Shown here: in pieces, positions 1 through 64,000 of the stretch | Layout: each line of letters opens with the position of its first letter | Numbering within the stretch: the stretch's first letter is position 1 | Origin: an uncultured virus (IMG/VR IMGVR_UViG_3300045131_000274) | Lineage: Duplodnaviria > Heunggongvirae > Uroviricota > Caudoviricetes | Length of the DNA: 64,000 bases | Virus record (IMG/VR): IMGVR_UViG_3300045131_000274 | Strand: one strand, 5' to 3' | Translations under genes and position numbers: made by a program | Notes under the pieces: model-generated | The model's database searches: none | What the model saw: only the letters and a program-made list of their open reading frames with translations | Told to the model about the DNA's origin: nothing

Positions 1-285
1 GCCCATAGGCCGCTGAGCCATCTGCTGACTCTGCATCATTCGTTGCTGGGCTTGTTGCAAACCCATCAGTCCAGCCTTCTGTTCAATCTGTTCTTTTACA
101 CTGGGTTGCGGGCCCTGGACGCCGCCTTGCATAGCCCGCATTTTTTGCTCACGCTGCATCTGTGCCTGTATTTCGCCCGTTGCCAGCCAAGGCGGAATCA
201 AATCAGGGGCAAATCCATCAGCAAATTTTTGTAATTGTGCTGGGCCCATGCCCTTGGCAAGCTCTTGTGCTTTAACGAGATTCAT
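1..285 (-). CDS. 5' part of a Gln/Met-rich probable internal virion protein (runs off the window edge)
   Basis: ATG at 285 with GAGGGTG upstream, just after the stop at 295. Open to position 1: MNLVKAQELAKGMGPAQLQKFADG...QQMAQRPMG. Not in the ORF track. Confidence 0.75.
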   Translation of the reverse strand, partial: MNLVKAQELAKGMGPAQLQKFADGFAPDLIPPWLATGEIQAQMQREQKMRAMQGGVQGPQPSVKEQIEQKAGLMGLQQAQQRMMQSQQMAQRPMG

Positions 286-294
286 ATTTCACCC

Positions 295-2277
295 TCAAGG
301 AGTTTTAATGCCAAGGTTGGCCAAAGTTTTATACAAAGAAGCTAAGCCTGCAACATCAGTTTGCATTTTAGAAATAGCATCCTGGTTAACAGCAGTAGTA
401 GAGGCTCCAGTAGGCAAGCCTTCAACCAACTTACGCTGGAATTCCACCATGTTAAATGGATATGCTTGTTGTTGCTCAAATTGAGCCTTGTCTGCCGCAA
501 TGCCTTCGCCTTCAATGGCGCGCTGCGTTTGACCGGCCGACATCAAATCTGACAAGGACTTCAAACCATAGTCAGCACTGTACTGGCGGGAAGCTTCGGT
601 CGCCCTTTGAGTATCTAGGCCGCGCCCCTGCTCAGTATTGAACTGACCCATCGCAGTGTCATACGCCTTGTTGTAGCCTGCGCCCGTAATGCCTGCCAAG
701 TTAGCGCCTAGAGCACGTTGTGTTTCCGCATCCATAATGGCTTGACGGCTACCGCCAAACGCACCGGCTTGCGTCATTTTGGCAGCGTTACCCATCTGCG
801 TGATCTGGGACTGCCTACGTGCCTCATCAATCTGCGGCTGCAAAGCAGACATCAAGTATGGGTTCATGTACTTGTTAGCTTCAGCCGCGCCAAACGTACC
901 GCTGGTAAACGTTGTAGGTTGGAAGCCGCCTGCCGCCACATCACTAATGCCGGCAAAGCCTTGCTGCTGTAAGTCAGAAGCGCCTGCTGTTAATGGCCCA
1001 CCATAAGTTTGTTGGGGCGCATTAGCCAAAGCCGCGCCCTGCCCCAAGAAATTGGTAATGTAATCACCAGCCCACGGGGAAAGAGTAGATGTTTTAGATG
1101 TATCCAAAGGTACGCCACCCGCAGATGTGGGCGTAGGAGACACCGCGCTACCAGTAGTTCCGTTAAATCCTTTAACGCTTCCACCGCCTGCATACGCAGC
1201 AGCCAAGCCACCAGGCATAAACTTGTCAGGGTTGATCTTCTTGCCCTGCTTTTCATTGCCTGTACGTGCTTTACGAATGCGGGACATCATCTGATATAAC
1301 TTGTCTGCGCCAGCTTCTGAGTTACCGTTCCCAAGGTGGGAGACAACGTCAGCCGGAATAACAAACTCACCGTGACTCAAGGCCGCTGGTTGCTTACCAT
1401 CGATATTGGCGGGGATGCGGTCAGCCATACCATCTGTCCCACCTTGTAAATACCTAGCAGAAGCAATACCGCCAGACGCCATGCCAATTTTGTAGTTAGG
1501 ATCCATAAGTTGCTCTTTGGTTGGTATGGCAGCTAAGCCAACAGGCTGGGTTGTAACCGTAGTAGTGCCGGTTTTAGCTGGCTCTGTTGGGTTCCACGGC
1601 ATCTTCATTGTTGTGTCGTAAGTATTTACAGGCGCCGTATATTTAGGGACGGCCGCCAAAATACCAGCGGCTTGGGCGGCGGATGCTTGCTTAGCCGCTT
1701 CTAATGCAGCTGCATCACCCTGCTTTACAAAACGTGGGTCAGTAAAGTACTGGCGACCTGCCGCACCTGGACGGCGGTTGGGGTCGTTATACATAATCTG
1801 CTCCCGCACCGCATCCATCTTGGGAACTGGTACGTTGTAGCCACCTTCGTCTTTGTTGGTCGCCAGCTTATAGGCGCCAATGCCAGCGGTTAACAATTTT
1901 GCGGGGTCAAATTTGCCGTTAGTTTTGAGCAAGTCAAGCGCTTTAGAGCCGTATTTTTTTACATAGCTCAGCAGGGCGTTATCGCCGCCAGCAAAGTTTC
2001 CGGCCTTGTCTGTGAACCCGCCCTTTTCTGTGTTGTATGTAAAGTCAGTGCCCGTGCTATCTTTAAAAGTTAAATTGCCAGAGTCGTCTAACTTGTAGGC
2101 GTTGCCACGCTCGTCTTGCAAAAACCCTTGTCCCGCCAAAGCTTCGGCTTCAGTCAGGTCATAATCTTGTGACTCGCCTCCGGTAAAGTCAACAGTAGTT
2201 ACAGTGCCGTCTTCGTAGGTATATGTTTCTTCTTCGCCCGTATCAGGGTTGATAACCGTTTCGGTAATTAGTGCCAT
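295..2277 (-). CDS. Probable internal virion/ejection protein (660 aa)
   Basis: Ala/Gly/Gln-rich and downstream of the nozzle gene. Contains MASGG...ADRIPA...LSHGEFVIPADVV and AGAFGGSRQ segments typical of podophage DNA-transfer proteins. Confidence 0.7.
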   Translation of the reverse strand: MALITETVINPDTGEEETYTYEDGTVTTVDFTGGESQDYDLTEAEALAGQGFLQDERGNAYKLDDSGNLTFKDSTGTDFTYNTEKGGFTDKAGNFAGGDNALLSYVKKYGSKALDLLKTNGKFDPAKLLTAGIGAYKLATNKDEGGYNVPVPKMDAVREQIMYNDPNRRPGAAGRQYFTDPRFVKQGDAAALEAAKQASAAQAAGILAAVPKYTAPVNTYDTTMKMPWNPTEPAKTGTTTVTTQPVGLAAIPTKEQLMDPNYKIGMASGGIASARYLQGGTDGMADRIPANIDGKQPAALSHGEFVIPADVVSHLGNGNSEAGADKLYQMMSRIRKARTGNEKQGKKINPDKFMPGGLAAAYAGGGSVKGFNGTTGSAVSPTPTSAGGVPLDTSKTSTLSPWAGDYITNFLGQGAALANAPQQTYGGPLTAGASDLQQQGFAGISDVAAGGFQPTTFTSGTFGAAEANKYMNPYLMSALQPQIDEARRQSQITQMGNAAKMTQAGAFGGSRQAIMDAETQRALGANLAGITGAGYNKAYDTAMGQFNTEQGRGLDTQRATEASRQYSADYGLKSLSDLMSAGQTQRAIEGEGIAADKAQFEQQQAYPFNMVEFQRKLVEGLPTGASTTAVNQDAISKMQTDVAGLASLYKTLANLGIKTP

Positions 2278-2286
2278 CTTGAGTCC

Positions 2287-4638
2287 TTAGCGTAGTAGTT
2301 TTAGCAGATCGTCCACCGTCATCTGCTCCGCCAGCAGGTCATCAAGGTGCCCGCCGGTAGCCATTTTAGTCTTATCCTTTGATTTCTTGGTATCTTTTTT
2401 TACGGGTTCTTCTGCCAAAAGTTCCTGCAAAGTTGCCAACAAATTAAAGTCACTCATGCCACCTGCGTAAACAGGTTCATTTGTTTCAGTAGCCCCGTAA
2501 TATCCTGACGGTGTATATACGGGAGTTGTAGTTGGTATCACAACCGGCGGCTTGACCACGGGTGGCTTTACGACGGGCGGCTTCACCACCGGCGGGTTTA
2601 CCACGGGCGTTGTAACAATAGGAACGCATTGTTTTAAGTCTTCGTCATATACAAAACCCGGTTGGCATTTCTTATCGGTAACGACAAGTTCTTCAATATC
2701 ATCATTCCCAGTGCCGCCCGTGACTGTGTCTTCCGTAGTTTGAATGGGTACACATTGCTTTAGGTCTTCGTCATACACATAGCCGGGATTGCATTTTTTA
2801 TCTGTAACGACAAGTTCTTCAACAGTGTCATTCCCTGTACCGCCTGTGACTGAGTCATTGCCTGTGCCGCCTGTAACCGAGTCGCCCCCACCAGTGATGG
2901 TGTCATTGCCAGCGCCGCCCGTTACGGTTACGGTTTCAAGGCCGTCACCACCTGTAGGTATGATTGGGCCTTCGTCCAGACCTGTGGTGTCATTGCCAGT
3001 ACCGCCTGTAATTGAGTCATTGCCCGTACCGCCCGTTACAGTTACGGTTTCAAGGCCATCGTTCCCTGTACCGCCTGTAGGTATGATTGGGCCTTCGTCC
3101 AGACCTGTGGTGTCCGTAGGTCTACCACCAGTTACAACTACTTCACCCTTGTCATCTATTTTGGTCGGTACAAAATCATTGTCAGTGGGTAAATAGTCAA
3201 GCGGCTTACCACCTTTTACAACAACGGTGTCATCCGTAGCGTTAACCATATCCAAGATGTCTTGGTTACTCAGGCCGCTATCTTTAGCAGTGTCAGTGCC
3301 AAGGGAATCAATATAGTCCAGAATTGAATTTAAATCCGTAGTGTCTGCGCCAGTTGTGCCGGACGTGTCGGTAGGGGTTGTAGTTTCTGTTGTAGTTTCG
3401 GTAACATTACCGCCCATGTCGTCGCCAGTACGCCCGCTAGTGGTCAGGCTGTTAAGCAACCTCATGTCTTTTCTAAAGTCAGCCAAACCTTGCACACCAC
3501 CATCTTGGTACGCTTGCAATTCACCGGGTTGGTTTCTTAGTTTTAGTTCTGCTAAGTCTTCGTCAGACAAAGTGGTAATTGCGGGCTCGGTACTAGATGC
3601 AACTCCGCTAGAGCCATAAGTTTTAGCTAATCCAGTAACAGCATCAAAGATTTGTTTATCGTTACCGCTACCCAAAGCTTGAACAGTGTTTAAACCTTTA
3701 AGCACATCATTTAAAGATATGCCAGTGTCGCCAATTTGAGTACTACCTACAGAAGGAGCAAAAAGATTGGCAGCACCTGCTAAGTTTGGATTCTGTGCCA
3801 AATTAATAGCTTTGTTAACATCACCAAGCGTAATGCCTGTATCACCTAATTTCATTGCGCCAGCACTGCTTACACCGCCTTTTAATGCGCCTGCAAGAAT
3901 ATCTTGATCTGTTAAAGCGGCATTTACACCACCTGCTAAAGCACCACCAGCACCCGCTGCCGCTTGGCCCGTTAAGCCAAACAAACTATTGCCAAGCATT
4001 GCCCCGCCGCCACCCATAGTCATTGCGGCCATAATCATTGGGCCAAAAGTATCCCAAAATGTATCTGCTTTTTGTGATTTTTGTGAACCTTGAAAGACAC
4101 CTTCTGGATCATAAAAATAATCCATGCCATCTTTTGACTGCATAAAACCACTTAAAACTGCATCACCATAAATAGGGGTGGCATCCATGCCTTGGCCCTC
4201 GTATCCAATAATAGGTCGGTCTTCTCTTGCCGAAAAACCTCCGCCTAAATCATTGGTAAGGTAATCAATAACGTCCCCAGCATCACCAGATTGTGTAATA
4301 CGTTGTGTTGTTGCGCCTTTTTCGGCGTACATTTTTTTAAGATCAGCCAATGTTGGAGCGGCTTCAGCAACCGGTTGCTGTACTACTGCAGGTTGTTCGG
4401 TAGTTGAAGAAATTAATTCTTCATTTGTTGTAGGGGTACTAACATCCGGCGCAAATTGTTGCGCGTAATAGTCAGTTACTTGGGTGGGTGCAATCTGATA
4501 CCTGTTGGCAATCATATCTGCCAAGCCAGCATTAGCATCTAATCCACCAGCACCCTTTACCGCTTCAGCAACTTGTTCAGCCGTAGCAGTTGGGTTCTGG
4601 GAAAACCACCAGTCAACTTGTTCTTGTGTTAATGCCAT
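2287..4638 (-). CDS. Probable internal virion/ejection protein, acidic and repeat-rich
   Basis: Likely start MALTQEQ at 4638 (TAATG overlap). Has a Gly/Ala hydrophobic segment, GGTGND repeats, PPVVK repeats and a C-terminal MATGG. Confidence 0.65.
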   Translation of the reverse strand: MALTQEQVDWWFSQNPTATAEQVAEAVKGAGGLDANAGLADMIANRYQIAPTQVTDYYAQQFAPDVSTPTTNEELISSTTEQPAVVQQPVAEAAPTLADLKKMYAEKGATTQRITQSGDAGDVIDYLTNDLGGGFSAREDRPIIGYEGQGMDATPIYGDAVLSGFMQSKDGMDYFYDPEGVFQGSQKSQKADTFWDTFGPMIMAAMTMGGGGAMLGNSLFGLTGQAAAGAGGALAGGVNAALTDQDILAGALKGGVSSAGAMKLGDTGITLGDVNKAINLAQNPNLAGAANLFAPSVGSTQIGDTGISLNDVLKGLNTVQALGSGNDKQIFDAVTGLAKTYGSSGVASSTEPAITTLSDEDLAELKLRNQPGELQAYQDGGVQGLADFRKDMRLLNSLTTSGRTGDDMGGNVTETTTETTTPTDTSGTTGADTTDLNSILDYIDSLGTDTAKDSGLSNQDILDMVNATDDTVVVKGGKPLDYLPTDNDFVPTKIDDKGEVVVTGGRPTDTTGLDEGPIIPTGGTGNDGLETVTVTGGTGNDSITGGTGNDTTGLDEGPIIPTGGDGLETVTVTGGAGNDTITGGGDSVTGGTGNDSVTGGTGNDTVEELVVTDKKCNPGYVYDEDLKQCVPIQTTEDTVTGGTGNDDIEELVVTDKKCQPGFVYDEDLKQCVPIVTTPVVNPPVVKPPVVKPPVVKPPVVIPTTTPVYTPSGYYGATETNEPVYAGGMSDFNLLATLQELLAEEPVKKDTKKSKDKTKMATGGHLDDLLAEQMTVDDLLKLLR
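2530..3120. repeat. Intragenic tandem repeats (PPVVK; LDEGPIIPTGG x2; GGTGND; EELVVTDKKC..CVPI x2)
   Basis: Direct DNA repeats, e.g. cctgtaggtatgattgggccttcgtccagacctgtggtgtc near 2951 and 3074. Confidence 0.9.
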
Positions 4639-4988
4639 TATCCAACCTTCCAATTGGTTCCGTCAGAGTAGACGGGTGTAGCTACAGCACCACCACCAGC
4701 GACCGTTGCCCCAAAAGTAGGAGATGACGCATCCGTTACAAAAGACTTGGCACCTGCGCCAGATGTGGCCGCGCTTGGTAATGTGGCTACAGTGTAATTA
4801 GTTAATGGAAGCTGAATGCTTGATGTTTGTAGTTGATTTAAAATGGAATCAACCCTATTAAAATATAAACGAAGCACGTTGTTTACCTGCTCTTGGTAGC
4901 GGGAGTCATACACCGCAGGAGCAAGTGGCAAATTTGGCGACGCCGTTTGATTCAAGGCGTATTCTGAAGTAACGCTTAGTGTACTCAT
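4638..4988 (-). CDS. Small tail-associated structural protein
   Basis: 116 aa, translationally coupled to the nozzle gene. Ends in PVYSDGTNWKVG. Confidence 0.65.
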   Translation of the reverse strand: MSTLSVTSEYALNQTASPNLPLAPAVYDSRYQEQVNNVLRLYFNRVDSILNQLQTSSIQLPLTNYTVATLPSAATSGAGAKSFVTDASSPTFGATVAGGGAVATPVYSDGTNWKVG

Positions 4989-7399
4989 GAGTTACCCCTT
5001 CGGCCATCTTGTTTGATGTCAATACGTGGGCTACCTAACTGCCATGCACAACCAAGTTGGTTTGATTCAATTTGCAGAATCATCTGACGACCACGCACCC
5101 TGACATAGACCTGACCCGTAAACTGCTCAATCACTGCGGTAGATGTACGAACAACTGTGGCATCAGAGTTTCCACCTAAAGATATGGGATTGTTATACCC
5201 AGAGCCGGAGTTCTGCATGGGGATTAGCGTCATCGTAACTTGCGGCGAATCTATATTAGAACCACGGAATGTAATGTCTGGAAGCATGCGGTAAACAAAC
5301 CCAAAGTGGTCGCCGTCATCAATGTCAAACTCAGCAGAACTTATGATGGCGTTAATGGCTACAGGCGTTCCGGTTTCGTTATCATCAACGCCTTGCTCAT
5401 GGTTAACTAAGTTTTTAGTGTACGTAGCCGCCAAAGGATTAGCCCGCAAGCCAGAATCTAACCACGCTGTACGGCCCAAATCGCCGTAAGCCCACACGCC
5501 TTCACCATTATTTTCAAAGTAATTAAACGTGACGTATTTGTCAATGACAGTGCTGTTGGCAGAGCAGTAGAACCACCACACTTCGTTAAAGCCTTCATTG
5601 GTGCCAGAAAATACTTGTGCCGCTTGCCCAAAATTAATGTCTTGAAAAATGTGTTGACGCAAATCACAACGCAAAGTTTGTATACGTCCATCATATTTAT
5701 AAAACTTATCCACACCCATCCAATAAATAATACCGGATGCAATAATGGGTGAGTTAAGAGAAATAATTGAAATATTGTCGCCCAATAACTGGGTAGACCA
5801 TACGGATGGCGGGCCTTGATATTGCAACGAATACACGGACGCATCAGTAAACACAACAATTTCCTGACGGGTTTGCAATGCTGAAACGAATCGTGAGCCG
5901 TGAGACAATTTAGCGCTTCCAGCTTGATTGGTTGCGGAGGGCGTCCAATTTGTGGGGCTCTCTTGGTCAGACCAACGTATTAGCATAGGGTCTTGAATGG
6001 TGCTGCCATAGTCATTACAACCGAACGCAAACACAAAACGGCTAGCATCAGATACAAAAATAGAGTTTTGTATCGTAGGGACATCAGAAGCCCCAGATAG
6101 TTGCGTCAAAGGTATCCCGCGCAGTGATAACGTTTGAACACCAGACTGTGTGCCTGATGTGTTAATGACGGTAGAAAGAGTGTAAGTTAAGCCTGTCGGT
6201 GTACCAGCAGTTGTTACGACACCAGAGCCGCCCGATGTAGTGGACAACGTAAATGTTGTAGAGCCATTGGTTGCAATGATGTAGTACGTTGTGGGGTTGA
6301 CGTAACCTGTGATTGTGCCCGTACCGCCAAGCGTGCCGCTAATTGTAATTGACTGCCCAATAGACAGGGCAGGGGACATAGCTGTGCAAGAGAACTGCCC
6401 AGCAATACCCGTAATTGCTACACCACTAAGAGTAGTGGTAGCGCTGGACGCCACCGCAGATGTGCGCAAAGTAATTGTAGTCGTAGTCGGTACTGATGCT
6501 ACGTAATATGTGATGTTGGGGTATAAAGGCGTTGGTAAAGCACCCGTAGTATCCAGCTGGATTGCATCGCTAATTGACAACCCGTGCGGGGTTTGAAACG
6601 TTAACACCGCAGGTGCCGCAATAGTGATAGTAAAAATTTGTCCTGTTAACTGAGAACTTGCTCTCCAATAATAAATACCACCAGCCAAAGGTGCAAAAAT
6701 TAAGTCTTCGCCAAAATTGCTTTGTGTCCACAGACGCAAACTAGAAGCGTCAGGCAAACCTGTTCCCCAAAGTCCCAGCCCCCATCCACCAGCGCCCCAA
6801 CCGTTAAGCGGCACTTCAATTTCAGGCCCAATTGGGATTTGATAAGAAGCTATGACAGACGCGCCTCCGCCGGGGGAACCCGCCGTATCAGTTGCGTTAG
6901 CTGCTACTGCAACATTAATTGTGTAAGAGCTGGTATTAATAACTGTTACTTGGTATTCAGCGTTTAATACTGCCGCCGTAATATTACCTCCCAAGCCAAC
7001 TGCCCCATAAAACGTTACAAAATCGCCCGTGGCGGCTCCATGATCTGCATCAGTGACTGTAATAGTTTGTGAGCTTGTAGTGGCTACAAATGGATTGTTA
7101 CCAATTACAGAAGAAGCGCGTATGGGTGTAATGTCGTAATAAGCCCCGCCATTTTCAATGTAAAATTTTAAATTAGTACCAACGCCAATTAAATTTAAAA
7201 ACGATAGCGTTACCCAATTCCAAAGTGAGCGGCATATTCCTTGAAATACGTTTACGGAAATACGTGCCCACCCGCCAATTTTTTCAGGAGTGCCTTGGCG
7301 AAAACGCATTTTATCGGAAATGTACCAACCATTCTCATTGGTATACCGAGTGTTTTCTTTATTAACACCGGGTTTTAGGGTTAGTTTTTTAAGCGGCAT
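4985..7399 (-). CDS. Tail nozzle / stabilization protein (P22 gp10-like beta-propeller) with inserted Thr-rich domains
   Basis: 804 aa with IRWSDQE, YWMG.DKFY.YDG and EVWWFY motifs. Lies just upstream of the ejection genes. Confidence 0.75.
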   Translation of the reverse strand: MPLKKLTLKPGVNKENTRYTNENGWYISDKMRFRQGTPEKIGGWARISVNVFQGICRSLWNWVTLSFLNLIGVGTNLKFYIENGGAYYDITPIRASSVIGNNPFVATTSSQTITVTDADHGAATGDFVTFYGAVGLGGNITAAVLNAEYQVTVINTSSYTINVAVAANATDTAGSPGGGASVIASYQIPIGPEIEVPLNGWGAGGWGLGLWGTGLPDASSLRLWTQSNFGEDLIFAPLAGGIYYWRASSQLTGQIFTITIAAPAVLTFQTPHGLSISDAIQLDTTGALPTPLYPNITYYVASVPTTTTITLRTSAVASSATTTLSGVAITGIAGQFSCTAMSPALSIGQSITISGTLGGTGTITGYVNPTTYYIIATNGSTTFTLSTTSGGSGVVTTAGTPTGLTYTLSTVINTSGTQSGVQTLSLRGIPLTQLSGASDVPTIQNSIFVSDASRFVFAFGCNDYGSTIQDPMLIRWSDQESPTNWTPSATNQAGSAKLSHGSRFVSALQTRQEIVVFTDASVYSLQYQGPPSVWSTQLLGDNISIISLNSPIIASGIIYWMGVDKFYKYDGRIQTLRCDLRQHIFQDINFGQAAQVFSGTNEGFNEVWWFYCSANSTVIDKYVTFNYFENNGEGVWAYGDLGRTAWLDSGLRANPLAATYTKNLVNHEQGVDDNETGTPVAINAIISSAEFDIDDGDHFGFVYRMLPDITFRGSNIDSPQVTMTLIPMQNSGSGYNNPISLGGNSDATVVRTSTAVIEQFTGQVYVRVRGRQMILQIESNQLGCAWQLGSPRIDIKQDGRRGNS

Positions 7400-7408
7400 G
7401 GGCTACCT

Positions 7409-7846
7409 TTATTTGCTGGCAACGCCTTTGGTCTTCTCAAAAGAACGCATACCGGCAATGCCCAAGATGCCTGATAATATCACCCAAAGCTGGTCTGCGT
7501 CTAGTACCGGAGGGGGATCCATGCCAACAGGAACCCAGCCCATAGCTTGCAGGTATTTCCATGCCCACTGAAACAAAGGGTAAAGCAAAAACTGATAGCC
7601 CATAGCTGCTACACCGATCCACCCGATGGCTGGCCTCCAGCCTGAAACAAACACATTAGATGACGCAGCTTCGATCTTGTTGACTTCAATCTGCGCTAGG
7701 TCTGTGGCTTGGTCAATGCGCTTCTCTTCCAGATCGAGCTTACGTTGCTCAATCTCCATTTCCATCTTTTCTTTGTCGGTGGTAATCAGGTCGCCAGCAA
7801 CCTTACCAACAGCTTCAATAATTGATCCAACGGCAAGCAAGCTCAT
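7409..7846 (-). CDS. Holin-like membrane protein (3TM/GTA holin type)
   Basis: SGWRPAIGW motif, hydrophobic segments and LGIAGMRSFEK tail. ATGA overlap with the endolysin stop. Confidence 0.75.
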   Translation of the reverse strand: MSLLAVGSIIEAVGKVAGDLITTDKEKMEMEIEQRKLDLEEKRIDQATDLAQIEVNKIEAASSNVFVSGWRPAIGWIGVAAMGYQFLLYPLFQWAWKYLQAMGWVPVGMDPPPVLDADQLWVILSGILGIAGMRSFEKTKGVASK

Positions 7847-8358
7847 TTCAAACCTTTCAATGTACGGTTCAGCCAACCCTTCAGGAACTTAACCTGCACG
7901 GGGTTCTTGTTGCATATCTCTACGTACCGGGCAATCTTGGCTAAAGCGTACTGCTCTTTAAACCGCTGGCCGTCAGGTATCTGATTGAGTTTTTCAACAG
8001 TCTTTGCCCCAATACCGCCGTCCGGCGTAGCACCGACAACCAACTGGGCCAGCTTAACCGCCATGCCCATGCCAGCGTTGACACCAAAGTTAAAGATGGT
8101 GTTGGCTACGTCTTGGTTTGCGATCTCGTTACCGCGCATCTTGTCCCAGAACTCCACACGGTAGAACTCACGCACCATAGGTGTCAAAGAGCCTCCCATT
8201 TCTTTCTTATCTACCAGCGCCCAACCGGGCCACTGGGGGTTTTTGTTACGGGCAATGCCAGCGTAGGTCATACCGCCCGTGTCGCCGGGAACTTCATGGA
8301 GGACGTAGCCGCCCTCGTCAGCCATCATCAACTCAAAAGCAGGTTCAAACTGGGCCAT
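7843..8358 (-). CDS. Endolysin, glycoside hydrolase family 108 with C-terminal PG-binding region
   Basis: EGGY...GDTGGMTYAGI catalytic motif and FLKGWLNR C-terminus. Confidence 0.9.
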   Translation of the reverse strand: MAQFEPAFELMMADEGGYVLHEVPGDTGGMTYAGIARNKNPQWPGWALVDKKEMGGSLTPMVREFYRVEFWDKMRGNEIANQDVANTIFNFGVNAGMGMAVKLAQLVVGATPDGGIGAKTVEKLNQIPDGQRFKEQYALAKIARYVEICNKNPVQVKFLKGWLNRTLKGLK

Positions 8359-8368
8359 TTATAGTCCT

Positions 8369-8980
8369 TTACTGTTTGCTTTTACTAAGCATGTTACTGG
8401 CAATCTGTAGCATTCCCATCGCCTTGGTTAAGTCCTTGGGTTCTTTATCCCAACCCACCGTAATCTGGCCAACAAACCTACCCTGCTCTGGGGGCACACT
8501 GACACGGCATCCAAACTTCACACCTTTGTCAATGTACCAAAGCCCAATCTCACTCTGAGGCACGTTGTATTCACTGCAAGGAATCTCATTAGCCATCAAA
8601 GCTACAACGTCACGATTGTTTGCGGAACTCTGTGTAAACAGCCCTACATCCAAACCTTCGTGCGTTCTTTCCCTACCCTCGCGGGTGTATGCACGATACA
8701 AAATCCTTGTCCCAAACAATGGGTTAACTTTAAAGATAGCGACTACCGTGGCATTGGTGTTTTTAAACAGGTGCGCTGCAACATCTTCTGCCCTGTCTTC
8801 TGCAATAGCGGGTAGCTTCTTGTTTTCTTTATACGCTTCAAATAGGAACGCTTGGTTCTGCCAAATGAAATACCCAGAGAAAGCAAACACCGCCATGAGC
8901 ACCAGCGCAAATAGTTTAAACGGGCTATCCACATAGGACAGCACCTTGCTTAGAACGTCTGCTGGCTTTTCGTCACTCAC
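8369..8980 (-). CDS. Single-TM protein with a GAF-like soluble domain (T4 holin-like architecture)
   Basis: N-terminal TM (LFALVLMAVFAFSGYFIW), then a two-Cys domain ending CRVSVPP..GRFVGQITVGW plus a helix. Adjacent to the endolysin. Confidence 0.5.
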   Translation of the reverse strand: MSDEKPADVLSKVLSYVDSPFKLFALVLMAVFAFSGYFIWQNQAFLFEAYKENKKLPAIAEDRAEDVAAHLFKNTNATVVAIFKVNPLFGTRILYRAYTREGRERTHEGLDVGLFTQSSANNRDVVALMANEIPCSEYNVPQSEIGLWYIDKGVKFGCRVSVPPEQGRFVGQITVGWDKEPKDLTKAMGMLQIASNMLSKSKQ

Positions 8981-9126
8981 AATCCCATCCTTCCAAGTAG
9001 CGCATTCACAATGCGGTCTGATATAAAGTTTGGCAACACTGTAATCACATCCAGAAACAAGTTAGCCGCCCACCATGCACCAACAATCTTGAACGCCATG
9101 TCTGCTTGCTTCTGGTACTCATTCAC
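8977..9126 (-). CDS. Small hydrophobic protein (49 aa)
   Basis: GTG start, GTGA overlaps at both ends: MNEYQKQADMAFKIVGAWWAANLFLDVITVLPNFISDRIVNALLGRMGL. Below the ORF-track cutoff. Confidence 0.65.
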   Translation of the reverse strand: MNEYQKQADMAFKIVGAWWAANLFLDVITVLPNFISDRIVNALLGRMGL

Positions 9127-9614
9127 CGCCCACACCTATTTTGAGCGCAGTGGTCTAGCACTTCAAAAATACCATAGGCAGAAAGAAGTAGTGTTAAAAC
9201 TAACCCACCAATCAGTAAACCCAGTTCTAGATCTTCTTGGTCTGCTTTCTTTTTACGTTCAGCCGCTTCTTTTTCCCGTCTGGCATTGTGTGCGTCTTCT
9301 ACGTCCATCGCAGAGGCGCGGGCTTTAATCTTGTTCCACACATCTACTTTGTTGGCCTGAAAGAACAGCATCTGCAGTTCCTTCTCAAAGGTTGCCGCCT
9401 GATCCAATGCCATCTCAATTTGCAGGGCTGTACCCATAGAAGAGCCGCCTTTTTTCTTTGACTCTGCAACCGCTTTGTTAGCATCTGACTTGGCGTTAAA
9501 GTACTTGCCGAGCAGTGGGCCGAGCGAAGCTACATCGTCAACCGTTTTGGACGCTTGTTTAATTAACTTAACAGCACTCTGGATTCCCGCCAGTGCGGTT
9601 AGTGGATCAATCAC
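9123..9614 (-). CDS. Hypothetical coiled-coil protein with C-terminal TM
   Basis: Likely GTG start (MIDPLTALAG). C-terminal LGLLIGGLVLTLLLSAYGIF. Confidence 0.7.
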   Translation of the reverse strand: MIDPLTALAGIQSAVKLIKQASKTVDDVASLGPLLGKYFNAKSDANKAVAESKKKGGSSMGTALQIEMALDQAATFEKELQMLFFQANKVDVWNKIKARASAMDVEDAHNARREKEAAERKKKADQEDLELGLLIGGLVLTLLLSAYGIFEVLDHCAQNRCGR

Positions 9615-9706
9615 GGGAAGGCCCAGAGAACAATATAACTGCCCGCTATGACAAAGCAGGCTACACAAGCTGCGGCAATAATTGCTTCAGCCCAGTCCCA
9701 CATCAT
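9611..9706 (-). CDS. 31-aa single-TM micro-protein
   Basis: MMWDWAEAIIAAACVACFVIAGSYIVLWAFP. Its stop overlaps the next GTG (GTGA). AAGG upstream. Confidence 0.6.
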   Translation of the reverse strand: MMWDWAEAIIAAACVACFVIAGSYIVLWAFP

Positions 9707-10361
9707 CAACCTTAATTAATTTAATAAATTCAGCAAAGTTGTAGTTGTATATTTTTTGGCCGATATGAGAGCAAGTCATTGAAGGGTCAATCCAAACCTT
9801 CCCGCCACATGCCCGCCATGCTTGACAAAAGGCATTGTCTTCACTAACCAATTCACCATCAAAAGACAGCTTAACGTTAAACACAAGCCTATTTGCTACG
9901 CCGTGGTTTGTGTACGGCTCACTAACTTCCCAGACCTGTTGCAAAGCCTTCTTAGAAATTCGCATGAATCCGGTGCCAACGCACTCAACTTCTAACAAAT
10001 CATTTTCAGGCGCTAACAAACCTTGAGGCAGCATCTTGACGTTAAAGTCAATGTTGACATCGGATTTCTTTGGCACAGTTCCAGCCACCACATCTACCGG
10101 ATGATTGAGCAAACGAAAGACCCACTCTGGCTCCCATGCCTGATCGGAGTCAATAAATATTAAATCATCACAGTCTGTTTCCAAAGCCATGCGAACCAAA
10201 TCATTCCTTGCTCTTTGGATAAGGGCATCATGGGCAATCTGCACCGGATACAGCGCCACCTGATTCTGAGCAGCAAGACTCATGGTTCCCAGCAAAGAAT
10301 GCAGGAACTCCACATGTACTTTGCCGTCGTAACACGGCGTTCCAATTAAGACTTTTCTCAT
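9687..10361 (-). CDS. Glycosyltransferase (GT-A fold, GT2-like)
   Basis: VLIGTPCY, IQRARN, FIDSD (DxD), GTGFM, SEDNAFC and CSHIG motifs. Confidence 0.8.
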   Translation of the reverse strand: MRKVLIGTPCYDGKVHVEFLHSLLGTMSLAAQNQVALYPVQIAHDALIQRARNDLVRMALETDCDDLIFIDSDQAWEPEWVFRLLNHPVDVVAGTVPKKSDVNIDFNVKMLPQGLLAPENDLLEVECVGTGFMRISKKALQQVWEVSEPYTNHGVANRLVFNVKLSFDGELVSEDNAFCQAWRACGGKVWIDPSMTCSHIGQKIYNYNFAEFIKLIKVDDVGLG

Positions 10362-10362
10362 T

Positions 10363-12744
10363 TTATGGATGAGTTGCTTTGTACAGATCAAACTCTGCTT
10401 TAAGCTCTTGGATGGCTTTAACCAAAATTGGAATTAATGTGCCGGCAGAGGCTTCCAATCTATCAGGGTTAATATCAGACACCAAGTGTGGCACTGTAAC
10501 CCCTGCGGCATTTTGCGCTTGTTGAAGCTCTTGGGCAATAAAGCCAAATTCTGTAATACCAACCTTTTGGCCGTCACGCATGTTCCAATCAAAGGACACA
10601 GGGCGAAGTGCTTGCACAAAGTTTAAACCCGCTGGAATGTCCACAATGTTGGTTTTATCACGCGCATCGGACAACGCCGTAATAGATGTGACTTGGCATC
10701 GCAATGTAGTGATTGAGCCATCGCCCAAGGTAATTGTATTGTTGGCCGTAGGAGATGCTCCCATGGCGTTGTAACCAATAAATGTATTGCCAGTGCCTGT
10801 TGTGTTGGCTTGCGTTCCATTGCCATAACCTGATAAATAGCCAATAGCAGTATTGTTTACGCCTGTAGTATTTGAATACAGGGCAGTATCGCCTACTGCA
10901 GCATTGCCTGCGCCAATTGTATTTAAGTAAAGCGAGAGATAACCAACGGCTGTGTTTGACGAACCAGTGGTGGTAGTACGCAATGCGTTATACCCCAATG
11001 CCGCATTTCGGGAAGCGTTTGCTGTGTATAACGCGCCTCCTCCCACCGCCGTGTTTTGTGTACCGGTAGTGTTTACCGCTAAAGCGTCCGCGCCTATACC
11101 AACATTGTCCGTACCAACTGTATTTTGGCCTAATGAACCATACCCAACGGCAGTATTGGTAGTTCCTGTTGAGTTGGAAGTTAATGCTTGAAGCCCAACG
11201 GCAGTATTATTTGTACCGGTTGTATTGGTGTACAGTGCTTGCCAACCGCTTGCGGTATTTCCAGTGCCCACTGTGTTGTTGTACAAAGCGTTATAACCAA
11301 CTGCGCTGTTTCTAATACCAGTAGTATTTTTGTTTAGCGAGTTATATCCAACAGCAGTATTGTCGTTGCCTGTAGTGTTTAAATTCAAAGCAGCCGTTCC
11401 AACTGCAACGTTGTTATTGCCCGTTGTGTTGGTGGTTAAAGCTAAAGATCCAATAGCAATATTTTGTCCACCAGCCGTGTTAAAACGAAGTGCTAAATAA
11501 CCAATTCCAACATTATTAGTGCCATCTACATTACTAATAAGAGCGCTGCTCCCAACGGCCACATTGTTTATACCAGTAGTGTTGTTTAGTAACGCTGCAT
11601 AACCAACAGCCACATTATCGACACCCACGGTATTGTAGTAAAGTGCATTATTTCCAATAGCCGTGTTATTACTGCCGGTGGTGTTCCGATCTAAAGCAGC
11701 TGATCCTACAGCAACATTGTAGTTGCCAGATGTATTTAAACGTAATGCGTTAGCGCCTATGGCAATATTGTCACTTCCGCGTATGTTGGTAGTTAATGCA
11801 AAATATCCAACTGCCACGTTTGCACCCCCAATAGTATTTGAATTGAGGGCTAGATAACCAACTGCCGTATTATTAGTGCCTGTCGTATTAGACGCTAATG
11901 CGCTGTTACCAACTGCTGTGCTTGCGTTTGGGGAAGCACCGCTCCCTGCGCCTTTACCGACTGTCAAACCTTGCAAGCTAGAACTACCCGTCACTGTAAG
12001 AGTGGAGGAAGCTGTTATGGTTGTAAACGCTCCCGTTGCAGGAGTGGTTGCACCCACAGTGCCATTGATGTTAAAGCTGGCTGCAGTTCCGGTAATGTTT
12101 GTTCCCACCATTGAAGCTGGGGTATTTAGGATCGCACCATTACCTAACGTAGCTACACCGGTAACACCTAATGTTCCGGACAAAGTAGCACTCGCGCCAG
12201 CCAATGTGCCCGTGATAGTGGGGGAGGCTGAAAGAACCAGATTACCACTACCTGTGGAAGTGGTTGTGCCCGTGCCACCGCTAGTAACTGGCAAAGCAGC
12301 GCCTAGCGTTAAAGAACTGAAATGTGAAGCCGCATCGACAACGTTTGTGCCGTTGTTGAAAACCAACGTAGCTTTACCAGCTGGAACAGTGATGCCTGTG
12401 CCGGTCGTATTCTTAACGGTTTTTGCGCCTGTCCCCGTGTTGTTAATCAGGTAAAACTTTTCAATCTGGCAACCTGAACCCAAGATTAAATTGCGTACAG
12501 AACCAATTCCGGTAGAGCTTTCAGTAATATTTAAACGCAAGTTTCTAGCAGCTTGCGTAGTAATGACGTCAGTAAGTGTGATTGTGACATCCGCATCTGT
12601 AGAAAAGTCTACCGTGGCGGAGCCTGTAATGGCCTCCCCCAGAACCGCGTCACCTAAGTTAGTGTTGGTGAGCGTTCCCCAAGTGCCTGAATTTGCACCA
12701 GTTTCAAGCAATTCTACTTTTAGCGCAGACCATGATGATGACAT
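10363..12744 (-). CDS. Tail fibre/spike with beta-helix repeats and C-terminal intramolecular chaperone (peptidase S74)
   Basis: About 20 copies of a ~17-aa NTTG..N.AVG..AL repeat. Ends with SDARDKTNI...LRPVSFDW...GFIAQE...LVKAIQEL. Confidence 0.88.
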   Translation of the reverse strand: MSSSWSALKVELLETGANSGTWGTLTNTNLGDAVLGEAITGSATVDFSTDADVTITLTDVITTQAARNLRLNITESSTGIGSVRNLILGSGCQIEKFYLINNTGTGAKTVKNTTGTGITVPAGKATLVFNNGTNVVDAASHFSSLTLGAALPVTSGGTGTTTSTGSGNLVLSASPTITGTLAGASATLSGTLGVTGVATLGNGAILNTPASMVGTNITGTAASFNINGTVGATTPATGAFTTITASSTLTVTGSSSLQGLTVGKGAGSGASPNASTAVGNSALASNTTGTNNTAVGYLALNSNTIGGANVAVGYFALTTNIRGSDNIAIGANALRLNTSGNYNVAVGSAALDRNTTGSNNTAIGNNALYYNTVGVDNVAVGYAALLNNTTGINNVAVGSSALISNVDGTNNVGIGYLALRFNTAGGQNIAIGSLALTTNTTGNNNVAVGTAALNLNTTGNDNTAVGYNSLNKNTTGIRNSAVGYNALYNNTVGTGNTASGWQALYTNTTGTNNTAVGLQALTSNSTGTTNTAVGYGSLGQNTVGTDNVGIGADALAVNTTGTQNTAVGGGALYTANASRNAALGYNALRTTTTGSSNTAVGYLSLYLNTIGAGNAAVGDTALYSNTTGVNNTAIGYLSGYGNGTQANTTGTGNTFIGYNAMGASPTANNTITLGDGSITTLRCQVTSITALSDARDKTNIVDIPAGLNFVQALRPVSFDWNMRDGQKVGITEFGFIAQELQQAQNAAGVTVPHLVSDINPDRLEASAGTLIPILVKAIQELKAEFDLYKATHP

Positions 12745-12781
12745 TTTATACTCCCAATTTGTTTAAACACTTATGCCGTAC

Positions 12782-13450
12782 TTACGGGATAACCGGGTAC
12801 CAGCCCGGTGTTTGCTGATCGTCTACATCACCCCAACCGGGGTTCTGCGTATTGTCTACATTTTGCCAGTTTATGGTCTGGCTGTCATCTACATTTGTCC
12901 AAGCGGCTGACTGTGTATTGTTAATGTCACCCCAGTTTGGAATCTGGCTGTCGTCCACCGGCTCCCACAAATATGCGGCAAAGAACGCATCGGATGCGGT
13001 CAGACTGGTCAGCAGGGTAACGTTATAGATACTGCCCGCAGGGTTGTAGTCGTCTGTTGCTGTAGAGCTTTCGCTAACTACCGCACCAAATATGGACGGG
13101 GCAACCAGAACAAAATCTGTGGCCGTCGCGCTTTCCTGTAGGGCTGCTACAAATGTAGCAAATGCCGATACAGAATCCGTTGCCGTGGCTGTTTCCGCTA
13201 TGGCAGCTACAAATGTAGCAAATGCCGAGGTAGTATCCGTTGCCGTTGCGCTTTCGCTGACGTTGGAGGCAAAGCCTGCCCCCGCGTTTACACTGTCCGT
13301 GGCTGTAGCGCTTTCGGCAATGACCGAGATTTGGGTTGCTTGGGTGCTGACTGTATCAGTTGCTACCGCGCTTTCCGCAAGGACAGCCGCATACGCACTC
13401 CACAAGAGAGACGATATGGGAGCCTGCGAGAAAGCATTAAACCCAAACAT
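12782..13450 (-). CDS. Tail-associated structural protein with ESATATD repeats
   Basis: ~19-aa Ala/Thr repeats and C-terminal W..VDD.Q repeats. Confidence 0.65.
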   Translation of the reverse strand: MFGFNAFSQAPISSLLWSAYAAVLAESAVATDTVSTQATQISVIAESATATDSVNAGAGFASNVSESATATDTTSAFATFVAAIAETATATDSVSAFATFVAALQESATATDFVLVAPSIFGAVVSESSTATDDYNPAGSIYNVTLLTSLTASDAFFAAYLWEPVDDSQIPNWGDINNTQSAAWTNVDDSQTINWQNVDNTQNPGWGDVDDQQTPGWYPVIP

Positions 13451-13466
13451 TTAGCAGTAACCCCAA

Positions 13467-14117
13467 TTACATTGCATACGAATTATTTTTGCTTAAATTT
13501 TCGATGGCCGTTAAAACTTGTAAATTCCACGGCACATGAAGACCTGATGCAATTTTAGCCTTTAAAGGAATGATATGGTCGACATGATGCTTGACCCCTG
13601 TTTGCATTTCTAATGCTGTTGCCACTTCGTAATACTCAGCAATTTGAGCTTTATGGATAGCGGTCAACCAGTCTGGGGTTGCATTTAGTTCGGAAGCCCG
13701 TCTTCGTGCACGTTTGGCTTTTGCAATACCAGCGTTATTTTTAAACCATTCTTTACCTTGCAAACGCCTTTTTTCAGCGTATTCAGGATTTGCATAACGC
13801 TCTCGGCTTTTTTCTTTAAGAATCTCTAATTGTTTTAGACGATATTCTTCATCAGAATGCCATCTTTGTTTTTTCTGTTCTTTATGTTTGGCGTAATTTT
13901 CTGGGTTTTTAAACTTGTATTCTTTTAGCAATTCATTGCGCTTAACAACTGCTTCAGGATATTTTGCCCAATAACGCAACATATAGAGCCGATGGCACTC
14001 AACACAACGACCGGTATTGGTATTGCGTTCTACAGTATGCCCATTCTTGCAAGGCACATTGGTAAAGTATCTGTCTTTACCTTCTGCCTTTGCTTTTGCT
14101 CTAATGTCGCATTTCAT
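13467..14117 (-). CDS. HNH endonuclease (free-standing, homing type)
   Basis: HHVDHIIPL...GLHVPWNLQVLTAIENLSK, plus an N-terminal PCKNGH...CVEC Zn motif. Confidence 0.9.
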   Translation of the reverse strand: MKCDIRAKAKAEGKDRYFTNVPCKNGHTVERNTNTGRCVECHRLYMLRYWAKYPEAVVKRNELLKEYKFKNPENYAKHKEQKKQRWHSDEEYRLKQLEILKEKSRERYANPEYAEKRRLQGKEWFKNNAGIAKAKRARRRASELNATPDWLTAIHKAQIAEYYEVATALEMQTGVKHHVDHIIPLKAKIASGLHVPWNLQVLTAIENLSKNNSYAM

Positions 14118-14118
14118 A

Positions 14119-14388
14119 TTAGCAATCTGTTGCGCCTTCGTATTGCGTGAATGTTTTTAACACGTTATAGATTGCAGGGATTAAATCGCCTTGCAATGAT
14201 TCCATATTGATGTAATGGGCCTGCTGTTGGATGCTGGGCCAACCTGCTCGGCGGGCTTCTTCCGTGGCGTGAATCTCAACCTGCACCTGAAGCTGGTCTT
14301 TTGTGCCAAAAAAGTTCGTGATCCTAGCGTAAGCCTGAGTTTCAGACTGACCGTTGGTGTTATTTGTTGCAACTATTTTGAGTGCCAT
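14119..14388 (-). CDS. Small tail-fibre-associated protein
   Basis: Start MALKI. Ends YNVLKTFTQYEGATDC. Follows the fibre genes. Confidence 0.6.
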   Translation of the reverse strand: MALKIVATNNTNGQSETQAYARITNFFGTKDQLQVQVEIHATEEARRAGWPSIQQQAHYINMESLQGDLIPAIYNVLKTFTQYEGATDC

Positions 14389-14392
14389 GATG

Positions 14393-14695
14393 TTAGTTCC
14401 AAGGTAAAGGAGCAGGTTGGGGGGTAGGAATAGCGGCCTGTGCAATGAGCATGTCCACTTCGTTTTCCATAGCGGCTACGCGGTCTGGGCCAAGGGCGGC
14501 TTGTGTCCACGCTAAAGCTTGTTCCTGTGTGATTTGGTCAAACGGCGTGAAGTCGTCGGGGTTTGCAGGTAGCAAGTTGACCGAATAGTTGACCTGTTGT
14601 CCGTCTTTGGCAATGGTGAAATTGCTCATCACAACGGTTTGGGGTTCAGGTGTGTTCATGACCTGAAGTGAATTGATTGTCCATACAAATGCCAT
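14393..14695 (-). CDS. Small tail-fibre-associated protein
   Basis: MAFVWTI...FTPFDQITQEQALAW...PLPWN, with GGAG RBS. Confidence 0.65.
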   Translation of the reverse strand: MAFVWTINSLQVMNTPEPQTVVMSNFTIAKDGQQVNYSVNLLPANPDDFTPFDQITQEQALAWTQAALGPDRVAAMENEVDMLIAQAAIPTPQPAPLPWN

Positions 14696-14697
14696 GA

Positions 14698-14862
14698 TTA
14701 CTCCTGTGTGATGGCTTGCGCCTTGACTTGCTCAAATTGAGCGGCTTCTTGTTGCTGTTTGGCAATGTTGTTCATCACCAGAAAAGCACCTGTCTTAGAC
14801 GGCATTTCGCCCAAAACGTCCATGATGAATTTTACTTCGTCATCTGATAATTCAAGTTTCAT
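14698..14862 (-). CDS. Small hypothetical protein (possible fibre chaperone)
   Basis: MKLELSDDEV..LGEMP, with AGGAG RBS directly after the fibre stop. Confidence 0.6.
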   Translation of the reverse strand: MKLELSDDEVKFIMDVLGEMPSKTGAFLVMNNIAKQQQEAAQFEQVKAQAITQE

Positions 14863-14873
14863 AGGTTCTCCTG

Positions 14874-17453
14874 TTAGTAAGTCATTTCCACAGTGGAAAT
14901 TTTTGCCACGGTTCGTATTGTAGTACTCGCTTGCCCTGTGAATGTAACTGCTAACCCGCCATTGGTAGTGTCTGCTGTTACTGCTATCACCCAAGTGGAT
15001 GCCCCTGCATCTGCGTATGTTGAGGTGACTGTTGGTGTTCCAACAAGGGCAGTCGAGGCGGCATTAGCACCACGCTTGATGACACCCTCAATAGTCCAAC
15101 CTTTTGTGTTACCACCGCCTGTTACACCTGCTACTACTTCTCCTGTAAAGAAATAGGCTGAGTTGTTGGGCATGATGACTTGATTGGTTGACCCTGCGGC
15201 ACTTGAGTCAGAGCGTAATATTGTTGGGGTAGCATCTGTTGTTTGGCGCGCAAGAATCAAAATTGCACATTGATTTACACCTGCATTTGAAGCAATAGGT
15301 AAAGAAGCCGCAGGAATTACAGCATTTCCAACAATACCTCTAGTAGTTCCTAATAAACCACCTAATACGCTTGAATAAGCTCCTGAAGCTGTATTGTCAG
15401 AACCACCAAGAATAGAAGAATTATTTCCAGTAGCAACTTGTGATTGCCCACCAGCTACAACAGATAATGTCCCAGAGGCCGTGCTATTCCAACCACCGCC
15501 AATTGTTGATAAAGCACCACTTGCAGTATTTCCAAAAGTATCTGTTCCGCTAGTACCACCACCTGCAACAGTAGAACCTGAACCACTTGCTGTGTTCTTA
15601 CGTCCACCACCAACAACAGACCAATCCCCAGAAGCAACATTCCTGTTACCAGCCGTTCCAGCATCACCACCACCGCCAATAAAGGAATATGAACCAGTAG
15701 CGGTGTTGTTTCCTCCTCCTACTACGATTCCGTGAGGGGTAAAGAAACTGAGTGTGCTAGTGGACGAGCCTGATGCTACTTTGGAAAGGGTAAGTGATGT
15801 ACCAGAAATAGCGGCTACATAGGTGTCGTCACCAATAGATGTTCCGCTAATGTACTGACCAACTTTAATGTTGGCATTTGAGCCTGACAATGTAACCGCT
15901 GTTGTAGCGTTCATTGTGCCAGATTGGGTTGTTACAGCAGAAGACGAAGTTCCACTATTTGTAAAACCACCACCAACAAAATTAAAAACTCCTGACGCGG
16001 TGTTACTCTTTCCACCTACGATATTTTGATAAGCATTTGTTCCTGTGGTATTTGAAGAACCCCCGCCAATGAAACTATACGTTGCAGTATTTGTATTATT
16101 TTGACCGCCAAAAATACCAGAATAAGTATTTGAAACAGCGTTAGTAGCACCACCACCAATATTAGAAGCCGTGGCAGATACAGTATTAGAAACACCGCCT
16201 GAAATTGTAGACCATTGACCAGATGCAACTTGAGTCGCAGTAGCCCTAGCAGTACTCCAATCCACCGCATTAGCACCCCTAGCATTACCACCTGTAGCTG
16301 TGGAATCTGTTAGTTGAGCCTGTAGCGCACCAGTACCTTGAGGCTGAACAACCAATGGAATGTTTGTGTCTGAGCCAGCCGCCCTTATAACTGCGCCAAA
16401 GCCTGTCGCAGAGCCTGTCATTTGCACCCAATTTACCGTTGATGCCGTGTTTGTAAAACGTGCTTGCCGAACAGCGCCACCGTTTGTCAAAATATCAATT
16501 GACTCTGTTCCTTTGGAAAACAAATTCATTCTAATATTAGAGTCAGAACCTTGAGCAGAAATTGCTACAGGTGAACCAGTAATGCTTCCCGTTACTTGTA
16601 CATAGTTAACAGCAGAGGCTGTGTGGGATACTTCCATTTGTGTTGGAGTTGTGCCAGCAGTTTTAAAAAGGATTGAACTAGACCCTTTTGATGAAATCAC
16701 AAGCGGCACGTTTGTATCCGAACCATTAGCTAACAAGTATGGCGCACTACTAGTTACCGACCCAGAAACTTGTATATAGTTAACAGCAGAGGCTGTGTGG
16801 GCTACAGTAAGTTGTGTTGCACCTGATGTATCTGTTTGAACGAATAATGACCCACTAGATATTTGAATTGCACCACTTGTATGCGTTGAACGCAATATGG
16901 GAAAACTTGTAGAGCCAAATGCTTCCCAATAATTAGTAGCACTACCAATATCAGTACGCACACGAAAGTGTGTCCCACTATTACCCGTTACAGTCGTTGA
17001 ACCTGTACCTTTATTTGCAATGTTAAAACTAATATTTGTATCACTTCCCTGTGCGCTTATCGTTGGCCCTGAACCTGTAGCACCGCCTGTTACCTGAACG
17101 TAATTGACTGCGGATGCTGTGTGGGAAATGTTGGCTTGAATATTTAAATTAGAATTGTTATTTGAGTTTGTACCTAAAAATAAGTTACCTGTGCCTTTAG
17201 ACATAAGGATTAAATTTGAGGCAGCACCAGACCCGTATGGTGTCATGTAAAGTGAGTTTTGCCCAGAACTTCCAGCAAAAATACCAAGACCAGCAATTGT
17301 TGTTGCGCTAAAATCGGCAACTCTAACCGCAGTGCCATTACCAGTGTTTAAATTAACAACACCCGCACTTTTAGAAGTCAGGTTTAAGTCAGCATTACTT
17401 GCTGTGTCTGTAACATTCAGCGTGTTTGTATATTGGTCAAGATTGATTGTCAT
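14874..17453 (-). CDS. Tail fibre protein 2 (859 aa)
   Basis: HTASAVNY.QV.G repeats and GGG..N.ASG beta-helix repeats. Paralogous to 18120-21104. Confidence 0.8.
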   Translation of the reverse strand: MTINLDQYTNTLNVTDTASNADLNLTSKSAGVVNLNTGNGTAVRVADFSATTIAGLGIFAGSSGQNSLYMTPYGSGAASNLILMSKGTGNLFLGTNSNNNSNLNIQANISHTASAVNYVQVTGGATGSGPTISAQGSDTNISFNIANKGTGSTTVTGNSGTHFRVRTDIGSATNYWEAFGSTSFPILRSTHTSGAIQISSGSLFVQTDTSGATQLTVAHTASAVNYIQVSGSVTSSAPYLLANGSDTNVPLVISSKGSSSILFKTAGTTPTQMEVSHTASAVNYVQVTGSITGSPVAISAQGSDSNIRMNLFSKGTESIDILTNGGAVRQARFTNTASTVNWVQMTGSATGFGAVIRAAGSDTNIPLVVQPQGTGALQAQLTDSTATGGNARGANAVDWSTARATATQVASGQWSTISGGVSNTVSATASNIGGGATNAVSNTYSGIFGGQNNTNTATYSFIGGGSSNTTGTNAYQNIVGGKSNTASGVFNFVGGGFTNSGTSSSAVTTQSGTMNATTAVTLSGSNANIKVGQYISGTSIGDDTYVAAISGTSLTLSKVASGSSTSTLSFFTPHGIVVGGGNNTATGSYSFIGGGGDAGTAGNRNVASGDWSVVGGGRKNTASGSGSTVAGGGTSGTDTFGNTASGALSTIGGGWNSTASGTLSVVAGGQSQVATGNNSSILGGSDNTASGAYSSVLGGLLGTTRGIVGNAVIPAASLPIASNAGVNQCAILILARQTTDATPTILRSDSSAAGSTNQVIMPNNSAYFFTGEVVAGVTGGGNTKGWTIEGVIKRGANAASTALVGTPTVTSTYADAGASTWVIAVTADTTNGGLAVTFTGQASTTIRTVAKISTVEMTY

Positions 17454-17454
17454 A

Positions 17455-18120
17455 TTAGTAAACCAGTTCTACAGTCATTTGCTCGACATATTCTTGAAAT
17501 TGCTCAGCAGTATTTTTACCAAACCCAAACAGTCTATGAAACTGCGTGTGATGCACACCACACAAAGTAACGCCATTATCTACATCAAACCGCTTTTCGG
17601 GGAAAATCTCAAAGGCATCCAAATGATGAGCCGCTAAAGTTCTTGTGTTTTCACCACAAATTTTACACATATAGCCATCACGCACAAAGACTGCATTACG
17701 CCAATCTTTGGCATCAGCGGAATGGCGGATTCGGTTATTCAATACTGTGTTGTGCAATTCTTTAGGCTTCCAACAAGCATTGTTTTCACCTCGATTAGAT
17801 TTACCACGACATTGAACACAGCGTGTAGCATTTCTACTTCCTAACAATTTATTGCAATCAATGCACTTATTGTTGCCACCTTTCCATGTAGGACTGCTTT
17901 CACCTTTGCGGTCTGGATAAACAACATCACTGTATGTCACATATTTTGGTTTAGTTTCTATGCCATACTTTTTAAACCGCCTTAAGACAGTAAGTTTGGC
18001 GCATGGGATGCTTTCACAAATATTTAAAAGTGATTTGTTTTTATCAAAATATTCCGAACGCAACCATTCTGGGTTATCCAGTAGATGTGCGTTTGGTGAT
18101 TTAACTCTTGGGGTATTCAT
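17455..18120 (-). CDS. HNH endonuclease inserted between the two fibre genes
   Basis: WRNAVFVRDGYMCKIC...AHHL...NGVTLC..HH..FH. Start at 18120 overlaps the fibre stop (TAATG). Confidence 0.88.
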   Translation of the reverse strand: MNTPRVKSPNAHLLDNPEWLRSEYFDKNKSLLNICESIPCAKLTVLRRFKKYGIETKPKYVTYSDVVYPDRKGESSPTWKGGNNKCIDCNKLLGSRNATRCVQCRGKSNRGENNACWKPKELHNTVLNNRIRHSADAKDWRNAVFVRDGYMCKICGENTRTLAAHHLDAFEIFPEKRFDVDNGVTLCGVHHTQFHRLFGFGKNTAEQFQEYVEQMTVELVY

Positions 18121-21104
18121 TAGAACGTCGTTTCCGTCGTTTCCGCCTTGCATACCCAGCGTATAGTTGTAGATGCCGCACCTGTTACCGTTACCGCAAG
18201 ACCACCATTCGTAGTGTCAGCAGTTAAAGCGATAACCCACGCAGTAGCCCCTGCTGTTGCCGCCACTCGGTTAATTGCGGGTGTTCCAATCAGCACAGTC
18301 GATGCCGCATTAGCACCTCGCATGATTGCACCTTCAAAAGACCAAGAAGCACCATTAGCCGCACCTGTTACGTTAGCAATGACAGAGCCTTTGAACGCAT
18401 AGGCAGAGTTGTTGGGTAGGATAATCTGGTTGTTTGTGCTGGCGGCAGATGCGTTTGAACGCAATACAGTAGCTGTAGCGTCTGTTGTTTGAACCGCTAA
18501 AACAAGCAAACTTGATTGAGCTAATGCAAGAGTTCCACCCAAAGGTGTTTGTGAACCAAAAACAGAAATACCTTCTATGCCTCGTGTAGAGGCAAAGTTA
18601 CCCCCAAGAGTTGCACTGTAGGCACTATTTGCAATGTTGTTATAACCACCAATAGACGTTGCACCAAAGCTTGTAGCCTGATTATTAACACCGCCAGATA
18701 CTACAGAGTATGTACCACTTGCAATAGAACCAGAGCCACCACCAACAAATGCGTATTGTCCACTTGCTAAACCGTTAATGCCACCACCAATAAAACTCCA
18801 ATCACCAGAGGCAACATTTCTTTGTGACGCAGTGCCTGCATTGCCTCCGCCCCCGATGAAACTGTAACTTCCAGTTGCCTGATTGTTACCACCGCCTACT
18901 ACTACACCGTGTGGTGTAAAAAAGGATAGGGTTGATGTTGATGAACCGCTTGCTACTTGGGATAGGGTTAGGCTTGTTCCTGAAACTGCGGCAACGTAAG
19001 TGTTAGTGGCAATGGAAGTTCCCGTGATGTACTGACCAACTTTAATGCTTGCATTTGACCCTGACAATGTGACCGCAGTTGTTGCGTTCATTGTGCCTGA
19101 TTGCGTGGTTACTGCGGCTAGTGCTGTTCCACTATTTGCTTGACCGCCACCAATAAAATTAAAAGCACCAGCGGCAGTATTTCCATATCCACCAACTAAA
19201 GCAGACATCCAATTTGATGCCGTATTTGATGCGCCACCACTTATAGATGCGCCTTGATTACTGGCTGTATTTGACTGTCCACCACCGACAAATGATGTAA
19301 AGTTATTTGATGTGTTTGCATACCCGCCAGCAATGTTTGCAGTAAATCCACTAGCACTATTGTTATACCCGCCACCAACTACAGAATAAGCACCGCTTGC
19401 AACAGAACTTGCACTTGCCCTTAATGTCTGCCAATCAACAGCATTAACACCGCGGGCATTACCACCAGTAGCAGTAGAGTCTGTCTGTTGGGCTTGGAGT
19501 GCGCCAGTACCTTTTGGTTGTAGGACTAATGGGATGTTGGTGTCTGAGCCAAGAGCAGAAACGACAGGCGCAACACCTGTAGCACCACCAGTAACATTTA
19601 AATAATTAACTACAGATGCCGTGCTTGTAATACGCATCTGATTAAGTGTTGTGCCATCAGATGTATTAAAAAGAATTACGCCACCACCTGATGATTGAAC
19701 ATACAAGTTTTGGTTGGGTGCTGTTAGTTTAATTGCGTTACTAGCAGAATCTCTGGCAATAGAAAATGTACCGCCATTGACGTTGTTGATGACACTGCCT
19801 GTTCCTTTTGGGGTCAGGTTTAGGTCTATGTTGGTGTCTGAGCCTGCAACAGAATGAATAGGGCCAGAGCCTGTAGCAGACCCTGTTAGTTGATGGTAAT
19901 TTACTTGGCTAGAAGTTATGCTTGTTTTTAATGCTGGTGAACCTGCCGCATTTAAAGATAAATCAATAATTCCTGTTGAGCCAATGCGTTGTCGAATAAA
20001 GTTAAAACCGCCAGTTCTAATCCCCAAATCTAAACCAACTTCACTATCGCTACCTTGACCTGTAATAACTGGATTAGTAGTTGTAGTTGCCCCCGTTACT
20101 TGTACATAGTTAACAGCAGAGGCGGTGTGGGATATAGCGGCCTGTGTAGTACCACCACCATTAGTTCTAACAAAGATAGTGCCTGTACCATTTGAACCAA
20201 GCGAAAGATTTGCGTTTGTACTACCTTGAGCAACAATGTAGGGGGTAGTTCCACCACTCAACTGAACAAAACCAGTGCCTGATGAATCAGCAACACGCAC
20301 CATTTCACCAGTGCCTGTATTAAATTTATGCGACCCAGTACCCTTGGTAGTGTAGTTAATGTCTATGTTTGTGTCTGAGCCTTGCGCTGATAGAACAGGG
20401 CCAGAACCAGTGGCGGCTCCTGTAACTTGTAAGTTATTTACCGCTGATGTTGTGTGAGTTACTGAAAATTGTTTTTGTCCAAATGCGTTGGTATAGGTTG
20501 AAACCTCTGCGCCACCTTTTGAAGAAAACAAAAGACCAGAAGAAGTTGCAGAGCCGTCTGTTGATAAGTAACCAAAACCAAAAGGAGAGCCAAATACTTT
20601 TACATAAGCGTTAGGAGCAGAAATTGGTGTAGTAACACGAAAAGATTCACTACCTGCCACACCACCTAAAGAAGTCTGCCCAGTAGCAGTCAGCGTAGTG
20701 AACGTACCAGCCGCAGGGGTTGTGCCGCCAATGACTGTGTTGTTAATCGTGCCGCCTGTGATGGGGTAGCCATCTACATTGCCTGTCTCGTTCTCATAAA
20801 CAGCCCGACCTGCGGGGTAGTCAACAAATACATCTTTAGTGCCTATGGAAAAGTTAACCAGCGATCCACCATTGCTAGATGCCAACACTGTATCCCGCGA
20901 CAGTAAAGCCCCGCTGGCTGTATATGTGCCAATGCCCACCTCATACTCAGTGCCCGTATAGGCAACAATGGTGTAGTACGTGGTGTTTCCGTTACCTATA
21001 ACGGCGAAGCTCTGGCAACTGGGTACCGCTCCAAGCAGGGTGATTGTCCCTGTGCCTGCGGTAGTTGTCGTCTCCCTAACACGGTCGGCAAGGACAAGCG
21101 CCAT
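18120..21104 (-). CDS. Tail fibre protein 1 (994 aa) with N-terminal virion-attachment domain
   Basis: MALVLADRVRETTTTAGTG N-terminus. Shares repeats and C-terminal domain with fibre 2. Confidence 0.85.
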   Translation of the reverse strand: MALVLADRVRETTTTAGTGTITLLGAVPSCQSFAVIGNGNTTYYTIVAYTGTEYEVGIGTYTASGALLSRDTVLASSNGGSLVNFSIGTKDVFVDYPAGRAVYENETGNVDGYPITGGTINNTVIGGTTPAAGTFTTLTATGQTSLGGVAGSESFRVTTPISAPNAYVKVFGSPFGFGYLSTDGSATSSGLLFSSKGGAEVSTYTNAFGQKQFSVTHTTSAVNNLQVTGAATGSGPVLSAQGSDTNIDINYTTKGTGSHKFNTGTGEMVRVADSSGTGFVQLSGGTTPYIVAQGSTNANLSLGSNGTGTIFVRTNGGGTTQAAISHTASAVNYVQVTGATTTTNPVITGQGSDSEVGLDLGIRTGGFNFIRQRIGSTGIIDLSLNAAGSPALKTSITSSQVNYHQLTGSATGSGPIHSVAGSDTNIDLNLTPKGTGSVINNVNGGTFSIARDSASNAIKLTAPNQNLYVQSSGGGVILFNTSDGTTLNQMRITSTASVVNYLNVTGGATGVAPVVSALGSDTNIPLVLQPKGTGALQAQQTDSTATGGNARGVNAVDWQTLRASASSVASGAYSVVGGGYNNSASGFTANIAGGYANTSNNFTSFVGGGQSNTASNQGASISGGASNTASNWMSALVGGYGNTAAGAFNFIGGGQANSGTALAAVTTQSGTMNATTAVTLSGSNASIKVGQYITGTSIATNTYVAAVSGTSLTLSQVASGSSTSTLSFFTPHGVVVGGGNNQATGSYSFIGGGGNAGTASQRNVASGDWSFIGGGINGLASGQYAFVGGGSGSIASGTYSVVSGGVNNQATSFGATSIGGYNNIANSAYSATLGGNFASTRGIEGISVFGSQTPLGGTLALAQSSLLVLAVQTTDATATVLRSNASAASTNNQIILPNNSAYAFKGSVIANVTGAANGASWSFEGAIMRGANAASTVLIGTPAINRVAATAGATAWVIALTADTTNGGLAVTVTGAASTTIRWVCKAETTETTF

Positions 21105-21106
21105 AT

Positions 21107-21685
21107 TTAACCTGCCAAGCTAAGTGTGTATGTAATGTTCAGTGTGTCGCCAGATACAACCGTCCGGTCGCCGGGTGATTGGAAATCAGCGGCAGAAAAC
21201 AGTGTGCCCGTTGTCCCGCCCTTTGTGTCATCGCTAATCAAGAACGCCCCGCCTACAGTAGCAGTTGCATTGATGTTAAACGCCGCCACAGAAGCCGAGT
21301 TTGTAGCCACCGAGGGGTTAGCTGTTGTTGCCGTAGCAAACGAGCATGTAGGACGTACACCGTTACTGTAAGGCGTAATCTCTGTCCAGCCTGCGTGAGA
21401 GGCTGCCGTATCCCCAGCCGCCGGTGTATTAGAAGCACCCGCCCCGTACAAACCTAAGTACCAAGTTGTGATCTGTGTAACTGAAGTCAGAGCACTGCCT
21501 GCCATGTACTGAAGACCTGTGTTGACCACCAAGTTGTGCTCTGTTGCAGTCCACTTAACCTGACCATCCGCGCCCACACACTCCATCGTGAAGCGGCCTA
21601 AAGCCATTGCAGACTCGCCCGAACGTGTGCCACACACCAGCCCTGCGGCCACAACATCTTTACCTGTAACTTTTTCGTGTGACAT
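21107..21685 (-). CDS. Structural (tail) protein
   Basis: NLVVNTG...WYLGL...GTLFSA...GDTLNITY, in the structural operon. Confidence 0.65.
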   Translation of the reverse strand: MSHEKVTGKDVVAAGLVCGTRSGESAMALGRFTMECVGADGQVKWTATEHNLVVNTGLQYMAGSALTSVTQITTWYLGLYGAGASNTPAAGDTAASHAGWTEITPYSNGVRPTCSFATATTANPSVATNSASVAAFNINATATVGGAFLISDDTKGGTTGTLFSAADFQSPGDRTVVSGDTLNITYTLSLAG

Positions 21686-21693
21686 AGAAACCT

Positions 21694-22110
21694 TTAATTA
21701 GAACTACGAATCAACGCCGATGTCGCTGTGTTCGCGGGCATAGTGATTGTAAAGTTAGTAGAAGTTTTGTCAGACCCAAAGTCCAACACGGCGATAGATT
21801 TATTACCTTGGGTAAAGTTGTAAATCAACGCACAACGAGCCGTCACCGAGGCGTTAAACACAACATCCGCAAAATCCACATAAGCGGTATACCCAGATGA
21901 GTTAATGGTCACACCAGTCAAAGTTACACCGCCCGCCACATAACCACCACCGCTAACTTCATTGGTTGAGTCGTACACGGTCGTCGCTTCGTTTAAATCA
22001 GCGCTGGCGGTAAACAGAGCAATCTTCAATGTGTTTGTAGACAAATTGTGAACGCCCGTATACAACTCCGTTTTGAAGCTGGTGGTCTGGGTTTGTAGGA
22101 TGTAACTCAT
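21694..22110 (-). CDS. Structural (tail) protein
   Basis: SFKTEL...LKIALFT...GYVAGG...ALIYN...VLDFGSDK. Confidence 0.65.
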   Translation of the reverse strand: MSYILQTQTTSFKTELYTGVHNLSTNTLKIALFTASADLNEATTVYDSTNEVSGGGYVAGGVTLTGVTINSSGYTAYVDFADVVFNASVTARCALIYNFTQGNKSIAVLDFGSDKTSTNFTITMPANTATSALIRSSN

Positions 22111-22757
22111 GAAACAGCAATCCTAAGCTGGCCATCTCGGTATGCATCCATCCGTTGTTTGCCGTCTGCCAAGTTTTTATACAGAGCAATAGCCTGAACG
22201 TAGCGATCCTGCGCCAGCTTGACCATATCAGCCTCACCCTTCATGTAGGTGTAAGCTTCACAGATTGTCCCGTACAGCAATACAGAATCAAAGTTATCAC
22301 CTAGCCACGACGTACCAGCAGTCACAATGGACTCAGGGTAGTAGTAGAAATGCAACTCAACCGTGTAATTTGAATTCGGTGTAGGGCCAAGAATAAACGA
22401 CAACTCTGTAGAATCTAACGTGGACGGCCCGAAGATGGCGTAGTGCTTTGGCAAGCCCGTAGCAGATGAACTGGGATACGCTTCACGAATGAAGTTGACA
22501 TCTTTGTTCAGCAAATATTTGTAGTCACCAGCCGCATCCACCACTGCCAGTGAATACGTAGACAAAAAGTCGCCCGGAGCTGACAAGTACTTGTTATTGG
22601 TTGACAAAGTGCCTGTCATGTTCTTTCGCAAATTTGCTGGCTGCGCGGTGTTGTAGATGCGCTGCTCCGCCTGCTTAATGAAAATATTCATATCCACAGT
22701 TGGGAAAGAGTTCTCGCAGTAATCACTTACTGCCACGACAAGCTCGTTGTAGTTCAT
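22107..22757 (-). CDS. Head-tail adaptor / tail tubular protein A-like
   Basis: FIKQAEQRI...GLPKHYA...LGPTP...LLYG motifs. Confidence 0.65.
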   Translation of the reverse strand: MNYNELVVAVSDYCENSFPTVDMNIFIKQAEQRIYNTAQPANLRKNMTGTLSTNNKYLSAPGDFLSTYSLAVVDAAGDYKYLLNKDVNFIREAYPSSSATGLPKHYAIFGPSTLDSTELSFILGPTPNSNYTVELHFYYYPESIVTAGTSWLGDNFDSVLLYGTICEAYTYMKGEADMVKLAQDRYVQAIALYKNLADGKQRMDAYRDGQLRIAVS

Positions 22758-22764
22758 GTGTTTC

Positions 22765-23028
22765 TCAAGCCATTGGGCCGCGAGCCATCAAACCTTTAGT
22801 AGCCGCGCCTGTACCACGTACTTTGATACCAGACGTTTTAGCTGCCGGTTGTGGGCGGCGGTTAACGTTACCAATAGACATGTTGACTGTATTGGCATCA
22901 CTATGATCAGGGCCGCTTCCAGGATTCGTAGAAGCCGTCACCACTTTACCAGTCATGGTGTGTGGTGTAGCGTAGACTTTAGCATCGCCAACTTCTTTAC
23001 CCATCATCTTTTTGCTAAATGTAGCCAT
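22765..23028 (-). CDS. Small basic protein
   Basis: 87 aa, ends GIKVRGTGAATKGLMARGPMA. Confidence 0.7.
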   Translation of the reverse strand: MATFSKKMMGKEVGDAKVYATPHTMTGKVVTASTNPGSGPDHSDANTVNMSIGNVNRRPQPAAKTSGIKVRGTGAATKGLMARGPMA

Positions 23029-23030
23029 GA

Positions 23031-23219
23031 TTAACCTCGTTTCTGTGCGGCAATCTTTGCCAAGTTACGACCCATAGTCTTCATGTCTGAGTTAGTTTTA
23101 CCTTTACCAGCGCCTTTACCACCGTGCATCATGCCAGCGGTTGGGCCACTATTGCCAAGGTTTTTGCCTTCGGTTTTACCCTTTTTAGCAATGCCATCTG
23201 CTGATCGTGTGTATGCCAT
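23031..23219 (-). CDS. Small basic Gly/Lys-rich protein
   Basis: 62 aa with AGGAG RBS and SADGIAKKGKTEG motif. Confidence 0.7.
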   Translation of the reverse strand: MAYTRSADGIAKKGKTEGKNLGNSGPTAGMMHGGKGAGKGKTNSDMKTMGRNLAKIAAQKRG

Positions 23220-23229
23220 TTTAAGCTCC

Positions 23230-23613
23230 TTAAGATACCGTTACTGTACCGACAAACGTTGTCGCTATCAAGTAGTTCGGCGTTAAATCTGAATCAAAAA
23301 ACCTAGCCCCGCCTACGGGTGCCCAGCCCCATTGGATGTCTCTCGAACCACCAGACAAATTACCATTTGCATTTACACCAGACGTTACATATGTAGTGTC
23401 TTTACGGGGATTGCGCAGGGCCTGGGGATCATCTACGGGAAACGTACCTAACATTAACTGTGGCTGATCTGGGTCCCAACACTCAGGGCAAACCAACAAC
23501 TCATATTTGCGCTGCTTAATAATTTCTGTTTTAAGCTTTTTTAATTTGAACTGCTGGCCGCAACGATCACATTCAGCAATCGCTATCTTGCCGGATGCAA
23601 AACGATTACCCAT
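23230..23613 (-). CDS. Zn-ribbon protein of the head-tail region
   Basis: CDRCG...VCPECWDPDQPQ...DPQALRNPR. Confidence 0.7.
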   Translation of the reverse strand: MGNRFASGKIAIAECDRCGQQFKLKKLKTEIIKQRKYELLVCPECWDPDQPQLMLGTFPVDDPQALRNPRKDTTYVTSGVNANGNLSGGSRDIQWGWAPVGGARFFDSDLTPNYLIATTFVGTVTVS

Positions 23614-24539
23614 TATGAACCACCAATAAACATCTGGCGCGGCACAAACCGGACCGCCGCTTTTTCCCGATCTTCACCAGCTGCAATTTCAAACGTCTCG
23701 TCGTAAATCTGTTTAAGCATCTGGATGCGCGGCATTAGTTCCGGTACTTTAATGGCAATGTGGTACGCCAGGCCTGCAACCAAACATGGCAAAAACCGGA
23801 AATTCATATCTGCTGTTTCAACACCAGCGCCAGCATCTTGAACTCTACGCAGTCTGTAATACACAAATTGATATGGGGTGCTGTTATCTGGCGTTGGCCA
23901 GACTGTCACCGCCGGCAGCTGCGGCACAAAAACCGCAGTTGCAGTTAAATGCGATGCCGCCGTCGTGTTATTCTGGCCACGGAATACACCACCCAAAGTG
24001 TTTCCTGTTACGTACGTGTAATAGATGTCTTCTGAATCTATGCGAATAAATCCTGAGCCCGCCAATCCAACCACGGTATTCAGCGTAATTGTTGTTGCGG
24101 TAGAAGATAGGGCGCCATTCAACGTAGAACTTGTTGGGTTAGTTTCACCAGACAAACGCTGAATCCAAACTTGAATTGGCCTAGCCTGGCTAAGTTTATT
24201 GGGAATCGTAGCGTACGTAGAAACACTAATACGCGTAATTGTTAAGTCGGCTTGTGTAGACGAAGTATTGGCGCCAGTGCGAATCACATGCTCCAGCAAA
24301 TCAATAGTGTCTGTAGGCAAAGCATACGTAGATAAGCCAGGAGTCAGGTTAATTATTCCCTGTTCCATCGTCCACATGTTGATACCTTTGCTCTGCCACT
24401 CAATGGTCATGAGGTTCATTGACCTACGTGCTGTGCGCAGGTCATAACCAGATCTCATCTCCCGGCCGGCCCGCTCCCATGCCTCTTCAGCAATTTCACT
24501 AAAATCCATGTTGAAGAGGGTGGAGCCGGTAGTGGTCAT
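23613..24539 (-). CDS. Head-tail connector/adaptor-like protein with inserted beta domain
   Basis: EEAWERAG...ARRSMNL...VWPTPD...FRFLPCLVAGLAY. Confidence 0.65.
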   Translation of the reverse strand: MTTTGSTLFNMDFSEIAEEAWERAGREMRSGYDLRTARRSMNLMTIEWQSKGINMWTMEQGIINLTPGLSTYALPTDTIDLLEHVIRTGANTSSTQADLTITRISVSTYATIPNKLSQARPIQVWIQRLSGETNPTSSTLNGALSSTATTITLNTVVGLAGSGFIRIDSEDIYYTYVTGNTLGGVFRGQNNTTAASHLTATAVFVPQLPAVTVWPTPDNSTPYQFVYYRLRRVQDAGAGVETADMNFRFLPCLVAGLAYHIAIKVPELMPRIQMLKQIYDETFEIAAGEDREKAAVRFVPRQMFIGGS

Positions 24540-24784
24540 TTCTTGGCCGTCTTTGCAGAGTTAATAAAAGCCTGAGCTGTAGGCGCACCCTTTGAACCAG
24601 GCTTACGCATTTTTTCTTTCGATCCAGCGGCTATACGTTTTTTCTTTGCATTAATGTTGGCATACAAACCAACACCACCGCCATCAGCATATTGCGTAAA
24701 GTCGGTGTTATCTTTGCGGGCTTTTTTAGAACCTTTAGGCATTTTGCTTGGGGACATTGCCCCCATTCCACGGCTAGACATCAT
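24536..24784 (-). CDS. Small basic protein
   Basis: 82 aa: MMSSRGMG...YADGG...GLYANINAK. Confidence 0.7.
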   Translation of the reverse strand: MMSSRGMGAMSPSKMPKGSKKARKDNTDFTQYADGGGVGLYANINAKKKRIAAGSKEKMRKPGSKGAPTAQAFINSAKTAKK

Positions 24785-24957
24785 TTTGGATCACCTTTGG
24801 TTTTCTTAGCTAGAAACAATTTATCAACCATTTCTATCCGTTGAGGTTTAGTTGTCACTTTGTTAATAATACCCAACCGCTTGGATTTACTAGCACCGTA
24901 AAAACCCGCCTTCTTTAAAGACTTAACTACTTTAGCAGCTGGTTTTACGGTTGCCAT
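24781..24957 (-). CDS. Small basic protein
   Basis: Start MATVKP. Lys-rich, with an ATGA overlap. Confidence 0.6.
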   Translation of the reverse strand: MATVKPAAKVVKSLKKAGFYGASKSKRLGIINKVTTKPQRIEMVDKLFLAKKTKGDPK

Positions 24958-24958
24958 A

Positions 24959-25345
24959 TCAGCACATCCCGCCATTTTTCATGGTAATCATGGTGCCTTT
25001 AGTCTTGCCTTTTGTAGCGCAGCCATCGGCTCGTTTAGAGGCAGAACCCACTTTACCGCCACTAGCCATTTCACGGGGGGAAGGTGGCATGCGTTTTTCT
25101 TTGGTAAAAATACGAGCGTCTTGCTTATCTTCATACGCTTTAAGTTCCTTGGCTGTAGGGCCGCCTTGACCGCCACGCCCTGCGCCCGCTTTAGACGCGT
25201 TAGGGCCAATATAACGGTTTGCTCCGCTAACAGGTTTATCTGTTGGGAAAGACACCGTACTGTCGGGATCGTACTCATCAGATGCCATATCGGAGCCTTT
25301 GACCAAGTACTCGTAGTTAGCTGGTTTGCTTTTTTTAGTAGCCAT
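24959..25345 (-). CDS. Small basic protein with GG motifs
   Basis: AAGGA RBS. Contains MASGG, RADGCATKGKTKG and terminal MKNGGMC. Confidence 0.75.
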   Translation of the reverse strand: MATKKSKPANYEYLVKGSDMASDEYDPDSTVSFPTDKPVSGANRYIGPNASKAGAGRGGQGGPTAKELKAYEDKQDARIFTKEKRMPPSPREMASGGKVGSASKRADGCATKGKTKGTMITMKNGGMC

Positions 25346-25354
25346 GATAATTCC

Positions 25355-26038
25355 TTAGCAGGCCATGCCGCCTTTAGTCATCTTAACCATTGTGCCTTTG
25401 GTTTTGCCTTTAGTAGCAATACCATTAGCAGAAGAGCGGAAAGTGCCGCCTTTGGCTAGCTTGGTCATAGACTCACCTTTGTGCAAACGGCCTTCGTGTT
25501 TGTTCACGGCTTTCTGCATCATAGACTTGTCCATCTTGACATCTTTGTGGGCCATGCCGCCTTTGGCCATTTTACCTTTACCGTCAGCGGCAAAAGCTGG
25601 AACCTTTTGTCCATCTTTCATAACCATTGGCATACCGCCGTCTGCATATCCGCCCATATTCATCTTTTTCACGTTGCCACCTTTTTTGTAACTACCAAGA
25701 TCATCCGCGTTTGCGCGGTTACCAGCTAAACCTTTAACGTCAACACCACGCCCCTCGAGACGCTTTGCCGCCATTCCGGGGCCTAAACCACGCTCACGGC
25801 TATACGTTTTGTCATCGTCTTTGTTCATGTACAAAGATGATTTTACTCGTTTGACGTCATCATCAAATCCGGAATCTTTTGCTGCCATAGTTCCACCTTT
25901 AGAAAATTTACGGCCTTTATCAGCCGATGAAAAATCTTGTCCCACTGACTGTGGAACTCCTGCTTTCTTAGCAAACGATGGGTTGTTAGCCACCGCCGCC
26001 ATGAAATTATGTTGCTTCTTACTTGTGCTCGGCATCAT
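25355..26038 (-). CDS. Basic Met/Gly/Lys-rich protein with multiple GG motifs
   Basis: MPSTSKKQHNFMAAVANNP N-terminus and seven xxxGG motifs. Confidence 0.75.
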   Translation of the reverse strand: MMPSTSKKQHNFMAAVANNPSFAKKAGVPQSVGQDFSSADKGRKFSKGGTMAAKDSGFDDDVKRVKSSLYMNKDDDKTYSRERGLGPGMAAKRLEGRGVDVKGLAGNRANADDLGSYKKGGNVKKMNMGGYADGGMPMVMKDGQKVPAFAADGKGKMAKGGMAHKDVKMDKSMMQKAVNKHEGRLHKGESMTKLAKGGTFRSSANGIATKGKTKGTMVKMTKGGMAC

Positions 26039-26283
26039 TTCCCCGCTGAAAGAAGCTGGTCAATTTTTGCTTCAAGCTTGTTAAAGCGTTGGTCAATGTG
26101 GTTTGTAATGCGATCCACTTCTGCTTGAGTAACGTTATCACGGGCAACCTCCTCGCGTGTTTTGTTCAACAGAATACTGATACGGGCCAGCTCCCTGAAC
26201 TTTTCATTCATCATATAGCCCAGCAATCCAATCACCATTGACAGGACGGCAGACCAGGCGGTGTTTAGATCTAACAATTCCAA
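26035..26283 (-). CDS. Small TM/coiled-coil protein
   Basis: N-terminal hydrophobic segment, then LLNKTREE...LEAKIDQL. Confidence 0.65.
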   Translation of the reverse strand: MELLDLNTAWSAVLSMVIGLLGYMMNEKFRELARISILLNKTREEVARDNVTQAEVDRITNHIDQRFNKLEAKIDQLLSAGK

Positions 26284-26516
26284 GCCCTCAATGCTTTATT
26301 TATACGAGAATTTGGGTCTTTGGCCACTTCTGCGCTGGTGTTCTTCTTTTTGTGTCCACTCATCCTGGCACAGAAGGAGTCGCGCCTTGAGCCGCCTTCC
26401 GGCTGGGGAGGTTTCAAGTTCATACCTTGCGCTTTCGCGGAGGCCCGACCCTTGGCGTTCAAGCCGCCCTTCTCGGATTTGCCCTCTTTCCTCTGCCATG
26501 CTGGACTCTTAGCCAT
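26271..26516 (-). CDS. Small basic protein
   Basis: MAKSPAWQRKEGK..GGLNAKGRAS...SFCARM...ALRAWNC. Confidence 0.75.
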   Translation of the reverse strand: MAKSPAWQRKEGKSEKGGLNAKGRASAKAQGMNLKPPQPEGGSRRDSFCARMSGHKKKNTSAEVAKDPNSRINKALRAWNC

Positions 26517-26991
26517 AGAACACCGTAATATGCGTATTGGCTCCCAAGAAAAGTCGTATGCCGTAATGGGCAAGAATACCTTCTCCGGGAATATTTACGT
26601 TGTATGCAGTTTGATTTGACGAATCTATTTGCAATAGTACGTCATTGTATACGGTGACATTTCCGCTGGCTGCACCAGAATTGGCAACAGTAACAGTAAA
26701 CGTATTTGCAGTAGCCGCTGTTTGAACTTGATATGGATTGTCTGTTAAATCCCAATCCAAATAAACCCAATCACCCGCTTTTAGACCGTGATTGATAGCA
26801 GTAATTGTTGCTGTTGTAGTGGCTCTTGCGTAAGTCCCGCTAATACTAATGTTGTCAACCAAAACAGTGTACTCAGTAGCACCAGTAAAAGGAAAAACAA
26901 CCGCTCCCTTTAAACGAGTTCGGTATGGAACCATCAAGCCGGAAACCCCGCCATGCTGTGATTTAACGTCATATTGCATTGACATAATCAA
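26509..26991 (-). CDS. Virion structural protein
   Basis: AAGGAG RBS. Beta-rich, ends IPGEGIL...ITVFYG. Confidence 0.65.
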   Translation of the reverse strand: MIMSMQYDVKSQHGGVSGLMVPYRTRLKGAVVFPFTGATEYTVLVDNISISGTYARATTTATITAINHGLKAGDWVYLDWDLTDNPYQVQTAATANTFTVTVANSGAASGNVTVYNDVLLQIDSSNQTAYNVNIPGEGILAHYGIRLFLGANTHITVFYG

Positions 26992-26998
26992 TCTCCTT

Positions 26999-27020
26999 TA
27001 AAAAAGGGGCCGAAGCCCCT
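26999..27020 (-). terminator. Rho-independent terminator
   Basis: Minus strand AGGGGC-TTCG-GCCCCT followed by a T-run. Confidence 0.85.
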
Positions 27021-27028
27021 TGGGTTGA

Positions 27029-27577
27029 TTAGGAATCTGCAAATGGTGTAGCAACAGTGCCGGAACCAATAACGTTTCCAGTCACCATGTACTTGTCAGC
27101 AGCAACTGCAACAATTTGAATCCATGTGCCTGCAACGCCGCCGGTAGTTGTACCGTTCAAGTTGATAAAGTCATTGGAAGAGCCATTAGCAGAGAAGGCA
27201 ACCACAGCGCCAGATGAGTCTGAATCAATAGAGATCACAGCGCCAACGTACAAATCGCTAGAACCAGAAGTTGTACCAATTTTCAACGAGCTTGTAGAGA
27301 TGGTAGTAGGAACCCAGATTGTGTAAACAACGCCTTCGTTGTTAACTGTGCTTGGGTCTTGACCGGGGCCAGATGTAACAGAGTTTGCTGAAACGTTGAT
27401 TGCTGGCAAAGTCAAAGTGACTGCTGCTGCTAAAGAACCGCCAACAGAAATGATGCGACCGCCGTGAGCTTCGGGGCTTAATGTGGTGCTTGTTGTGATT
27501 TCAACGACAGACGCTGGGCCTTGTTGATAAATGCCGCCCAATGAACGAACTGGGCCTTGAAACGTAGTGCGTGCCAT
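27029..27577 (-). CDS. Virion structural/decoration protein
   Basis: MARTTFQGPVRS...TLPAI...NGTTTGG...ATPFADS, directly after the capsid gene. Confidence 0.7.
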   Translation of the reverse strand: MARTTFQGPVRSLGGIYQQGPASVVEITTSTTLSPEAHGGRIISVGGSLAAAVTLTLPAINVSANSVTSGPGQDPSTVNNEGVVYTIWVPTTISTSSLKIGTTSGSSDLYVGAVISIDSDSSGAVVAFSANGSSNDFINLNGTTTGGVAGTWIQIVAVAADKYMVTGNVIGSGTVATPFADS

Positions 27578-27588
27578 GATAATTCCTT

Positions 27589-27656
27589 ACATGCAAGTTG
27601 GGGTGTTCTGTCTGCATGTCGTCAGCCGGGACTGTCAGAACACCGGATAATCCCGG
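27589..27656 (-). ncRNA. Candidate cis-regulatory double-pseudoknot leader
   Basis: Three perfect crossing stems of 6, 9 and 7 bp that end at the AAGGA RBS. Confidence 0.55.
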
Positions 27657-27675
27657 ATTAAAGACAATATACAAC

Positions 27676-27704
27676 AAAAGAAAAGGGGGCACAAGGCCCC
27701 CCTT
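27676..27704 (-). terminator. Rho-independent terminator after the major capsid gene
   Basis: Minus strand AAGGGGGC-CTTGT-GCCCCCTT followed by TTCTTTT. Confidence 0.85.
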
Positions 27705-27724
27705 CAAATATTTCCTAAGAAATA

Positions 27725-28639
27725 TTAAGCTCCGGGTGAACCGAAGATACCCAATGGGTCTGACACGCCGAAGCTGTAACGCTCACGGGCTTTGTAACGG
27801 ACGTTACCTGTGTCAAAGTCACCGTCCATGCCGGTAGACATGGGGGTACGAACAAAGTGCTTCAAACCGTTGGGCACATCTGTGCACAAGAACCAAGCGT
27901 TGGTGTCTGTCAAGTAGTGGTTGACAGCGTAACCTTCGGGAATGGAACCATTGTTCTTCAATGCGTTGATGTCATTGTCAGCTGTAGAAACACGGAGTTC
28001 GGTTTCCAACAAACGTGTAGCAACGAACATCAAAGAAGGAGGAACAACCAGCTTGCGGGGCTTAGCTGCGATCAACAGGCCACGCTCATCTGTCCAAGCG
28101 GCGATTTGAATAACAGCGTTTTCCAACGATGTTTCATTCAAGTCAGCAGCGGTAGATGGTGTATTGCTGTTAACGCCACCAGAAACCAAGGGGTGTGATG
28201 TCGAGAACAAAACTTGACCGTCACCATAAGTGGGGTTGCCGGAACCAGTAAAACCTTGGTTCAGAACCGCCGCAGCCTTGACCTGCTTGGTATAAGCCAT
28301 ACCACGGGCCAAAGCCTTGGTATAACGCGAAGACAAAGAGTCATACAAGTTATCTTCCACGGCTTCTTCGGTGATGGAGAAACCCATCGCGATTGTTTCG
28401 TGTGTATAACGTGCAGTCCATGCTTCCTGTGCATTGTCATAAGCGATGGCTGAGCCCTCGTTCTTGACAGGTGCGGCAGCAAAGCCAGACAGTTTTGTCT
28501 CTTCTTCAAAGCTACGCTCAGATGTCTCTGTTTCGTAGATCTCTTTGTGCTCTTCGCCGTATTTAGCGTATTCCAAACCAAACAAAGCGTTCAGACCTGG
28601 GAGCAACTCTTTAAGTAGTTGTGCGCGTGAAATTGCCAT
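27725..28639 (-). CDS. Major capsid protein (HK97 fold, Mu gpT-like)
   Basis: MAISRAQLLKELLPGLNALFGLEY...KARERYSFG.SDP.G..GSPGA. Strong RBS and a downstream terminator. Confidence 0.9.
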   Translation of the reverse strand: MAISRAQLLKELLPGLNALFGLEYAKYGEEHKEIYETETSERSFEEETKLSGFAAAPVKNEGSAIAYDNAQEAWTARYTHETIAMGFSITEEAVEDNLYDSLSSRYTKALARGMAYTKQVKAAAVLNQGFTGSGNPTYGDGQVLFSTSHPLVSGGVNSNTPSTAADLNETSLENAVIQIAAWTDERGLLIAAKPRKLVVPPSLMFVATRLLETELRVSTADNDINALKNNGSIPEGYAVNHYLTDTNAWFLCTDVPNGLKHFVRTPMSTGMDGDFDTGNVRYKARERYSFGVSDPLGIFGSPGA

Positions 28640-28652
28640 GGTAATTTACTCC

Positions 28653-29255
28653 TTACAGGCCAACGTTGTTTAAGAACGAATGGGCACTGGGGTTGAATTT
28701 AACCAACACATCAGTAAACGCATCGCCAGGAGTGGACGCAAAGCCCACAATACGGAACGCCGCAGCAGTTTGAACCACAGTAGACTCCAAAGCGGTTGTC
28801 GAGTTGCCAGTCTGGGTTGAACCAGTGCTAGTGCTCTGTACAGCGGCAAAGAAGGTGTTGCTGCCCAAAGCGGATTGAGCGGCAGAACCGTCAAGCTGAG
28901 CTTGGAAAGTAACAAATGGGTCAGTGATCACGTATGCAGTCACCACGCCGGTTGTGCCGGAAGGATAGTACTGACCGTAGATCTGTTGGCCTTGTGCGTT
29001 GATGTAAGAACAGCCGACGAAAACGCCGATTGCACCTACGTTAGCACCACCAAGGTTATTGGTAGTGATGTCTGCGCCGGTAGCGGTAGACAGAGCGATA
29101 TAACCGTCAGCGCCGATGATAACAACTTGTCCATAAAACAAGTTAGTACCTTCGCCAGCGGGGTCAATCAAGAACTGACTCGTAGCGCCAGCATAAGGCA
29201 TGCCGTCGATACGATTGATGGGTCGTAGCCCATAGGGTGCAGCAGTAGTTGCCAT
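28653..29255 (-). CDS. Capsid cement/decoration protein
   Basis: APYGLRP...GVFVGCSY...DP..F.AQ, immediately upstream of the MCP. Confidence 0.65.
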   Translation of the reverse strand: MATTAAPYGLRPINRIDGMPYAGATSQFLIDPAGEGTNLFYGQVVIIGADGYIALSTATGADITTNNLGGANVGAIGVFVGCSYINAQGQQIYGQYYPSGTTGVVTAYVITDPFVTFQAQLDGSAAQSALGSNTFFAAVQSTSTGSTQTGNSTTALESTVVQTAAAFRIVGFASTPGDAFTDVLVKFNPSAHSFLNNVGL

Positions 29256-29271
29256 TTAAAACTCCAAAAAG

Positions 29272-29730
29272 TTAAATACCTTTTCCGAAAGTGACCGTGG
29301 ACTTACGTTCTTTGAACATAGGCATCCGCGGATCATTCTCGCGCATGTATGTGTTGTCAACTGATTGCATCTGAGCATCCGCTTGTTGGCGATAGTACTC
29401 ATTACGCTGTTCAGTAAACTCCACAGGTGTTTTGCAAAGCAGTAGACCACCTACTTCAATACTGTCTGGAAACTTTGCCGCAGCAGAATTAAACAGACGA
29501 ATCTCGGGATGATCAGACGCTTTAACGGGCTCCCAGCCCTCAGCAAGCTTCGAGGAATAGTTTGTGGCGTCATCTTTTCCTTGCGACGCAATTCGAATCC
29601 AACGAAACGCATAACCCTCTTCCGGATGTGGATCGGGTAGAAGTTTGGGGGGCATCCATTGTTTTGGACGCTCCGCCTTTTCGCGGGTTTCAAGTTCGCG
29701 TGGTGCGCGGTTAGTTTTTTCCATTTTCAT
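29272..29730 (-). CDS. Conserved head-module protein
   Basis: W.PP..LP.P...FRWIR...EGWEPV...GGLLLCK. Confidence 0.7.
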   Translation of the reverse strand: MKMEKTNRAPRELETREKAERPKQWMPPKLLPDPHPEEGYAFRWIRIASQGKDDATNYSSKLAEGWEPVKASDHPEIRLFNSAAAKFPDSIEVGGLLLCKTPVEFTEQRNEYYRQQADAQMQSVDNTYMRENDPRMPMFKERKSTVTFGKGI

Positions 29731-30671
29731 TTCCTCATTTCTTCAGCAACCTTACGAGCGTACAGTTCCAACGGAACTCCCAATCGCTTGGCGATATTCA
29801 CCTGTGTTTGCGTCAGCACGATTTTGCGCGGTGCTGTACTACGCGTTGCAGGTGCAACGATGTTGGATTTAGCGCGTTGAGGTTTCGCATCAACGGACTC
29901 TTCGGCTCCAAACTGATCCGAGAATCTTTCCCTGATGTCAGCGTCGATACGTCGGTAGTATTCTTCGCTGCCAGCCGGTATCCCTTCGCCTACCAAATCT
30001 TCATGCAACCCAAGGGCGTATGAAGTCATCCGTTTGTTAGGTCCAAACCACTGGTTCTTTTCAGTCCAAGCAAGCAGTTTGTCATCAAGCGGTGCAGGTT
30101 TAGTAGGCTGCGGTTGCATTTGTACAGGAGTTTCTGTTTCCTGTAAAGGGGTCGGCCTAAAATTATTTACCTTGTCTGCTTTCATCTTTGCCGTAGTTAA
30201 TGCTTCCTGAGCATTTACCAAAGCTTCAGAATCACCAGATTCGTATGCTAATTTATATTGGCGCTTAGCCGCCTCCACCTCATTGGCCACTACCTTTTTA
30301 GCCTGCTCAATCAAAGCCGTTTGATTTTGATTGACCGAGCCTTTGAGCTTTTTATTCTCTTCAGCCAGTGCCTGGGCAAAACGCAATGCCTCATCTTTTT
30401 CCCGCTCAGCAGTTTCTTTTGCGCGGCGCTCTTCGTGATAGCCTTTAGTGAAATGCTTAATACGCTTTTGAACCCCTTCGTCGTATCTGGTCAGTTCATC
30501 TTCGGCAAACTCTTTGGGCGGATCCGTCATAGGCGTACGGTTACGGTCTTCTTCCGGCGTATCGTCTATCACTTCTATTTCTGGATCCGGGTCCACCACT
30601 CTGCCGCCTTTGCGGGCGTTAACTTCCACCTCATCGGGAAATTCAAATTCTGTTTTTTCAATTTCTGCCAT
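29727..30671 (-). CDS. Capsid scaffolding protein
   Basis: Acidic N-terminus, coiled coil, W..KN.WFG and C-terminal LTQTQV.IAKRLGVPLELYA. Lies between portal and MCP. Confidence 0.75.
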   Translation of the reverse strand: MAEIEKTEFEFPDEVEVNARKGGRVVDPDPEIEVIDDTPEEDRNRTPMTDPPKEFAEDELTRYDEGVQKRIKHFTKGYHEERRAKETAEREKDEALRFAQALAEENKKLKGSVNQNQTALIEQAKKVVANEVEAAKRQYKLAYESGDSEALVNAQEALTTAKMKADKVNNFRPTPLQETETPVQMQPQPTKPAPLDDKLLAWTEKNQWFGPNKRMTSYALGLHEDLVGEGIPAGSEEYYRRIDADIRERFSDQFGAEESVDAKPQRAKSNIVAPATRSTAPRKIVLTQTQVNIAKRLGVPLELYARKVAEEMRK

Positions 30672-30681
30672 GATCTACTCC

Positions 30682-31086
30682 TTAGTTGGGGCGTTGGATA
30701 CCACGAGGGTCTTGCACAACCGCCTGGACGGAATCATCATTTATCAGGCGCCATTCGGTGCCATGAATCTTCATACGGGTTCCTGTGTTAGGACGTACTA
30801 ACACAAAGTCGCCAACTTTACAGCTTGGTCCAGATGGGAATCTGGCTTTATCTGCAAAAGCATCAGGGCCAATCTTTGCTACAAATAACACGGGGGATAA
30901 AAGCTCCTCGTGGTGCATTGCAGTTGCGGATTTTAAAATCCCCGTCTCACTAAACTCTTCTTCTGCCTTTGGCAACATACACAAAATATGGTATGTAGCC
31001 GGGTCTGGTACCTGCTTAGCTTTCTCTTCCACGGATGTATTGAGCAATCCGGAAAGATCTACAGCTTTCACATCAAATTCAGTCAT
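30682..31086 (-). CDS. GroES-like co-chaperonin
   Basis: P..YHIL...TGIL...V..IGPDA...CKVGDFVL...G.......E.RLINDDSV.AVV. Confidence 0.8.
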   Translation of the reverse strand: MTEFDVKAVDLSGLLNTSVEEKAKQVPDPATYHILCMLPKAEEEFSETGILKSATAMHHEELLSPVLFVAKIGPDAFADKARFPSGPSCKVGDFVLVRPNTGTRMKIHGTEWRLINDDSVQAVVQDPRGIQRPN

Positions 31087-31276
31087 CTTCATAATCCTTA
31101 GTTTTTCGCACGAGGTCAGCAAGTTCGTACTGCGCGGTTTGCAGACCCCGGATAGTCCCGCACAGCTCTTTATAGTGCTCATGGGATTTAGCTCCACCAG
31201 CACTAATTACATCGACTATCTGCTTGACATGTTCGTCAAGCTTGCCATCTAAGACTTCAAGCAGAGTAGCCATCAT
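31079..31276 (-). CDS. Small hypothetical protein
   Basis: 65 aa, coupled to the portal stop. Contains Y...CG.I.GL. Confidence 0.65.
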   Translation of the reverse strand: MMATLLEVLDGKLDEHVKQIVDVISAGGAKSHEHYKELCGTIRGLQTAQYELADLVRKTKDYEDD

Positions 31277-33768
31277 TCACCTTTCGCGCCCTGTTGGGCT
31301 TGCATCATTTTTTGCATCATTGCCAGCTGATGCTGCTCATCGCTTTGACCCATAGACTGCTGGGCCTGCGCCTGTTGCTGTTGCAACGATTGTTGCTGTC
31401 CAGCTACTTCTAATGCGTGTAGCTCTTGAGCCTGCATAATTTCTTGCTGTGTACGCATAGCCGCCATGTTGGGGTCTTCTCCCATCTTGGCCGCACCTTC
31501 GCGCGCTTTGAGCGCCAGCTCTTCTGCTTTAATTTGCAAGTCACCTTTAACTTTAAGCAACTTTGTTTCCGCATCTTGTTTGCGAATAGCCAGCTCTGCT
31601 TGCTGCATCTGAACAACAGGATCTTGCGCCATCTGCTGAGCTTGCTGCTGCTGAACCTGGCCTTTGTTCTGAGCCAGCAACTGGGTTGCCGCTTGAGCCA
31701 CCAGGCGGGATAGCATAAGTTCTGCTTCTTCTGGCAATTCTGAATCTGGCGCCGGCATAGGCACACCCAGCTGCTCTTCAATTTTCTTGCGGTAAGCAAA
31801 AGCCAGGTGCTCTGCGATGTGCGCCTGAATCTCGGCCATCATCTTCTGAGCTTGCGGGTTCTGGCCAATCTGCGCCATTAAAAGCGGGTCTTGCATCATG
31901 CTGGTATGTACAGCAATGTGTGCGTCGTGGTCCTGATAGATGAACGCTTTGGTTGGCTCGCCATTTAGGAAGGCCATGTTTTCGCTCACTGGGTCGCGCG
32001 GCTTCATATCGTCTTCCACCGGCACCAGCTTGTCAGCATTCTTAATGCCCAGCACCTCGATCATCTGTCTGTGCAAAACAGGCAGGTTATAAATCTGGGG
32101 TGCTTGTTGCGCCAGCTGAATCACAGCTTGATACTGCATGATCCGCTGAGCCATCGTCGAGCTATTAGGGTCAGACACGGGAATAACATCCACCATGTCG
32201 TAGTCTTCCTGCTTGGCTTTTCTATCGCCACTAGACGGGTCAAACTCATATTCACCCGGCGTGTTATCACGAATAATGACACGCAAAAGCTTGAATTCTT
32301 GCTTCATCGAGTAATGAACACGCGCCTGAACAGCTGACATGTTCTTTAATTGACGCTCTAACAGCGCTAATGTCGTGCCTACGGGCGCGTTAGATGACAT
32401 ATCAGACACATTCATGTCTGCAATCGAGCCCAACCGGCGGCCTTCTTGGGTGATTTTTTCTAGCAAAGCAGCCAATACTTGGCTCGGTTCCTTGTACGGC
32501 AACGTCATAATGTTGTCGCGTACAGTGCCAGAAGGCACATCTACATCCCTAAATTCGCCAGGATTAATGGGTGTATCGTCCCCTTTAATGCGTAAACCAC
32601 GGGATTTCAGGCCGCCAGGCAGGTTAGACAACGTACCAGCGTCTACTAATTGGCGCAAAATTGACGTTCCAGCCCGTGCATAACCACCAATCAGGTGAAT
32701 TAAACCCAAACCATACGCTCCAAAGCCGGGAACATAGGTGTATTGCACAAAATGCTGGCGCTTTAAACGTCTATCATCATCTTCTGACCAGTTTCTACGG
32801 ATAGAAAGCACCTCTGTCGTGCCGCGGTCAATCGTAATGACATAAGGTAGAGCAATTCCGTCCTCATCTTCGTACCCTGGTAGGTCATAATCAATATGAA
32901 CCTCCAAAATCTGGTACCTGTCGTCGTCAGTCAGGCTGTAACCTTGGTCCTCGGCCTTCTTTTTCTCCACATCCGTGTGAATAGTTACCGGCTCACCCAG
33001 ATCTATCTCACGATAGAAGCCAGAAACTTGTAATTTCTTAATATCATTCTTTGTTTTGCGCATAACGTGGGTTACACGCTCGGCATTTATCAAACTAGAC
33101 GCGCCATATGGAATGATGAGGTCTTCAGCCGGAATAAAAATAGCCACTTGACGCTGATACGACGGGTCAAAGTACACCTTTTTAAACGCCGCGCCAGCTA
33201 AACCCAATGAATAAAGCATTCTTTCATGTTCAGGTCGGTATTCAGGCATTGCTTCCGTCAGCTGGAAGTTCATATCTTCCCGTACACGCTCGGCCGCATC
33301 TTCTTTTAGCTTATCAATAGCACCAATGATTTCTGTTTTAACGGGCCCCTGAGCTGGAAACGTTTCCAAAATAGTTTCAGACTGGAACCTCACAGCCGCT
33401 TCGGTCAAAATCGTAGAATAAACCCCACAAGCACCCGACCACGGCTCAGTTCTTTCTTCGTATTTCATGCCCAGAACGTCTAGTCCCTTGACATACATAT
33501 CAACCCACTCTTTACGCGAGTTAATATCCGAATCCACCATCTCAATGATGTCGCCAGCAATACTAGCTAACTCACCCTTGTTAATCACATCGGCTAAATT
33601 TTCATCAAATCCGCCGTCTTCTACTTCCGGCATTAACTCAATTTCCATGCCATCCATGTCCAGGCGAACACCCTCTGGGTTTTCAATTTCAATTTCCATA
33701 ATGGGCTCAGAATCACCCATCAATGAATCTAAACCCAATGGGGCCTGGCTTAAAGATTGTTCAATCAT
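31273..33768 (-). CDS. Portal protein (P22-like, Gln-rich C-terminal barrel)
   Basis: 831 aa after terL, with G.AFKKVYFD, YGLGL, LRQLVDAGTL.NLP and a Q-rich tail. Confidence 0.9.
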   Translation of the reverse strand: MIEQSLSQAPLGLDSLMGDSEPIMEIEIENPEGVRLDMDGMEIELMPEVEDGGFDENLADVINKGELASIAGDIIEMVDSDINSRKEWVDMYVKGLDVLGMKYEERTEPWSGACGVYSTILTEAAVRFQSETILETFPAQGPVKTEIIGAIDKLKEDAAERVREDMNFQLTEAMPEYRPEHERMLYSLGLAGAAFKKVYFDPSYQRQVAIFIPAEDLIIPYGASSLINAERVTHVMRKTKNDIKKLQVSGFYREIDLGEPVTIHTDVEKKKAEDQGYSLTDDDRYQILEVHIDYDLPGYEDEDGIALPYVITIDRGTTEVLSIRRNWSEDDDRRLKRQHFVQYTYVPGFGAYGLGLIHLIGGYARAGTSILRQLVDAGTLSNLPGGLKSRGLRIKGDDTPINPGEFRDVDVPSGTVRDNIMTLPYKEPSQVLAALLEKITQEGRRLGSIADMNVSDMSSNAPVGTTLALLERQLKNMSAVQARVHYSMKQEFKLLRVIIRDNTPGEYEFDPSSGDRKAKQEDYDMVDVIPVSDPNSSTMAQRIMQYQAVIQLAQQAPQIYNLPVLHRQMIEVLGIKNADKLVPVEDDMKPRDPVSENMAFLNGEPTKAFIYQDHDAHIAVHTSMMQDPLLMAQIGQNPQAQKMMAEIQAHIAEHLAFAYRKKIEEQLGVPMPAPDSELPEEAELMLSRLVAQAATQLLAQNKGQVQQQQAQQMAQDPVVQMQQAELAIRKQDAETKLLKVKGDLQIKAEELALKAREGAAKMGEDPNMAAMRTQQEIMQAQELHALEVAGQQQSLQQQQAQAQQSMGQSDEQHQLAMMQKMMQAQQGAKGE

Positions 33769-33776
33769 GTTCTACC

Positions 33777-35273
33777 TTAATAGTAAACCGCTTTGCGGCG
33801 AAAGCTCTGCAGCTCTTCACGTTCATCAGAATCTAAACGTAAAAACCCACCCTGCCTGAATCTTATCAGCGCTTGGGTACTTGAGTCCACCAAGTCGTCA
33901 TGCTCGCCATTGGGGAAAGACGCCATCTGCTCTATCACCTCACTGGCCCACCTCGTCTCAGGCGCCCATACTTTGCCAGATCTAAACAAATCTGTCACTG
34001 AATTCAAACGCACAAACTTATCATTCCCCCGGCTAGGTGTGTATTCACTTACCAACAAACCCATAGATCTCAATTCAAACACCAAAGGAGCACCCGCCGC
34101 TTTGGCTTCAATGATACAAGCGTCCGGCTCCCACTCCCTGTAACTGGCCATCGCTTTTTCTTTTAATTCAGGAAATTCCATCCTCTTCTGAAACGCATCC
34201 AATAAAATCACATTCACATCATTCGGGTCGTCGTTCATATGAAACACACCCCACGTCGTACAGGCCGAATAGTCAGACCGCTCATTCTTCGTGAAAGCCG
34301 TGTCCCAGCTCTGAATGATAAATTCACACCGCGGCGGGTCCTCCGGGGTCCACATCTTCCACCACTCTCTTTTAACCAAAGCTCCCTCTTCACCAGTAGG
34401 AGCCTGCTGGTACTGAGCATTCCATTTAGACGGAGGCAGCTCTTCCCGCAAAGCTTCCAACTCTTTAGCAGACCAAAACTCAGGCCACAGCGGATTACCA
34501 CTGGGCATGATCGCGGGAAACTCCACCACCTCCCACTCACCCAAAGAATCCCTCATCTGGGCATCTTTTAAAACTCGTCCAGTTAAATCCCTATCCGCCC
34601 ACCTAGTCATCACAACAACAATAGCACCACCTGGCTGTAATCGCTGCCGGGGTCCAGACGTATACCATTCATACGTCTTATCAAAAACCCCAGGATCCCC
34701 AGCAGCTAAAGCCGCCTCCTGCTCACTATGCGGGTCGTCAATAATTAAAAGATCCGCACCTTTTCCGGTAACAGTACCTCCTACGCCAATAGCAAAGTAC
34801 TCCCCATTCTGATTCGTCGCCCACCTACCAGCACTTTTGCTATCTTGTCTCAAAGCAACGCCAGGAAACACCTTGGCATATTGCTCACTATCCACCAAGT
34901 TCCTAACCTTTCGGCCAAAGTTAACAGCCAAATCCGACGTGTTGGAAGTCTGAATAATCTTCTTGTTCGGGTACCGGCCCAAAAACCAACTCGGCAATAG
35001 GTAACTCGCAAACTCAGATTTAGTATGCCGCGGCGGCATATTGATAATCAACCTCTTCAATGTCCCATTCGCTATAGCTTCAAACTTCTTCGCCATCACC
35101 GCATGATGCCTACCATGCACAAACCCAGGCCACATCATCTTCACATAATTCATAAACCCACTTTGGGCCCGCTCCCGCTCCAAAGCCAACCGGTAATCCT
35201 CCACCGCGTTATAAAACACCTCCCTCTCCTCCTCAGGAAGCGCCGCCATCAAAACATCTAACTTATCACTCAT
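33777..35273 (-). CDS. terL: Terminase large subunit
   Basis: INMPPRHTKS (Walker A), LLIIDDP (Walker B), VMTRW, QSWDTA and HDDLVDS nuclease motifs. Confidence 0.95.
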   Translation of the reverse strand: MSDKLDVLMAALPEEEREVFYNAVEDYRLALERERAQSGFMNYVKMMWPGFVHGRHHAVMAKKFEAIANGTLKRLIINMPPRHTKSEFASYLLPSWFLGRYPNKKIIQTSNTSDLAVNFGRKVRNLVDSEQYAKVFPGVALRQDSKSAGRWATNQNGEYFAIGVGGTVTGKGADLLIIDDPHSEQEAALAAGDPGVFDKTYEWYTSGPRQRLQPGGAIVVVMTRWADRDLTGRVLKDAQMRDSLGEWEVVEFPAIMPSGNPLWPEFWSAKELEALREELPPSKWNAQYQQAPTGEEGALVKREWWKMWTPEDPPRCEFIIQSWDTAFTKNERSDYSACTTWGVFHMNDDPNDVNVILLDAFQKRMEFPELKEKAMASYREWEPDACIIEAKAAGAPLVFELRSMGLLVSEYTPSRGNDKFVRLNSVTDLFRSGKVWAPETRWASEVIEQMASFPNGEHDDLVDSSTQALIRFRQGGFLRLDSDEREELQSFRRKAVYY

Positions 35274-35629
35274 TCTAAATTCTTGAAATTAATGTACACC
35301 GGCCGAATTGATCTTCCACTTTTCCGCAATTTCTTCAACACTCCTTTGGCCACCAACCTATCCACAATCTCTAGTGTATTACCTAGACCACTCCTACCCC
35401 TCTGATACGCTATGTCCCTCACCGACGGACTGTACCCATACCTCTTCCACCACTCATCCACAATCAAAAACACTTCCCTTTGCGCCGGCGTCATATCAAC
35501 CTCCATACACTGCTCATACGAAAAATCCCGCCTCTTTAACATCATCTTAGGATTGCGAACAATCAGAGAACCAAAACGTTTCGGTTCTCGACGCGCTATT
35601 AGTTCTAAATTTGCGGAATTTTTTACCAT
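35270..35629 (-). CDS. LexA-type winged-HTH DNA-binding protein without a peptidase domain
   Basis: MTPAQREV...YGYSPSVRDIA...L..KGVL....GRSIR. Confidence 0.75.
   Translation of the reverse strand: MVKNSANLELIARREPKRFGSLIVRNPKMMLKRRDFSYEQCMEVDMTPAQREVFLIVDEWWKRYGYSPSVRDIAYQRGRSGLGNTLEIVDRLVAKGVLKKLRKSGRSIRPVYINFKNLE
35566..35590. repeat. 25-bp imperfect palindrome, copy 1
   Basis: gagaaccaaaacgtttcggttctcg, the exact reverse complement of 55327-55351. Confidence 0.9.
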
Positions 35630-35635
35630 AAAGTA

Positions 35636-36352
35636 TTAATTTTCAATAGGGGGTGGGTTCGCCATATCGAGGGGGTGGGGTACGGGTTCTGGTAAATTTT
35701 GGGATCGTTTGGGTGGAATAGTATGTTCATCAGCCAGAGACTCCGTTTGCTCAGTCGGGTTGGTGGGGGACGGGTGGGGTCGCACATCCGCCAATTCGTC
35801 GAGCAATGAGCTGGCCGCGGCGTCGATCACCTGCGCGTCGTCGGCCTGTGCATTCATAAGCCGGCGCAGCTCGGCCATTACCCGGGCCTTGGCATCGTCG
35901 CTGCTGCTGATGGTCCTAACCTCTTTGCGCTCCGTGTATAGGCCCACCTCTGAAATGGTGCCGGCCACCTTGGCCGCTTGGACCAGGACGGCCGGCGGCG
36001 TATCCTCATCGATGATCACGTTCACCAGGCTTTGGATTATGAGAGCACGCAAAGCGGCCGGTGTTCTATGTTTTTCTGACTCGATGGCCGCCTGGTAAGC
36101 TTTGATTTCCGCATGAATGTCGGGCCGCTTTTTGAGCCGGTGCGCCTGGTTGCCCTGGGTTTTGGGTGTTGCCTTGGTTTTGTACGCGGCCCGGTATGCT
36201 GCGGCGCCGGTGGAACCCTTCGCAATTTCCAGGGCAAAAGCTTTTTGTTTCCCGGTAAGTTCGCGCGCTGCAGTTCTACCCAGCAGCTGCTCGACCGGTA
36301 TTTGTTCCAGGCCTTCGCGGATTTGCTTGCGGGTTAGTTTTGTTACAGTCAT
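35636..36352 (-). CDS. Terminase small subunit (probable)
   Basis: LTGKQKAFA...G.....AYRAAY HTH, upstream of terL. Likely ATG at 36352. Confidence 0.7.
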   Translation of the reverse strand: MTVTKLTRKQIREGLEQIPVEQLLGRTAARELTGKQKAFALEIAKGSTGAAAYRAAYKTKATPKTQGNQAHRLKKRPDIHAEIKAYQAAIESEKHRTPAALRALIIQSLVNVIIDEDTPPAVLVQAAKVAGTISEVGLYTERKEVRTISSSDDAKARVMAELRRLMNAQADDAQVIDAAASSLLDELADVRPHPSPTNPTEQTESLADEHTIPPKRSQNLPEPVPHPLDMANPPPIEN

Positions 36353-36359
36353 GCGGCGC

Positions 36360-36389
36360 AATATACAGGAACAAAAGGCTTACTGTCAA
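36360..36389 (-). promoter_or_regulatory. Sigma70-type promoter of the late/terminase operon
   Basis: Minus strand TTGACA-18 nt-TATATT. Confidence 0.65.
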
Positions 36390-36544
36390 TAAACCCAGTA
36401 AAACGGGGTTTAAATGCAATCCTGGAGGGATTAGGCAACATGTGGCAGCGCTTAGGCTTCTATGTAAGCCCCTTATACAATTGCAGCCCCTGGGCCACTC
36501 GCTAGCGCTCGGAATACCCGCGGCAATCCCCGGCGCCATGCCTC

Positions 36545-36670
36545 CCAGGTCATCGCCGCTTGACCAGGGCGCCACCAGGACCGGCCACAAAACCACCGGA
36601 CCCAGGCAAAAAAGCTGCTACCAGGTAACACAGGTAAAAACCCTATTCACCACCAGGACCACCCACCAGG
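36545..36670 (+). repeat. Cluster of seven co-oriented CCAGG pentamers in the divergent intergenic region
   Basis: CCAGG at 36545, 36564, 36575, 36602, 36621, 36653 and 36666. Confidence 0.75.
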
Positions 36671-36821
36671 GCGCGCGCCGATACCCTACCCGGTAGACTA
36701 AAAAACCGCCTTTTTTACTGTCGCGCATGTGACTGACAAGGGGCTTGACAAGAAACTACATTAGTCCTCAATGCATCAGACAGGATGCAGACAACAAACC
36801 AACACGAAGGGAAACGCACAG

Positions 36822-36953
36822 ATGTACACAGCACAAATCGACGCCCACGGAAACGTCATTGTTTGCAAAGGGGATGAGCAGCGCCGCGGTTATCGCATCG
36901 CCTACACCGGCAGCTATAACGAATGCTTAAGCTGGAAAGTAACAAGAGCATGA
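36822..36953 (+). CDS. Early hypothetical protein (43 aa)
   Basis: MYTAQIDAHGNV..., with AAGGG RBS and ATGA overlap. Confidence 0.6.
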   Translation: MYTAQIDAHGNVIVCKGDEQRRGYRIAYTGSYNECLSWKVTRA

Positions 36954-37144
36954 GCACACATGAAACCATCATGCGCCAGGCCCGCCGCGAACTTGACGCC
37001 GCGCGCCCGGTTAACTACCAGCTCACGCCCGCGGAGTACAAGCGCCGCCTATACCTTATCAACGACGAAAAGAACCAGCTGCGCGCAGCCCTGGGCCTGT
37101 CACCGATCACCACCCAACACAACACCGGGGATTTATTCCAATGA
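36950..37144 (+). CDS. Early hypothetical protein
   Basis: MSTHET..., translationally coupled on both sides. Confidence 0.6.
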   Translation: MSTHETIMRQARRELDAARPVNYQLTPAEYKRRLYLINDEKNQLRAALGLSPITTQHNTGDLFQ

Positions 37145-37539
37145 AACCACTCTACCTAATCGCATGCAGCGCCGCTAAGCTGGACCGCACCGCACCGGCC
37201 GCCGACCTTTACCAGGGCCAGGCATTCAAGCTGGCCAAAGCTGCAGCAGCCCGGGCCGGCGCCGATGTAATCATTCTCAGCGCTTTGCATGGCACCGTTG
37301 ACCCCGCGGCCAACCTGGCACCCTATAACAAAACGCTGGCACAAATGAGCAAGCACCAGCGCGCCGTATGGGCCGCAATGACCGCGCAGCAGCTGCAGCA
37401 GCACAAAGGCCGCCCGGTGGTGGTCCTAGCTGGCAAGCACTACGCCGCCGCCGTTGAAGGTTGGCCCAATGTTTCCCGCCCGCTAACCGGCCAGGGTATC
37501 GGCCAGCAGCTGCACACCCTCAAACACTTAAACGCTTAA
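37141..37539 (+). CDS. DUF6884-like protein
   Basis: IACSAAK...A.DLYQG..F...ILSALHG...Y...L...LAGKHY...G.GIGQQL. Confidence 0.7.
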   Translation: MKPLYLIACSAAKLDRTAPAADLYQGQAFKLAKAAAARAGADVIILSALHGTVDPAANLAPYNKTLAQMSKHQRAVWAAMTAQQLQQHKGRPVVVLAGKHYAAAVEGWPNVSRPLTGQGIGQQLHTLKHLNA

Positions 37540-37549
37540 AAGGTCCAAC

Positions 37550-37834
37550 ATGAAAACGCTCACCCAACTAATCGATTCCCTCACCCTGGAGGATGCGCAA
37601 ACATACCAGGCCACCACCGACCGCCTGATGTGGATTGAAACCGATCTACTGGACCCGGCCAACTTGAGCCGGCGCCATGCCGAAAAGGTCGAGGAAAAAC
37701 TACTCGATTTGCTCCAGGCTTACAACCTAACCATCAACCGCGAGGGTTATTGGCAATCAATCCAAGCACTTAGCGCAGCAAAAAAAACCGGGGTTTTGTA
37801 TAGCGATTGGCACCCGGTTTTTGGCATTTTGTAA
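37550..37834 (+). CDS. Early hypothetical protein
   Basis: 94-aa ORF with AAGG RBS. Confidence 0.6.
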   Translation: MKTLTQLIDSLTLEDAQTYQATTDRLMWIETDLLDPANLSRRHAEKVEEKLLDLLQAYNLTINREGYWQSIQALSAAKKTGVLYSDWHPVFGIL

Positions 37835-37870
37835 ATTTATTAAATTAACCCACCAATTGAAAGGCACCTA

Positions 37871-38209
37871 ATGACCAAGCTTGAACTACACCAACGCATG
37901 ACGCACACCTACGCCGACGGCTGGGCCGACCTGGACGACTGGCAGCACCTGGGCACCGCGAAAATGCTCCGCTGGAATGCCACCGCCGAACCCCTGGGAC
38001 ATGATGACGCCGGCACCTTCACAACCAAGGTGATAGGACCGCGCCAGCTGCGCGCCGTTGACCTGGGCCGGGCAATCGCGGCCACCCTGGGCGGCAGCAG
38101 CTGCACACATGAGCATGACTGTTGCGGATGCCCGACCACTCACGCCAGCGTTAAACGCACTAGCGCCCGCGAATACTTTGTTCACCTTCACATAACCCGC
38201 AACTACTGA
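37871..38209 (+). CDS. Early hypothetical protein with Cys/His cluster
   Basis: CTHEHDCCGC motif, GAAAGG RBS. Confidence 0.7.
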   Translation: MTKLELHQRMTHTYADGWADLDDWQHLGTAKMLRWNATAEPLGHDDAGTFTTKVIGPRQLRAVDLGRAIAATLGGSSCTHEHDCCGCPTTHASVKRTSAREYFVHLHITRNY

Positions 38210-38219
38210 AAGGCCACCA

Positions 38220-38414
38220 ATGACCGCACTCACCACCCCCGACCAAATAGCGCGCTACCGCCTGGCCACACTACGCGCAGCGCTTAAGCTGGAAATCGCC
38301 GGCATGAAACGCCGCGGCCCCAGCGCTTATGCAATCCTCAAAAAAGAGGGATTCGCCGGCACCCGCGCCGACATCCTGGAGCAAATCAACAAACAATTGG
38401 AGCAAACAACATGA
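38220..38414 (+). CDS. Early hypothetical protein
   Basis: ALKLEIAGMKR.G.SAY..LK, GAAAGG RBS. Confidence 0.7.
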   Translation: MTALTTPDQIARYRLATLRAALKLEIAGMKRRGPSAYAILKKEGFAGTRADILEQINKQLEQTT

Positions 38415-38626
38415 CCAACCAAAAACAAATCAGGGCCGCATTTTGGGAAGCTTTCCCAGACTTGCCCCGCCGCCGTTATCGCTACAGTTGGAACCCCAGG
38501 GACAAAACCGCCGAGTTGGTTTTCCCAATCGATACCCGCTGCGCTTTTGTCGACTACCTCGACCAGCTGCAGCGCGCCGGCATCATTTCCGAATCATTAG
38601 CAAACCGCGCAACATTGGAGCATTAA
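38411..38626 (+). CDS. Early hypothetical protein
   Basis: MTNQKQIRAAFW...DTRCAFVDYLD.L...G.IS..LA.RATL. Confidence 0.7.
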   Translation: MTNQKQIRAAFWEAFPDLPRRRYRYSWNPRDKTAELVFPIDTRCAFVDYLDQLQRAGIISESLANRATLEH

Positions 38627-38628
38627 TT

Positions 38629-39111
38629 ATGGGCTGGACCTCTTACACAATCAACACCACCGCAACGACTGACGCCGTACTACGCCGGGAATTCACCCAG
38701 GCCGGCACCGATGGCAGCCGCTGGGAAATCACCGACACGGCCACTATTGGCGCGACTTGGTACGCAATCAGCAAACGCACCGACCCCGCCGGCGCCGCTC
38801 ATTATTCGGGCCTGGTATGCCTGACCGAACGCCGCAAACAAAACAACGGTGAAACCGAGTTCTTTTACAAAGACATGGACGAAACCGCCGGCCCCTACTC
38901 TTACGCATGCCCGGCCCGCATCCTGGACCAGCTCGACCAGCTAGCACCCAACCCGCCCGAATACGCGGCCAAGTGGCGCGCAGCATGCCGGGAACACGCA
39001 GCCAACAAACGCGCCAAGGCCAAGGCCCGCGCCAAGCAGCGCGCCGAAAGCATGGCAAAAATTGAGCGCTTTATTTCCGACCGCTTTTTATCCGTCAACC
39101 TGGGAGCTTAA
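38629..39111 (+). CDS. DUF6927-like early protein
   Basis: MGWT...FFYKDMDE.AGP....CP.RIL..L......A.KWR..C, with GGAG RBS. Confidence 0.65.
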   Translation: MGWTSYTINTTATTDAVLRREFTQAGTDGSRWEITDTATIGATWYAISKRTDPAGAAHYSGLVCLTERRKQNNGETEFFYKDMDETAGPYSYACPARILDQLDQLAPNPPEYAAKWRAACREHAANKRAKAKARAKQRAESMAKIERFISDRFLSVNLGA

Positions 39112-39114
39112 AAA

Positions 39115-39810
39115 ATGAATCAATTCCACTTTATTCGCAGCAGCGGCAACCGCAAAACCGGCCCAATCCCGGTTACGTACAGCACGCGCAGCTCATGCCC
39201 GCCCAGCTGCAGCCACTACGGCGAAGACTGTTACGGCGAAGACTTTTACACCCGCATGACCTGGGACAAGGTCGAGCAACGCGGCCACGATATCGCAGCA
39301 CACGCGCGCGCAATCGCCAGCCTACCGCCCGCCCAAGTGTGGAGAATGAACGTCGCCGGGGACCTACCCGGCCAAGGGGAAACAATCGACGCCTACCAGC
39401 TCGGGGAAATAGTCAAGGCCAACAGGGGCCGCCGCGGGTTCACATACACGCACAAACACCACCCCGACGCGCTGTTATGGATACGACACGCCAACGCCTG
39501 GGGCTTCACAATTAACCTCAGCGCCGACGACGCCGGCCACGCCGACCAGCTGGCCAAAACGAACGCCGGCCCGGTGGCTTGCATTGTGCCAACCGACACG
39601 CCCGAAATTAGTTACACGCCCGAAGGCCGGCAGATTGTGATCTGTCAGGCGCAAACCAGGGAAGGCGCCACATGTGAAAGCTGCGGAAACTTTAACCCAT
39701 GGTGTAGCCGGACAGACCGCGCTTTTATCGTAGGTTTCCGGGCCCATGGCAGCAAAGCAAAACAGACCGACGCCAAAGCGCGCCGGGTTATCCCAATTCT
39801 GAAAGGTTGA
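39115..39810 (+). CDS. Cys-rich enzyme-like protein (DUF7227 / gp88-like)
   Basis: N.KTGPIPV...CPPSC...CY...RMNVAGD...FTYTH...TINLSAD...TCESC...GF.AHG. Confidence 0.6.
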   Translation: MNQFHFIRSSGNRKTGPIPVTYSTRSSCPPSCSHYGEDCYGEDFYTRMTWDKVEQRGHDIAAHARAIASLPPAQVWRMNVAGDLPGQGETIDAYQLGEIVKANRGRRGFTYTHKHHPDALLWIRHANAWGFTINLSADDAGHADQLAKTNAGPVACIVPTDTPEISYTPEGRQIVICQAQTREGATCESCGNFNPWCSRTDRAFIVGFRAHGSKAKQTDAKARRVIPILKG

Positions 39811-40064
39811 ACATGTTTAAAAAAATGCGCGCAAAGTACCCAGGCAAATGCAGCCTATCCGGCGCCCGGATAAACCCCGGGGATTTTATTATTTACAACA
39901 CCGACACCAGGACCGCCGAGCTGGAGCCCGACGACGACCGCATGACCTACACAACGGACCAGCCCAGGGTTAGTGATGTTTTTAATTTTAGCGGCCGGGA
40001 ATTTTACCGAAACAAAAACGGCCGGTGCCTTGACGCGCCGTGCTGCGGCTGCTGCACCATTTAA
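39807..40064 (+). CDS. Early hypothetical protein
   Basis: M.AKYPGKC...I.PGD.I...RNKNGRCLDAPCCGCCT. Confidence 0.7.
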   Translation: MNMFKKMRAKYPGKCSLSGARINPGDFIIYNTDTRTAELEPDDDRMTYTTDQPRVSDVFNFSGREFYRNKNGRCLDAPCCGCCTI

Positions 40065-40077
40065 CGAAAGGCAAACC

Positions 40078-40395
40078 ATGGCCACCGACACAATGCGCGA
40101 AGCGCTGGAAACTCTAATTTTTTACGTTGAGCAAGCACAGCCCGACATGCCCGACACGGCCCGAATTGATAGCCTGGCCCTGGCCCTGGACAATGCCCGG
40201 CAAAATCTACCGATGGCGGCCGCCGGCCTTCAATCCTACCGCTACCGCACCGCTTACGGCTGGGTGATGATAGGCGCGACCGACGACGCCGACGCACTAC
40301 GCGAAGCGCAACGCAGCACCCCCGCACAAGTAACCGCCGACCGGCTGCAGCGCTGGACCGGCACCGAATACCAACCAACGAAAGGCCAACCATGA
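40078..40395 (+). CDS. Early hypothetical protein
   Basis: GAAAGG RBS. Contains GWVMIGA.DD.DALREA.RS. Confidence 0.65.
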   Translation: MATDTMREALETLIFYVEQAQPDMPDTARIDSLALALDNARQNLPMAAAGLQSYRYRTAYGWVMIGATDDADALREAQRSTPAQVTADRLQRWTGTEYQPTKGQP

Positions 40396-40574
40396 ACCAC
40401 CCCGAAGCAGACTATATTAACGCCGGCGCGCGCTACCAGCTCGCCAAGACGCCAGCCCAAACGATAGCCCAGGCCGGCATGCTGCGCCGCATGATCGAAT
40501 CGGAACACATCGACGAGCGGGCCGAGGCCCGGCGCCTGATCGAAACCGGCCGCGCAGAAGTGCGCCAGCGCTAG
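40392..40574 (+). CDS. Early hypothetical protein
   Basis: 60 aa, GAAAGG RBS, ATGA overlap. Confidence 0.65.
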   Translation: MNHPEADYINAGARYQLAKTPAQTIAQAGMLRRMIESEHIDERAEARRLIETGRAEVRQR

Positions 40575-40585
40575 GAGTTCATCCG

Positions 40586-40756
40586 GTGAACAAACCCCAC
40601 GCCCTCACGCTCGCGCTGGTTTTAGCTATAACCGCGCCCGACAAATCACGCGCCCGCGACTGTGTCGCTATGGCCGAGCAACTAGCCCGCGGTATGACGC
40701 CCGAGCAAGTAGACGCATGCAAGGCCCAGGCCCTGCAACTAATCGACAACAACTAG
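40586..40756 (+). CDS. Early hypothetical protein (56 aa)
   Basis: GTG start after AGGAG: MNKPHALTLALVLAITAP... Not in the ORF track. Confidence 0.65.
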   Translation: MNKPHALTLALVLAITAPDKSRARDCVAMAEQLARGMTPEQVDACKAQALQLIDNN

Positions 40757-40767
40757 GAGTTCATCCG

Positions 40768-41007
40768 ATGACTGACATAGAAGACCGCTGGACAAAACGT
40801 GCCGCCGATTTATTGGTGGGCCGCCGCATTACGTCCGTTGAATACATGACCGAAGAAGACGCCAACGAAGTAGATTGGAACCACCGGCCGCTCATCATTA
40901 CGCTAGACAATGGTCTGCGTTTTTACCCAAGCCGCGACGACGAAGGCAACGGCGCCGGCTCCCTGTTTACGACCAGCCAAAAAATACCAACTATTCCATC
41001 AATCTAA
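40768..41007 (+). CDS. Early hypothetical protein
   Basis: LVGR.I..V.YM...LDNG....PSRDDEGNGAGSLF. Confidence 0.7.
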   Translation: MTDIEDRWTKRAADLLVGRRITSVEYMTEEDANEVDWNHRPLIITLDNGLRFYPSRDDEGNGAGSLFTTSQKIPTIPSI

Positions 41008-41020
41008 AGGAGAATTTATT

Positions 41021-41398
41021 ATGGGTTTCTTTTCTAAAACATGCGCAAAAACACACCTGCCAATCGTCGCCAACCTGAAGGATATCCCCAGGCTTAGCGA
41101 GGTGGTAGCGCTGCTGCCCAATGGGAAAAAATTCACCGGTTCTTATGACGGATACGGCCGCGTCGCCGGCACCGGCCTAGTGGAAACCGCCAGGGGCCGC
41201 TTTCAATGGCCCGAGGTAAAGATGGTCCTGGCCGAGTACTACAACGGCGAGGAATACAAAGACCTGGGCCGCTCAGGAGATGAGCTGGCGCAGGGCTGGT
41301 TTATGGACGAACTGTTTTTGCATCATTGCCTACGCAACGGACCGTTCGAGAGTTACGCCGAATACAAAAAGGCGTTCAAGAAATACGCGAATTGGTAA
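41021..41398 (+). CDS. Early hypothetical protein
   Basis: MGFFSKTC...YDGYG, with AAGGAG RBS. Confidence 0.7.
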   Translation: MGFFSKTCAKTHLPIVANLKDIPRLSEVVALLPNGKKFTGSYDGYGRVAGTGLVETARGRFQWPEVKMVLAEYYNGEEYKDLGRSGDELAQGWFMDELFLHHCLRNGPFESYAEYKKAFKKYANW

Positions 41399-41408
41399 GG
41401 AGAACATC

Positions 41409-41693
41409 ATGCGATTAATGCAAGTCGATGCGCCCAAGCCGGCTGCCATGGTTCAGAAACCAGGCGCCGTATTTTTTAACTACACCCAGGAAGAGTTGCA
41501 GCAAGCATTTGACAAAATCAAAACGCCGGGTAATTGGAAGGAGCCCATCCGGGCCACTATACCCGCGGAAGATTACAACCTGGCCGCGGCCGCCGTCGCA
41601 TACTTCACCGGCTCCAATCTAGAAATAGAAGATAACACCAACCACCAATACACCGTCTATGCCGCAGGCTATTACGCGGTTATTGGCTCATGA
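41409..41693 (+). CDS. Early hypothetical protein
   Basis: AF......NWK.PI...AV.YFTG...V.AAGYY, with AAGGAG RBS. Confidence 0.7.
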   Translation: MRLMQVDAPKPAAMVQKPGAVFFNYTQEELQQAFDKIKTPGNWKEPIRATIPAEDYNLAAAAVAYFTGSNLEIEDNTNHQYTVYAAGYYAVIGS

Positions 41694-41709
41694 TTTAGAA
41701 AGATTAGAC

Positions 41710-41805
41710 ATGAAACAAAGTTACGAAACCTTGTTAGATATTCTCACGGCCGTGGCTATCGGCGTTGGCTTTGCTGCGCTGCTGCTGGCCTGGTGGTCGT
41801 CGTGA
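41710..41805 (+). CDS. 31-aa single-TM micro-protein
   Basis: MKQSYETLLDILTAVAIGVGFAALLLAWWSS, with GTGA overlap. Confidence 0.6.
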   Translation: MKQSYETLLDILTAVAIGVGFAALLLAWWSS

Positions 41806-41990
41806 AGTACTGGGTAACCATCATCCGCGAGCATCAAGTTACGCTGACAATGGAGGCGGCCAGCCGGTTAGATATCATCCGGCTGGTCACCGACCTGGCT
41901 TTGAAATATGATGCCATGGACGGGAAACAAACCAAGATTGTGAGCATTAATGAAGAAGCGCCCAACACTATTCGCAATATTCCTGCATGA
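41802..41990 (+). CDS. Hypothetical protein
   Basis: GTG start coupled to the previous stop. Confidence 0.5.
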   Translation: MKYWVTIIREHQVTLTMEAASRLDIIRLVTDLALKYDAMDGKQTKIVSINEEAPNTIRNIPA

Positions 41991-42150
41991 GGAGGACGGC
42001 GTCGTTACTGTGTCGGCCGATTATCTAGGCCTGGGTCGGGCTTCGTTTGACCTGGGGCTTGAGATCATGGCCGGCATTAAAGAGCTGGAGCGTGAACACC
42101 CAAAGCAGTTCACGGTCCGGCCTATTCAGATTTCACAGTATTACAACTGA
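41950..42150 (+). CDS. Hypothetical protein
   Basis: 66-aa ORF that ends the rightward block. Confidence 0.55.
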   Translation: MKKRPTLFAIFLHEEDGVVTVSADYLGLGRASFDLGLEIMAGIKELEREHPKQFTVRPIQISQYYN

Positions 42151-42960
42151 CCGGGTCAGGCTTTGGGAAAACTTAAACAACCCGAGCCGCCGGTGCGTGT
42201 CGTTGGCATCCTCTCCCTCGACATCACTCATCCAATACGGCCATCCGATCTGCTTGGCCACCCGCTCGCCGGTGCCGCTGGTATCGTTGTCAGCAATGAC
42301 CACCCCAGCCGGCAACCTGGCAGCCACCTTCACCATGTTCCCCGCGCTGAAACAAACATGCAATGTGTAGCGACGCTTAAGCTGCGACAAGGCCAGCCGA
42401 ATAGACAACGCTGTGGCATACCCCTCAACCAGGATATGCATCCCCTTGTTGTTGAACACAAACTCAGCCCCGCTCGTGCGCTGGCCGGACAGAAACTTCT
42501 TTCCGCCCGCCTGGTCTATTAACTGTACACCCACTAAATGTCCATCCGAACGCATCGGAATGACCAACAGTTGCTGACCATTGAATGCCCATATATTCCC
42601 CTGTTCTTCCGGGAAACCTTTGGCTTTGAGATAGTCATGCCTACCGAATTGACATTGGTCCAGGATCCAAGCCGCCTTGCTGGCCGCCTCCTTCCCCTGC
42701 TTTTGTCGTTGCTCTTCGGCATCATTGGCTTGCTTCTGTATGCGTACAACATCAGCCGGCTGCAGATCATCCGCTTTCCACACGGCCACCTCTGTGCCGG
42801 TCGCCCAGTTCTGAACGAACGCATGGGTGCCCATGTATTTCACCGCACCGTTCCTACTGTTCGGGTGGTCATCCGTTGGGTACCGGCGCCACATTCCAAT
42901 CGGTGGAGGACTGTCAATCAGGATTCCATGCAGCTTGCAATAGGTGATCAGGTCATTCAT
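42133..42960 (-). CDS. DNA primase, Toprim domain (TraC-like)
   Basis: H.YL..KG, LVIPM, Q.I...G.K.FL.G, EGYATA, FSAGN, ADND.SG.G and DAND motifs. Confidence 0.88.
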   Translation of the reverse strand: MNDLITYCKLHGILIDSPPPIGMWRRYPTDDHPNSRNGAVKYMGTHAFVQNWATGTEVAVWKADDLQPADVVRIQKQANDAEEQRQKQGKEAASKAAWILDQCQFGRHDYLKAKGFPEEQGNIWAFNGQQLLVIPMRSDGHLVGVQLIDQAGGKKFLSGQRTSGAEFVFNNKGMHILVEGYATALSIRLALSQLKRRYTLHVCFSAGNMVKVAARLPAGVVIADNDTSGTGERVAKQIGWPYWMSDVEGEDANDTHRRLGLFKFSQSLTRSVVIL

Positions 42961-44426
42961 TTGCCCTTCCCTTTCAGGTACGCAATGAGGCGGCTTTTGA
43001 CAAACTTCTCGAACGCAACATCAGGCGACTCCACCGAATCAGCTAGGCCCCTTGGCCACACCCCAAACTTATCTTTATAGCAATGCGCAGCACGGCCGGT
43101 AGACCACCCCCGATACTTCACTTGCCATTGGCACATCGCCCAAAACGTTTGCTTGTTATCCCTGCTGGCCATCCCTCCCAGCTCTTCCAGTACCCCGGGG
43201 ATACTGCTAACCTTGTTCTGACGCTCGCGCACATGGCCGCAATGCAGACACGTATCAGACCCGCCGGGCCACAGATGCCCGCACGATGGACACTTGGATT
43301 CTTTCTTCTCGTTTTCTGTCTTTTCTTTCTTGGCCTTTTCTTTTCCATCATCCAGGGTGTCTACGCCGTTGTGATAGACCGCCTCCCAATCCTCTTGGAA
43401 ACGTAAGTAGTTCCCACTATGGTCAAGCCAGACGGCGAACTCTTTGTTGTCAGCCCGGCGCATGATGCGGCCCATCTGCTGGATATGCGACGATAAAGAT
43501 TTGCTGAACGGCCTGGCCGACACCCCAATCATGACATCGGGGACGTCAAAGCCTTTGGTTAGGATGTCCGTGGCAATCAATCCATGTATTTCTGTGTCCG
43601 GCCTGGCAAAATCTTCAATCACATCCCGCTTGAACTGGTCATCATCCCGGTAGCTGACCGATACAAAGTTATAGCCCTCGGCTGCAAACTGTGCGGCCAG
43701 GTCGGCGCCATGCTCTACGCCCGAACAAAACACAATCGTTTTGCGTGGGCCACCAAAGATTTCATTGGTCTTTCGGATCCACTCCTCGACAATGTTCCCG
43801 GTGATCTGCATGCCCCGCTTGGATGCTTCCGCCTGGGACCACTCGCCCGCCACCTTCTTGGCGCCGGTCATGTCGATTTCTTTGGCAATGAAGACACGTA
43901 GAGGCATCAATACCTTCTGCTCTACTAGCTCCCTGGTTGTGATTGTGTTGACGATGTTGTCATAGATATGGGCCAGCCCCTTGGTAAAAGGCGTAGCCGT
44001 CAGCCCGATGACCCGCACCTCTGGATTATTCTTAATGAAATCAACTGTCTGCTGCCGAGTTGTGTGGCATTCATCAACGATTAAAAGGTTCAGCCCTGGG
44101 AATGAGCCCCTCTTTTCCAACGTCTGCGCAGAGCAAACCTGTATGCTTTCATATGGCCGGTAGCGCCAATGACCTGACTGCAGTACCCCGTGCGGGATAT
44201 GGTATTTTTCTAATCGCTCGCTGGTCTGGTCGCACAGAATGATTCGGTCCAGCAGCATCGCTGCCTTGTTACCTTTGCCCCTGGTTGCGTTAAGCAACGC
44301 AATGGCCATCTCTGTCTTGCCCGCTCCGGTCGGTGCGTAAAGTATCTGTGCGCGCTTGCCCTGTGCAAACCCCTGGCGTAGCGCTGCCAGGGTGGCGTCT
44401 TGGTAATCCCTCAGTTGTAAACTCAT
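42957..44426 (-). CDS. SF2 DExH helicase with C-terminal Zn finger
   Basis: LRDYQ, APTGAGKT, DECH, GLTATP, GFDVP, QQMGR..R and CPSC..CLHC motifs. Confidence 0.92.
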   Translation of the reverse strand: MSLQLRDYQDATLAALRQGFAQGKRAQILYAPTGAGKTEMAIALLNATRGKGNKAAMLLDRIILCDQTSERLEKYHIPHGVLQSGHWRYRPYESIQVCSAQTLEKRGSFPGLNLLIVDECHTTRQQTVDFIKNNPEVRVIGLTATPFTKGLAHIYDNIVNTITTRELVEQKVLMPLRVFIAKEIDMTGAKKVAGEWSQAEASKRGMQITGNIVEEWIRKTNEIFGGPRKTIVFCSGVEHGADLAAQFAAEGYNFVSVSYRDDDQFKRDVIEDFARPDTEIHGLIATDILTKGFDVPDVMIGVSARPFSKSLSSHIQQMGRIMRRADNKEFAVWLDHSGNYLRFQEDWEAVYHNGVDTLDDGKEKAKKEKTENEKKESKCPSCGHLWPGGSDTCLHCGHVRERQNKVSSIPGVLEELGGMASRDNKQTFWAMCQWQVKYRGWSTGRAAHCYKDKFGVWPRGLADSVESPDVAFEKFVKSRLIAYLKGKGK

Positions 44427-44439
44427 GTTTTTCTCCGCT

Positions 44440-44468
44440 GCCGGCACACTATGCCCGCCGGCTTGGGC
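44440..44468 (-). promoter_or_regulatory. Candidate H-type pseudoknot upstream of the helicase RBS
   Basis: Minus strand GCCC-AA-GCCGGC-GGGC-ATAGTGT-GCCGGC-AGC-GGAG. Confidence 0.45.
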
Positions 44469-44473
44469 CTTGT

Positions 44474-45310
44474 TTATTCGTAGGCTTTAAGTTGTCTTTG
44501 TTGCATGGCAATCTGACGTTTGAGCTGCGCGTTTTCCAACTGGAATTTATCCCGGCTGGATTTAACCGCGTTCATTTCTAACTTCAGAATACGAATCTCT
44601 TCGCGTAATTGCTTGATCAGATCTTGCGCTGCTTTCTTTTCTTCGGCTGTCGCGTCCATGACTTTGACGGCCAAGCGGTCGGTTAGCGTTTCGTTCTGAG
44701 AAATCAGCTCGTCTACCATTTCCTGGCGGTGGTCTACGGCTGGCGGATCCGCAGGTTTAGGCGCCTCAATCAGCGGCGCTTCTTTCGCTGGCTTGGCTGG
44801 CTTGTCTTTCTTTTCGGGCTTGCGCTTTTCGGCAACGTTACCCTTGGGTGTAATGTATTTCCGGACAGCTGGCGCGCTTTCCCCGCGCATCTTGGCAACG
44901 AACGGCGCAGATACGTGTAGCTGGCGAGCAATCTCTGCATTGCTCCAGTCGCCCCACTCAAAGTCCTCCACAAAAATCATTGTAATTTTGCGCTTGTCTG
45001 CGTTGTCCATGGGCTGACCGTGCAGATTATTGGCCGTGCTGCCGTAAAACAATGCATCCCTTGGGGTGCCGGTGTCTACTTCGCACAGGAAACTTTGAAT
45101 GCCGATGCGCAGGGCCGCGTGATAGCGGTGAAATCCATCGGATAGCCAGTAATCTGTGCCGTCATAAAACACCCGCATCGGGGGGAAGACTGCTCCGCCT
45201 TCCATGTCCGTGGCGTAGCGCATGACCGCCTCTTCTTTAATCGATGCGCGCACCTGGGTGCCGCCGTCCAGCCTGATTAGTTTCAGTTCTAGTTCTTTTC
45301 TTTCTAACAT
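44474..45310 (-). CDS. ParB/Srx-like N-terminal domain protein with HTH and coiled coil
   Basis: GTQVR...FPP..V..DG..YWLSDGFHRYHA...N..HG...WSNAEIARQL.VS. Confidence 0.8.
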   Translation of the reverse strand: MLERKELELKLIRLDGGTQVRASIKEEAVMRYATDMEGGAVFPPMRVFYDGTDYWLSDGFHRYHAALRIGIQSFLCEVDTGTPRDALFYGSTANNLHGQPMDNADKRKITMIFVEDFEWGDWSNAEIARQLHVSAPFVAKMRGESAPAVRKYITPKGNVAEKRKPEKKDKPAKPAKEAPLIEAPKPADPPAVDHRQEMVDELISQNETLTDRLAVKVMDATAEEKKAAQDLIKQLREEIRILKLEMNAVKSSRDKFQLENAQLKRQIAMQQRQLKAYE

Positions 45311-45319
45311 GTCGTTCCT

Positions 45320-45565
45320 TTAAAATGGTGCGTCGAAGCCTATAAATTCTTTGAGTTTTTGCTTGTAATGCAATGCTTTTGCTGCGTCATCCGTGCCCTC
45401 TTTGCGGCCGGCTCGCATGCTGTATTTGATGATGTTGCCTTTCAGGTAGCCTATAAATTCCTGGCGGTTAAGCACAGATTCCATGACGGCCCAGGGCTGG
45501 ATGCCGATCTTGTGATAGTGGTCGCCACCCACCTGATGCTCATCGGCCGTTGCTTTTTCAATCAT
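45320..45565 (-). CDS. DUF3310 (T7 gp1.7-like) protein
   Basis: QVGGDHY...IQPW...GN.IKY..R.G.K....D..KA.HY. Confidence 0.8.
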   Translation of the reverse strand: MIEKATADEHQVGGDHYHKIGIQPWAVMESVLNRQEFIGYLKGNIIKYSMRAGRKEGTDDAAKALHYKQKLKEFIGFDAPF

Positions 45566-45587
45566 ATTCTTGCTCCTATATATGTAA

Positions 45588-45791
45588 TCATCGCTTTAAG
45601 CTCCGCACATAAGCAGCAAAACTGCCCATAGTGTCCTTCTCAAACGCTTTAAAGTTGTCCACCTTTTTGGCCACCTCTTCCAAAGTATCGTTCCTGATCT
45701 TGTTGGATATGGGATCAAGTTGTTTGATGATCATCTGCCGCTTGCGCCACCCCAGCGCCTTCTCCCATATGCTTAATTGTGCTTCGCTCAT
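45588..45791 (-). CDS. Hypothetical protein
   Basis: RNDTLEEVA...F..DT..SFA.YVR.LK, with GAAAGG RBS. Confidence 0.65.
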   Translation of the reverse strand: MSEAQLSIWEKALGWRKRQMIIKQLDPISNKIRNDTLEEVAKKVDNFKAFEKDTMGSFAAYVRSLKR

Positions 45792-45945
45792 TGTTTGCCT
45801 TTCTGTATTCCAATACTTCGTTGAGTAAACGTTCCATTTCATCAGCTGCCATCAAATGAAATGGGCTGATCGGTTTGTGACTTGCCATTGAACGCATCAT
45901 GCCAATGGTTGTCCTTGCTGTGGTTTCACTAAGCTTTGCCATCAT
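45715..45945 (-). CDS. Hypothetical protein
   Basis: MMAKLSE..., with GGAG RBS. Confidence 0.5.
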   Translation of the reverse strand: MMAKLSETTARTTIGMMRSMASHKPISPFHLMAADEMERLLNEVLEYRKANNERSTIKHMGEGAGVAQAADDHQTT

Positions 45946-46099
45946 CAATCTCCACTGGCCCGTTAAACATAGCCATGCCCAACTGACCAAGCATGACCGC
46001 CTTTAAACGCTCTCGATCTTCTTCTGGGAACTCAGAGGCAACGTCATTCATTATTTTTAGAATGTCCTGTGCCATTTTTTGTGGTGTGATGGCGGTCAT
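45929..46099 (-). CDS. Hypothetical protein (56 aa)
   Basis: MTAITPQKMAQDILK..., with ATGA overlap. Not in the ORF track. Confidence 0.6.
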   Translation of the reverse strand: MTAITPQKMAQDILKIMNDVASEFPEEDRERLKAVMLGQLGMAMFNGPVEIDDGKA

Positions 46100-46326
46100 G
46101 CTTGTCCCCTTGCTCGGATTTCATTTGCTACTCCAGTTCTAGGCATACCATTGCTATTCCAATTCTCAGCAATGTCGGCACACGCCTCACGCTCATGTTG
46201 TGCTATTAGCTTGGCAAAGGCTTCAAGTTCTGGAGTATGAATTATCCAAAAGCCATTTTGCTCAGGGTCTACCTTGTCTTTGTCGCACGATGCTCTCAGC
46301 ATCGCAATGATTTCATCTTTTGTCAT
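46096..46326 (-). CDS. Small accessory protein (EREACA...IRARGQA family)
   Basis: Motif shared with 46323-46529 and 47100-47327. Confidence 0.7.
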   Translation of the reverse strand: MTKDEIIAMLRASCDKDKVDPEQNGFWIIHTPELEAFAKLIAQHEREACADIAENWNSNGMPRTGVANEIRARGQA

Positions 46327-46529
46327 GCTTGCCCCCTTTGGTCTATTGCCCGATAGCAAACAGCAACCGCCTCGTCAACAAATTGATTGCCTGTTTTCCA
46401 TGTGCAAAGTTTTTTGCATTCTGCACGCTCGGCAGAAGCGACAAGGTTGGCAAACTTGGCAAGAAACTCAGGAGTAGCGTCAAAGCCACCCGCCTCCCGC
46501 GTCCATTGTTCAATGTCTTCTCTGTTCAT
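46323..46529 (-). CDS. Small accessory protein (same family)
   Basis: MNREDI...FA.LV...ER..C...I.QRGQA. Confidence 0.7.
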   Translation of the reverse strand: MNREDIEQWTREAGGFDATPEFLAKFANLVASAERAECKKLCTWKTGNQFVDEAVAVCYRAIDQRGQA

Positions 46530-46780
46530 TTCGCCTCCAGTTGTTTCTGCGGTAGCTTGTCAATGAATGCCTCCCCAAACCTTACGCTGTTGGCATCCTC
46601 AATAGTCGTGTCGTCAAGCATCGCCTCTTCCATATCGCCGTGACAGTACACACGAAACCGCTTGCCTCCGTATGCAATGTCGTACATGGATTCCATGCGC
46701 TCAACAGGTTTGTTGCACACCGCACAGATCGGCACGTTATGCAACACCAGTTCGTATTTATTTGTGGTGGAAATTCTCAT
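46526..46780 (-). CDS. Hypothetical Zn-binding protein
   Basis: P.CAVCNKPV...V.CHG. Confidence 0.65.
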   Translation of the reverse strand: MRISTTNKYELVLHNVPICAVCNKPVERMESMYDIAYGGKRFRVYCHGDMEEAMLDDTTIEDANSVRFGEAFIDKLPQKQLEAK

Positions 46781-47103
46781 AAAACCTCCTCAAGAATGCG
46801 CCACGATTCCAACTTGTTGCCGTTTAAAGTAACCTCAACTGGAATGCCAACCATGTCTGCACATGAAGTTACCTTGGCTTGCTCCATTAGCTTTGCCACA
46901 CGACGGCACATCTCGCCCCAATGTTTAGTCTGATCCTCGACCGTCCACTGACAGTGCTGATCCGGAGTGCGTGTCCATGTGCCATCAAAGTCACCGACAC
47001 CCCAACCTTTACCGCCTAGCGTGACCGACATACCAAACATTGCACCGTCATAGCCGCCAAGACCAACGTCAAACTTTTGTATTTTGCCTAGCTCTTTAGT
47101 CAT
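46777..47103 (-). CDS. Hypothetical protein
   Basis: MTKELGKI...GYDGAMFG...G.PVEV......SWRIL.EVL. Confidence 0.7.
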   Translation of the reverse strand: MTKELGKIQKFDVGLGGYDGAMFGMSVTLGGKGWGVGDFDGTWTRTPDQHCQWTVEDQTKHWGEMCRRVAKLMEQAKVTSCADMVGIPVEVTLNGNKLESWRILEEVL

Positions 47104-47327
47104 GCTTGTCCCCTTGCTCGGATAGCTTCTGCAATAACTGTTGATGGGTGCGGATAACCTACTGCCCACTCGTCTGAAATCTTTGCACACGCCTCACGCT
47201 CCTCGGCAACAACCATCTCAACAAGGGTCATCAGGTGCTTGGTACTTACGTGCCACGACTTGTACTCTCGGTCTTTGTCTATGGCCTCAGCCAACATGTA
47301 GGTAATCTGTTCTGCGTTATAGGTCAT
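47100..47327 (-). CDS. Small accessory protein (EREACA...IRARGQA family)
   Basis: Family motif plus an ATGA overlap. Confidence 0.7.
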   Translation of the reverse strand: MTYNAEQITYMLAEAIDKDREYKSWHVSTKHLMTLVEMVVAEEREACAKISDEWAVGYPHPSTVIAEAIRARGQA

Positions 47328-47551
47328 CTGGGTGCCTCCTGATTTTTGTTTAGAAGTTTTTCAAAGTATTCGTTTGCATCTTTGACTTCGTACATCAGCT
47401 CTACGAACTGCATCAGGCCAGCAAAGTCGCAACGAATCTCGATGTCTGTTATTGGCAAATCCTGTTGATCTTTTGGAATCAACCCCGCCAATACGGCGTG
47501 CGCAACTACGGCGCTAAGCTCTATGCTTGGAAGTTTGTTTTCATTGGTCAT
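47324..47551 (-). CDS. Hypothetical protein
   Basis: 75 aa with AAGGAG RBS. Confidence 0.6.
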   Translation of the reverse strand: MTNENKLPSIELSAVVAHAVLAGLIPKDQQDLPITDIEIRCDFAGLMQFVELMYEVKDANEYFEKLLNKNQEAPR

Positions 47552-47727
47552 GAATTTTTCTCCTTGTTAAAATACCACTTCCATCTACGCTGCTTGGCAA
47601 TCAAACTAAGCATTTCTTTCGTATATCTTTCGAGTGCAACTCCCATCATGTTTGCAACCTTTACGTCGGTTGCAGACAAAAGAATCTTGCCAACCTTGTC
47701 TTGGCCCCTGACCTTACGGACTATCAC
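47548..47727 (-). CDS. 59-aa protein resembling the scaffold C-terminus
   Basis: GTGA and ATGA overlaps: MIVRKVRGQDKVGKILLSATDVKVANMMGVALERYTKEMLSLIAKQRRWKWYFNKEKNS. Not in the ORF track. Confidence 0.7.
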   Translation of the reverse strand: MIVRKVRGQDKVGKILLSATDVKVANMMGVALERYTKEMLSLIAKQRRWKWYFNKEKNS

Positions 47728-48071
47728 GCTTGCCCCAGTAACTTCAGACCTCGCTCCGCCAGCTTATCTTTAATTTCATTAAGACTTCTGCGGCCTAAAT
47801 TGGGTACTTTTAGTAAATCATTCTCGGTGCATCTAAGCAGCTGGCTGACCGTTCGAATGCTCTCCGCCTCCAGGCAAGACCTAGATCTAGCGCTTAGCTC
47901 CAAATTGGCAATATAAACATCGGCATTGGCGTCACGCAAAGTCCATTGCTCAATGATGTGCCGTCTGCGCTCTAACATCTCCCCTGCAAGGTCATAAGAC
48001 CTCACAAAACTATGCGGCGAAAGACGCAATATTTCTATTGCAAGTTGGTCCAGTAACTCTTCTTTGTTCAT
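47724..48071 (-). CDS. RNA polymerase alpha-CTD-like protein
   Basis: LELSARSRSCL..ESI..V.QL...TENDLLKVPNLGRRSLNEIK..L..RGL.L. Confidence 0.88.
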   Translation of the reverse strand: MNKEELLDQLAIEILRLSPHSFVRSYDLAGEMLERRRHIIEQWTLRDANADVYIANLELSARSRSCLEAESIRTVSQLLRCTENDLLKVPNLGRRSLNEIKDKLAERGLKLLGQA

Positions 48072-48367
48072 GTGTTCTTCTCCTTGAACTTTTCTTCCAC
48101 TAACACTTTGAAAATAAACGTATTGAGGTGATCCGTCGTCCAGTTAGGCATCTGCTTGATGATTGCGTTTGTTTCACTGTTGGTCAGGTTCTTCCACCGC
48201 TTCTTGGCTGGGCGTGGTTCAAACACAGGCATCCTGGGGTCGGTAAAGAACTCAGGCTCATCTTTCCATGCTGCCCAGGTAAACAACCAGCGCCACATCA
48301 TCTGCTCATTGCGGCAGGTGTATTGGTACTGCGCCATGCGTAAACATGCTTCTTGTCCTGGCTTCAT
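48068..48367 (-). CDS. Hypothetical protein
   Basis: W..LT..E...E.K.KEKN module. Confidence 0.6.
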   Translation of the reverse strand: MKPGQEACLRMAQYQYTCRNEQMMWRWLFTWAAWKDEPEFFTDPRMPVFEPRPAKKRWKNLTNSETNAIIKQMPNWTTDHLNTFIFKVLVEEKFKEKNT

Positions 48368-48594
48368 TTGTCACGCTCCTCTAGCATGGCATCGGCCGCT
48401 TTATATGCATCTGCTGCCAGTTCGTAACGATTGGGGTGTGAGCCTCCAGCCAACAATGCTTGCATAGCTTTGGCTGCAAAATAATCCCGCAGCGACATGC
48501 CGTCTGTGTGAATTGAAAAGCCCAGGATCCGCGATTCATCATCGACCATGAACCTGGGTGTTGGGAATGCTGCGCCGCCTGTTTTCTCTCTCAT
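48364..48594 (-). CDS. Conserved small phage protein (GG.AFP...GMSLRDYFAAKAM family)
   Basis: Family motif ending AY..ADAML.ER. Confidence 0.75.
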   Translation of the reverse strand: MREKTGGAAFPTPRFMVDDESRILGFSIHTDGMSLRDYFAAKAMQALLAGGSHPNRYELAADAYKAADAMLEERDK

Positions 48595-48773
48595 GTTGAT
48601 TCCTTTTTGTTTTCGTTTCTGATTGCCCTGCGCACAATTGTTTCTGTTACCCCAAATCTTTCTGCAATTTGTCGGTATGAAAGCCCCTGTTTACGCAGCA
48701 CGATTGCTCGCCTTACATCTACTGGTGTTGCCGGCCGGCCCGCGCCAATCCTAGCTCCGCCGTGTTTTGTCAT
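48591..48773 (-). CDS. Small HTH DNA-binding protein
   Basis: HGGAR.GAGRP followed by GLSYRQIAERFGV..T.VRR, with AAGGAG RBS. Confidence 0.8.
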   Translation of the reverse strand: MTKHGGARIGAGRPATPVDVRRAIVLRKQGLSYRQIAERFGVTETIVRRAIRNENKKEST

Positions 48774-48799
48774 ACGCTTCTCCTTTAAACTTGAAATCG

Positions 48800-48828
48800 A
48801 CTATACACGTATTCAAGATACTTTGCAA
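48800..48828 (-). promoter_or_regulatory. Sigma70-type promoter for the leftward replication block
   Basis: Minus strand TTGCAA-17 nt-TATAGT. Overlapped and flanked by AACAGG/CCTGTT half-sites at 48827-48856. Confidence 0.7.
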
Positions 48829-48869
48829 CAGGTTGTTCCTGTTTATTTATAACAGGCAGTACGTATAGC

Positions 48870-49300
48870 GATAGCAGACCCCCGAGACTCCCGACCTGTA
48901 CCCTTTGCACAGATATGTGGAAGTCACCAGCCAGTCGAAACCTGCTGCTCGCGGAACGTCGTATTCAACTATCGACCGCCCGTGTCGTGGGCCAGACGCT
49001 GATTGTCGGTTTGCTTGGTCGTTTTATGCAGTCGCTACGAAACGCTGCGGCGCCGGGGGTCTATTAAAGCGCCATCGGTTTCTTGAGTACGGCCCCGACA
49101 TTGGCCTATTAGCTAACGCGCTCTGACGAGTGGTGGCTAAAAAGCAAAAAACCCTTATTGAAAGATACGAGCTTTAGGCTTGGTTGCCGCATAAGAGCCT
49201 GCGTTGACAGGGCATCCTAGCTTTGACGAAGCCCGCTCCTTCAATAAGGGTTCGGGATGTCGTTTCAACGAACTACAACGGGTTACCAATCCGTTGATGG
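48870..49300 (-). ncRNA. Candidate structured non-coding RNA / attenuated leader
   Basis: No convincing ORF. Multiple stems, including a 13-bp inverted repeat and a loop-to-distal 9-bp pairing. A promoter lies just upstream. Confidence 0.45.
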
Positions 49301-49304
49301 ATGA

Positions 49305-49335
49305 ATTGTATCAAACAAATGTATAGATTTGTCAA
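49305..49335 (-). promoter_or_regulatory. Sigma70-type (extended -10) promoter
   Basis: Minus strand TTGACA-19 nt-TACAAT, with TG at -15/-14. Confidence 0.55.
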
Positions 49336-49351
49336 TACCCTATGAAAAAAT

Positions 49352-49468
49352 TGTTGGTGGGCACATGAAGCAGTGTGGGCGCTAAAACCGAACTAAGGAA
49401 CAACGCGCGGCGCTAACCCGCTTACCACCAACACGACTGAGGACTGGCGCCAATCCCCATGCGTGTTG
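49352..49468 (-). ncRNA. Candidate small structured RNA with two competing hairpins
   Basis: tgttggtgg/ccaccaaca and caacacg/cgtgttg stems share CAACA. G-U pairs favour the minus strand. Confidence 0.45.
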
Positions 49469-49476
49469 CCCCTGAG

Positions 49477-49504
49477 AAAAAAGCGGCCCCAGTTACGGAG
49501 CCGC
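49477..49504 (-). terminator. Rho-independent terminator
   Basis: Minus strand GCGGCTCC-GTAACT-GGGGCCGC-TTTTTT. Confidence 0.75.
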
Positions 49505-49565
49505 AAAGCAATCAAAGGAGAAACGTAAACCAACAAACCAACCAGCCCTCTGGAATGATTCCATA

Positions 49566-49850
49566 TTACACACATTTTTTTAAAACTTCAACCGCATCTT
49601 CAACAGAATTAACAATAAATAAATTATTACCTGGCCATTCCTCGTGGAACTTCTGTTCCGCCGCCGTCAGATCGCGGGCCGATGCAGCCTTGCTTCCATC
49701 TTTTATTTCAAATAAAAGCGTATGGCCGTTGTAGTAAACCAACAAATCAAACAAGCCGGCGTGATTGATTGAGCGCACATAGGCACCGCAGTCCCGCAGA
49801 AATAGAACTATTTCGTTTTCATTGTCGTCGCGCCTGGCTGCTCGTCGCAT
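49566..49850 (-). CDS. VRR-NUC / PD-(D/E)XK endonuclease (resolvase-like)
   Basis: RAARRDDNE.EIV..LR..G...DLLV.....L.EIKDG...LT..E..F. Confidence 0.8.
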   Translation of the reverse strand: MRRAARRDDNENEIVLFLRDCGAYVRSINHAGLFDLLVYYNGHTLLFEIKDGSKAASARDLTAAEQKFHEEWPGNNLFIVNSVEDAVEVLKKCV

Positions 49851-49899
49851 ACAAAAGTCCTCATGTTGATTAGCGTTTATACCAGATATAAAAAAACTG

Positions 49900-49928
49900 T
49901 TGACGTACATGGACCTACCTGTTACATT
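49900..49928 (+). promoter_or_regulatory. Sigma70-type promoter for the recombination block
   Basis: TTGACG-17 nt-TACATT with an extended TG. Confidence 0.65.
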
Positions 49929-49959
49929 CACACACAGAACAACCAGTCAGGAGAAACCA

Positions 49960-50202
49960 ATGGATAAACCGGAACTTCAATCAATGGGCACGGCATATGA
50001 GCTGGCCACGTACTTAGTAGATCACGCTATGGACAAAGCAAGCGGCAACGGCATGCTGGCCTCTCTCGCATTAGGCATGGCATACGCATCACTGATGTGT
50101 TCCAACCGTGTCGCAGAAGAGAAAGCCCAGGCCCTGATCAGCGGCGTCTACGAACGCTCAGCCCGCTTCGATGCAATGGGAGGCTCGCATGAAACTCACT
50201 AA
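49960..50202 (+). CDS. Hypothetical protein
   Basis: AGGAG RBS, start MDKPEL. Confidence 0.6.
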   Translation: MDKPELQSMGTAYELATYLVDHAMDKASGNGMLASLALGMAYASLMCSNRVAEEKAQALISGVYERSARFDAMGGSHETH

Positions 50203-51067
50203 CAACTACAACCTGCCCGAGACAATCGTCAACGTTTTAAAGCGCCCGACGTACAGCAAAGGCAAGGCAAACATATCGGCCACCGAACTACTCAACAGCC
50301 CCCGCGTTGTGCAGCTCAAACGCAAACACTGGGACGACATAGAAGAGGACGCGGCCGACATGGTTTGGTCCCTGTTTGGGACTGCTGTGCACGGCGTACT
50401 GGAACACGGCAAAGACGACCACCACATTGTAGAAGAGCGCATTCATACCGAGGTGGACGGCTGGAAGATATCCGGCGCCATCGACCTGCAAGAGTTGACC
50501 GATGCCGGCACCATTCTGTCTGACTACAAAGTCACCAGCGCATGGGCTGTAATGAATGAGAAACAAGATTGGCATTCACAGTTAAACCTGTACGCCTACC
50601 TGGTTGAAAGCGTCAAGAAAAAGCCGGTATGCAAGGCGCAGATCGTCGCTATCGTCCGGGACTGGTCGCGCCGGGACGCTAAGACCCGCGAGGGTTACCC
50701 GCAAGCACCGATTGTGGTAATTGACATACCCCTATGGTCATTTGAAGAAAGAGAAGCGTACGTAAAAGCGCGCGTCGCTTTGCACGAAGCAGCTTTCTTT
50801 GATGCAGAAACAGGCGGGAGCATTTCCGAATGCACCCCCGAAGAGATGTGGGAAAAACCCACTATGTATGCCGTTAAAAAAGACGGCGCAGCCAGGGCCA
50901 AGAGCGTTCACAAGACGCTTGAAGAAGCTCAGGCAGCCCTAGAAGTCGCAAAGACCAAGGGCTACGGCATCGAGGTGCGTGAAGGCGACCGCACCCGCTG
51001 CTCAGGATTCTGTCAAATCGCCCAGTACTGTGATCAATACCAAACCTACCTCAAGGAGAAACCATGA
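50189..51067 (+). CDS. PD-(D/E)XK exonuclease (Cas4/RecB-like)
   Basis: GTAVH..LE, ISGAID, DYKVT, QLNLY and a C-terminal Cys cluster. Confidence 0.85.
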   Translation: MKLTNNYNLPETIVNVLKRPTYSKGKANISATELLNSPRVVQLKRKHWDDIEEDAADMVWSLFGTAVHGVLEHGKDDHHIVEERIHTEVDGWKISGAIDLQELTDAGTILSDYKVTSAWAVMNEKQDWHSQLNLYAYLVESVKKKPVCKAQIVAIVRDWSRRDAKTREGYPQAPIVVIDIPLWSFEEREAYVKARVALHEAAFFDAETGGSISECTPEEMWEKPTMYAVKKDGAARAKSVHKTLEEAQAALEVAKTKGYGIEVREGDRTRCSGFCQIAQYCDQYQTYLKEKP

Positions 51068-51567
51068 ATGATGTTCATAAAGCATCGCTAGAACGAGCCA
51101 TTAAAACTCTTACAGCTTTAGACTGTACCTTCGCCATTGTCGATTCAGCAAAAGAATTGCACGGCAGCCCCCTGACCGTGTTAGATGAGCTGGGTTCTAC
51201 CTATGCCGTCATTGACTTAGCCGGTGTACGCCACGGCCTGGTTAGCGCCGTCCTAGAAAAGATGGAATGCCAATACGTCATCACCACTAAAGATGGGATG
51301 AAGTACAGCAACACCATTGAAAAAACCCCGGAGCCGCCAGTTAGAGTGGCCCGAGAATTCCCTCACGGTGACACGCGCGCATATGTCAAGTCGTTTGTTG
51401 GCTCCCTGCAGGTTGGTGATACAGTCTCCATCCCCGCAGACAAATATGGAGTGAGCAACATTCAAAACTCAGTAACTTCATGGTTTGTCAGCACGTACGG
51501 GAAAAATTCCTGTACTACTTTTCAAAACAAATCAACCAACGCCGTTGATGTATTGAGGATCGGATGA
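51064..51567 (+). CDS. Hypothetical protein with internal degenerate repeats
   Basis: L..L....A..D..G..HG-like unit repeated about three times. Confidence 0.6.
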   Translation: MNDVHKASLERAIKTLTALDCTFAIVDSAKELHGSPLTVLDELGSTYAVIDLAGVRHGLVSAVLEKMECQYVITTKDGMKYSNTIEKTPEPPVRVAREFPHGDTRAYVKSFVGSLQVGDTVSIPADKYGVSNIQNSVTSWFVSTYGKNSCTTFQNKSTNAVDVLRIG

Positions 51568-51749
51568 TGCTGCAACAACTTAAACACCAAATCAAAGAAT
51601 TTTTTATGGAAGAGCCGCGGTTCTCTATTGAAGAAGAACTCAACGCCCTGCGCCGACGCAACGAAGCCAGAGCTAAAGCGGCCATCGCAGAATTGGGCGA
51701 AAAGTGGATAGCCCACCCCAGTCACGCAGCACAAAGGATTAAACAATGA
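51564..51749 (+). CDS. Hypothetical protein
   Basis: I.ELGEKWIAHP motif. Confidence 0.65.
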   Translation: MMLQQLKHQIKEFFMEEPRFSIEEELNALRRRNEARAKAAIAELGEKWIAHPSHAAQRIKQ

Positions 51750-51982
51750 AACGCAACACGCAAGAAGCCGCGCCATGCTCGGCGCAAACGGCCTACAAAC
51801 TTAAAGGTGTGACCTACGTCCCCCACTACCGCAACAACAGCGTGTATGTTGGACCTGGATACCCTACGCACAACAGGTCGCGGTATAGCGCAGACGAGCT
51901 GGTGCTTGCGGGCGCAGCCATGGTCACCGAGCTGCTGTGGGTGCGGGCCAATCACGGCATCTGTAACGAAATCAACCCATAA
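51746..51982 (+). CDS. Hypothetical protein
   Basis: YVPHY.N..VYVGPG. Confidence 0.65.
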   Translation: MKRNTQEAAPCSAQTAYKLKGVTYVPHYRNNSVYVGPGYPTHNRSRYSADELVLAGAAMVTELLWVRANHGICNEINP

Positions 51983-51990
51983 GGAAAATA

Positions 51991-52686
51991 ATGTCTGTTC
52001 ACAAAAAACTAATGCAAGCTCGGGTAAAGCTGCAAGCTACAGAGATGAAGAAGTCAGGACTAAACAAGTTTGCGGGCTACAGTTATTTTGAGTTGGGTGA
52101 CTTCATCCCCCACATCCAAACAATCTTTAATGATATTGGTCTGTGCGGCGTAGTGTCGTTTGATGCTACACATGCTACCTTGTGTATCACCGACACAGAA
52201 GACGGCTCACAGATCGTTGTGACCTCTCCTATGGCCGAAGCTAACCTGAAGGGCGCACACCCCATCCAAAACCTGGGCGCCGTTTTGAGTTACCAGCGTC
52301 GCTACCTTTGGATGGCAGCTTTAGAAATTGTGGAACATGACATCATTGATGCCAGCCCCAACAACGAAGCTTCAGCCAAACCAGTAGTGCGAGCAGCGCC
52401 AAAGGCGGAAGAAAAGAAAGCGCCCGCCAAGATGGAAGGTGCCGACGCCCCCTGGTCGCTCAAGGTCACAGCCAAACCGGGCACTGATGTTGGCGAGTGG
52501 TGCTCATTGGTGATCGACATGGCGCGCATGGGCCTGACCCAGTGCGGCAGCGAAGCAGATGTCATGTCTATCTTCAAAGTTAACCGCGCAATCTTTGACC
52601 ACCTCAAGGTGTCCGACGCAGACCGCTATGACGAACTCATGGCGGAATTTAAAAAAGCAAGAGCTAATCACAAGGAAGCAGCATGA
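51991..52686 (+). CDS. erf: ERF-family single-strand annealing protein
   Basis: KSG.NKF..Y.Y.EL.D...IQ.LGA..SYQRRY, located between the exonuclease and SSB genes. Confidence 0.85.
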   Translation: MSVHKKLMQARVKLQATEMKKSGLNKFAGYSYFELGDFIPHIQTIFNDIGLCGVVSFDATHATLCITDTEDGSQIVVTSPMAEANLKGAHPIQNLGAVLSYQRRYLWMAALEIVEHDIIDASPNNEASAKPVVRAAPKAEEKKAPAKMEGADAPWSLKVTAKPGTDVGEWCSLVIDMARMGLTQCGSEADVMSIFKVNRAIFDHLKVSDADRYDELMAEFKKARANHKEAA

Positions 52687-53060
52687 ACTCAATCACAGTG
52701 GCCGGAACCATCGGCAAAGACGCAGAAGTTAAAAGAATGGCCAACGGCGATGCCTTGTGCAATTTCTCCGTAGCAGACGGCCAGGGCAAAGACAAGCCAA
52801 CCATTTGGTGGAACTGCAGTCTGTACGGCAAGCGCGCAGAAGCCCTGTCCCAGTACCTCATCAAAGGTCAGGCGGTCACCGTGTCCGGCACAGTGTCCGA
52901 GCGCGAATGGACTGACAAAGAAGGCAGCAAGCGCAAGTCTATGGATGTTCGTGTGGGTGATGTAGCCCTGCAAGGCGGCCGCCGCGATGCAGAGCCGCAG
53001 CAAGAGCGCCGCGCAGCACCCAAGATGGACACGGCCGAAGACCAAGACATTCCCTTCTGA
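52683..53060 (+). CDS. ssb: Single-stranded DNA-binding protein
   Basis: OB-fold motifs and an acidic tail ending DQDIPF. Confidence 0.93.
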   Translation: MNSITVAGTIGKDAEVKRMANGDALCNFSVADGQGKDKPTIWWNCSLYGKRAEALSQYLIKGQAVTVSGTVSEREWTDKEGSKRKSMDVRVGDVALQGGRRDAEPQQERRAAPKMDTAEDQDIPF

Positions 53061-53062
53061 CC

Positions 53063-53482
53063 ATGAAGACCAACAACTTTGAAGCCGTCAAGATTGCGAT
53101 GACGCAGAATCGTACCGGCTACGTGTTGACCTTGTCCGTCCACCCCGACGACGTGCCCGAAGACATCCTTCGTGACTTTGTTGGGGCACGGTACCAGGTT
53201 GTCATGGTCCGGCTAAACGCGCAAGAAGAACCAATGAACCGTGAGCATGAGTACTCACGCGACCTGGTTCGCAGCGCCGGGATGCTGTGCCGTGACCCAC
53301 TCTTTCAGAAGTTTCTGTGCCAAGCGGGCCAGACCTTTGGTGAAAGCGAAGAAGAAGCCCGGCAATGGATGCTGGCTGAATTCCAAATCGCCTCACGCGC
53401 AGAACTTAAAAATAACCCAGAAGCGGCCAGACAATACATGGCCGTGCAACAGGAATACCTAGCATGGAAACAAAGCGCCTAA
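53063..53482 (+). CDS. Conserved hypothetical phage protein
   Basis: FEAVK...GYVLTLSVHPDD.P....RDFVGARY...AG.LCRDP.F. Confidence 0.7.
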   Translation: MKTNNFEAVKIAMTQNRTGYVLTLSVHPDDVPEDILRDFVGARYQVVMVRLNAQEEPMNREHEYSRDLVRSAGMLCRDPLFQKFLCQAGQTFGESEEEARQWMLAEFQIASRAELKNNPEAARQYMAVQQEYLAWKQSA

Positions 53483-53769
53483 TCCCTTATTCGGTCCACC
53501 TGCGGGAGGACATTTACCATCAGCTAAAAGACGCCGCAAGGGGCCGTAAAGCCAGCGGAATCGTGCGTGACGCCATCACCATGATCATCGAGGGCGACGA
53601 CGCCTTTAACGCGGGGTTTAACAAAGGCCTACGCGAAGCCATGAAGGTAGTGCGTGATGACGTTTGGGCCAAGAGCCTGTCTGTTCACGGCGAACTGATG
53701 TCAGAAGTATTGGCTGACCAGATCGCAGAAAAGATTGGGGGCGAAAATGGCAACAAGAAAAAAGGCTGA
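53464..53769 (+). CDS. Ribbon-helix-helix-like protein
   Basis: PYSVHL......LK..A......IVRDAI. Confidence 0.6.
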   Translation: METKRLIPYSVHLREDIYHQLKDAARGRKASGIVRDAITMIIEGDDAFNAGFNKGLREAMKVVRDDVWAKSLSVHGELMSEVLADQIAEKIGGENGNKKKG

Positions 53770-53953
53770 AGGCATAGCAGCCCTGGCGCCCAAGCCGCAC
53801 AACCCATCTATCCAGGACATTACGATGCTTGACTGGTATGCGATGGCTCTCACGATTGCTTGGATTTGCACCGACGAAGATCACGGCGCGGAAGCCGAAA
53901 AGATCTTTGACATGGCAGAAGCCTTGATGGCCGAGCGGGAGAAACGAATATGA
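53747..53953 (+). CDS. Small protein related to 48364-48594
   Basis: ITMLDWYA...FDMAEALMAER. Confidence 0.65.
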   Translation: MATRKKAEGIAALAPKPHNPSIQDITMLDWYAMALTIAWICTDEDHGAEAEKIFDMAEALMAEREKRI

Positions 53954-54225
53954 TCCAAGGCCTTGAACACGTAGGCACTGACCACAAGTGCAATGTATGC
54001 CAGTGTGACTTCACGGATGATGAAGGCGGCATTCAGGGCTACTTCGGTATTCTGCCGGTAGCGTTCTGCCCAACTTGTTACGCAAGCATGTGCGACATGG
54101 TAGGCCAGCTGGATGACCGCGAATGGGAAGGGCTGACGAATGAGGAGATCGACCAGCTGGGCCTAAGTAACTACCGGCAAGTTGTGCGTGAAACCGAATC
54201 CAAGCTCAGGGAGAAAAACACTTGA
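53950..54225 (+). CDS. Zn-binding hypothetical protein
   Basis: CNVC...FCPTC plus a WEGLTNEEI...E.KLREKN module. Confidence 0.65.
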   Translation: MIQGLEHVGTDHKCNVCQCDFTDDEGGIQGYFGILPVAFCPTCYASMCDMVGQLDDREWEGLTNEEIDQLGLSNYRQVVRETESKLREKNT

Positions 54226-54497
54226 ACAACAAGCTAACCGCTAAGCACAGGCGCCACTTGGCTTTGGTAAAAGCATTACCATGTAGCGTATGTGATGCAC
54301 CAGGCCCCAGCGCTGCGCATCATGTAAAGCAGAACCAGCAGTACACCGCTGTCGCCCTATGCGCCGAATGCCACCAGGGCCCGGTCATGGGATGGCACGG
54401 TCAAAGGCGCATATGGGCCATCAAAAAGATGGACGAGCTGGATGCTTTAAATATCACCATAGAAAGATTGCTGGATGAATCCATACAAAATAGATGA
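54222..54497 (+). CDS. HNH-like Zn-finger nuclease (Ref/DUF968-like)
   Basis: VKALPCSVC.......HH......ALC.ECHQG. Confidence 0.65.
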   Translation: MNNKLTAKHRRHLALVKALPCSVCDAPGPSAAHHVKQNQQYTAVALCAECHQGPVMGWHGQRRIWAIKKMDELDALNITIERLLDESIQNR

Positions 54498-55311
54498 GCC
54501 TACCGTTATTAGTTTCTCCGGTGGCAGGACGTCAGCCTATATGTTGTGGAGGGTATTGCAGGAAAACGGCGGCCTCCCATCAGAGGCCAAAGTTTGTTTT
54601 GCCAACACTGGCAAGGAGGAGGAAGCTACGCTACAGTTTGTCAATGACTGCTCGGTGAACTGGAGCGTACCCGTGACCTGGGTTGAGTATGTTTCCCACG
54701 AAGAAGCCGACCGTAGATTTAAAAAGGTAACCTACGAAACGGCCAGCCGTAACGGTGAGCCATTTGAAGAGGTCATTAGGCACTACGGCAAACTACCCAA
54801 CCCAATAAACAAATCTTGCACTGCCGAACTAAAGATTCGGGCGGTGGCCAGGTACCTTAAGTCTATTGGATGGGAAGAGTGGACTGCAATGGTAGGGATC
54901 AGGGCGGATGAGCAAAGACGAGCCGCCAAATTAAGAGCCGATAGGAAGGCCGAAACGCCCATTGCACCCTTGGCTATGGATGATGTGGATATCGCGCAGA
55001 TAGAGGCGTTCTGGGCGACCCAGCCATTCAAATTAGAACTCACCACATTCAACGGCAAAACTTTGGCGGGTAACTGCGACCTTTGCTACCTAAAGCCAGC
55101 CGGGCAAATCCTATCTTTGATCCAAGAAAAACCTATGCGGGCGGTTTGGTGGGCAAAGATGGAAATGTTGGCAGCCACCATTACTGACGGCAACGCAAAC
55201 AAGTTCAGGATCGATAGACCAAGCTACTCAGAAATGCTGAACTATTCCCAAAAACAAACCGACTTGTTTGACCCGGACGACGAAGGCATCGCTTGTTTTT
55301 GTGGTGATTAG
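54475..55311 (+). CDS. PAPS-reductase/DndC-like PP-loop protein
   Basis: ISFSGGRTS (PP-loop), FANTG.E, CT.ELK, GIRADE and GNCDLCYLK. Confidence 0.85.
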   Translation: MNPYKIDEPTVISFSGGRTSAYMLWRVLQENGGLPSEAKVCFANTGKEEEATLQFVNDCSVNWSVPVTWVEYVSHEEADRRFKKVTYETASRNGEPFEEVIRHYGKLPNPINKSCTAELKIRAVARYLKSIGWEEWTAMVGIRADEQRRAAKLRADRKAETPIAPLAMDDVDIAQIEAFWATQPFKLELTTFNGKTLAGNCDLCYLKPAGQILSLIQEKPMRAVWWAKMEMLAATITDGNANKFRIDRPSYSEMLNYSQKQTDLFDPDDEGIACFCGD

Positions 55312-55326
55312 TACTACAAAATGCAC

Positions 55327-55351
55327 CGAGAACCGAAACGTTTTGGTTCTC
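55327..55351. repeat. 25-bp imperfect palindrome, copy 2 (between convergent genes)
   Basis: cgagaaccgaaacgttttggttctc, the reverse complement of 35566-35590. Confidence 0.9.
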
Positions 55352-55366
55352 GATACACTTTAGTTC

Positions 55367-58300
55367 TCATTTAAGAGATTTGCGTAGTGACTCAGCTTGC
55401 TCGGCGTACATGCCAATCAACTCTTTCAAGCGGTCAATTTCTTCGCGTTTGTCTGAGCCGGACAGTCCTTCGTTGGCGTTGACTTCGCGGATCTGTTTAC
55501 GTATCGCAGCCATCTTCTTGGCTGTCTGATCGTAAATTTTAGCCAAAGCAATCTTGTCGCCCTTCTCTTCCATGATCTGCATAACTTTATCCGTTTGATT
55601 GGATTCAGCATAGTGGCGCATGTCGGCAAAGGCTTGGCTAATCTGACGGTTGTTCTCATAGAACGCAGTGGCATAGCGCGACTGGTTAGATGGCAATGAC
55701 TTAACCAACCCCAGACTAGCGCGGTCCAGCCACTTGGCATCAGGATAATCACCATCATTAAACGGCATAACGGCGTAATGACTTGTAACCGCAGCCGTGC
55801 TACCCAGCCAACCAAAGTAGGCCTTGATTGCATAGTCCACCTGGACGGGCGACAGCTCGCCCTTCTCACCCAGGATTGCGGTCATACCGCCCAAAGCTAT
55901 GGCCAGCGGGCTAGTTGTATCAGCTGCGCGCTCCTGCTTAGACAGGCGCTCCATGCCGGCGCTCTCAATAGGTGAGCCGGTAAAGCTATCTTTGTTGGCG
56001 TACAAATCCAGCACCGGTTTAAATATCTGCGGCACAGGATTCAAAGCAAACGTATCACCCAGCATGCGCTTGATACTGTCGCCAAACTGTTTGCCTTCTG
56101 CTTCCTGGTCAACGATCTGCTCCAGGACGCGCTCGGCCATGGTTCCAAATGCGCCAATTTCAAACGGCTTGGGTACACGGAATGCGAAGTCCATACCGGG
56201 CAACTTAAACCACCAGAAGTTATCGCGGTCCCATTCGTCTCTCTTCTTGTAGTCTTCGTCGTCTTTGAACATCATGTACAAAGCCATGGACGCACCGGCC
56301 ACAGCTAGTGTGGTGTAGCCAAACGCTTCAGCTTTCTGCTTGTCCGTCTGCTCAATGGGTTTGCCGGTCACGGTGTTGTACAAAACGCGCGCCGTAGGAG
56401 TTACACCATCACGGCCCAGCTTATACAAGCCTTGGACGCGGGCATTCATAAACGGCACCACTTGGGTCACCAATCTAAACGCCGGCCACGAACCCTGCAT
56501 TGAGAAGTCCAACAGATCCCTGGCAGCAAACGCCGCCTGGAGGTGCGTTAACTTACGCTCGCGCATCTGGTTGTACAAAGCCATACGGTTAGCAGCTTCA
56601 GATTTGTTGCCCCATTCCTGGTACTTATCCCAAGCGACGTTCAGGCCGGCTTTAATCTTTTCTTGGGTGTCCAAGATATGCTCACCCTTGACGCCCTGAG
56701 CCAGCAAACGCTTGATCAACCTGGACTGGTCGCCTTCATAAGCCGAGCCAAAGTTAAAGATTGCACCACCGGCCAGAGCAGAGATGTGCGCAGGATTGTT
56801 TTTATCCGTGGCGGCCCAGCCCTCAATCACGTTGGCAAATGGATTGCGCTTTAGGTCGCTAACAGCCAGCGCCTGGATTGAATCGCGAATCAAGTTGTTT
56901 ACTTTGAAGCCGGGGGCAATCGTCACGCCGTATTGCAGTAGGTTCTTGAAGTCACGAGCAACATCCAGGAACTTTGACTTGGGGCCCAAGTAACCAATAG
57001 ATGTAATGGAATCTAGCAGCATCGGATCCAGCACTTCAAAGTAAGCGGGCTGGCCGTTGATCATTGTCTTGACCATGCCTTTGCCGGCTTCCATATATTC
57101 TGGACGCAACGAACCATCCCCCACTACTTCCCCTGATTTAGTGGATACCACCTGACCGTCTTCCCAAGCCAGGCCAACTTTTAGGTTTGGAATAGCAGCG
57201 CCAGCTTCCATTGCGGCATTGAGCGTTGCGTTGGACGCCTGGTTCTTCATCGACGCTGACAGGATATGACTCCAGTTGCGCAAAGTGTTTTCCATCAGGT
57301 CGCCAAATGGTTTATCGCTCTGGCCCTTCAGCTCAGCACTAAACTTCTGGCTAGTTAAACCGGAAGCCGTGGCCGCGTCTTGCAGGTCACCACTTTCCAT
57401 TTGTTTATAAAAAGGAATGTAGAACAGATCCTGGGAGAAACGCTCATAAGCCGCCTTGTCCATTAGGCCGGCGTTGTACGCAACATCCAGCACAGATTTA
57501 TTCAAGGCGTTCATGTCCTGCTGAACCTCTTGATACACCTCTAAGCGGGGTCTACCATTGATTTCACCTTGCACCAATTGATCACGGTCAGCAAGCAGCG
57601 GGGCTAGATTGGGAGAACGCTTTTCAATAGGCAGGCGCGACTCACGACCCAGGGCAATCCACATCATGTAGCGGTCTGTCTCAGCACCGACGGGCTTCAT
57701 AGCTTCAAACAAACCTTTGGTCTTGCCTTTGATATCCAGGGCGCCACCGTTGTTGTAAACATGGCCGTGCATCAGCAAACCTTCTAGCGCACCGTCCACA
57801 GTCTTTGACAGGCGGGCCATCATGTAAGCCTCTTCGCTGTAGTCTTTGATGGTGCGGTACTGGTCAGCAATACCTTGGGCGGCACGGCGCCAGAAGCCAT
57901 CCCTCATGCCGGCAATGCGGTCAATGATGGTCTTGGTCTGGGGGTTAAAGACTTCGCCTAGCTTTTTAACATAATCCGCATCCATGTCGGACAGGGCTTC
58001 GCGGTTAATAGGCTCACGCTTTTGTAGCTTCTGCTGGGCTGCAGCTTTGACGGATGCTGCAACCTTGGCGGCCGTGTCACCCGCTTCTTTCAGCATGAAC
58101 ATTTCCATCTGCGCATCTTGCGAGATGATTGGCGGAATCGTCATGTCCTGGGCTTTTTGAGCGGCTTCATTAGCAGCTTCCAAATACTTCTTGAACGTTT
58201 CGTTAGGCAGGTAGCCAGCATTCTTTACCTTGGCATAGAACGCACGAAGCGAATCAGCCAAGCGTTTAAAGAACTGCTCAACCACACCCACAGGCTTGTC

Positions 58301-61300
58301 GGACGTTAAAGCCCAACGTGAAACCTGGTCGGCATACCATTCTTTAAAGTTAAACCAATACGGATCCATGTGGGCAGCCATAGCGCCTTCACTAATGTCC
58401 GTGGTTTTTGCCGTTGTCTTGGCGCGCAAAGAATTTACCAGCTCGCGGGCGGTCTTGCCTTTGGTGGACGCCAACCACTTGTCGTACTCAGCTTTGATGG
58501 CCGCCTGGGTTTCAGCTGGTGCTTTGTTAAACACCTCAAACTGGTGCATGTGGCCCATCTCGTGCGCCATAATTTCTAGCATTGACGTAATGCTAGAAGA
58601 CGGCGTCATGGCAATGTAGTAATCTCCATTCGGCATCTGGCGCATCGAGCCTGCCAAACGGTAGTCCAGGGCGGCAGATCCAACGGCGCGCCACTGGCCC
58701 GTCATGTTGTGTGCATCTACGCGGGCATCAGGTATGGTGGTGATGTAGATGTTGTTATTAATACCCAACATCTCTTTCCAACCCTTGACCACGCCAGCAA
58801 TTTTAGGCGGCATGTTTTTGGAAAACGCCAACCCATTTTTGTCAAATTTGATAAATGGATTCTCAGCTTCTGCCTGCGCGTCGGCAGTTTCCAGGTCCAA
58901 CCTGACCTGACGCAACTCTTTAGTTTCAGCATCTGTTAAACCGTTGGTGCCTTGTTGCGTATCAATATCAAAGTTGTTGCGGGTAAAATCTTTGATGGCC
59001 ACATAAACCGGATTGCCTGTTCGCTTATTCCAGCCGCGCACTAAAGCCAACGATCCGCGCTGCCAGACCACTTGGCCGTTGACACCTTCGGCGCCAGCAT
59101 CTACAAACGCAATCTGCTCTGGCGTAGCATCCCGCAGCATGTACAAGAACTCACCGCGGTCGGAGTACTGGACATTTTTAGCCAGCACAAAACGGCCTAT
59201 CTGGATGACGTCGTCAGCAGCTATCACGGGCTGCTTGGTTGCCCGGTCATAGAAGTAGGAGTGACGCAGCGGATCAAAGCTGACCTGTGACCATGCTTTA
59301 TCTTTCAATAAGCGCTGGACCATTGCATAGGCTTCTTCAGGCGTAATGCTGACCCAGTTACCTTCCATCGTTTGCTGGGGTGACTTGTTGCCCTGGTCTA
59401 CCTTGTTACCACTCTTGCTAATTGTCGGCTCAGCCTGGGTGGCCACCTTCATGGCAGCCTTTTGGTTACGAATAGAGAACCGTACGTTCTGTATGCGGGC
59501 AGCGCTTGAGTAACTGATGGGTGAATTAGGATTGTTTTCTGGATGGATAGCAACAACGCTACCTGTCAGACCCTGAGATTTAGCGCGGCCCAGGGCATTA
59601 ATATCCATGCGCAAACCAACCGGCGTACCGTCAGCAATCGGCGCATTCATTTTGGATATCTGGTTAGTCTGCAAAACCAACTTCATGTCAGATTGAGACA
59701 TGGGCCGCTCAGGGTTTGGAATCGTGCCAATAGGCATGTAGAAATCTACATACTCATCAAACTGTTCTTTGGTAATGCGGCCAGCTTGTAGTTCGCGGGC
59801 AGCCAACACAACCTGTTGCTTACGGCCTTCTTTTGTCTTAAAGCCTTCGGGAGGCTTAAGCTCGGGAGGTGCCCTGGGCTTTGCTGGTTCTGCAAAGATA
59901 TCTGTCTGACCAAGAGACGCAGCAACATCAGCATCCCGGTCGCTACCTGTCAGGACAAAGTCAGCAGCAGCTTCGTCGGCTTTAGCTTTCTCTTCCGCCG
60001 CACGATCAACAGCTTTCCTGTCTTTTTCCGCTTTGATTGCAGCATCTTGCTTAGCCACAATCTCTTCAACGGAAGGTTGGGTTAGCTCGAGCCCAGCTCC
60101 CTCATCGCTCGGTTGGCCAGTATCCTGGACGCTATCTTCACGGCCTGCGGTGATGGTGTCTTCGAGGGCTGACTTGAAGGCTTTGTAGTAGGCTTGGACG
60201 GACTGGTTTTCTGTTTCATAAAAGACCTCTTCTTGAATGGATGCCGTATCAATACCCAGCTCATCGGCTTGAGCCAACAGCGCGCGCACTTCAGCTTGAA
60301 CATCAGGCTCGGCAGCGTCGTAGCCCGTACCGTCAAAGTCAGACATCTCATATCCCAACTCTTCATCAATAGGGGAATACAGGGATGCTTCTTCTTCTGC
60401 TTTTAGGTAATCAGCAAAGCGCTTTTCTTCGTCGCGCTTCGTCATTTCTTCCACGTCTTGTGGGCGGTACTGGGGCTTCTTGACGCTGTCCGTAATCATC
60501 TTGCGGGCATCGTTCTGGGTTGCGTTCTCACCCAGGTAGCCAGCTTCTTGAAGCTTGGTGTAAGCCTCTTCCATGCTGATGCCTTTGCCTTCGCCGGCAA
60601 ATAGGAATCGGTTGCCAACACGAATGTTTTTGTCCATGCCCAGATCAGACATTTCAGATTTAACCAAGCCGCCTTCGCTGGTGATGTACTCATGCGCAGA
60701 CATGGGCACACCTGTAGCCGACGTCTTGGCCAGGCCTAAACGTTTAGCTTTGGCTTCATCAGCAGCAATCTGCTTGGGCGTCTTGGGTGCCAAGATGAAA
60801 CCCTTCTTATCCTTTGTGGGCAAGACGCGCATTTCAGGGTAGTTTTTACGCGCCATATCCGCTGACTTGCGGGATTTAAATGGTACGCCGCCTTCAGTAA
60901 CGGGCTGCGGTGCTACCGCCAACTTACCCTTCTCGTCCAGCTCACGCTTGGCAGCTGCGTCGTGGCCAATGTTGTCAGGGTGATTAAAGTAATCCACCTT
61001 GGGCTCTTTAGGCGTAACCACCTTAGCGGGCGGGATCAGGCCCAGCTCATCTACTTCAGCTTGCGTAAGCGACGGATACTCTTCCCGCACTGCAGGCGTC
61101 GTGGTAACGGCCGGCGTCTCTGGCGGCTTTTCCAGCGTTAAAGATGTGGGTGTGACGGCTGGTGTAGCCGGCTTAGGCTGGGGCGTCAGGTTACCCTTCT
61201 TGTCCAGCTTTAGCTCATATCCCAATTCACCCAACGCTTCACGCTGACGGGCGTTATTCATGATCGGGTCACGGCTGTATGCGGTAGCCATAATCCCATT

Positions 61301-62917
61301 CACGCGTGACTGAATGTCTGTGGCTTCAGCAGCCTTCTTGTCTTGCTCAGCTTTAGCCGCGGCCGCAGCTTGGTCTGCCTGGCGCTGACGGATAGACGCC
61401 ATTAAATCTTCGTTAGCTGTAGTCCCAGCCAGGGACTGACGCACCTCATCAGCCCGCCGGCCTTCAGCAATCTTTGCTTCTTGAGCCGCGCGCTCAGCCG
61501 CAATATCTCTACCCGCTGGCGGAATAGGAACAACAACATCGTTGCCTTGTTTATCCCTAGACATTTGGTAACCCAGGGTAGCCAGCTGTTCATCACGGCG
61601 GATGGCGTTAAGCGCTGGATCACCGCTGTACGTAGCGGCAGCAGTAGCTTTGGCTTCGGCATCACGCTTAGCTTTAGCTTCTTTCTCAGCCTGGACGCGC
61701 AACTCTTCATCGGCAGCAGCCTTCTCATCAGCACGAACCCGAGCGGCCTGCATTAAATCTTCATTACGTGGGGCAGCTTGTTGCTCAAACAAACCAGCAG
61801 CGCGTTCTTGTGTAGCACGTTGTGCGTCCAGCTCATCTTGTCTAGCTTTAGCGGCGGCAGCTTCACGCTCACGGGCCGCACCCATGACATCAGCACCCAT
61901 ACCCTGACGGCCAGCAGCTTGCTCCCGGAACATCTCGGCGGGTGTTTTTCCGGTTAGGGAAACAGGCGGCTTGTATGCTTCTGGCTCAGGCTCAGGCGTA
62001 ACGGTAGGTTTACGCAGCGCACCAGCAGCCGCACCACCCACACCACCAACAGCAGCAGCGCCAAAGAATGCCTCTTTGTATTCGCGCATAGCATCATCAC
62101 CCTTGAGGGGTAAGCCTGCTTGCCAACGTTCACCCATCTGCTCAAGCACTTCAGTAGGCGCTTCGGCCACCACACCAACGGTAGCGCCAGTAGCAGCACG
62201 GACGCCGGCCCGTTTGGCTAACTCAGCCGCGACCTGCTGACCTAGAATCTTTTCTGGTACGTTACCAAACCCCAGCATTAACCTGTCGGCAAAGTAACCA
62301 ATAGGCGCCGTAACCGCGGCAGTAGCGGCAGCTTTACCAGGCGCAAGGGTTTCACCAGTAGCGCCTTCTTCAGCCTGACGGCGCATGAAGTTACCAAACT
62401 GTTGTAGGCCATACGTACCAATACCCGCCACCGGGCCAACAATTGGGGCAAACGGGCCAGACACAGCAGCAGCGCCAATACCAGCGGCCAACGGCACAGC
62501 CATAGATGGAGCGCTTTGTAATACCTGCTCAGTCAGGTAGGATGGAACCTTCTTGGCCGCAGACAGTAGGCCCTGTTCTTGATATGCTTTTTCCAGATCA
62601 GCAAACGACACGCCCTGGGGTTTGTTTGCTTCCGCCTGCGCCTGGGCGCGAATGTCTTCTGCTTGTTTGCTGGCAGACTCCCGCATTCCCAGGGCAGCTT
62701 TAATGCCCAACCCAATGCCGGCAGCGCTTTCAGGCACGGCTTCAAAGCCACGGACAGCAGCAGCTTTAGCACTACCTAGAAAGGTGGGCTCCGCTGGTAG
62801 GGGCTCAGCCTGCCCCTGCATACTCTTGATGTATGTGGCTATTTGCGTGGCCGCCTGTACGTCACCCGCCGCATGCGCGTTTTGTAGCGCACGGTAAAGA
62901 GTCTGCATGTCTGCCAT
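55367..62917 (-). CDS. Giant internal virion / large polyvalent protein with HExxH zincin-like domain and LPD38-like C-terminus
   Basis: 2516 aa. Hydrophobic Ala/Gly N-terminal region, AHEMGH...EWYAD, and PFMNARVQG...W.RDNFW...RVPKPFEIG. Confidence 0.75.
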   Translation of the reverse strand: MADMQTLYRALQNAHAAGDVQAATQIATYIKSMQGQAEPLPAEPTFLGSAKAAAVRGFEAVPESAAGIGLGIKAALGMRESASKQAEDIRAQAQAEANKPQGVSFADLEKAYQEQGLLSAAKKVPSYLTEQVLQSAPSMAVPLAAGIGAAAVSGPFAPIVGPVAGIGTYGLQQFGNFMRRQAEEGATGETLAPGKAAATAAVTAPIGYFADRLMLGFGNVPEKILGQQVAAELAKRAGVRAATGATVGVVAEAPTEVLEQMGERWQAGLPLKGDDAMREYKEAFFGAAAVGGVGGAAAGALRKPTVTPEPEPEAYKPPVSLTGKTPAEMFREQAAGRQGMGADVMGAAREREAAAAKARQDELDAQRATQERAAGLFEQQAAPRNEDLMQAARVRADEKAAADEELRVQAEKEAKAKRDAEAKATAAATYSGDPALNAIRRDEQLATLGYQMSRDKQGNDVVVPIPPAGRDIAAERAAQEAKIAEGRRADEVRQSLAGTTANEDLMASIRQRQADQAAAAAKAEQDKKAAEATDIQSRVNGIMATAYSRDPIMNNARQREALGELGYELKLDKKGNLTPQPKPATPAVTPTSLTLEKPPETPAVTTTPAVREEYPSLTQAEVDELGLIPPAKVVTPKEPKVDYFNHPDNIGHDAAAKRELDEKGKLAVAPQPVTEGGVPFKSRKSADMARKNYPEMRVLPTKDKKGFILAPKTPKQIAADEAKAKRLGLAKTSATGVPMSAHEYITSEGGLVKSEMSDLGMDKNIRVGNRFLFAGEGKGISMEEAYTKLQEAGYLGENATQNDARKMITDSVKKPQYRPQDVEEMTKRDEEKRFADYLKAEEEASLYSPIDEELGYEMSDFDGTGYDAAEPDVQAEVRALLAQADELGIDTASIQEEVFYETENQSVQAYYKAFKSALEDTITAGREDSVQDTGQPSDEGAGLELTQPSVEEIVAKQDAAIKAEKDRKAVDRAAEEKAKADEAAADFVLTGSDRDADVAASLGQTDIFAEPAKPRAPPELKPPEGFKTKEGRKQQVVLAARELQAGRITKEQFDEYVDFYMPIGTIPNPERPMSQSDMKLVLQTNQISKMNAPIADGTPVGLRMDINALGRAKSQGLTGSVVAIHPENNPNSPISYSSAARIQNVRFSIRNQKAAMKVATQAEPTISKSGNKVDQGNKSPQQTMEGNWVSITPEEAYAMVQRLLKDKAWSQVSFDPLRHSYFYDRATKQPVIAADDVIQIGRFVLAKNVQYSDRGEFLYMLRDATPEQIAFVDAGAEGVNGQVVWQRGSLALVRGWNKRTGNPVYVAIKDFTRNNFDIDTQQGTNGLTDAETKELRQVRLDLETADAQAEAENPFIKFDKNGLAFSKNMPPKIAGVVKGWKEMLGINNNIYITTIPDARVDAHNMTGQWRAVGSAALDYRLAGSMRQMPNGDYYIAMTPSSSITSMLEIMAHEMGHMHQFEVFNKAPAETQAAIKAEYDKWLASTKGKTARELVNSLRAKTTAKTTDISEGAMAAHMDPYWFNFKEWYADQVSRWALTSDKPVGVVEQFFKRLADSLRAFYAKVKNAGYLPNETFKKYLEAANEAAQKAQDMTIPPIISQDAQMEMFMLKEAGDTAAKVAASVKAAAQQKLQKREPINREALSDMDADYVKKLGEVFNPQTKTIIDRIAGMRDGFWRRAAQGIADQYRTIKDYSEEAYMMARLSKTVDGALEGLLMHGHVYNNGGALDIKGKTKGLFEAMKPVGAETDRYMMWIALGRESRLPIEKRSPNLAPLLADRDQLVQGEINGRPRLEVYQEVQQDMNALNKSVLDVAYNAGLMDKAAYERFSQDLFYIPFYKQMESGDLQDAATASGLTSQKFSAELKGQSDKPFGDLMENTLRNWSHILSASMKNQASNATLNAAMEAGAAIPNLKVGLAWEDGQVVSTKSGEVVGDGSLRPEYMEAGKGMVKTMINGQPAYFEVLDPMLLDSITSIGYLGPKSKFLDVARDFKNLLQYGVTIAPGFKVNNLIRDSIQALAVSDLKRNPFANVIEGWAATDKNNPAHISALAGGAIFNFGSAYEGDQSRLIKRLLAQGVKGEHILDTQEKIKAGLNVAWDKYQEWGNKSEAANRMALYNQMRERKLTHLQAAFAARDLLDFSMQGSWPAFRLVTQVVPFMNARVQGLYKLGRDGVTPTARVLYNTVTGKPIEQTDKQKAEAFGYTTLAVAGASMALYMMFKDDEDYKKRDEWDRDNFWWFKLPGMDFAFRVPKPFEIGAFGTMAERVLEQIVDQEAEGKQFGDSIKRMLGDTFALNPVPQIFKPVLDLYANKDSFTGSPIESAGMERLSKQERAADTTSPLAIALGGMTAILGEKGELSPVQVDYAIKAYFGWLGSTAAVTSHYAVMPFNDGDYPDAKWLDRASLGLVKSLPSNQSRYATAFYENNRQISQAFADMRHYAESNQTDKVMQIMEEKGDKIALAKIYDQTAKKMAAIRKQIREVNANEGLSGSDKREEIDRLKELIGMYAEQAESLRKSLK

Positions 62918-62926
62918 AGCCCAACC

Positions 62927-64000
62927 TTATTTTGCGTATTGATTCACTAAGTTAGCAATATTGTCTGGCAAATCGGGCATGATCCCAGCGCCACGCTCAA
63001 TATCTTGCATGATAGCTTTGGCAGCAGCTTTTTTAGCAGGATCTTTAGCAAAATAGTATTGTTGCGCAGCGGTTTTATACGCTTCATTCTTTTCAACCAA
63101 GGCTTGACGCTGCAAAGTTACTTTATCTTGAGCCGTAGCGCCCCGAGTGCCGGTCTTGATGCGTTCAATGTCTTGCAACATTTTTTCAGCAGCCGCAGGA
63201 TCTTTAGCCTTGAGCGCGCCGTATTGAGACAACAGACGCTCAGTTTCACCTGGTCTATTAGCAACCGCTGCTTGAATACGTGCAACTTCCAACGAATTCA
63301 AATTGCGCTCTTTGGCAATCTGCATCTGCACTGCATTGCTAGATGCTTGGTTAGCCAAATTAATATTACCTTGCATCTGTGAGCCCAAGACGCTGGCGCC
63401 CGTAGTAGCAGATGTATCGCGCAATTTGCTTAATGTATCGCCGATTTTATTAGCTCCGGCAATGCCTTCTGAGCGGCGGGCAACATCAACTGCGTTACGC
63501 AAATCCATTTCTTGCTGCTGCATCTTCAAATCTTCAGCGCGCTTCTGGGCTTGCATGGCTGTGTAAGCCGGGCCTAAGCCAGACAAACCTTTAGACTGAC
63601 CAGCCTGGCCAAACACGCGAATTAAATCATCTAAGCCGGATGGTTTGGATTGGTTATACAAATCACGCGCCGCCTGGATTCGAGCTTCTTGCTCTTCACC
63701 GCCACGACCTTTAATACCCATAGCGGTTAAGCGCGCTTGGTTTTCTGTCAACAAAGATGCCTGATCCGGAGCTTTTAACGCCGTAGCGACAGCAGCGGCT
63801 GCGGCAGGATCGCTTAATCCAGGAATGTTTGGTGTGCCAGGTACGCCCACATTTAAAGGCTCTTGCACTGGACCCATCTGTTGGGTAGCAGGCTTTGCGG
63901 CTTGCTGCGTTACAGGTGGACGAGGAGGGGCAGGTGGGCGGGGAGGGGCTTCAGCCAACACGTTGGTTGCTTTGCTTTGGCCGTAAGGGATGATCATGTC
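62927..64000 (-). CDS. 3' part of a probable internal virion protein (starts beyond the window edge)
   Basis: Open to the window end, Ala/Gln-rich, directly upstream of the giant protein. Confidence 0.7.
   Translation of the reverse strand, partial: DMIIPYGQSKATNVLAEAPPRPPAPPRPPVTQQAAKPATQQMGPVQEPLNVGVPGTPNIPGLSDPAAAAAVATALKAPDQASLLTENQARLTAMGIKGRGGEEQEARIQAARDLYNQSKPSGLDDLIRVFGQAGQSKGLSGLGPAYTAMQAQKRAEDLKMQQQEMDLRNAVDVARRSEGIAGANKIGDTLSKLRDTSATTGASVLGSQMQGNINLANQASSNAVQMQIAKERNLNSLEVARIQAAVANRPGETERLLSQYGALKAKDPAAAEKMLQDIERIKTGTRGATAQDKVTLQRQALVEKNEAYKTAAQQYYFAKDPAKKAAAKAIMQDIERGAGIMPDLPDNIANLVNQYAK

Follow-up and report, generated by a model that had tools for sequence, protein, structure and literature searches.

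A TonB-box-like motif, present in six copies in a probable ejection protein of a lake podophage, as a candidate accessory TonB-engaging linker

The window analysed here is a stretch of 64,000 nucleotides from an HTVC023P-like lake podophage, judged to be short-tailed from its nozzle and adaptor. Its minus strand carries a gene module with the order nozzle, small gene, P1, P2, P3 and large protein, which was retained across loci. P1 is the first large gene past the nozzle and a gene of 116 amino acids.

4985..7399, minus strand: tail nozzle protein, 804 aa; profile match to PDB 'nozzle gp16' 8zkk (E 1.2e-10); phrog_3287
4638..4988, minus strand: 116-aa gene in the interval between nozzle and P1
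2287..4638, minus strand: P1, 783 aa, hypervariable; probable ejected virion protein, gene order conserved across loci
295..2277, minus strand: P2, 660 aa; DNA-ejection family via relatives
62927..64000, minus strand: P3, C-terminal part; the gene wraps the contig end and starts at 1-285
55367..62917, minus strand: large polyvalent protein (LPD38), 2516 aa; last gene of the module

The neighbours of P1 are phage virion genes, and P1 lies after the nozzle amid ejection genes, as an ejection protein should. The family phrog_4287 'DNA ejection protein' was matched by 8 of 35 P2 family members (best E 9.1e-17); P2 itself was unmatched. With the nozzle upstream and a DNA-ejection family downstream, the proposal of the earlier note that P1 is an ejection protein is supported by its place in the module, and the gene order makes P1 a probable internal virion protein. 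Searches of P1 against PHROG and against annotated phages gave zero matches. A sequence search of the PDB, started from the alignments of P1 and P2, returned nothing significant, P1 matching no solved structure, and structure matches found by query in the ESM Atlas included none above TM 0.33. The Atlas model of P1 had a mean pLDDT of 0.42 and a pTM of 0.19; for aa 460-700 no usable feature match was obtained, and for aa 95-410 the best one (0.88) belonged to no family. By eye no signal peptide was evident at the N-terminus.

The P1 gene was identical in a second locus (L001), which also contains the whole P3 gene (583 aa), and at least half of the P1 gene words were present in 21 of the 24 listed lake metagenome runs, 8 of the 24 being flagged as possible sources. 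Since the gene was unchanged in that locus and its words occur in lake runs, the array described below is not an assembly artefact. Among the matches listed there was no RNA dataset carrying the gene. The betaproteobacterial host implied in the earlier note is an assumption. Hosts taken from genome bins were rejected, because 19 nozzle loci fell into unrelated phyla and were probably mis-binned; in the family of one bin, 34 of 301 genomes matched the early region (at best 70-72% over ~180-240 bases), without any spacer being identified. No tRNA was found in the phage.

Within P1 the following segments were distinguished.

3604..4068, minus strand: segment of weak hydrophobicity rich in Gly/Ala, aa 191-345; may insert into a membrane
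3205..3234, minus strand: TonB-box-like motif 1, DDTVVVKG (nt 3234-3211), aa 469-478; 8.7 bits, lowest of the six
3121..3150, minus strand: TonB-box-like motif 2, GEVVVTG (from aa 498), aa 497-506; 12.9 bits
3025..3054, minus strand: TonB-box-like motif 3, LETVTVTG, aa 529-538; 11.3 bits
2911..2940, minus strand: TonB-box-like motif 4, LETVTVTG, aa 567-576; 15.6 bits
2794..2823, minus strand: TonB-box-like motif 5, VEELVVTD, aa 606-615; 16.8 bits
2668..2697, minus strand: TonB-box-like motif 6, IEELVVTD, aa 648-657; 16.8 bits
2701..3075, minus strand: seven GGxGxD RTX-like units, aa 522-646, starting at aa 522, 536, 545, 574, 590, 599 and 641
2746..2793, minus strand: Cys hairpin 1, aa 616-631; CBM_14/cEGF-like fragment
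2620..2667, minus strand: Cys hairpin 2, aa 658-673
2546..2609, minus strand: short PPVVK array; 4.3 x 15 nt tandem
2290..2364, minus strand: C-terminal segment, begins MATGG; common to close relatives

All six acidic beta-strand motifs that had been reported earlier were found again in the minus-strand open reading frame 2287-4638. They lie in a linker (aa 469-680) with a net charge of -28 and 55% G+T+D+P. Motif 4 was missing from two in-frame lake variants (contigs), and motifs 5 and 6 fall within a 126-nt duplication whose 41 codons differ by 15 synonymous and 7 non-synonymous changes. The surroundings had been described less accurately. GGxGxD units are present as spacers, but not uniformly and with none between motifs 1 and 2. 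Three exact PPVVK copies follow the motifs, but the Pro-rich part is merely ~21 residues long and does not form the rod that was proposed. A hydrophobic Gly/Ala segment does precede the motifs, but its peak is ~250-270 residues away and weak (19-residue hydropathy at most 1.12, aa 197-220). Directly after motif 5 and after motif 6 we found a Cys hairpin, C-x-P-G-x-V-Y-D-E-D-L-K-Q-C, which is absent from the earlier note (Pfam CBM_14 match 23.4 bits, cut-off 22.1). The pattern [MYF][AKNS]xGG, found in P1, also recurs in P2 and P3.

A TonB-box profile was built de novo from 77 transporter boxes, with the phage motif left out. At a threshold of 10 bits it recovered 21 of 30 held-out transporter boxes (held-out median 14.2). 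The six P1 sites scored 8.7-16.8 bits, within the natural range, namely at the 13th to 42nd percentile of the 77 leave-one-out scores of true boxes, and P1 had no further peak of at least 4 bits. Shuffling P1 1000 times gave on average 0.18 peaks of at least 8 bits and at most 3, so that the six observed exceed chance; none of the 1000 shuffles reached six. In host open frames (98,511 residues) there were 3 matches at 12 bits, 2 of them transporter boxes of the training set. Group-specific profiles favoured the gammaproteobacterial type of box for motifs 5 and 6 (17.8 and 18.0 against 8.2 and 5.9), a result that was set aside, as 23 of the 26 gammaproteobacterial boxes came from one genome. 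A TolB-box pattern occurred in 0 of 163 family members.

In the P1 slot of relatives we counted 33 matches at 12 bits in 22 of 65 proteins, where shuffles predicted 0.6, against 5 matches in ~415,000 residues of the other slots (nozzle, small gene, P2, P3, large protein, upstream genes and other ORFs). In this survey the TonB-box-like motif is specific to the P1 gene slot. A motif-free query also found a box of at least 10 bits in 11 of 45 relatives, one of which had four copies at 22 bits. Altogether 193 of 194 boxes lay C-terminal of the most hydrophobic Gly/Ala window. The motif persisted as its flanks changed, including in Pro/Thr-rich and Gln-rich linkers. On the other hand 259 of 294 unique sites joined one flank cluster, therefore much of the signal comes from one lineage. 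The motifs could be a neutral by-product of a tandemly duplicating low-complexity linker rich in Thr, Val, Gly and Asp, as the composition, the in-frame absence of one copy from two lake contigs and the single dominant flank cluster would suggest. We consider this very improbable, since composition-matched shuffles gave 0.09 matches against 6, the motif was retained under flank turnover and the duplication shows a synonymous excess.

Another explanation is that the motifs are structural strands of the P1 repeats, belonging either to a Ca2+-folded RTX-like roll or, as third strand, to a Cys hairpin; folding by Ca2+ or disulfides could then itself act as a passive ratchet. The likeness to the RTX calcium-binding beta-roll (PF00353) is real in that P1 has seven units of the GGxGxDxU nonapeptide consensus, six with a hydrophobic eighth residue. 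Motifs 5 and 6 adjoin the hairpins, a box was present in 47 of the 48 family members that have a hairpin and in 31 of the 34 that have GGxGxD, and GGTGNDTVT and LETVTVTGG are so similar in letters that one may derive from the other. The claim of RTX-like repeats stood for the units themselves and not for an RTX domain: with spacings of 14, 9, 29, 16, 9 and 42 the register is broken and only two pairs keep the 9-residue step, the Pfam RTX score was 21.4 bits under a cut-off of 23, and NCBIfam RTX matches were far under their cut-offs. The motifs themselves were out of beta-roll register, as far as can be read from sequence. Moreover, GGxGxD was absent from 82 of 119 P1 homologues, and 67 of these 82 have a box, as do 52 of the 67 that lack GGxGxD and have at most one Cys. 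The survey of homologues thus found the motif both in relatives that have RTX repeats and in others that lack them, so the beta-roll objection, which had been raised beforehand, does not apply at the level of sequence. Two bacterial RTX-repeat proteins (four open-frame pieces) gave zero matches at 8 bits, and many hairpins have acidic linkers in place of the motif. We regard structural strands as improbable.

The P1 motifs share the 10-residue pattern and the score range of the transporter TonB box, a strand before the Plug domain (PF07715). Their setting is likewise acidic and perhaps flexible, and R/K follows downstream at 4 of the 6 sites. Across relatives, with sites chosen from positions 1-7 only, downstream R/K dominated 12 of 28 flank clusters; among those of the control slots it did so in 5 of 41 (Fisher p 0.005). 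The differences are that P1 has six internal copies in its C-terminal half (aa 469-657) and not one N-terminal copy before a Plug or in a bacteriocin translocation region, that neither Plug nor barrel was found in the phage record, and that two P1 sites have Asp at position 8. Of 149 distinct phage motifs, 40% have this Asp, compared with 3% of transporter boxes.

Asp at position 8 would also fit a selected linear strand that binds a partner other than TonB, either a periplasmic host protein or the phage's own nozzle, portal, P2 or P3, augmented during packaging or ejection. Conservation and slot specificity show selection and leave the partner unspecified, and binding by beta augmentation is common. 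Nevertheless, the likeness to transporter boxes also covers the hydrophobic residue at their front and the R/K that follows them. The phage record showed no C-terminal domain of a TonB; [MYF][AKNS]xGG, common to P1, P2 and P3, may be the better packaging or cleavage signal; and a core structural contact would not be expected to be lost between sister phages, which do differ in the motif. A non-TonB partner appears rather unlikely to us. For the activity of a TonB box, secondary structure matters more than the side chains do (PMC11658791), and the free pentapeptide ETVIV was used to block TonB action (PMC5413942). Such tolerance makes TonB binding plausible, and by the same token a partner other than TonB could use any V-x-V strand that is exposed.

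Foreign proteins with a TonB box of their own have precedents. Group B colicins, pyocin S2 and klebicin C carry one in a disordered part and are pulled in, and a single box suffices for bacteriocins, according to the accessible part of PMC12927319. P1 resembles them as a foreign protein with its own box-like motifs. In contrast to their single box near the N-terminus, its array lies behind a hydrophobic segment of a probable virion protein, in which no toxin domain was seen. Phages T1 and phi80 need TonB and the proton motive force for entry (PMC11658791, as far as available). There the box of the receptor FhuA was shown to be needed, the same available text mentioning no phage-encoded box, whereas the phage described here is short-tailed. 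Compared with podophage ejection proteins (T7 gp14, SU10 gp20-24), P1 is alike in its position after the nozzle, its DNA-ejection-family neighbour and its weakly hydrophobic segment, and differs in having no sequence match to solved structures or PHROG. T7 gp14 is ejected first and located in the outer membrane (PMC8954989; PMC9509320); the word TonB has 0 occurrences in both papers. We found no report of phage-encoded TonB boxes in an ejection protein in the open-access literature.

The presence of the motif is patchy. In family members the box of at least 8 bits was absent from 60 of 163, and box presence required 14 changes on a quick nozzle tree (66 rows). Named relatives mostly have zero or one isolated match in their ejection genes. 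Because relatives have anything between 0 and 6 copies and the array gives way to other modules, it is best read as an accessory, swappable module and not as the core of the ejection machine. The ratchet idea of the earlier note was supported in part, by the box-like scores, slot specificity and conservation. That a ratchet of several steps is obligatory is doubtful, because no box of at least 12 bits occurs in 43 of 65 P1-slot proteins, near-identical sister phages differ, 34 of 103 box-bearing relatives have a single copy and one box is enough for bacteriocins. The median spacing was 40.5 aa (n=178), close to the 50-60 residues that TonB dislodges from plugs (PMC12927319).

The reading we prefer, tentatively and at somewhat less than even probability, is that the P1 linker is an accessory TonB-engaging linker. 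P1 would be expelled via the nozzle, as the gene order suggests, and its Gly/Ala segment may insert in the outer membrane like T7 gp14, the hydropathy being weak. Since the boxes are C-terminal to this putative anchor, the acidic linker behind it would hang in the periplasm and expose short strands matching TonB boxes, to which the host's TonB may bind with its C-terminal domain through beta-strand augmentation. Should the load follow the box, as it does in transporters, TonB would pull the C-terminal portion of P1, possibly with whatever is attached to it, out of the nozzle; in a minimal version the phage would only be tethered to an energised site. It is unlikely, in our estimate, that in the short-tailed phages of this abundant lake group the motifs are the phage's own TonB handles set about one TonB stroke apart, by which the proton-driven Ton motor would winch ejection proteins into the periplasm independently of a transporter box.

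A variant of the accessory TonB-engaging linker is a decoy that binds TonB and blocks TonB-dependent uptake, or rival phages and bacteriocins, at the infected cell. Its patchy presence suits an accessory benefit, and TonB-box peptides sent to the periplasm inhibit TonB function (PMC9841981, available part). Later export of P1 is however unlikely, because of the lack of an evident signal peptide. A virion also delivers few protein copies. As an explanation of its own the decoy is most improbable, although about a third of the probability of the preferred reading could go to a decoy or to simple tethering.

A cultured relative offers a further case. Caulobacter phage RW, a proposed Riverwalkvirus, was grown on C. 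vibrioides CB15 (PMC11053796, with 0 occurrences of TonB dependence). Its gp66 occupies the same part of the module as P1 and has a Gly/Ala segment followed by a flexible linker, in which one box scores 13 bits and three further core matches are weaker. It differs from P1 in that BLAST gives no match between the two, its Pro/Thr/Gly linker has neither RTX nor Cys repeats, position 8 is Pro and its C-terminus resembles part of P2. This candidate box in a phage of laboratory Caulobacter makes the idea testable.

What powers podophage ejection proteins as they leave the virion and assemble is still an open question. TonB-dependent phages so far depend on the box of their receptor; a phage-encoded box, if true, would add an energised entry route like that of bacteriocins. 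How far TonB pulls long polypeptides was stated as open in PMC12927319, and arrays that occur in nature with one to six boxes would allow the pull distance per engagement to be measured.

The virus record holds 64,656 bases, nearly all of them covered by the window, and its ends join: a gene interrupted at position 1 resumes at the far end of the contig. The capsid protein shares 64-76% identity with its counterparts in Pag-Yong1/MinM2, DSL-LC04 and the pelagiphages HTVC023P/027P, and 39% with that of Caulobacter phage RW. The motif-bearing protein, P1, is encoded in an ejection module whose gene order was conserved across related loci:

Nozzle gene, upstream of P1: 804 aa; family profile against a solved phage nozzle, E 1.2e-10
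116-aa gene, upstream of P1
P1, ORF 2287-4638, minus strand: 783 aa, site of the six motifs
P2, downstream of P1: family members match a DNA ejection protein PHROG
P3, then a 2516-aa LPD38 protein, beyond P2

The PHROG named DNA ejection protein was matched by 8 of 35 aligned P2 family members; the P2 sequence itself gave no match to it. Given the gene order, P1 is probably a virion component that is ejected. The motif [MYF][AKNS]xGG, which may mark internal proteins for packaging or cleavage, occurs in the window at 295-2277, 2287-4638 and 25355-26038 (the last a 227-aa gene in which many copies can be seen by eye) and in the P2 and P3 slots, the corresponding genes, of related loci. Per 1000 aa it numbered 2.8 in P2, 2.0 in P3, 0.6 in the P1 slot and 0.06 in the nozzle. 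Three consecutive large fibre/spike genes (793, 859 and 994 aa) lie at 10363-21104; the first has a peptidase S74 chaperone at its end and the last two, by eye, have common repeats and a C-terminal domain. Two genes, HNH endonuclease-like by eye, form insertions within the tail fibre gene cluster, at 13467-14117 and 17455-18153.

The earlier note had described TonB-box-like motifs, GGxGxD repeats and a Pro-rich rod in P1. P1 indeed carries the six motifs, a PPVVK array and GGxGxD units, of which there are seven; two Cys hairpins that follow motifs 5 and 6 had been overlooked. To derive a TonB-box profile, 89 TonB-dependent transporter loci were collected, the 77 proteobacterial ones used and the other 12 omitted; motifs were sought without a seed in the 40 residues preceding the Plug match. 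The discovered box was L-[EP]-E-[VIT]-V-V-T-[AG]-[TS]-R. Transporter boxes had a median leave-one-out score of 18.9 bits (10th percentile 8.3), and the profile recovered 21 of 30 held-out boxes with at least 10 bits, the held-out median being 14.2. Motifs 1-6 scored 8.7, 12.9, 11.3, 15.6, 16.8 and 16.8 bits, which agrees with their description as TonB-box-like, and no other peak of at least 4 bits was found in P1. Shuffled P1 gave a mean of 0.18 matches at 8 bits, with a maximum of 3 in 1000 shuffles. Besides P1, only four window ORFs (37,525 residues searched) reached 8 bits, one being an antisense frame over the motif region (15 and 18 bits) and three having single matches of at most 9.7 bits. 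In the plug and barrel parts of the transporters (52,050 residues) 6 matches reached 8 bits but none reached 12, and no match was found in two bacterial RTX-repeat proteins, examined as four pieces.

A structural role of the motif within P1, beside RTX-like repeats, we regard as quite unlikely. The GGxGxD units are spaced by 14, 9, 29, 16, 9 and 42 residues and their RTX-like match fell under the Pfam cut-off. The nonapeptide consensus of an RTX roll has three residues where the box motif has eight, and the motif would therefore loop out of such a roll. Judged from sequence, Ca2+ binding by the GGxGxD units is still conceivable, as is disulfide formation by the Cys pairs once outside the cytoplasm. 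Neither repeat is needed for a box: among the matches listed, 67 of 82 homologues without GGxGxD had a box, as had 52 of 67 that were also nearly without Cys. Long Cys-hairpin arrays, unusual in a protein made in the cytoplasm, were seen in the P1 relatives P0038 (1233 aa, 33 hairpins), L006:4639-8988 (up to 68 Cys) and L009:4881-8750. Very long Pro-rich arrays occupy the P1-slot proteins L013:3630-8009, L015:3569-6514 and L017:5652-8759, with PPVA repeated dozens of times or Pro/Thr arrays between which TEQVTVTA is scattered.

A search with whole P1 gave 280 homologues, 120 of them listed; among these, 96 of the 119 non-identical ones had a box of at least 10 bits and 52 had two or more. Since that query contained the motifs, the search was rerun with aa 97-353 only. 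Boxes recurred even so: of 45 representatives, several being fragments, 11 had a box, five had two or more, and one carried the near-consensus IPEMVITAPR four times. In loci found via P2 or the nozzle, the P1-slot proteins (79 dereplicated to 65, including the window's own) had 33 boxes at 12 bits, in 22 proteins, where 0.6 were expected. Matches at 12 bits elsewhere were 2 in 119 nozzles, 0 in 85 small genes, 0 in 96 P2, 0 in 68 P3, 1 in 38 large proteins, 2 in 594 upstream ORFs, 0 in 108 others and 2 in 30 post-nozzle ORFs without an assignable slot. Two small genes upstream of the nozzle have box-like starts, probably by chance:

L078:9551-9979: LDELTVTDHR, 15.9 bits
L127:6778-7203: LEELTHTDHR, 10.7 bits

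Within the pooled P1 family (242 proteins reduced to 163) an 8-bit box was present in 103, of which 34, 23, 14, 9, 15 and 8 had one to six copies, with a median spacing of 40.5 aa. All but one of 194 strong boxes lay C-terminal to the Gly/Ala window of highest hydropathy, the search for that window being confined to the N-terminal three quarters of the sequence. With sites chosen on positions 1-7 alone, R or K occupied position 10 in 107 of the 149 distinct phage 10-mers and likewise in 51 of the 77 transporter boxes (background 7%). The sites depend on one another: 259 of the 294 unique ones are linked in a single flank cluster. Counted by cluster, R/K predominated in 12 of 28 phage clusters versus 5 of 41 control-slot clusters (p 0.005). 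Asp at position 8 is frequent in the phage motifs and rare in transporter boxes. We give a lesser, though real, chance to the motif serving a binding partner other than TonB.

The boxes are patchily distributed. No 12-bit box was present in 43 of the 65 P1-slot proteins, and on a quick nozzle tree (10-bit box in 24 of 66 rows) box presence required 14 changes, at least 11 of them forced by well-supported branches; shuffled labels required 19.7. Sister loci disagree (L020 and L064, L009 and L022), and some box-less labels are threshold effects (L002, L053). A conserved module, about 80 aa long (GYYDEITG ... WEYSLTRPGVW), fills the linker position in 15 of the 163 P1-family proteins, 13 of which lack a box, and might provide an alternative host contact:

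L030:307-1596, GYYDEITG/WEYSLT module
L031:6188-7384, the same module
L048:119-1999, the same module
L060:6053-7657, the same module, found also in others

Because single-box and box-less relatives exist, the array is not required. The P1 gene is identical in locus L001. Contigs from two of four lake runs aligned to it omit 117 and 139 bases and hold 9 and 4 substitute letters in the gaps. The net losses, 108 and 135 bases, keep the frame and remove motif 4 in each case, so copy number seems variable in nature, on the weak evidence of single contigs at depth 3-4. Box plus hairpin are duplicated over 41 codons, and the two copies differ at 15 synonymous versus 7 non-synonymous codons, which points to selection on the protein. 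Decoy-only and neutral readings together are left with what little probability remains. We conclude that the array of TonB-box look-alikes is real, selected and slot-specific.

In PMC11658791 a TonB box is described as a parallel strand paired with TonB beta-3, its side chains mattering less for activity than its secondary structure. According to PMC5413942, the box-TonB complex resists force, plug unfolding occurs downstream of the box, and the free pentapeptide ETVIV serves as a means of blocking TonB. Bacteriocins carry their own box, single and N-terminal (PMC12927319), and T7 gp14 is the first protein out of the virion and is located in the outer membrane (PMC8954989). The earlier note proposed that an ejected protein recruits host TonB repeatedly. 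For P1, the Gly/Ala segment would be the anchor, the acidic linker would pass into the periplasm, and host TonB would bind a box and then pull whatever is downstream; the spacing of about 40 residues is compatible with successive engagements. That P1 boxes engage TonB at entry is to us, from sequence, a tentative reading somewhat short of even; the full winch model is about half as probable and is doubtful.

The host of the phage was not found among genome bins with nozzle loci or the genomes of one bin family. TonB was present in 41 of 41 genomes from the family of the sole Burkholderiaceae bin, an unproven candidate host family; if the host belongs there, TonB would be commonly available. 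At 8 bits, the genes from nozzle to end gave no match in nine HTVC023P, seven DSL-LC04 and four Alcaligenes phage proteins, and one match each in HTVC027P (in the nozzle), Pag-Yong1 and CRP-901. Caulobacter phage RW encodes a protein with the anatomy of P1:

RW gp66, L326:22433-24175, minus strand: one 13-bit box

The seven-position core occurs at four sites in gp66 (P 0.002 versus shuffles, in a region picked after seeing the sites). Growth on C. vibrioides is documented for RW and for three isolates nearly identical to it (PMC11053796), and gp66 of this cultured phage is the best candidate for bench tests. A phage-encoded TonB box was described in no title or abstract start found in the open-access literature, the scope of the search. 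If binding holds, the P1 family would represent a new form of TonB-box exploitation.

Follow-up and report, generated by a model that had tools for sequence, protein, structure and literature searches.

A small accessory gene of HTVC023P-like phages with a core related to the C-terminal tip of a putative scaffolding protein

The window, a 64,000-nucleotide stretch of phage DNA, encodes a 59-aa protein (ORF59) whose central segment is, as judged by profile comparisons, homologous to the C-terminal tip of a 314-aa putative scaffolding protein of the same genome and is not a generic helix-turn-helix (HTH). The likeness looks like descent by duplication rather than convergent mimicry. Tentatively, ORF59 may well be a monovalent capsid-docking hook that acts either as a passenger of the head or as a competitor of the scaffold.

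Results

Homology between the ORF59 core and the tip of the putative scaffold

Residues 14-38 of ORF59 align without gaps with residues 283-307 of the 314-aa protein (Table 1), 11 of 25 positions being identical and 17 positive. The ungapped BLOSUM62 score, 59 at best, was reached in none of 5000 shuffles of ORF59 (mean 26, maximum 52), and the scaffold ORF was the top match among 1144 other stop-to-stop frames of the window, the next of which scored 45. Pairwise BLASTP of ORF59 against the 314-aa protein missed the core segment, indicating that each partner of the window's own pair is weakly typical of its family; the match becomes clear with family profiles. At the DNA level 38 of 75 positions of the core segment are identical, which excludes a recent duplication.

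Profile-profile comparison of the ORF59 family with 14 tips yielded 97.2% (E 2.9e-11), and hhalign with 45 diverse tips yielded 97.4% (E 1.2e-11, 34 columns). When 68 ORF59 members were searched singly against 38,880 PHROGs, 17 of them matched the scaffold family PHROG 28737, which was the top family (best E 8e-6). The tip profile recovered 61 of 61 distinct ORF59 frames among 58,120 (50 at E<=0.01), and the ORF59 profile scored at least 12 bits in 45 of 45 scaffold tips, compared with a maximum of 4.4 bits in 40 HTH controls. With an ORF59 relative as query against 50,697 phage records, the seven scaffold homologues had the seven lowest E-values among 15 rows. Six-frame searches of 39 records gave 12 strong matches, all of them ORF59 genes, and 36 weaker rows in frames of 285-412 aa, which were confirmed as scaffold in the records that were fetched. 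The resemblance of the 59-aa ORF to the scaffold C-terminus, which the initial annotation had noted from the gap-free alignment, is thus upheld. A generic HTH, named there as the alternative explanation, does not account for it: none of the 40 ordinary HTH controls scored alike or reached 12 bits, and no HTH Pfam family was among the matches of the 68 ORF59 members.

The predicted helices coincide as well, lying at residues 19-28 and 32-46 of ORF59 and at 19-28 and 32-44 in the numbering of the tip model (single-sequence model, pLDDT 77). Across the two families, identity between ORF59 and the tips reached 17 of 25 positions and averaged 32%, and the scaffold-like portion covers about 25-34 of the 59 residues of ORF59. 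A motif further upstream in the scaffold (A4 and R8 at 98%) has no in-register counterpart in ORF59, and a global hhalign run aligned the first strand of ORF59 with this motif without confidence. A tree of the core (25 columns, 57 of 113 rows) left 30 of 54 branches open and required 1-2 label changes between ORF59 and scaffold tips.

Table 1. Positions of ORF59, its scaffold counterpart and related features (window positions unless a locus is named)
Feature	Position	Strand	Remarks
ORF59	47548..47727	(-)	59 aa, GTG start, basic protein, pI 10.4
Scaffold-tip-like core of ORF59	47614..47688	(-)	residues 14-38
Family-specific C-terminal part of ORF59	47566..47610	(-)	residues 40-54; not in scaffold
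Upstream neighbour of ORF59	47724..48071	(-)	115 aa, RNA polymerase alpha C-terminal domain; not always next to members of the family
Putative scaffolding protein, 314 aa (PHROG 28737)	29727..30671	(-)	between GroES-like gene and capsid
Scaffold C-terminal tip, residues 283-307	29751..29825	(-)	matches ORF59 core and Mu I/Z C-terminus
Major capsid protein, 304 aa	27725..28639	(-)	Phage_capsid_4 E 7e-15; Mu-like gpT E 5e-10; PHROG 371
DUF3310 protein, 81 aa	45320..45565	(-)	without module in the window
HTH-DUF6378 proteins of relatives examined for the module	L148:4589-5338, L019:3273-4058, L150, L151, L017, L176, L392:1496-2236		0, 1 or 2 copies
HTH-DUF3310 protein with module copy	L178:1258-1929

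The 314-aa gene as a probable scaffold gene

The head operon of the window runs in the order terminase, portal, GroES-like gene, 314-aa gene, 152-aa gene, 200-aa gene and capsid gene. Homologues of the 314-aa protein are present in 7 of 50,697 GenBank phage records, including the Pelagibacter phages HTVC023P and HTVC027P and phage DSL-LC04; the five GenBank relatives that were opened have the same gene order, and their annotation of the 314-aa homologue reads hypothetical or kinesin-like. A GroES-like co-chaperonin gene (30682-31203, minus strand) lies directly upstream of the scaffold gene and occupies the same place in all five relatives. Between scaffold and capsid, 29272-29730 (152 aa, PHROG 36003) and 28653-29255 (200 aa, no match), both on the minus strand, belong to no named family, and their order is kept in HTVC023P-type phages. 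A near-consensus sigma-70-type promoter (11/12) at 36360-36389 on the minus strand ends at the start of a 241-aa ORF that heads the packaging and head genes.

Sequence relationships place the phage as HTVC023P-like with a capsid of the Mu gpT type. It is therefore not P22-like, the group from which the initial annotation had taken its background, and the label 'scaffold' needed testing; the shared motif is likewise of the Mu I/Z type, and the P22 scaffold gave no match in any search made. The PHROG 371 match of the capsid begins at residue 1, which would leave no room for a built-in scaffold domain. The 314-aa gene has what is expected of a scaffold gene, namely a kept position upstream of the capsid gene and an acidic, helical product with a basic C-terminal tip. 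The layout of this product comprises an acidic N-terminus, an Ala/charge-rich middle, a Pro-rich linker and a basic two-helix C-terminal tip.

The C-terminal motif of the Mu scaffold Z has the same spacing as the 314-aa tip. The ORF59 profile placed Mu gpI/Z at the top of 188 frames (E 4e-4) and picked the C-termini of SuMu gpI and a Ralstonia phage I protein (E 3e-4 among 52 frames, 2e-4 among 99 frames), while tip profiles reached E 0.69 for Mu gpI/Z, and E 2.9 for Mu gpZ, which ranked fifth. Ten of the 45 tips matched PF10123 (Mu-like_Pro, best E 0.008); in PHROGs, 6 of the 45 matched a head-protease family and 1 a scaffolding family. Beyond its own family, one tip searched against GenBank phages found SuMu gpI (E 0.5) and also matched 86 records of Ralstonia phages, with E 0.9 in the rows shown; in the one of these 86 records that was opened the match was the extreme C-terminus of a PF10123 protein located before a gpT capsid. 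PDB sequence searches gave no solved structure in which a Mu-type tip is bound to a capsid. A distant scaffold homologue (L223:2763-3890) has a tip with an insertion that is off-motif, and this tip was excluded from the 45-row alignment.

The weakness of the Mu match in each single sequence counts against the scaffold link, as do matches of 14 of the 45 tips to HTH_Crp_2 (best E 4e-4). Jointly, the repeated Mu I/Z tip matches and the gpT-like capsid make it very probable that the 314-aa gene encodes the scaffold. The description of the partner as the phage's own scaffold holds to that extent; ORF59 is not tuned to it, since the ORF59 core was no closer to the tip of its own genome than to those of others (12 genomes, p=0.22). 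A C-terminal scaffold element docks on the capsid in P22 (PMC9965877), 80alpha (PMC5644958) and Pa193 (PMC11456595); in the passages found of the JBD30 procapsid paper (PMC11445458) no contact of a Mu-type tip is described. By analogy, the scaffold tip would bind the inner face of the capsid protein, which is the presumed target of ORF59.

The ORF59 family

A word-seeded search confirmed 93 ORF59 homologues out of 94 candidates, and the homologues found by an unseeded HMMER search form 30 clusters at 50% identity. Nearly all relatives are 55-64 aa long when start calls are allowed for. With the family profile, 110 loci were confirmed among 144 pattern matches in viral contigs and 120 among 370 matches in metagenome contigs. 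The dN/dS ratio is 0.20 overall (25 non-overlapping pairs from 63 coding sequences), with 0.17 for residues 2-13, 0.24 for the core and 0.17 for residues 39-54. The conservation of the ORF, on which the initial annotation had made its reading depend, is thereby confirmed, and these values indicate a real conserved gene under purifying selection.

The family pattern of the core is L17, E/Q21, A/V25, K/R26-27, G29, E33 and Y35. The charged positions of the tip are kept throughout the family (E/Q21 95%, K/R26 87%, K/R27 85%), as are G29 (96%), E/D33 (84%) and an aromatic residue at position 35 (97%). Two small residues of the scaffold are enlarged in ORF59, A25 to V in 59% and A36 to V/I in 92%, and L40, I43 and A44 add a hydrophobic stripe that continues along the second helix; together this is the pattern expected if the old binding face packs on the hairpin and tail. 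In the C-terminal part L40, I43, A44, K45, R47, W49 and W51 are conserved. A44, R47 and W49, all outside the shared core, are invariant across 68 rows, and the most conserved residues are found in the basic hairpin and the Arg/Trp tail, not in the scaffold-like core, although conservation of the flanks is perhaps partly inflated because the whole protein was used in collecting homologues.

The ORF59 of the window is among the more drifted members, with a long branch and E 0.019 to the tip profile. It had been described as unannotated, and indeed gave no family match at E<=0.001 in Pfam, PHROGs, PADLOC and NCBIfam and no match among 50,697 GenBank phage records. PDB sequence searches returned nothing meaningful for ORF59, the tips, Mu gpZ, the capsid or the Mu-like I protein. 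In the ESM Atlas, ORF59 and the tip fell into unnamed clusters only; the nearest named cluster for both was the T7 capsid assembly protein PF05396 at 0.82 (44% of members), below the 0.9 line. A search among longer proteins gave one of 7999 candidates, a read-through of the upstream gene on a 1-kb contig, and returned no scaffolds, a blank that is weak evidence with this tool.

Locus, expression signals and distribution

ORF59 contains 14 K+R compared with 5 D+E. Its start codon overlaps the stop of the upstream neighbour, and at the other end its stop codon runs into the start of 47324-47551. AlphaFold2 with a 68-row alignment predicted a confident monomer fold (pLDDT 91.5) with a beta-hairpin (2-5, 12-16), helices at 19-28 and 32-46 and a short Arg/Trp helix at 50-53. 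The Shine-Dalgarno-like run in front of the GTG start is weak in the window; such a run, defined by a loose pattern without background, was present at 109 of 116 coding sequences of the family, and 110 of 116 distinct coding sequences start with ATG in the same register. Promoter and terminator scans of the window were at chance level (12 vs 12.6 and 25 vs 20.5). Two RNA runs share 5-6% of words with the window; in one, 47544-47909 was covered by a single 481-nt contig (depth 3.4, 20 differences), which cannot show transcription or timing, and in the second it had no cover. ORF59 shares its strand with the gene run leading to helicase and primase, and this position suggests that it is expressed early and is non-structural.

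The RNA polymerase alpha C-terminal domain of the upstream neighbour (Pfam E 1e-21) follows a short unrelated N-terminal part, and this protein is possibly a decoy or adaptor for transcription factors. Elsewhere in the window, 55367-62917 (minus strand) encodes a large polyvalent-type protein of 2516 aa in which an LPD38 domain (Pfam E 1e-34) lies close to the C-terminus.

Among 12 virus records picked by scaffold similarity, one carried ORF59, and none of the seven of these that were at least 90% complete did; it was absent from 11 MAG-hosted relatives and from 5 GenBank isolates. All 13 carriers examined (window included) have the 314-aa scaffold, whole in 12 and cut at the contig end in one. 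They are phage records of 43-65 kb with their own scaffold, and a capsid gene was found in 11 of the 13. These capsids are 80-100% identical to that of the window and those of four non-carriers 92-94%, from which it follows that ORF59 is both gained and lost across the clade. The capsid homologues lie on contigs binned into unrelated MAGs, so no host can be inferred.

Across 60 distinct loci ORF59 has no fixed neighbour and is surrounded by small ORFs of accessory type; 28 of the 60 have a DUF6378/DUF3310 cluster no more than 4 kb away. ORF59 is thus an accessory gene of some phages of freshwater type, patchy and clade-bound, and the search for homologues and their context revealed a real family with variable neighbours. 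Three small minus-strand ORFs of the window (46096-46359, 46323-46529 and 47100-47327) are related to one another, have similar C-termini and form one cluster, which recurs in 27 of 60 related loci; they make up a repeated mobile mini-gene family.

Module copies in DUF6378 and DUF3310 proteins

Both the ORF59 and the tip profile matched linkers of neighbouring HTH-DUF6378 and HTH-DUF3310 proteins in relatives, a module copy of at least 7 bits being present in 5 of 30 distinct DUF6378/DUF3310-like frames. Among 13 aligned HTH-DUF6378 proteins, five have two tandem copies, one has one copy, one a remnant and six none, and 80 metagenome loci added one further two-copy protein. The two-copy proteins are 73-82% identical and may therefore stem from one event. 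The first linker copy is nearer to the scaffold tips, and in L148 it maps to positions 268-329 of the 330-position Mu-like_Pro model (E 0.014); the second copy of L148 is nearer to an ORF59 member (17 of 33 positions, including the hairpin). One HTH-DUF3310 protein (L178) has a single strong copy (29.9 bits) that its relatives do not have. As a scaffold-like copy free of hairpin and tail is kept in DUF6378 linkers, the bare module appears useful alone, and the linker copies suggest a role of the module as a capsid-docking tag.

Discussion

The reading that we tentatively favour is that of a monovalent hook on the capsid. ORF59 would have arisen by duplication of the last 30-45 codons of an HTVC023P-like scaffold gene, the duplicated tip would then have acquired the basic N-terminal hairpin and the Arg/Trp tail, and the gene would now move among genomes of the clade as an accessory member of the small-ORF cluster of the replication region. 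ORF59 would retain the docking of the tip on the capsid protein and occupy scaffold sites singly. Unlike a scaffold, it has 59 aa with 13 residues before the core and lies outside the head operon; lacking the long oligomerising body, it would build no shell. At a low level ORF59 may be a passenger of procapsids with its basic/aromatic tail facing inside, and the copies in HTH-DUF6378 and HTH-DUF3310 proteins might be the same hook serving as a tag. If made early or in excess, it could cap free capsid protein and slow head assembly; as the capsids of the clade are 80-100% identical, the assembly of a co-infecting relative would be slowed as well as its own. We regard the passenger or tag role and the competitor role as about equally probable. 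A complex prediction of capsid (44-row) and ORF59 (68-row) scored 0.01 against a mark of 0.32; controls were not folded, and the result bears neither way. To the poisoning of competitors, timing of assembly and decoy of a host sensor that the initial annotation had put forward, all of which would be conceivable functions, the linker copies suggest adding a docking tag as a fourth candidate.

Several observations count against simple docking. The core is the least constrained part of the protein and holds none of the invariant residues, the enlarged residues and the added stripe would suit a former binding face that is now packed, ORF59 lies about 17 kb from the head genes in the window, and a scaffold gene was present in none of 99 ORF59 loci fetched (flanks of at most 10 kb, many shorter). 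The unmatched upstream motif of the scaffold and the missing relation to the own genome's scaffold also count against it.

A lesser but serious possibility is that ORF59 has the same origin and a new job, the tip being kept as a folding unit while the hairpin and the Arg/Trp tail bind nucleic acid, membrane or a host protein in takeover or replication. Flanks that are more constrained than the core and hold all invariant residues would be explained in this way, and so would the basic composition, the confident monomer fold that includes the added hairpin and tail, the replication-region site among variable neighbours and the lack of any special closeness of the core to the scaffold of its own genome; in addition, the module is otherwise carried by HTH proteins. 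Such a new job is harder to reconcile with the charged surface positions of the tip, which are kept across 68 diverse rows, with a cross-family identity of up to 17 of 25 and with the maintenance of the scaffold-like copy in DUF6378 linkers without hairpin or tail. The 'scaffold mimic' of the initial annotation looks like a product of duplication; its limited scaffold-like portion and the strongest conservation outside that portion speak against a simple mimic.

It is unlikely that ORF59 is a decoy for a host defence sensor of the scaffold tip or of the scaffold-capsid complex. A small, patchy and mobile gene of the accessory region would suit such a role, and there is a precedent in scaffold-linked CBASS escape: escape mutations lie in scaffolding domains, in one case at the very C-terminus, and CBASS-dependent toxicity was set off by a scaffold domain (10.1101/2023.05.21.541620). 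However, a free copy of the trigger might equally activate the sensor, and no defence system could be linked to ORF59. The lack of a PADLOC match carries little weight, as this library holds defence genes.

Less probable still is an unrelated small DNA-binding regulator of the ribbon-helix-helix (RHH) or HTH type that converged on the tip. The order strand-helix-helix, the many RHH proteins among weak fold matches (Foldseek E 4-9, VIA Z about 3) and matches of 4 of 68 members to a 'DNA binding protein' PHROG (E 0.04 or weaker) would fit this explanation. However, the model of the scaffold tip draws the same RHH entries (TraM, PutA, NikR, SvtR, StnY), so the RHH matches are generic, and none of them reaches E 0.001 or Z 5, the fold matches staying at Z<4. 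In fold searches with the ORF59 and tip models no entry of any kind passed E<=0.001 or Z>=5; no phage scaffold chain was listed, which says little about a match to one. No RHH family was among the eight Pfam families matched by the 68 members, and the HTH controls stayed far from the ORF59 profile. RHH helices are longer than 10 residues, and the first helix of ORF59 has 10. That ORF59 is a chance ORF or decaying fragment, as the GTG start, the weak Shine-Dalgarno-like run and the drift of the window copy might indicate, is hardly credible in view of the purifying selection, the 93 homologues and 30 clusters of nearly uniform length, the shared ATG register and the stop/start overlaps at both ends.

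If it docks on the capsid, ORF59 would work like CpmB of SaPI1, which binds the capsid protein by scaffold-like contacts and competes with the 80alpha scaffold (PMC5644958). Both are small, free-standing proteins with a scaffold C-terminal motif (72 aa for CpmB). CpmB is encoded by a satellite, shrinks the helper capsid and needs CpmA (PMC5644958), whereas ORF59 belongs to a full phage genome that also encodes a scaffold; the motif of CpmB is of the RIIK type, that of ORF59 of the Mu I/Z type. In CpmB the motif is at the extreme C-terminus after a helical dimer domain, whereas in ORF59 it is central, between hairpin and Arg/Trp tail. With another encoder, motif and architecture, ORF59 is not of the CpmB type.

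Mu I/Z proteins (PF10123) share the spacing of the motif (L, +4 E/Q, +8 A/V, +12 G, +18 Y), which lies at the extreme C-terminus in Mu gpZ, SuMu gpI and the Ralstonia phage I protein, and the partner capsid is likewise gpT-like. In contrast to Mu I/Z, the 314-aa protein has no whole-length PF10123 match and no protease domain, and ORF59 has the motif only, with matches far below the Pfam cut-off. The T4 internal proteins are brought into the head by a short portable unit too, a capsid-targeting sequence that is an N-terminal peptide cut off by the head protease, whereas the ORF59-type module copies the scaffold tip as a folded unit, sits internally and would be packaged by docking. P22 gp8 is comparable in that its basic C-terminal unit has two helices and about 30 residues and is bound inside the procapsid (PMC9965877); this is an analogy only, no sequence or fold match having been found in the searches made. 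Engineered C-terminal fragments of the P22 scaffold bring fused cargo into shells (PMC9962691), and these fusions resemble what is proposed for the module in that a short portable unit takes accessory proteins into the head.

Proteins that resemble scaffolds are known to be encoded by satellites, which parasitise helper phages. In the open-access literature we found no paper on a free phage-encoded scaffold tip or on the ORF59 family. With this comparison, the unannotated scaffold of HTVC023P-type phages receives an assignment that can be tested, and a 25-residue Mu I/Z-type motif emerges as a unit that may bind the capsid. If the tip has instead been put to a new job, ORF59 would be a clear case of a new gene made from a fragment of a structural protein. 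A lytic-type phage that has a free copy of its own scaffold tip and uses the tip again in further accessory genes would, if true, point to a way of loading cargo or of competing with sibling phages for which we found no description in the open-access literature. It is possible, if rather doubtful, that the capsid-binding tip has become a portable tag, used in a mini-protein and in DUF6378/DUF3310 linkers, by which an abundant aquatic phage clade would load accessory proteins into its heads, to be delivered when the next cell is infected, or jam the head assembly of co-infecting relatives at an immutable capsid site.
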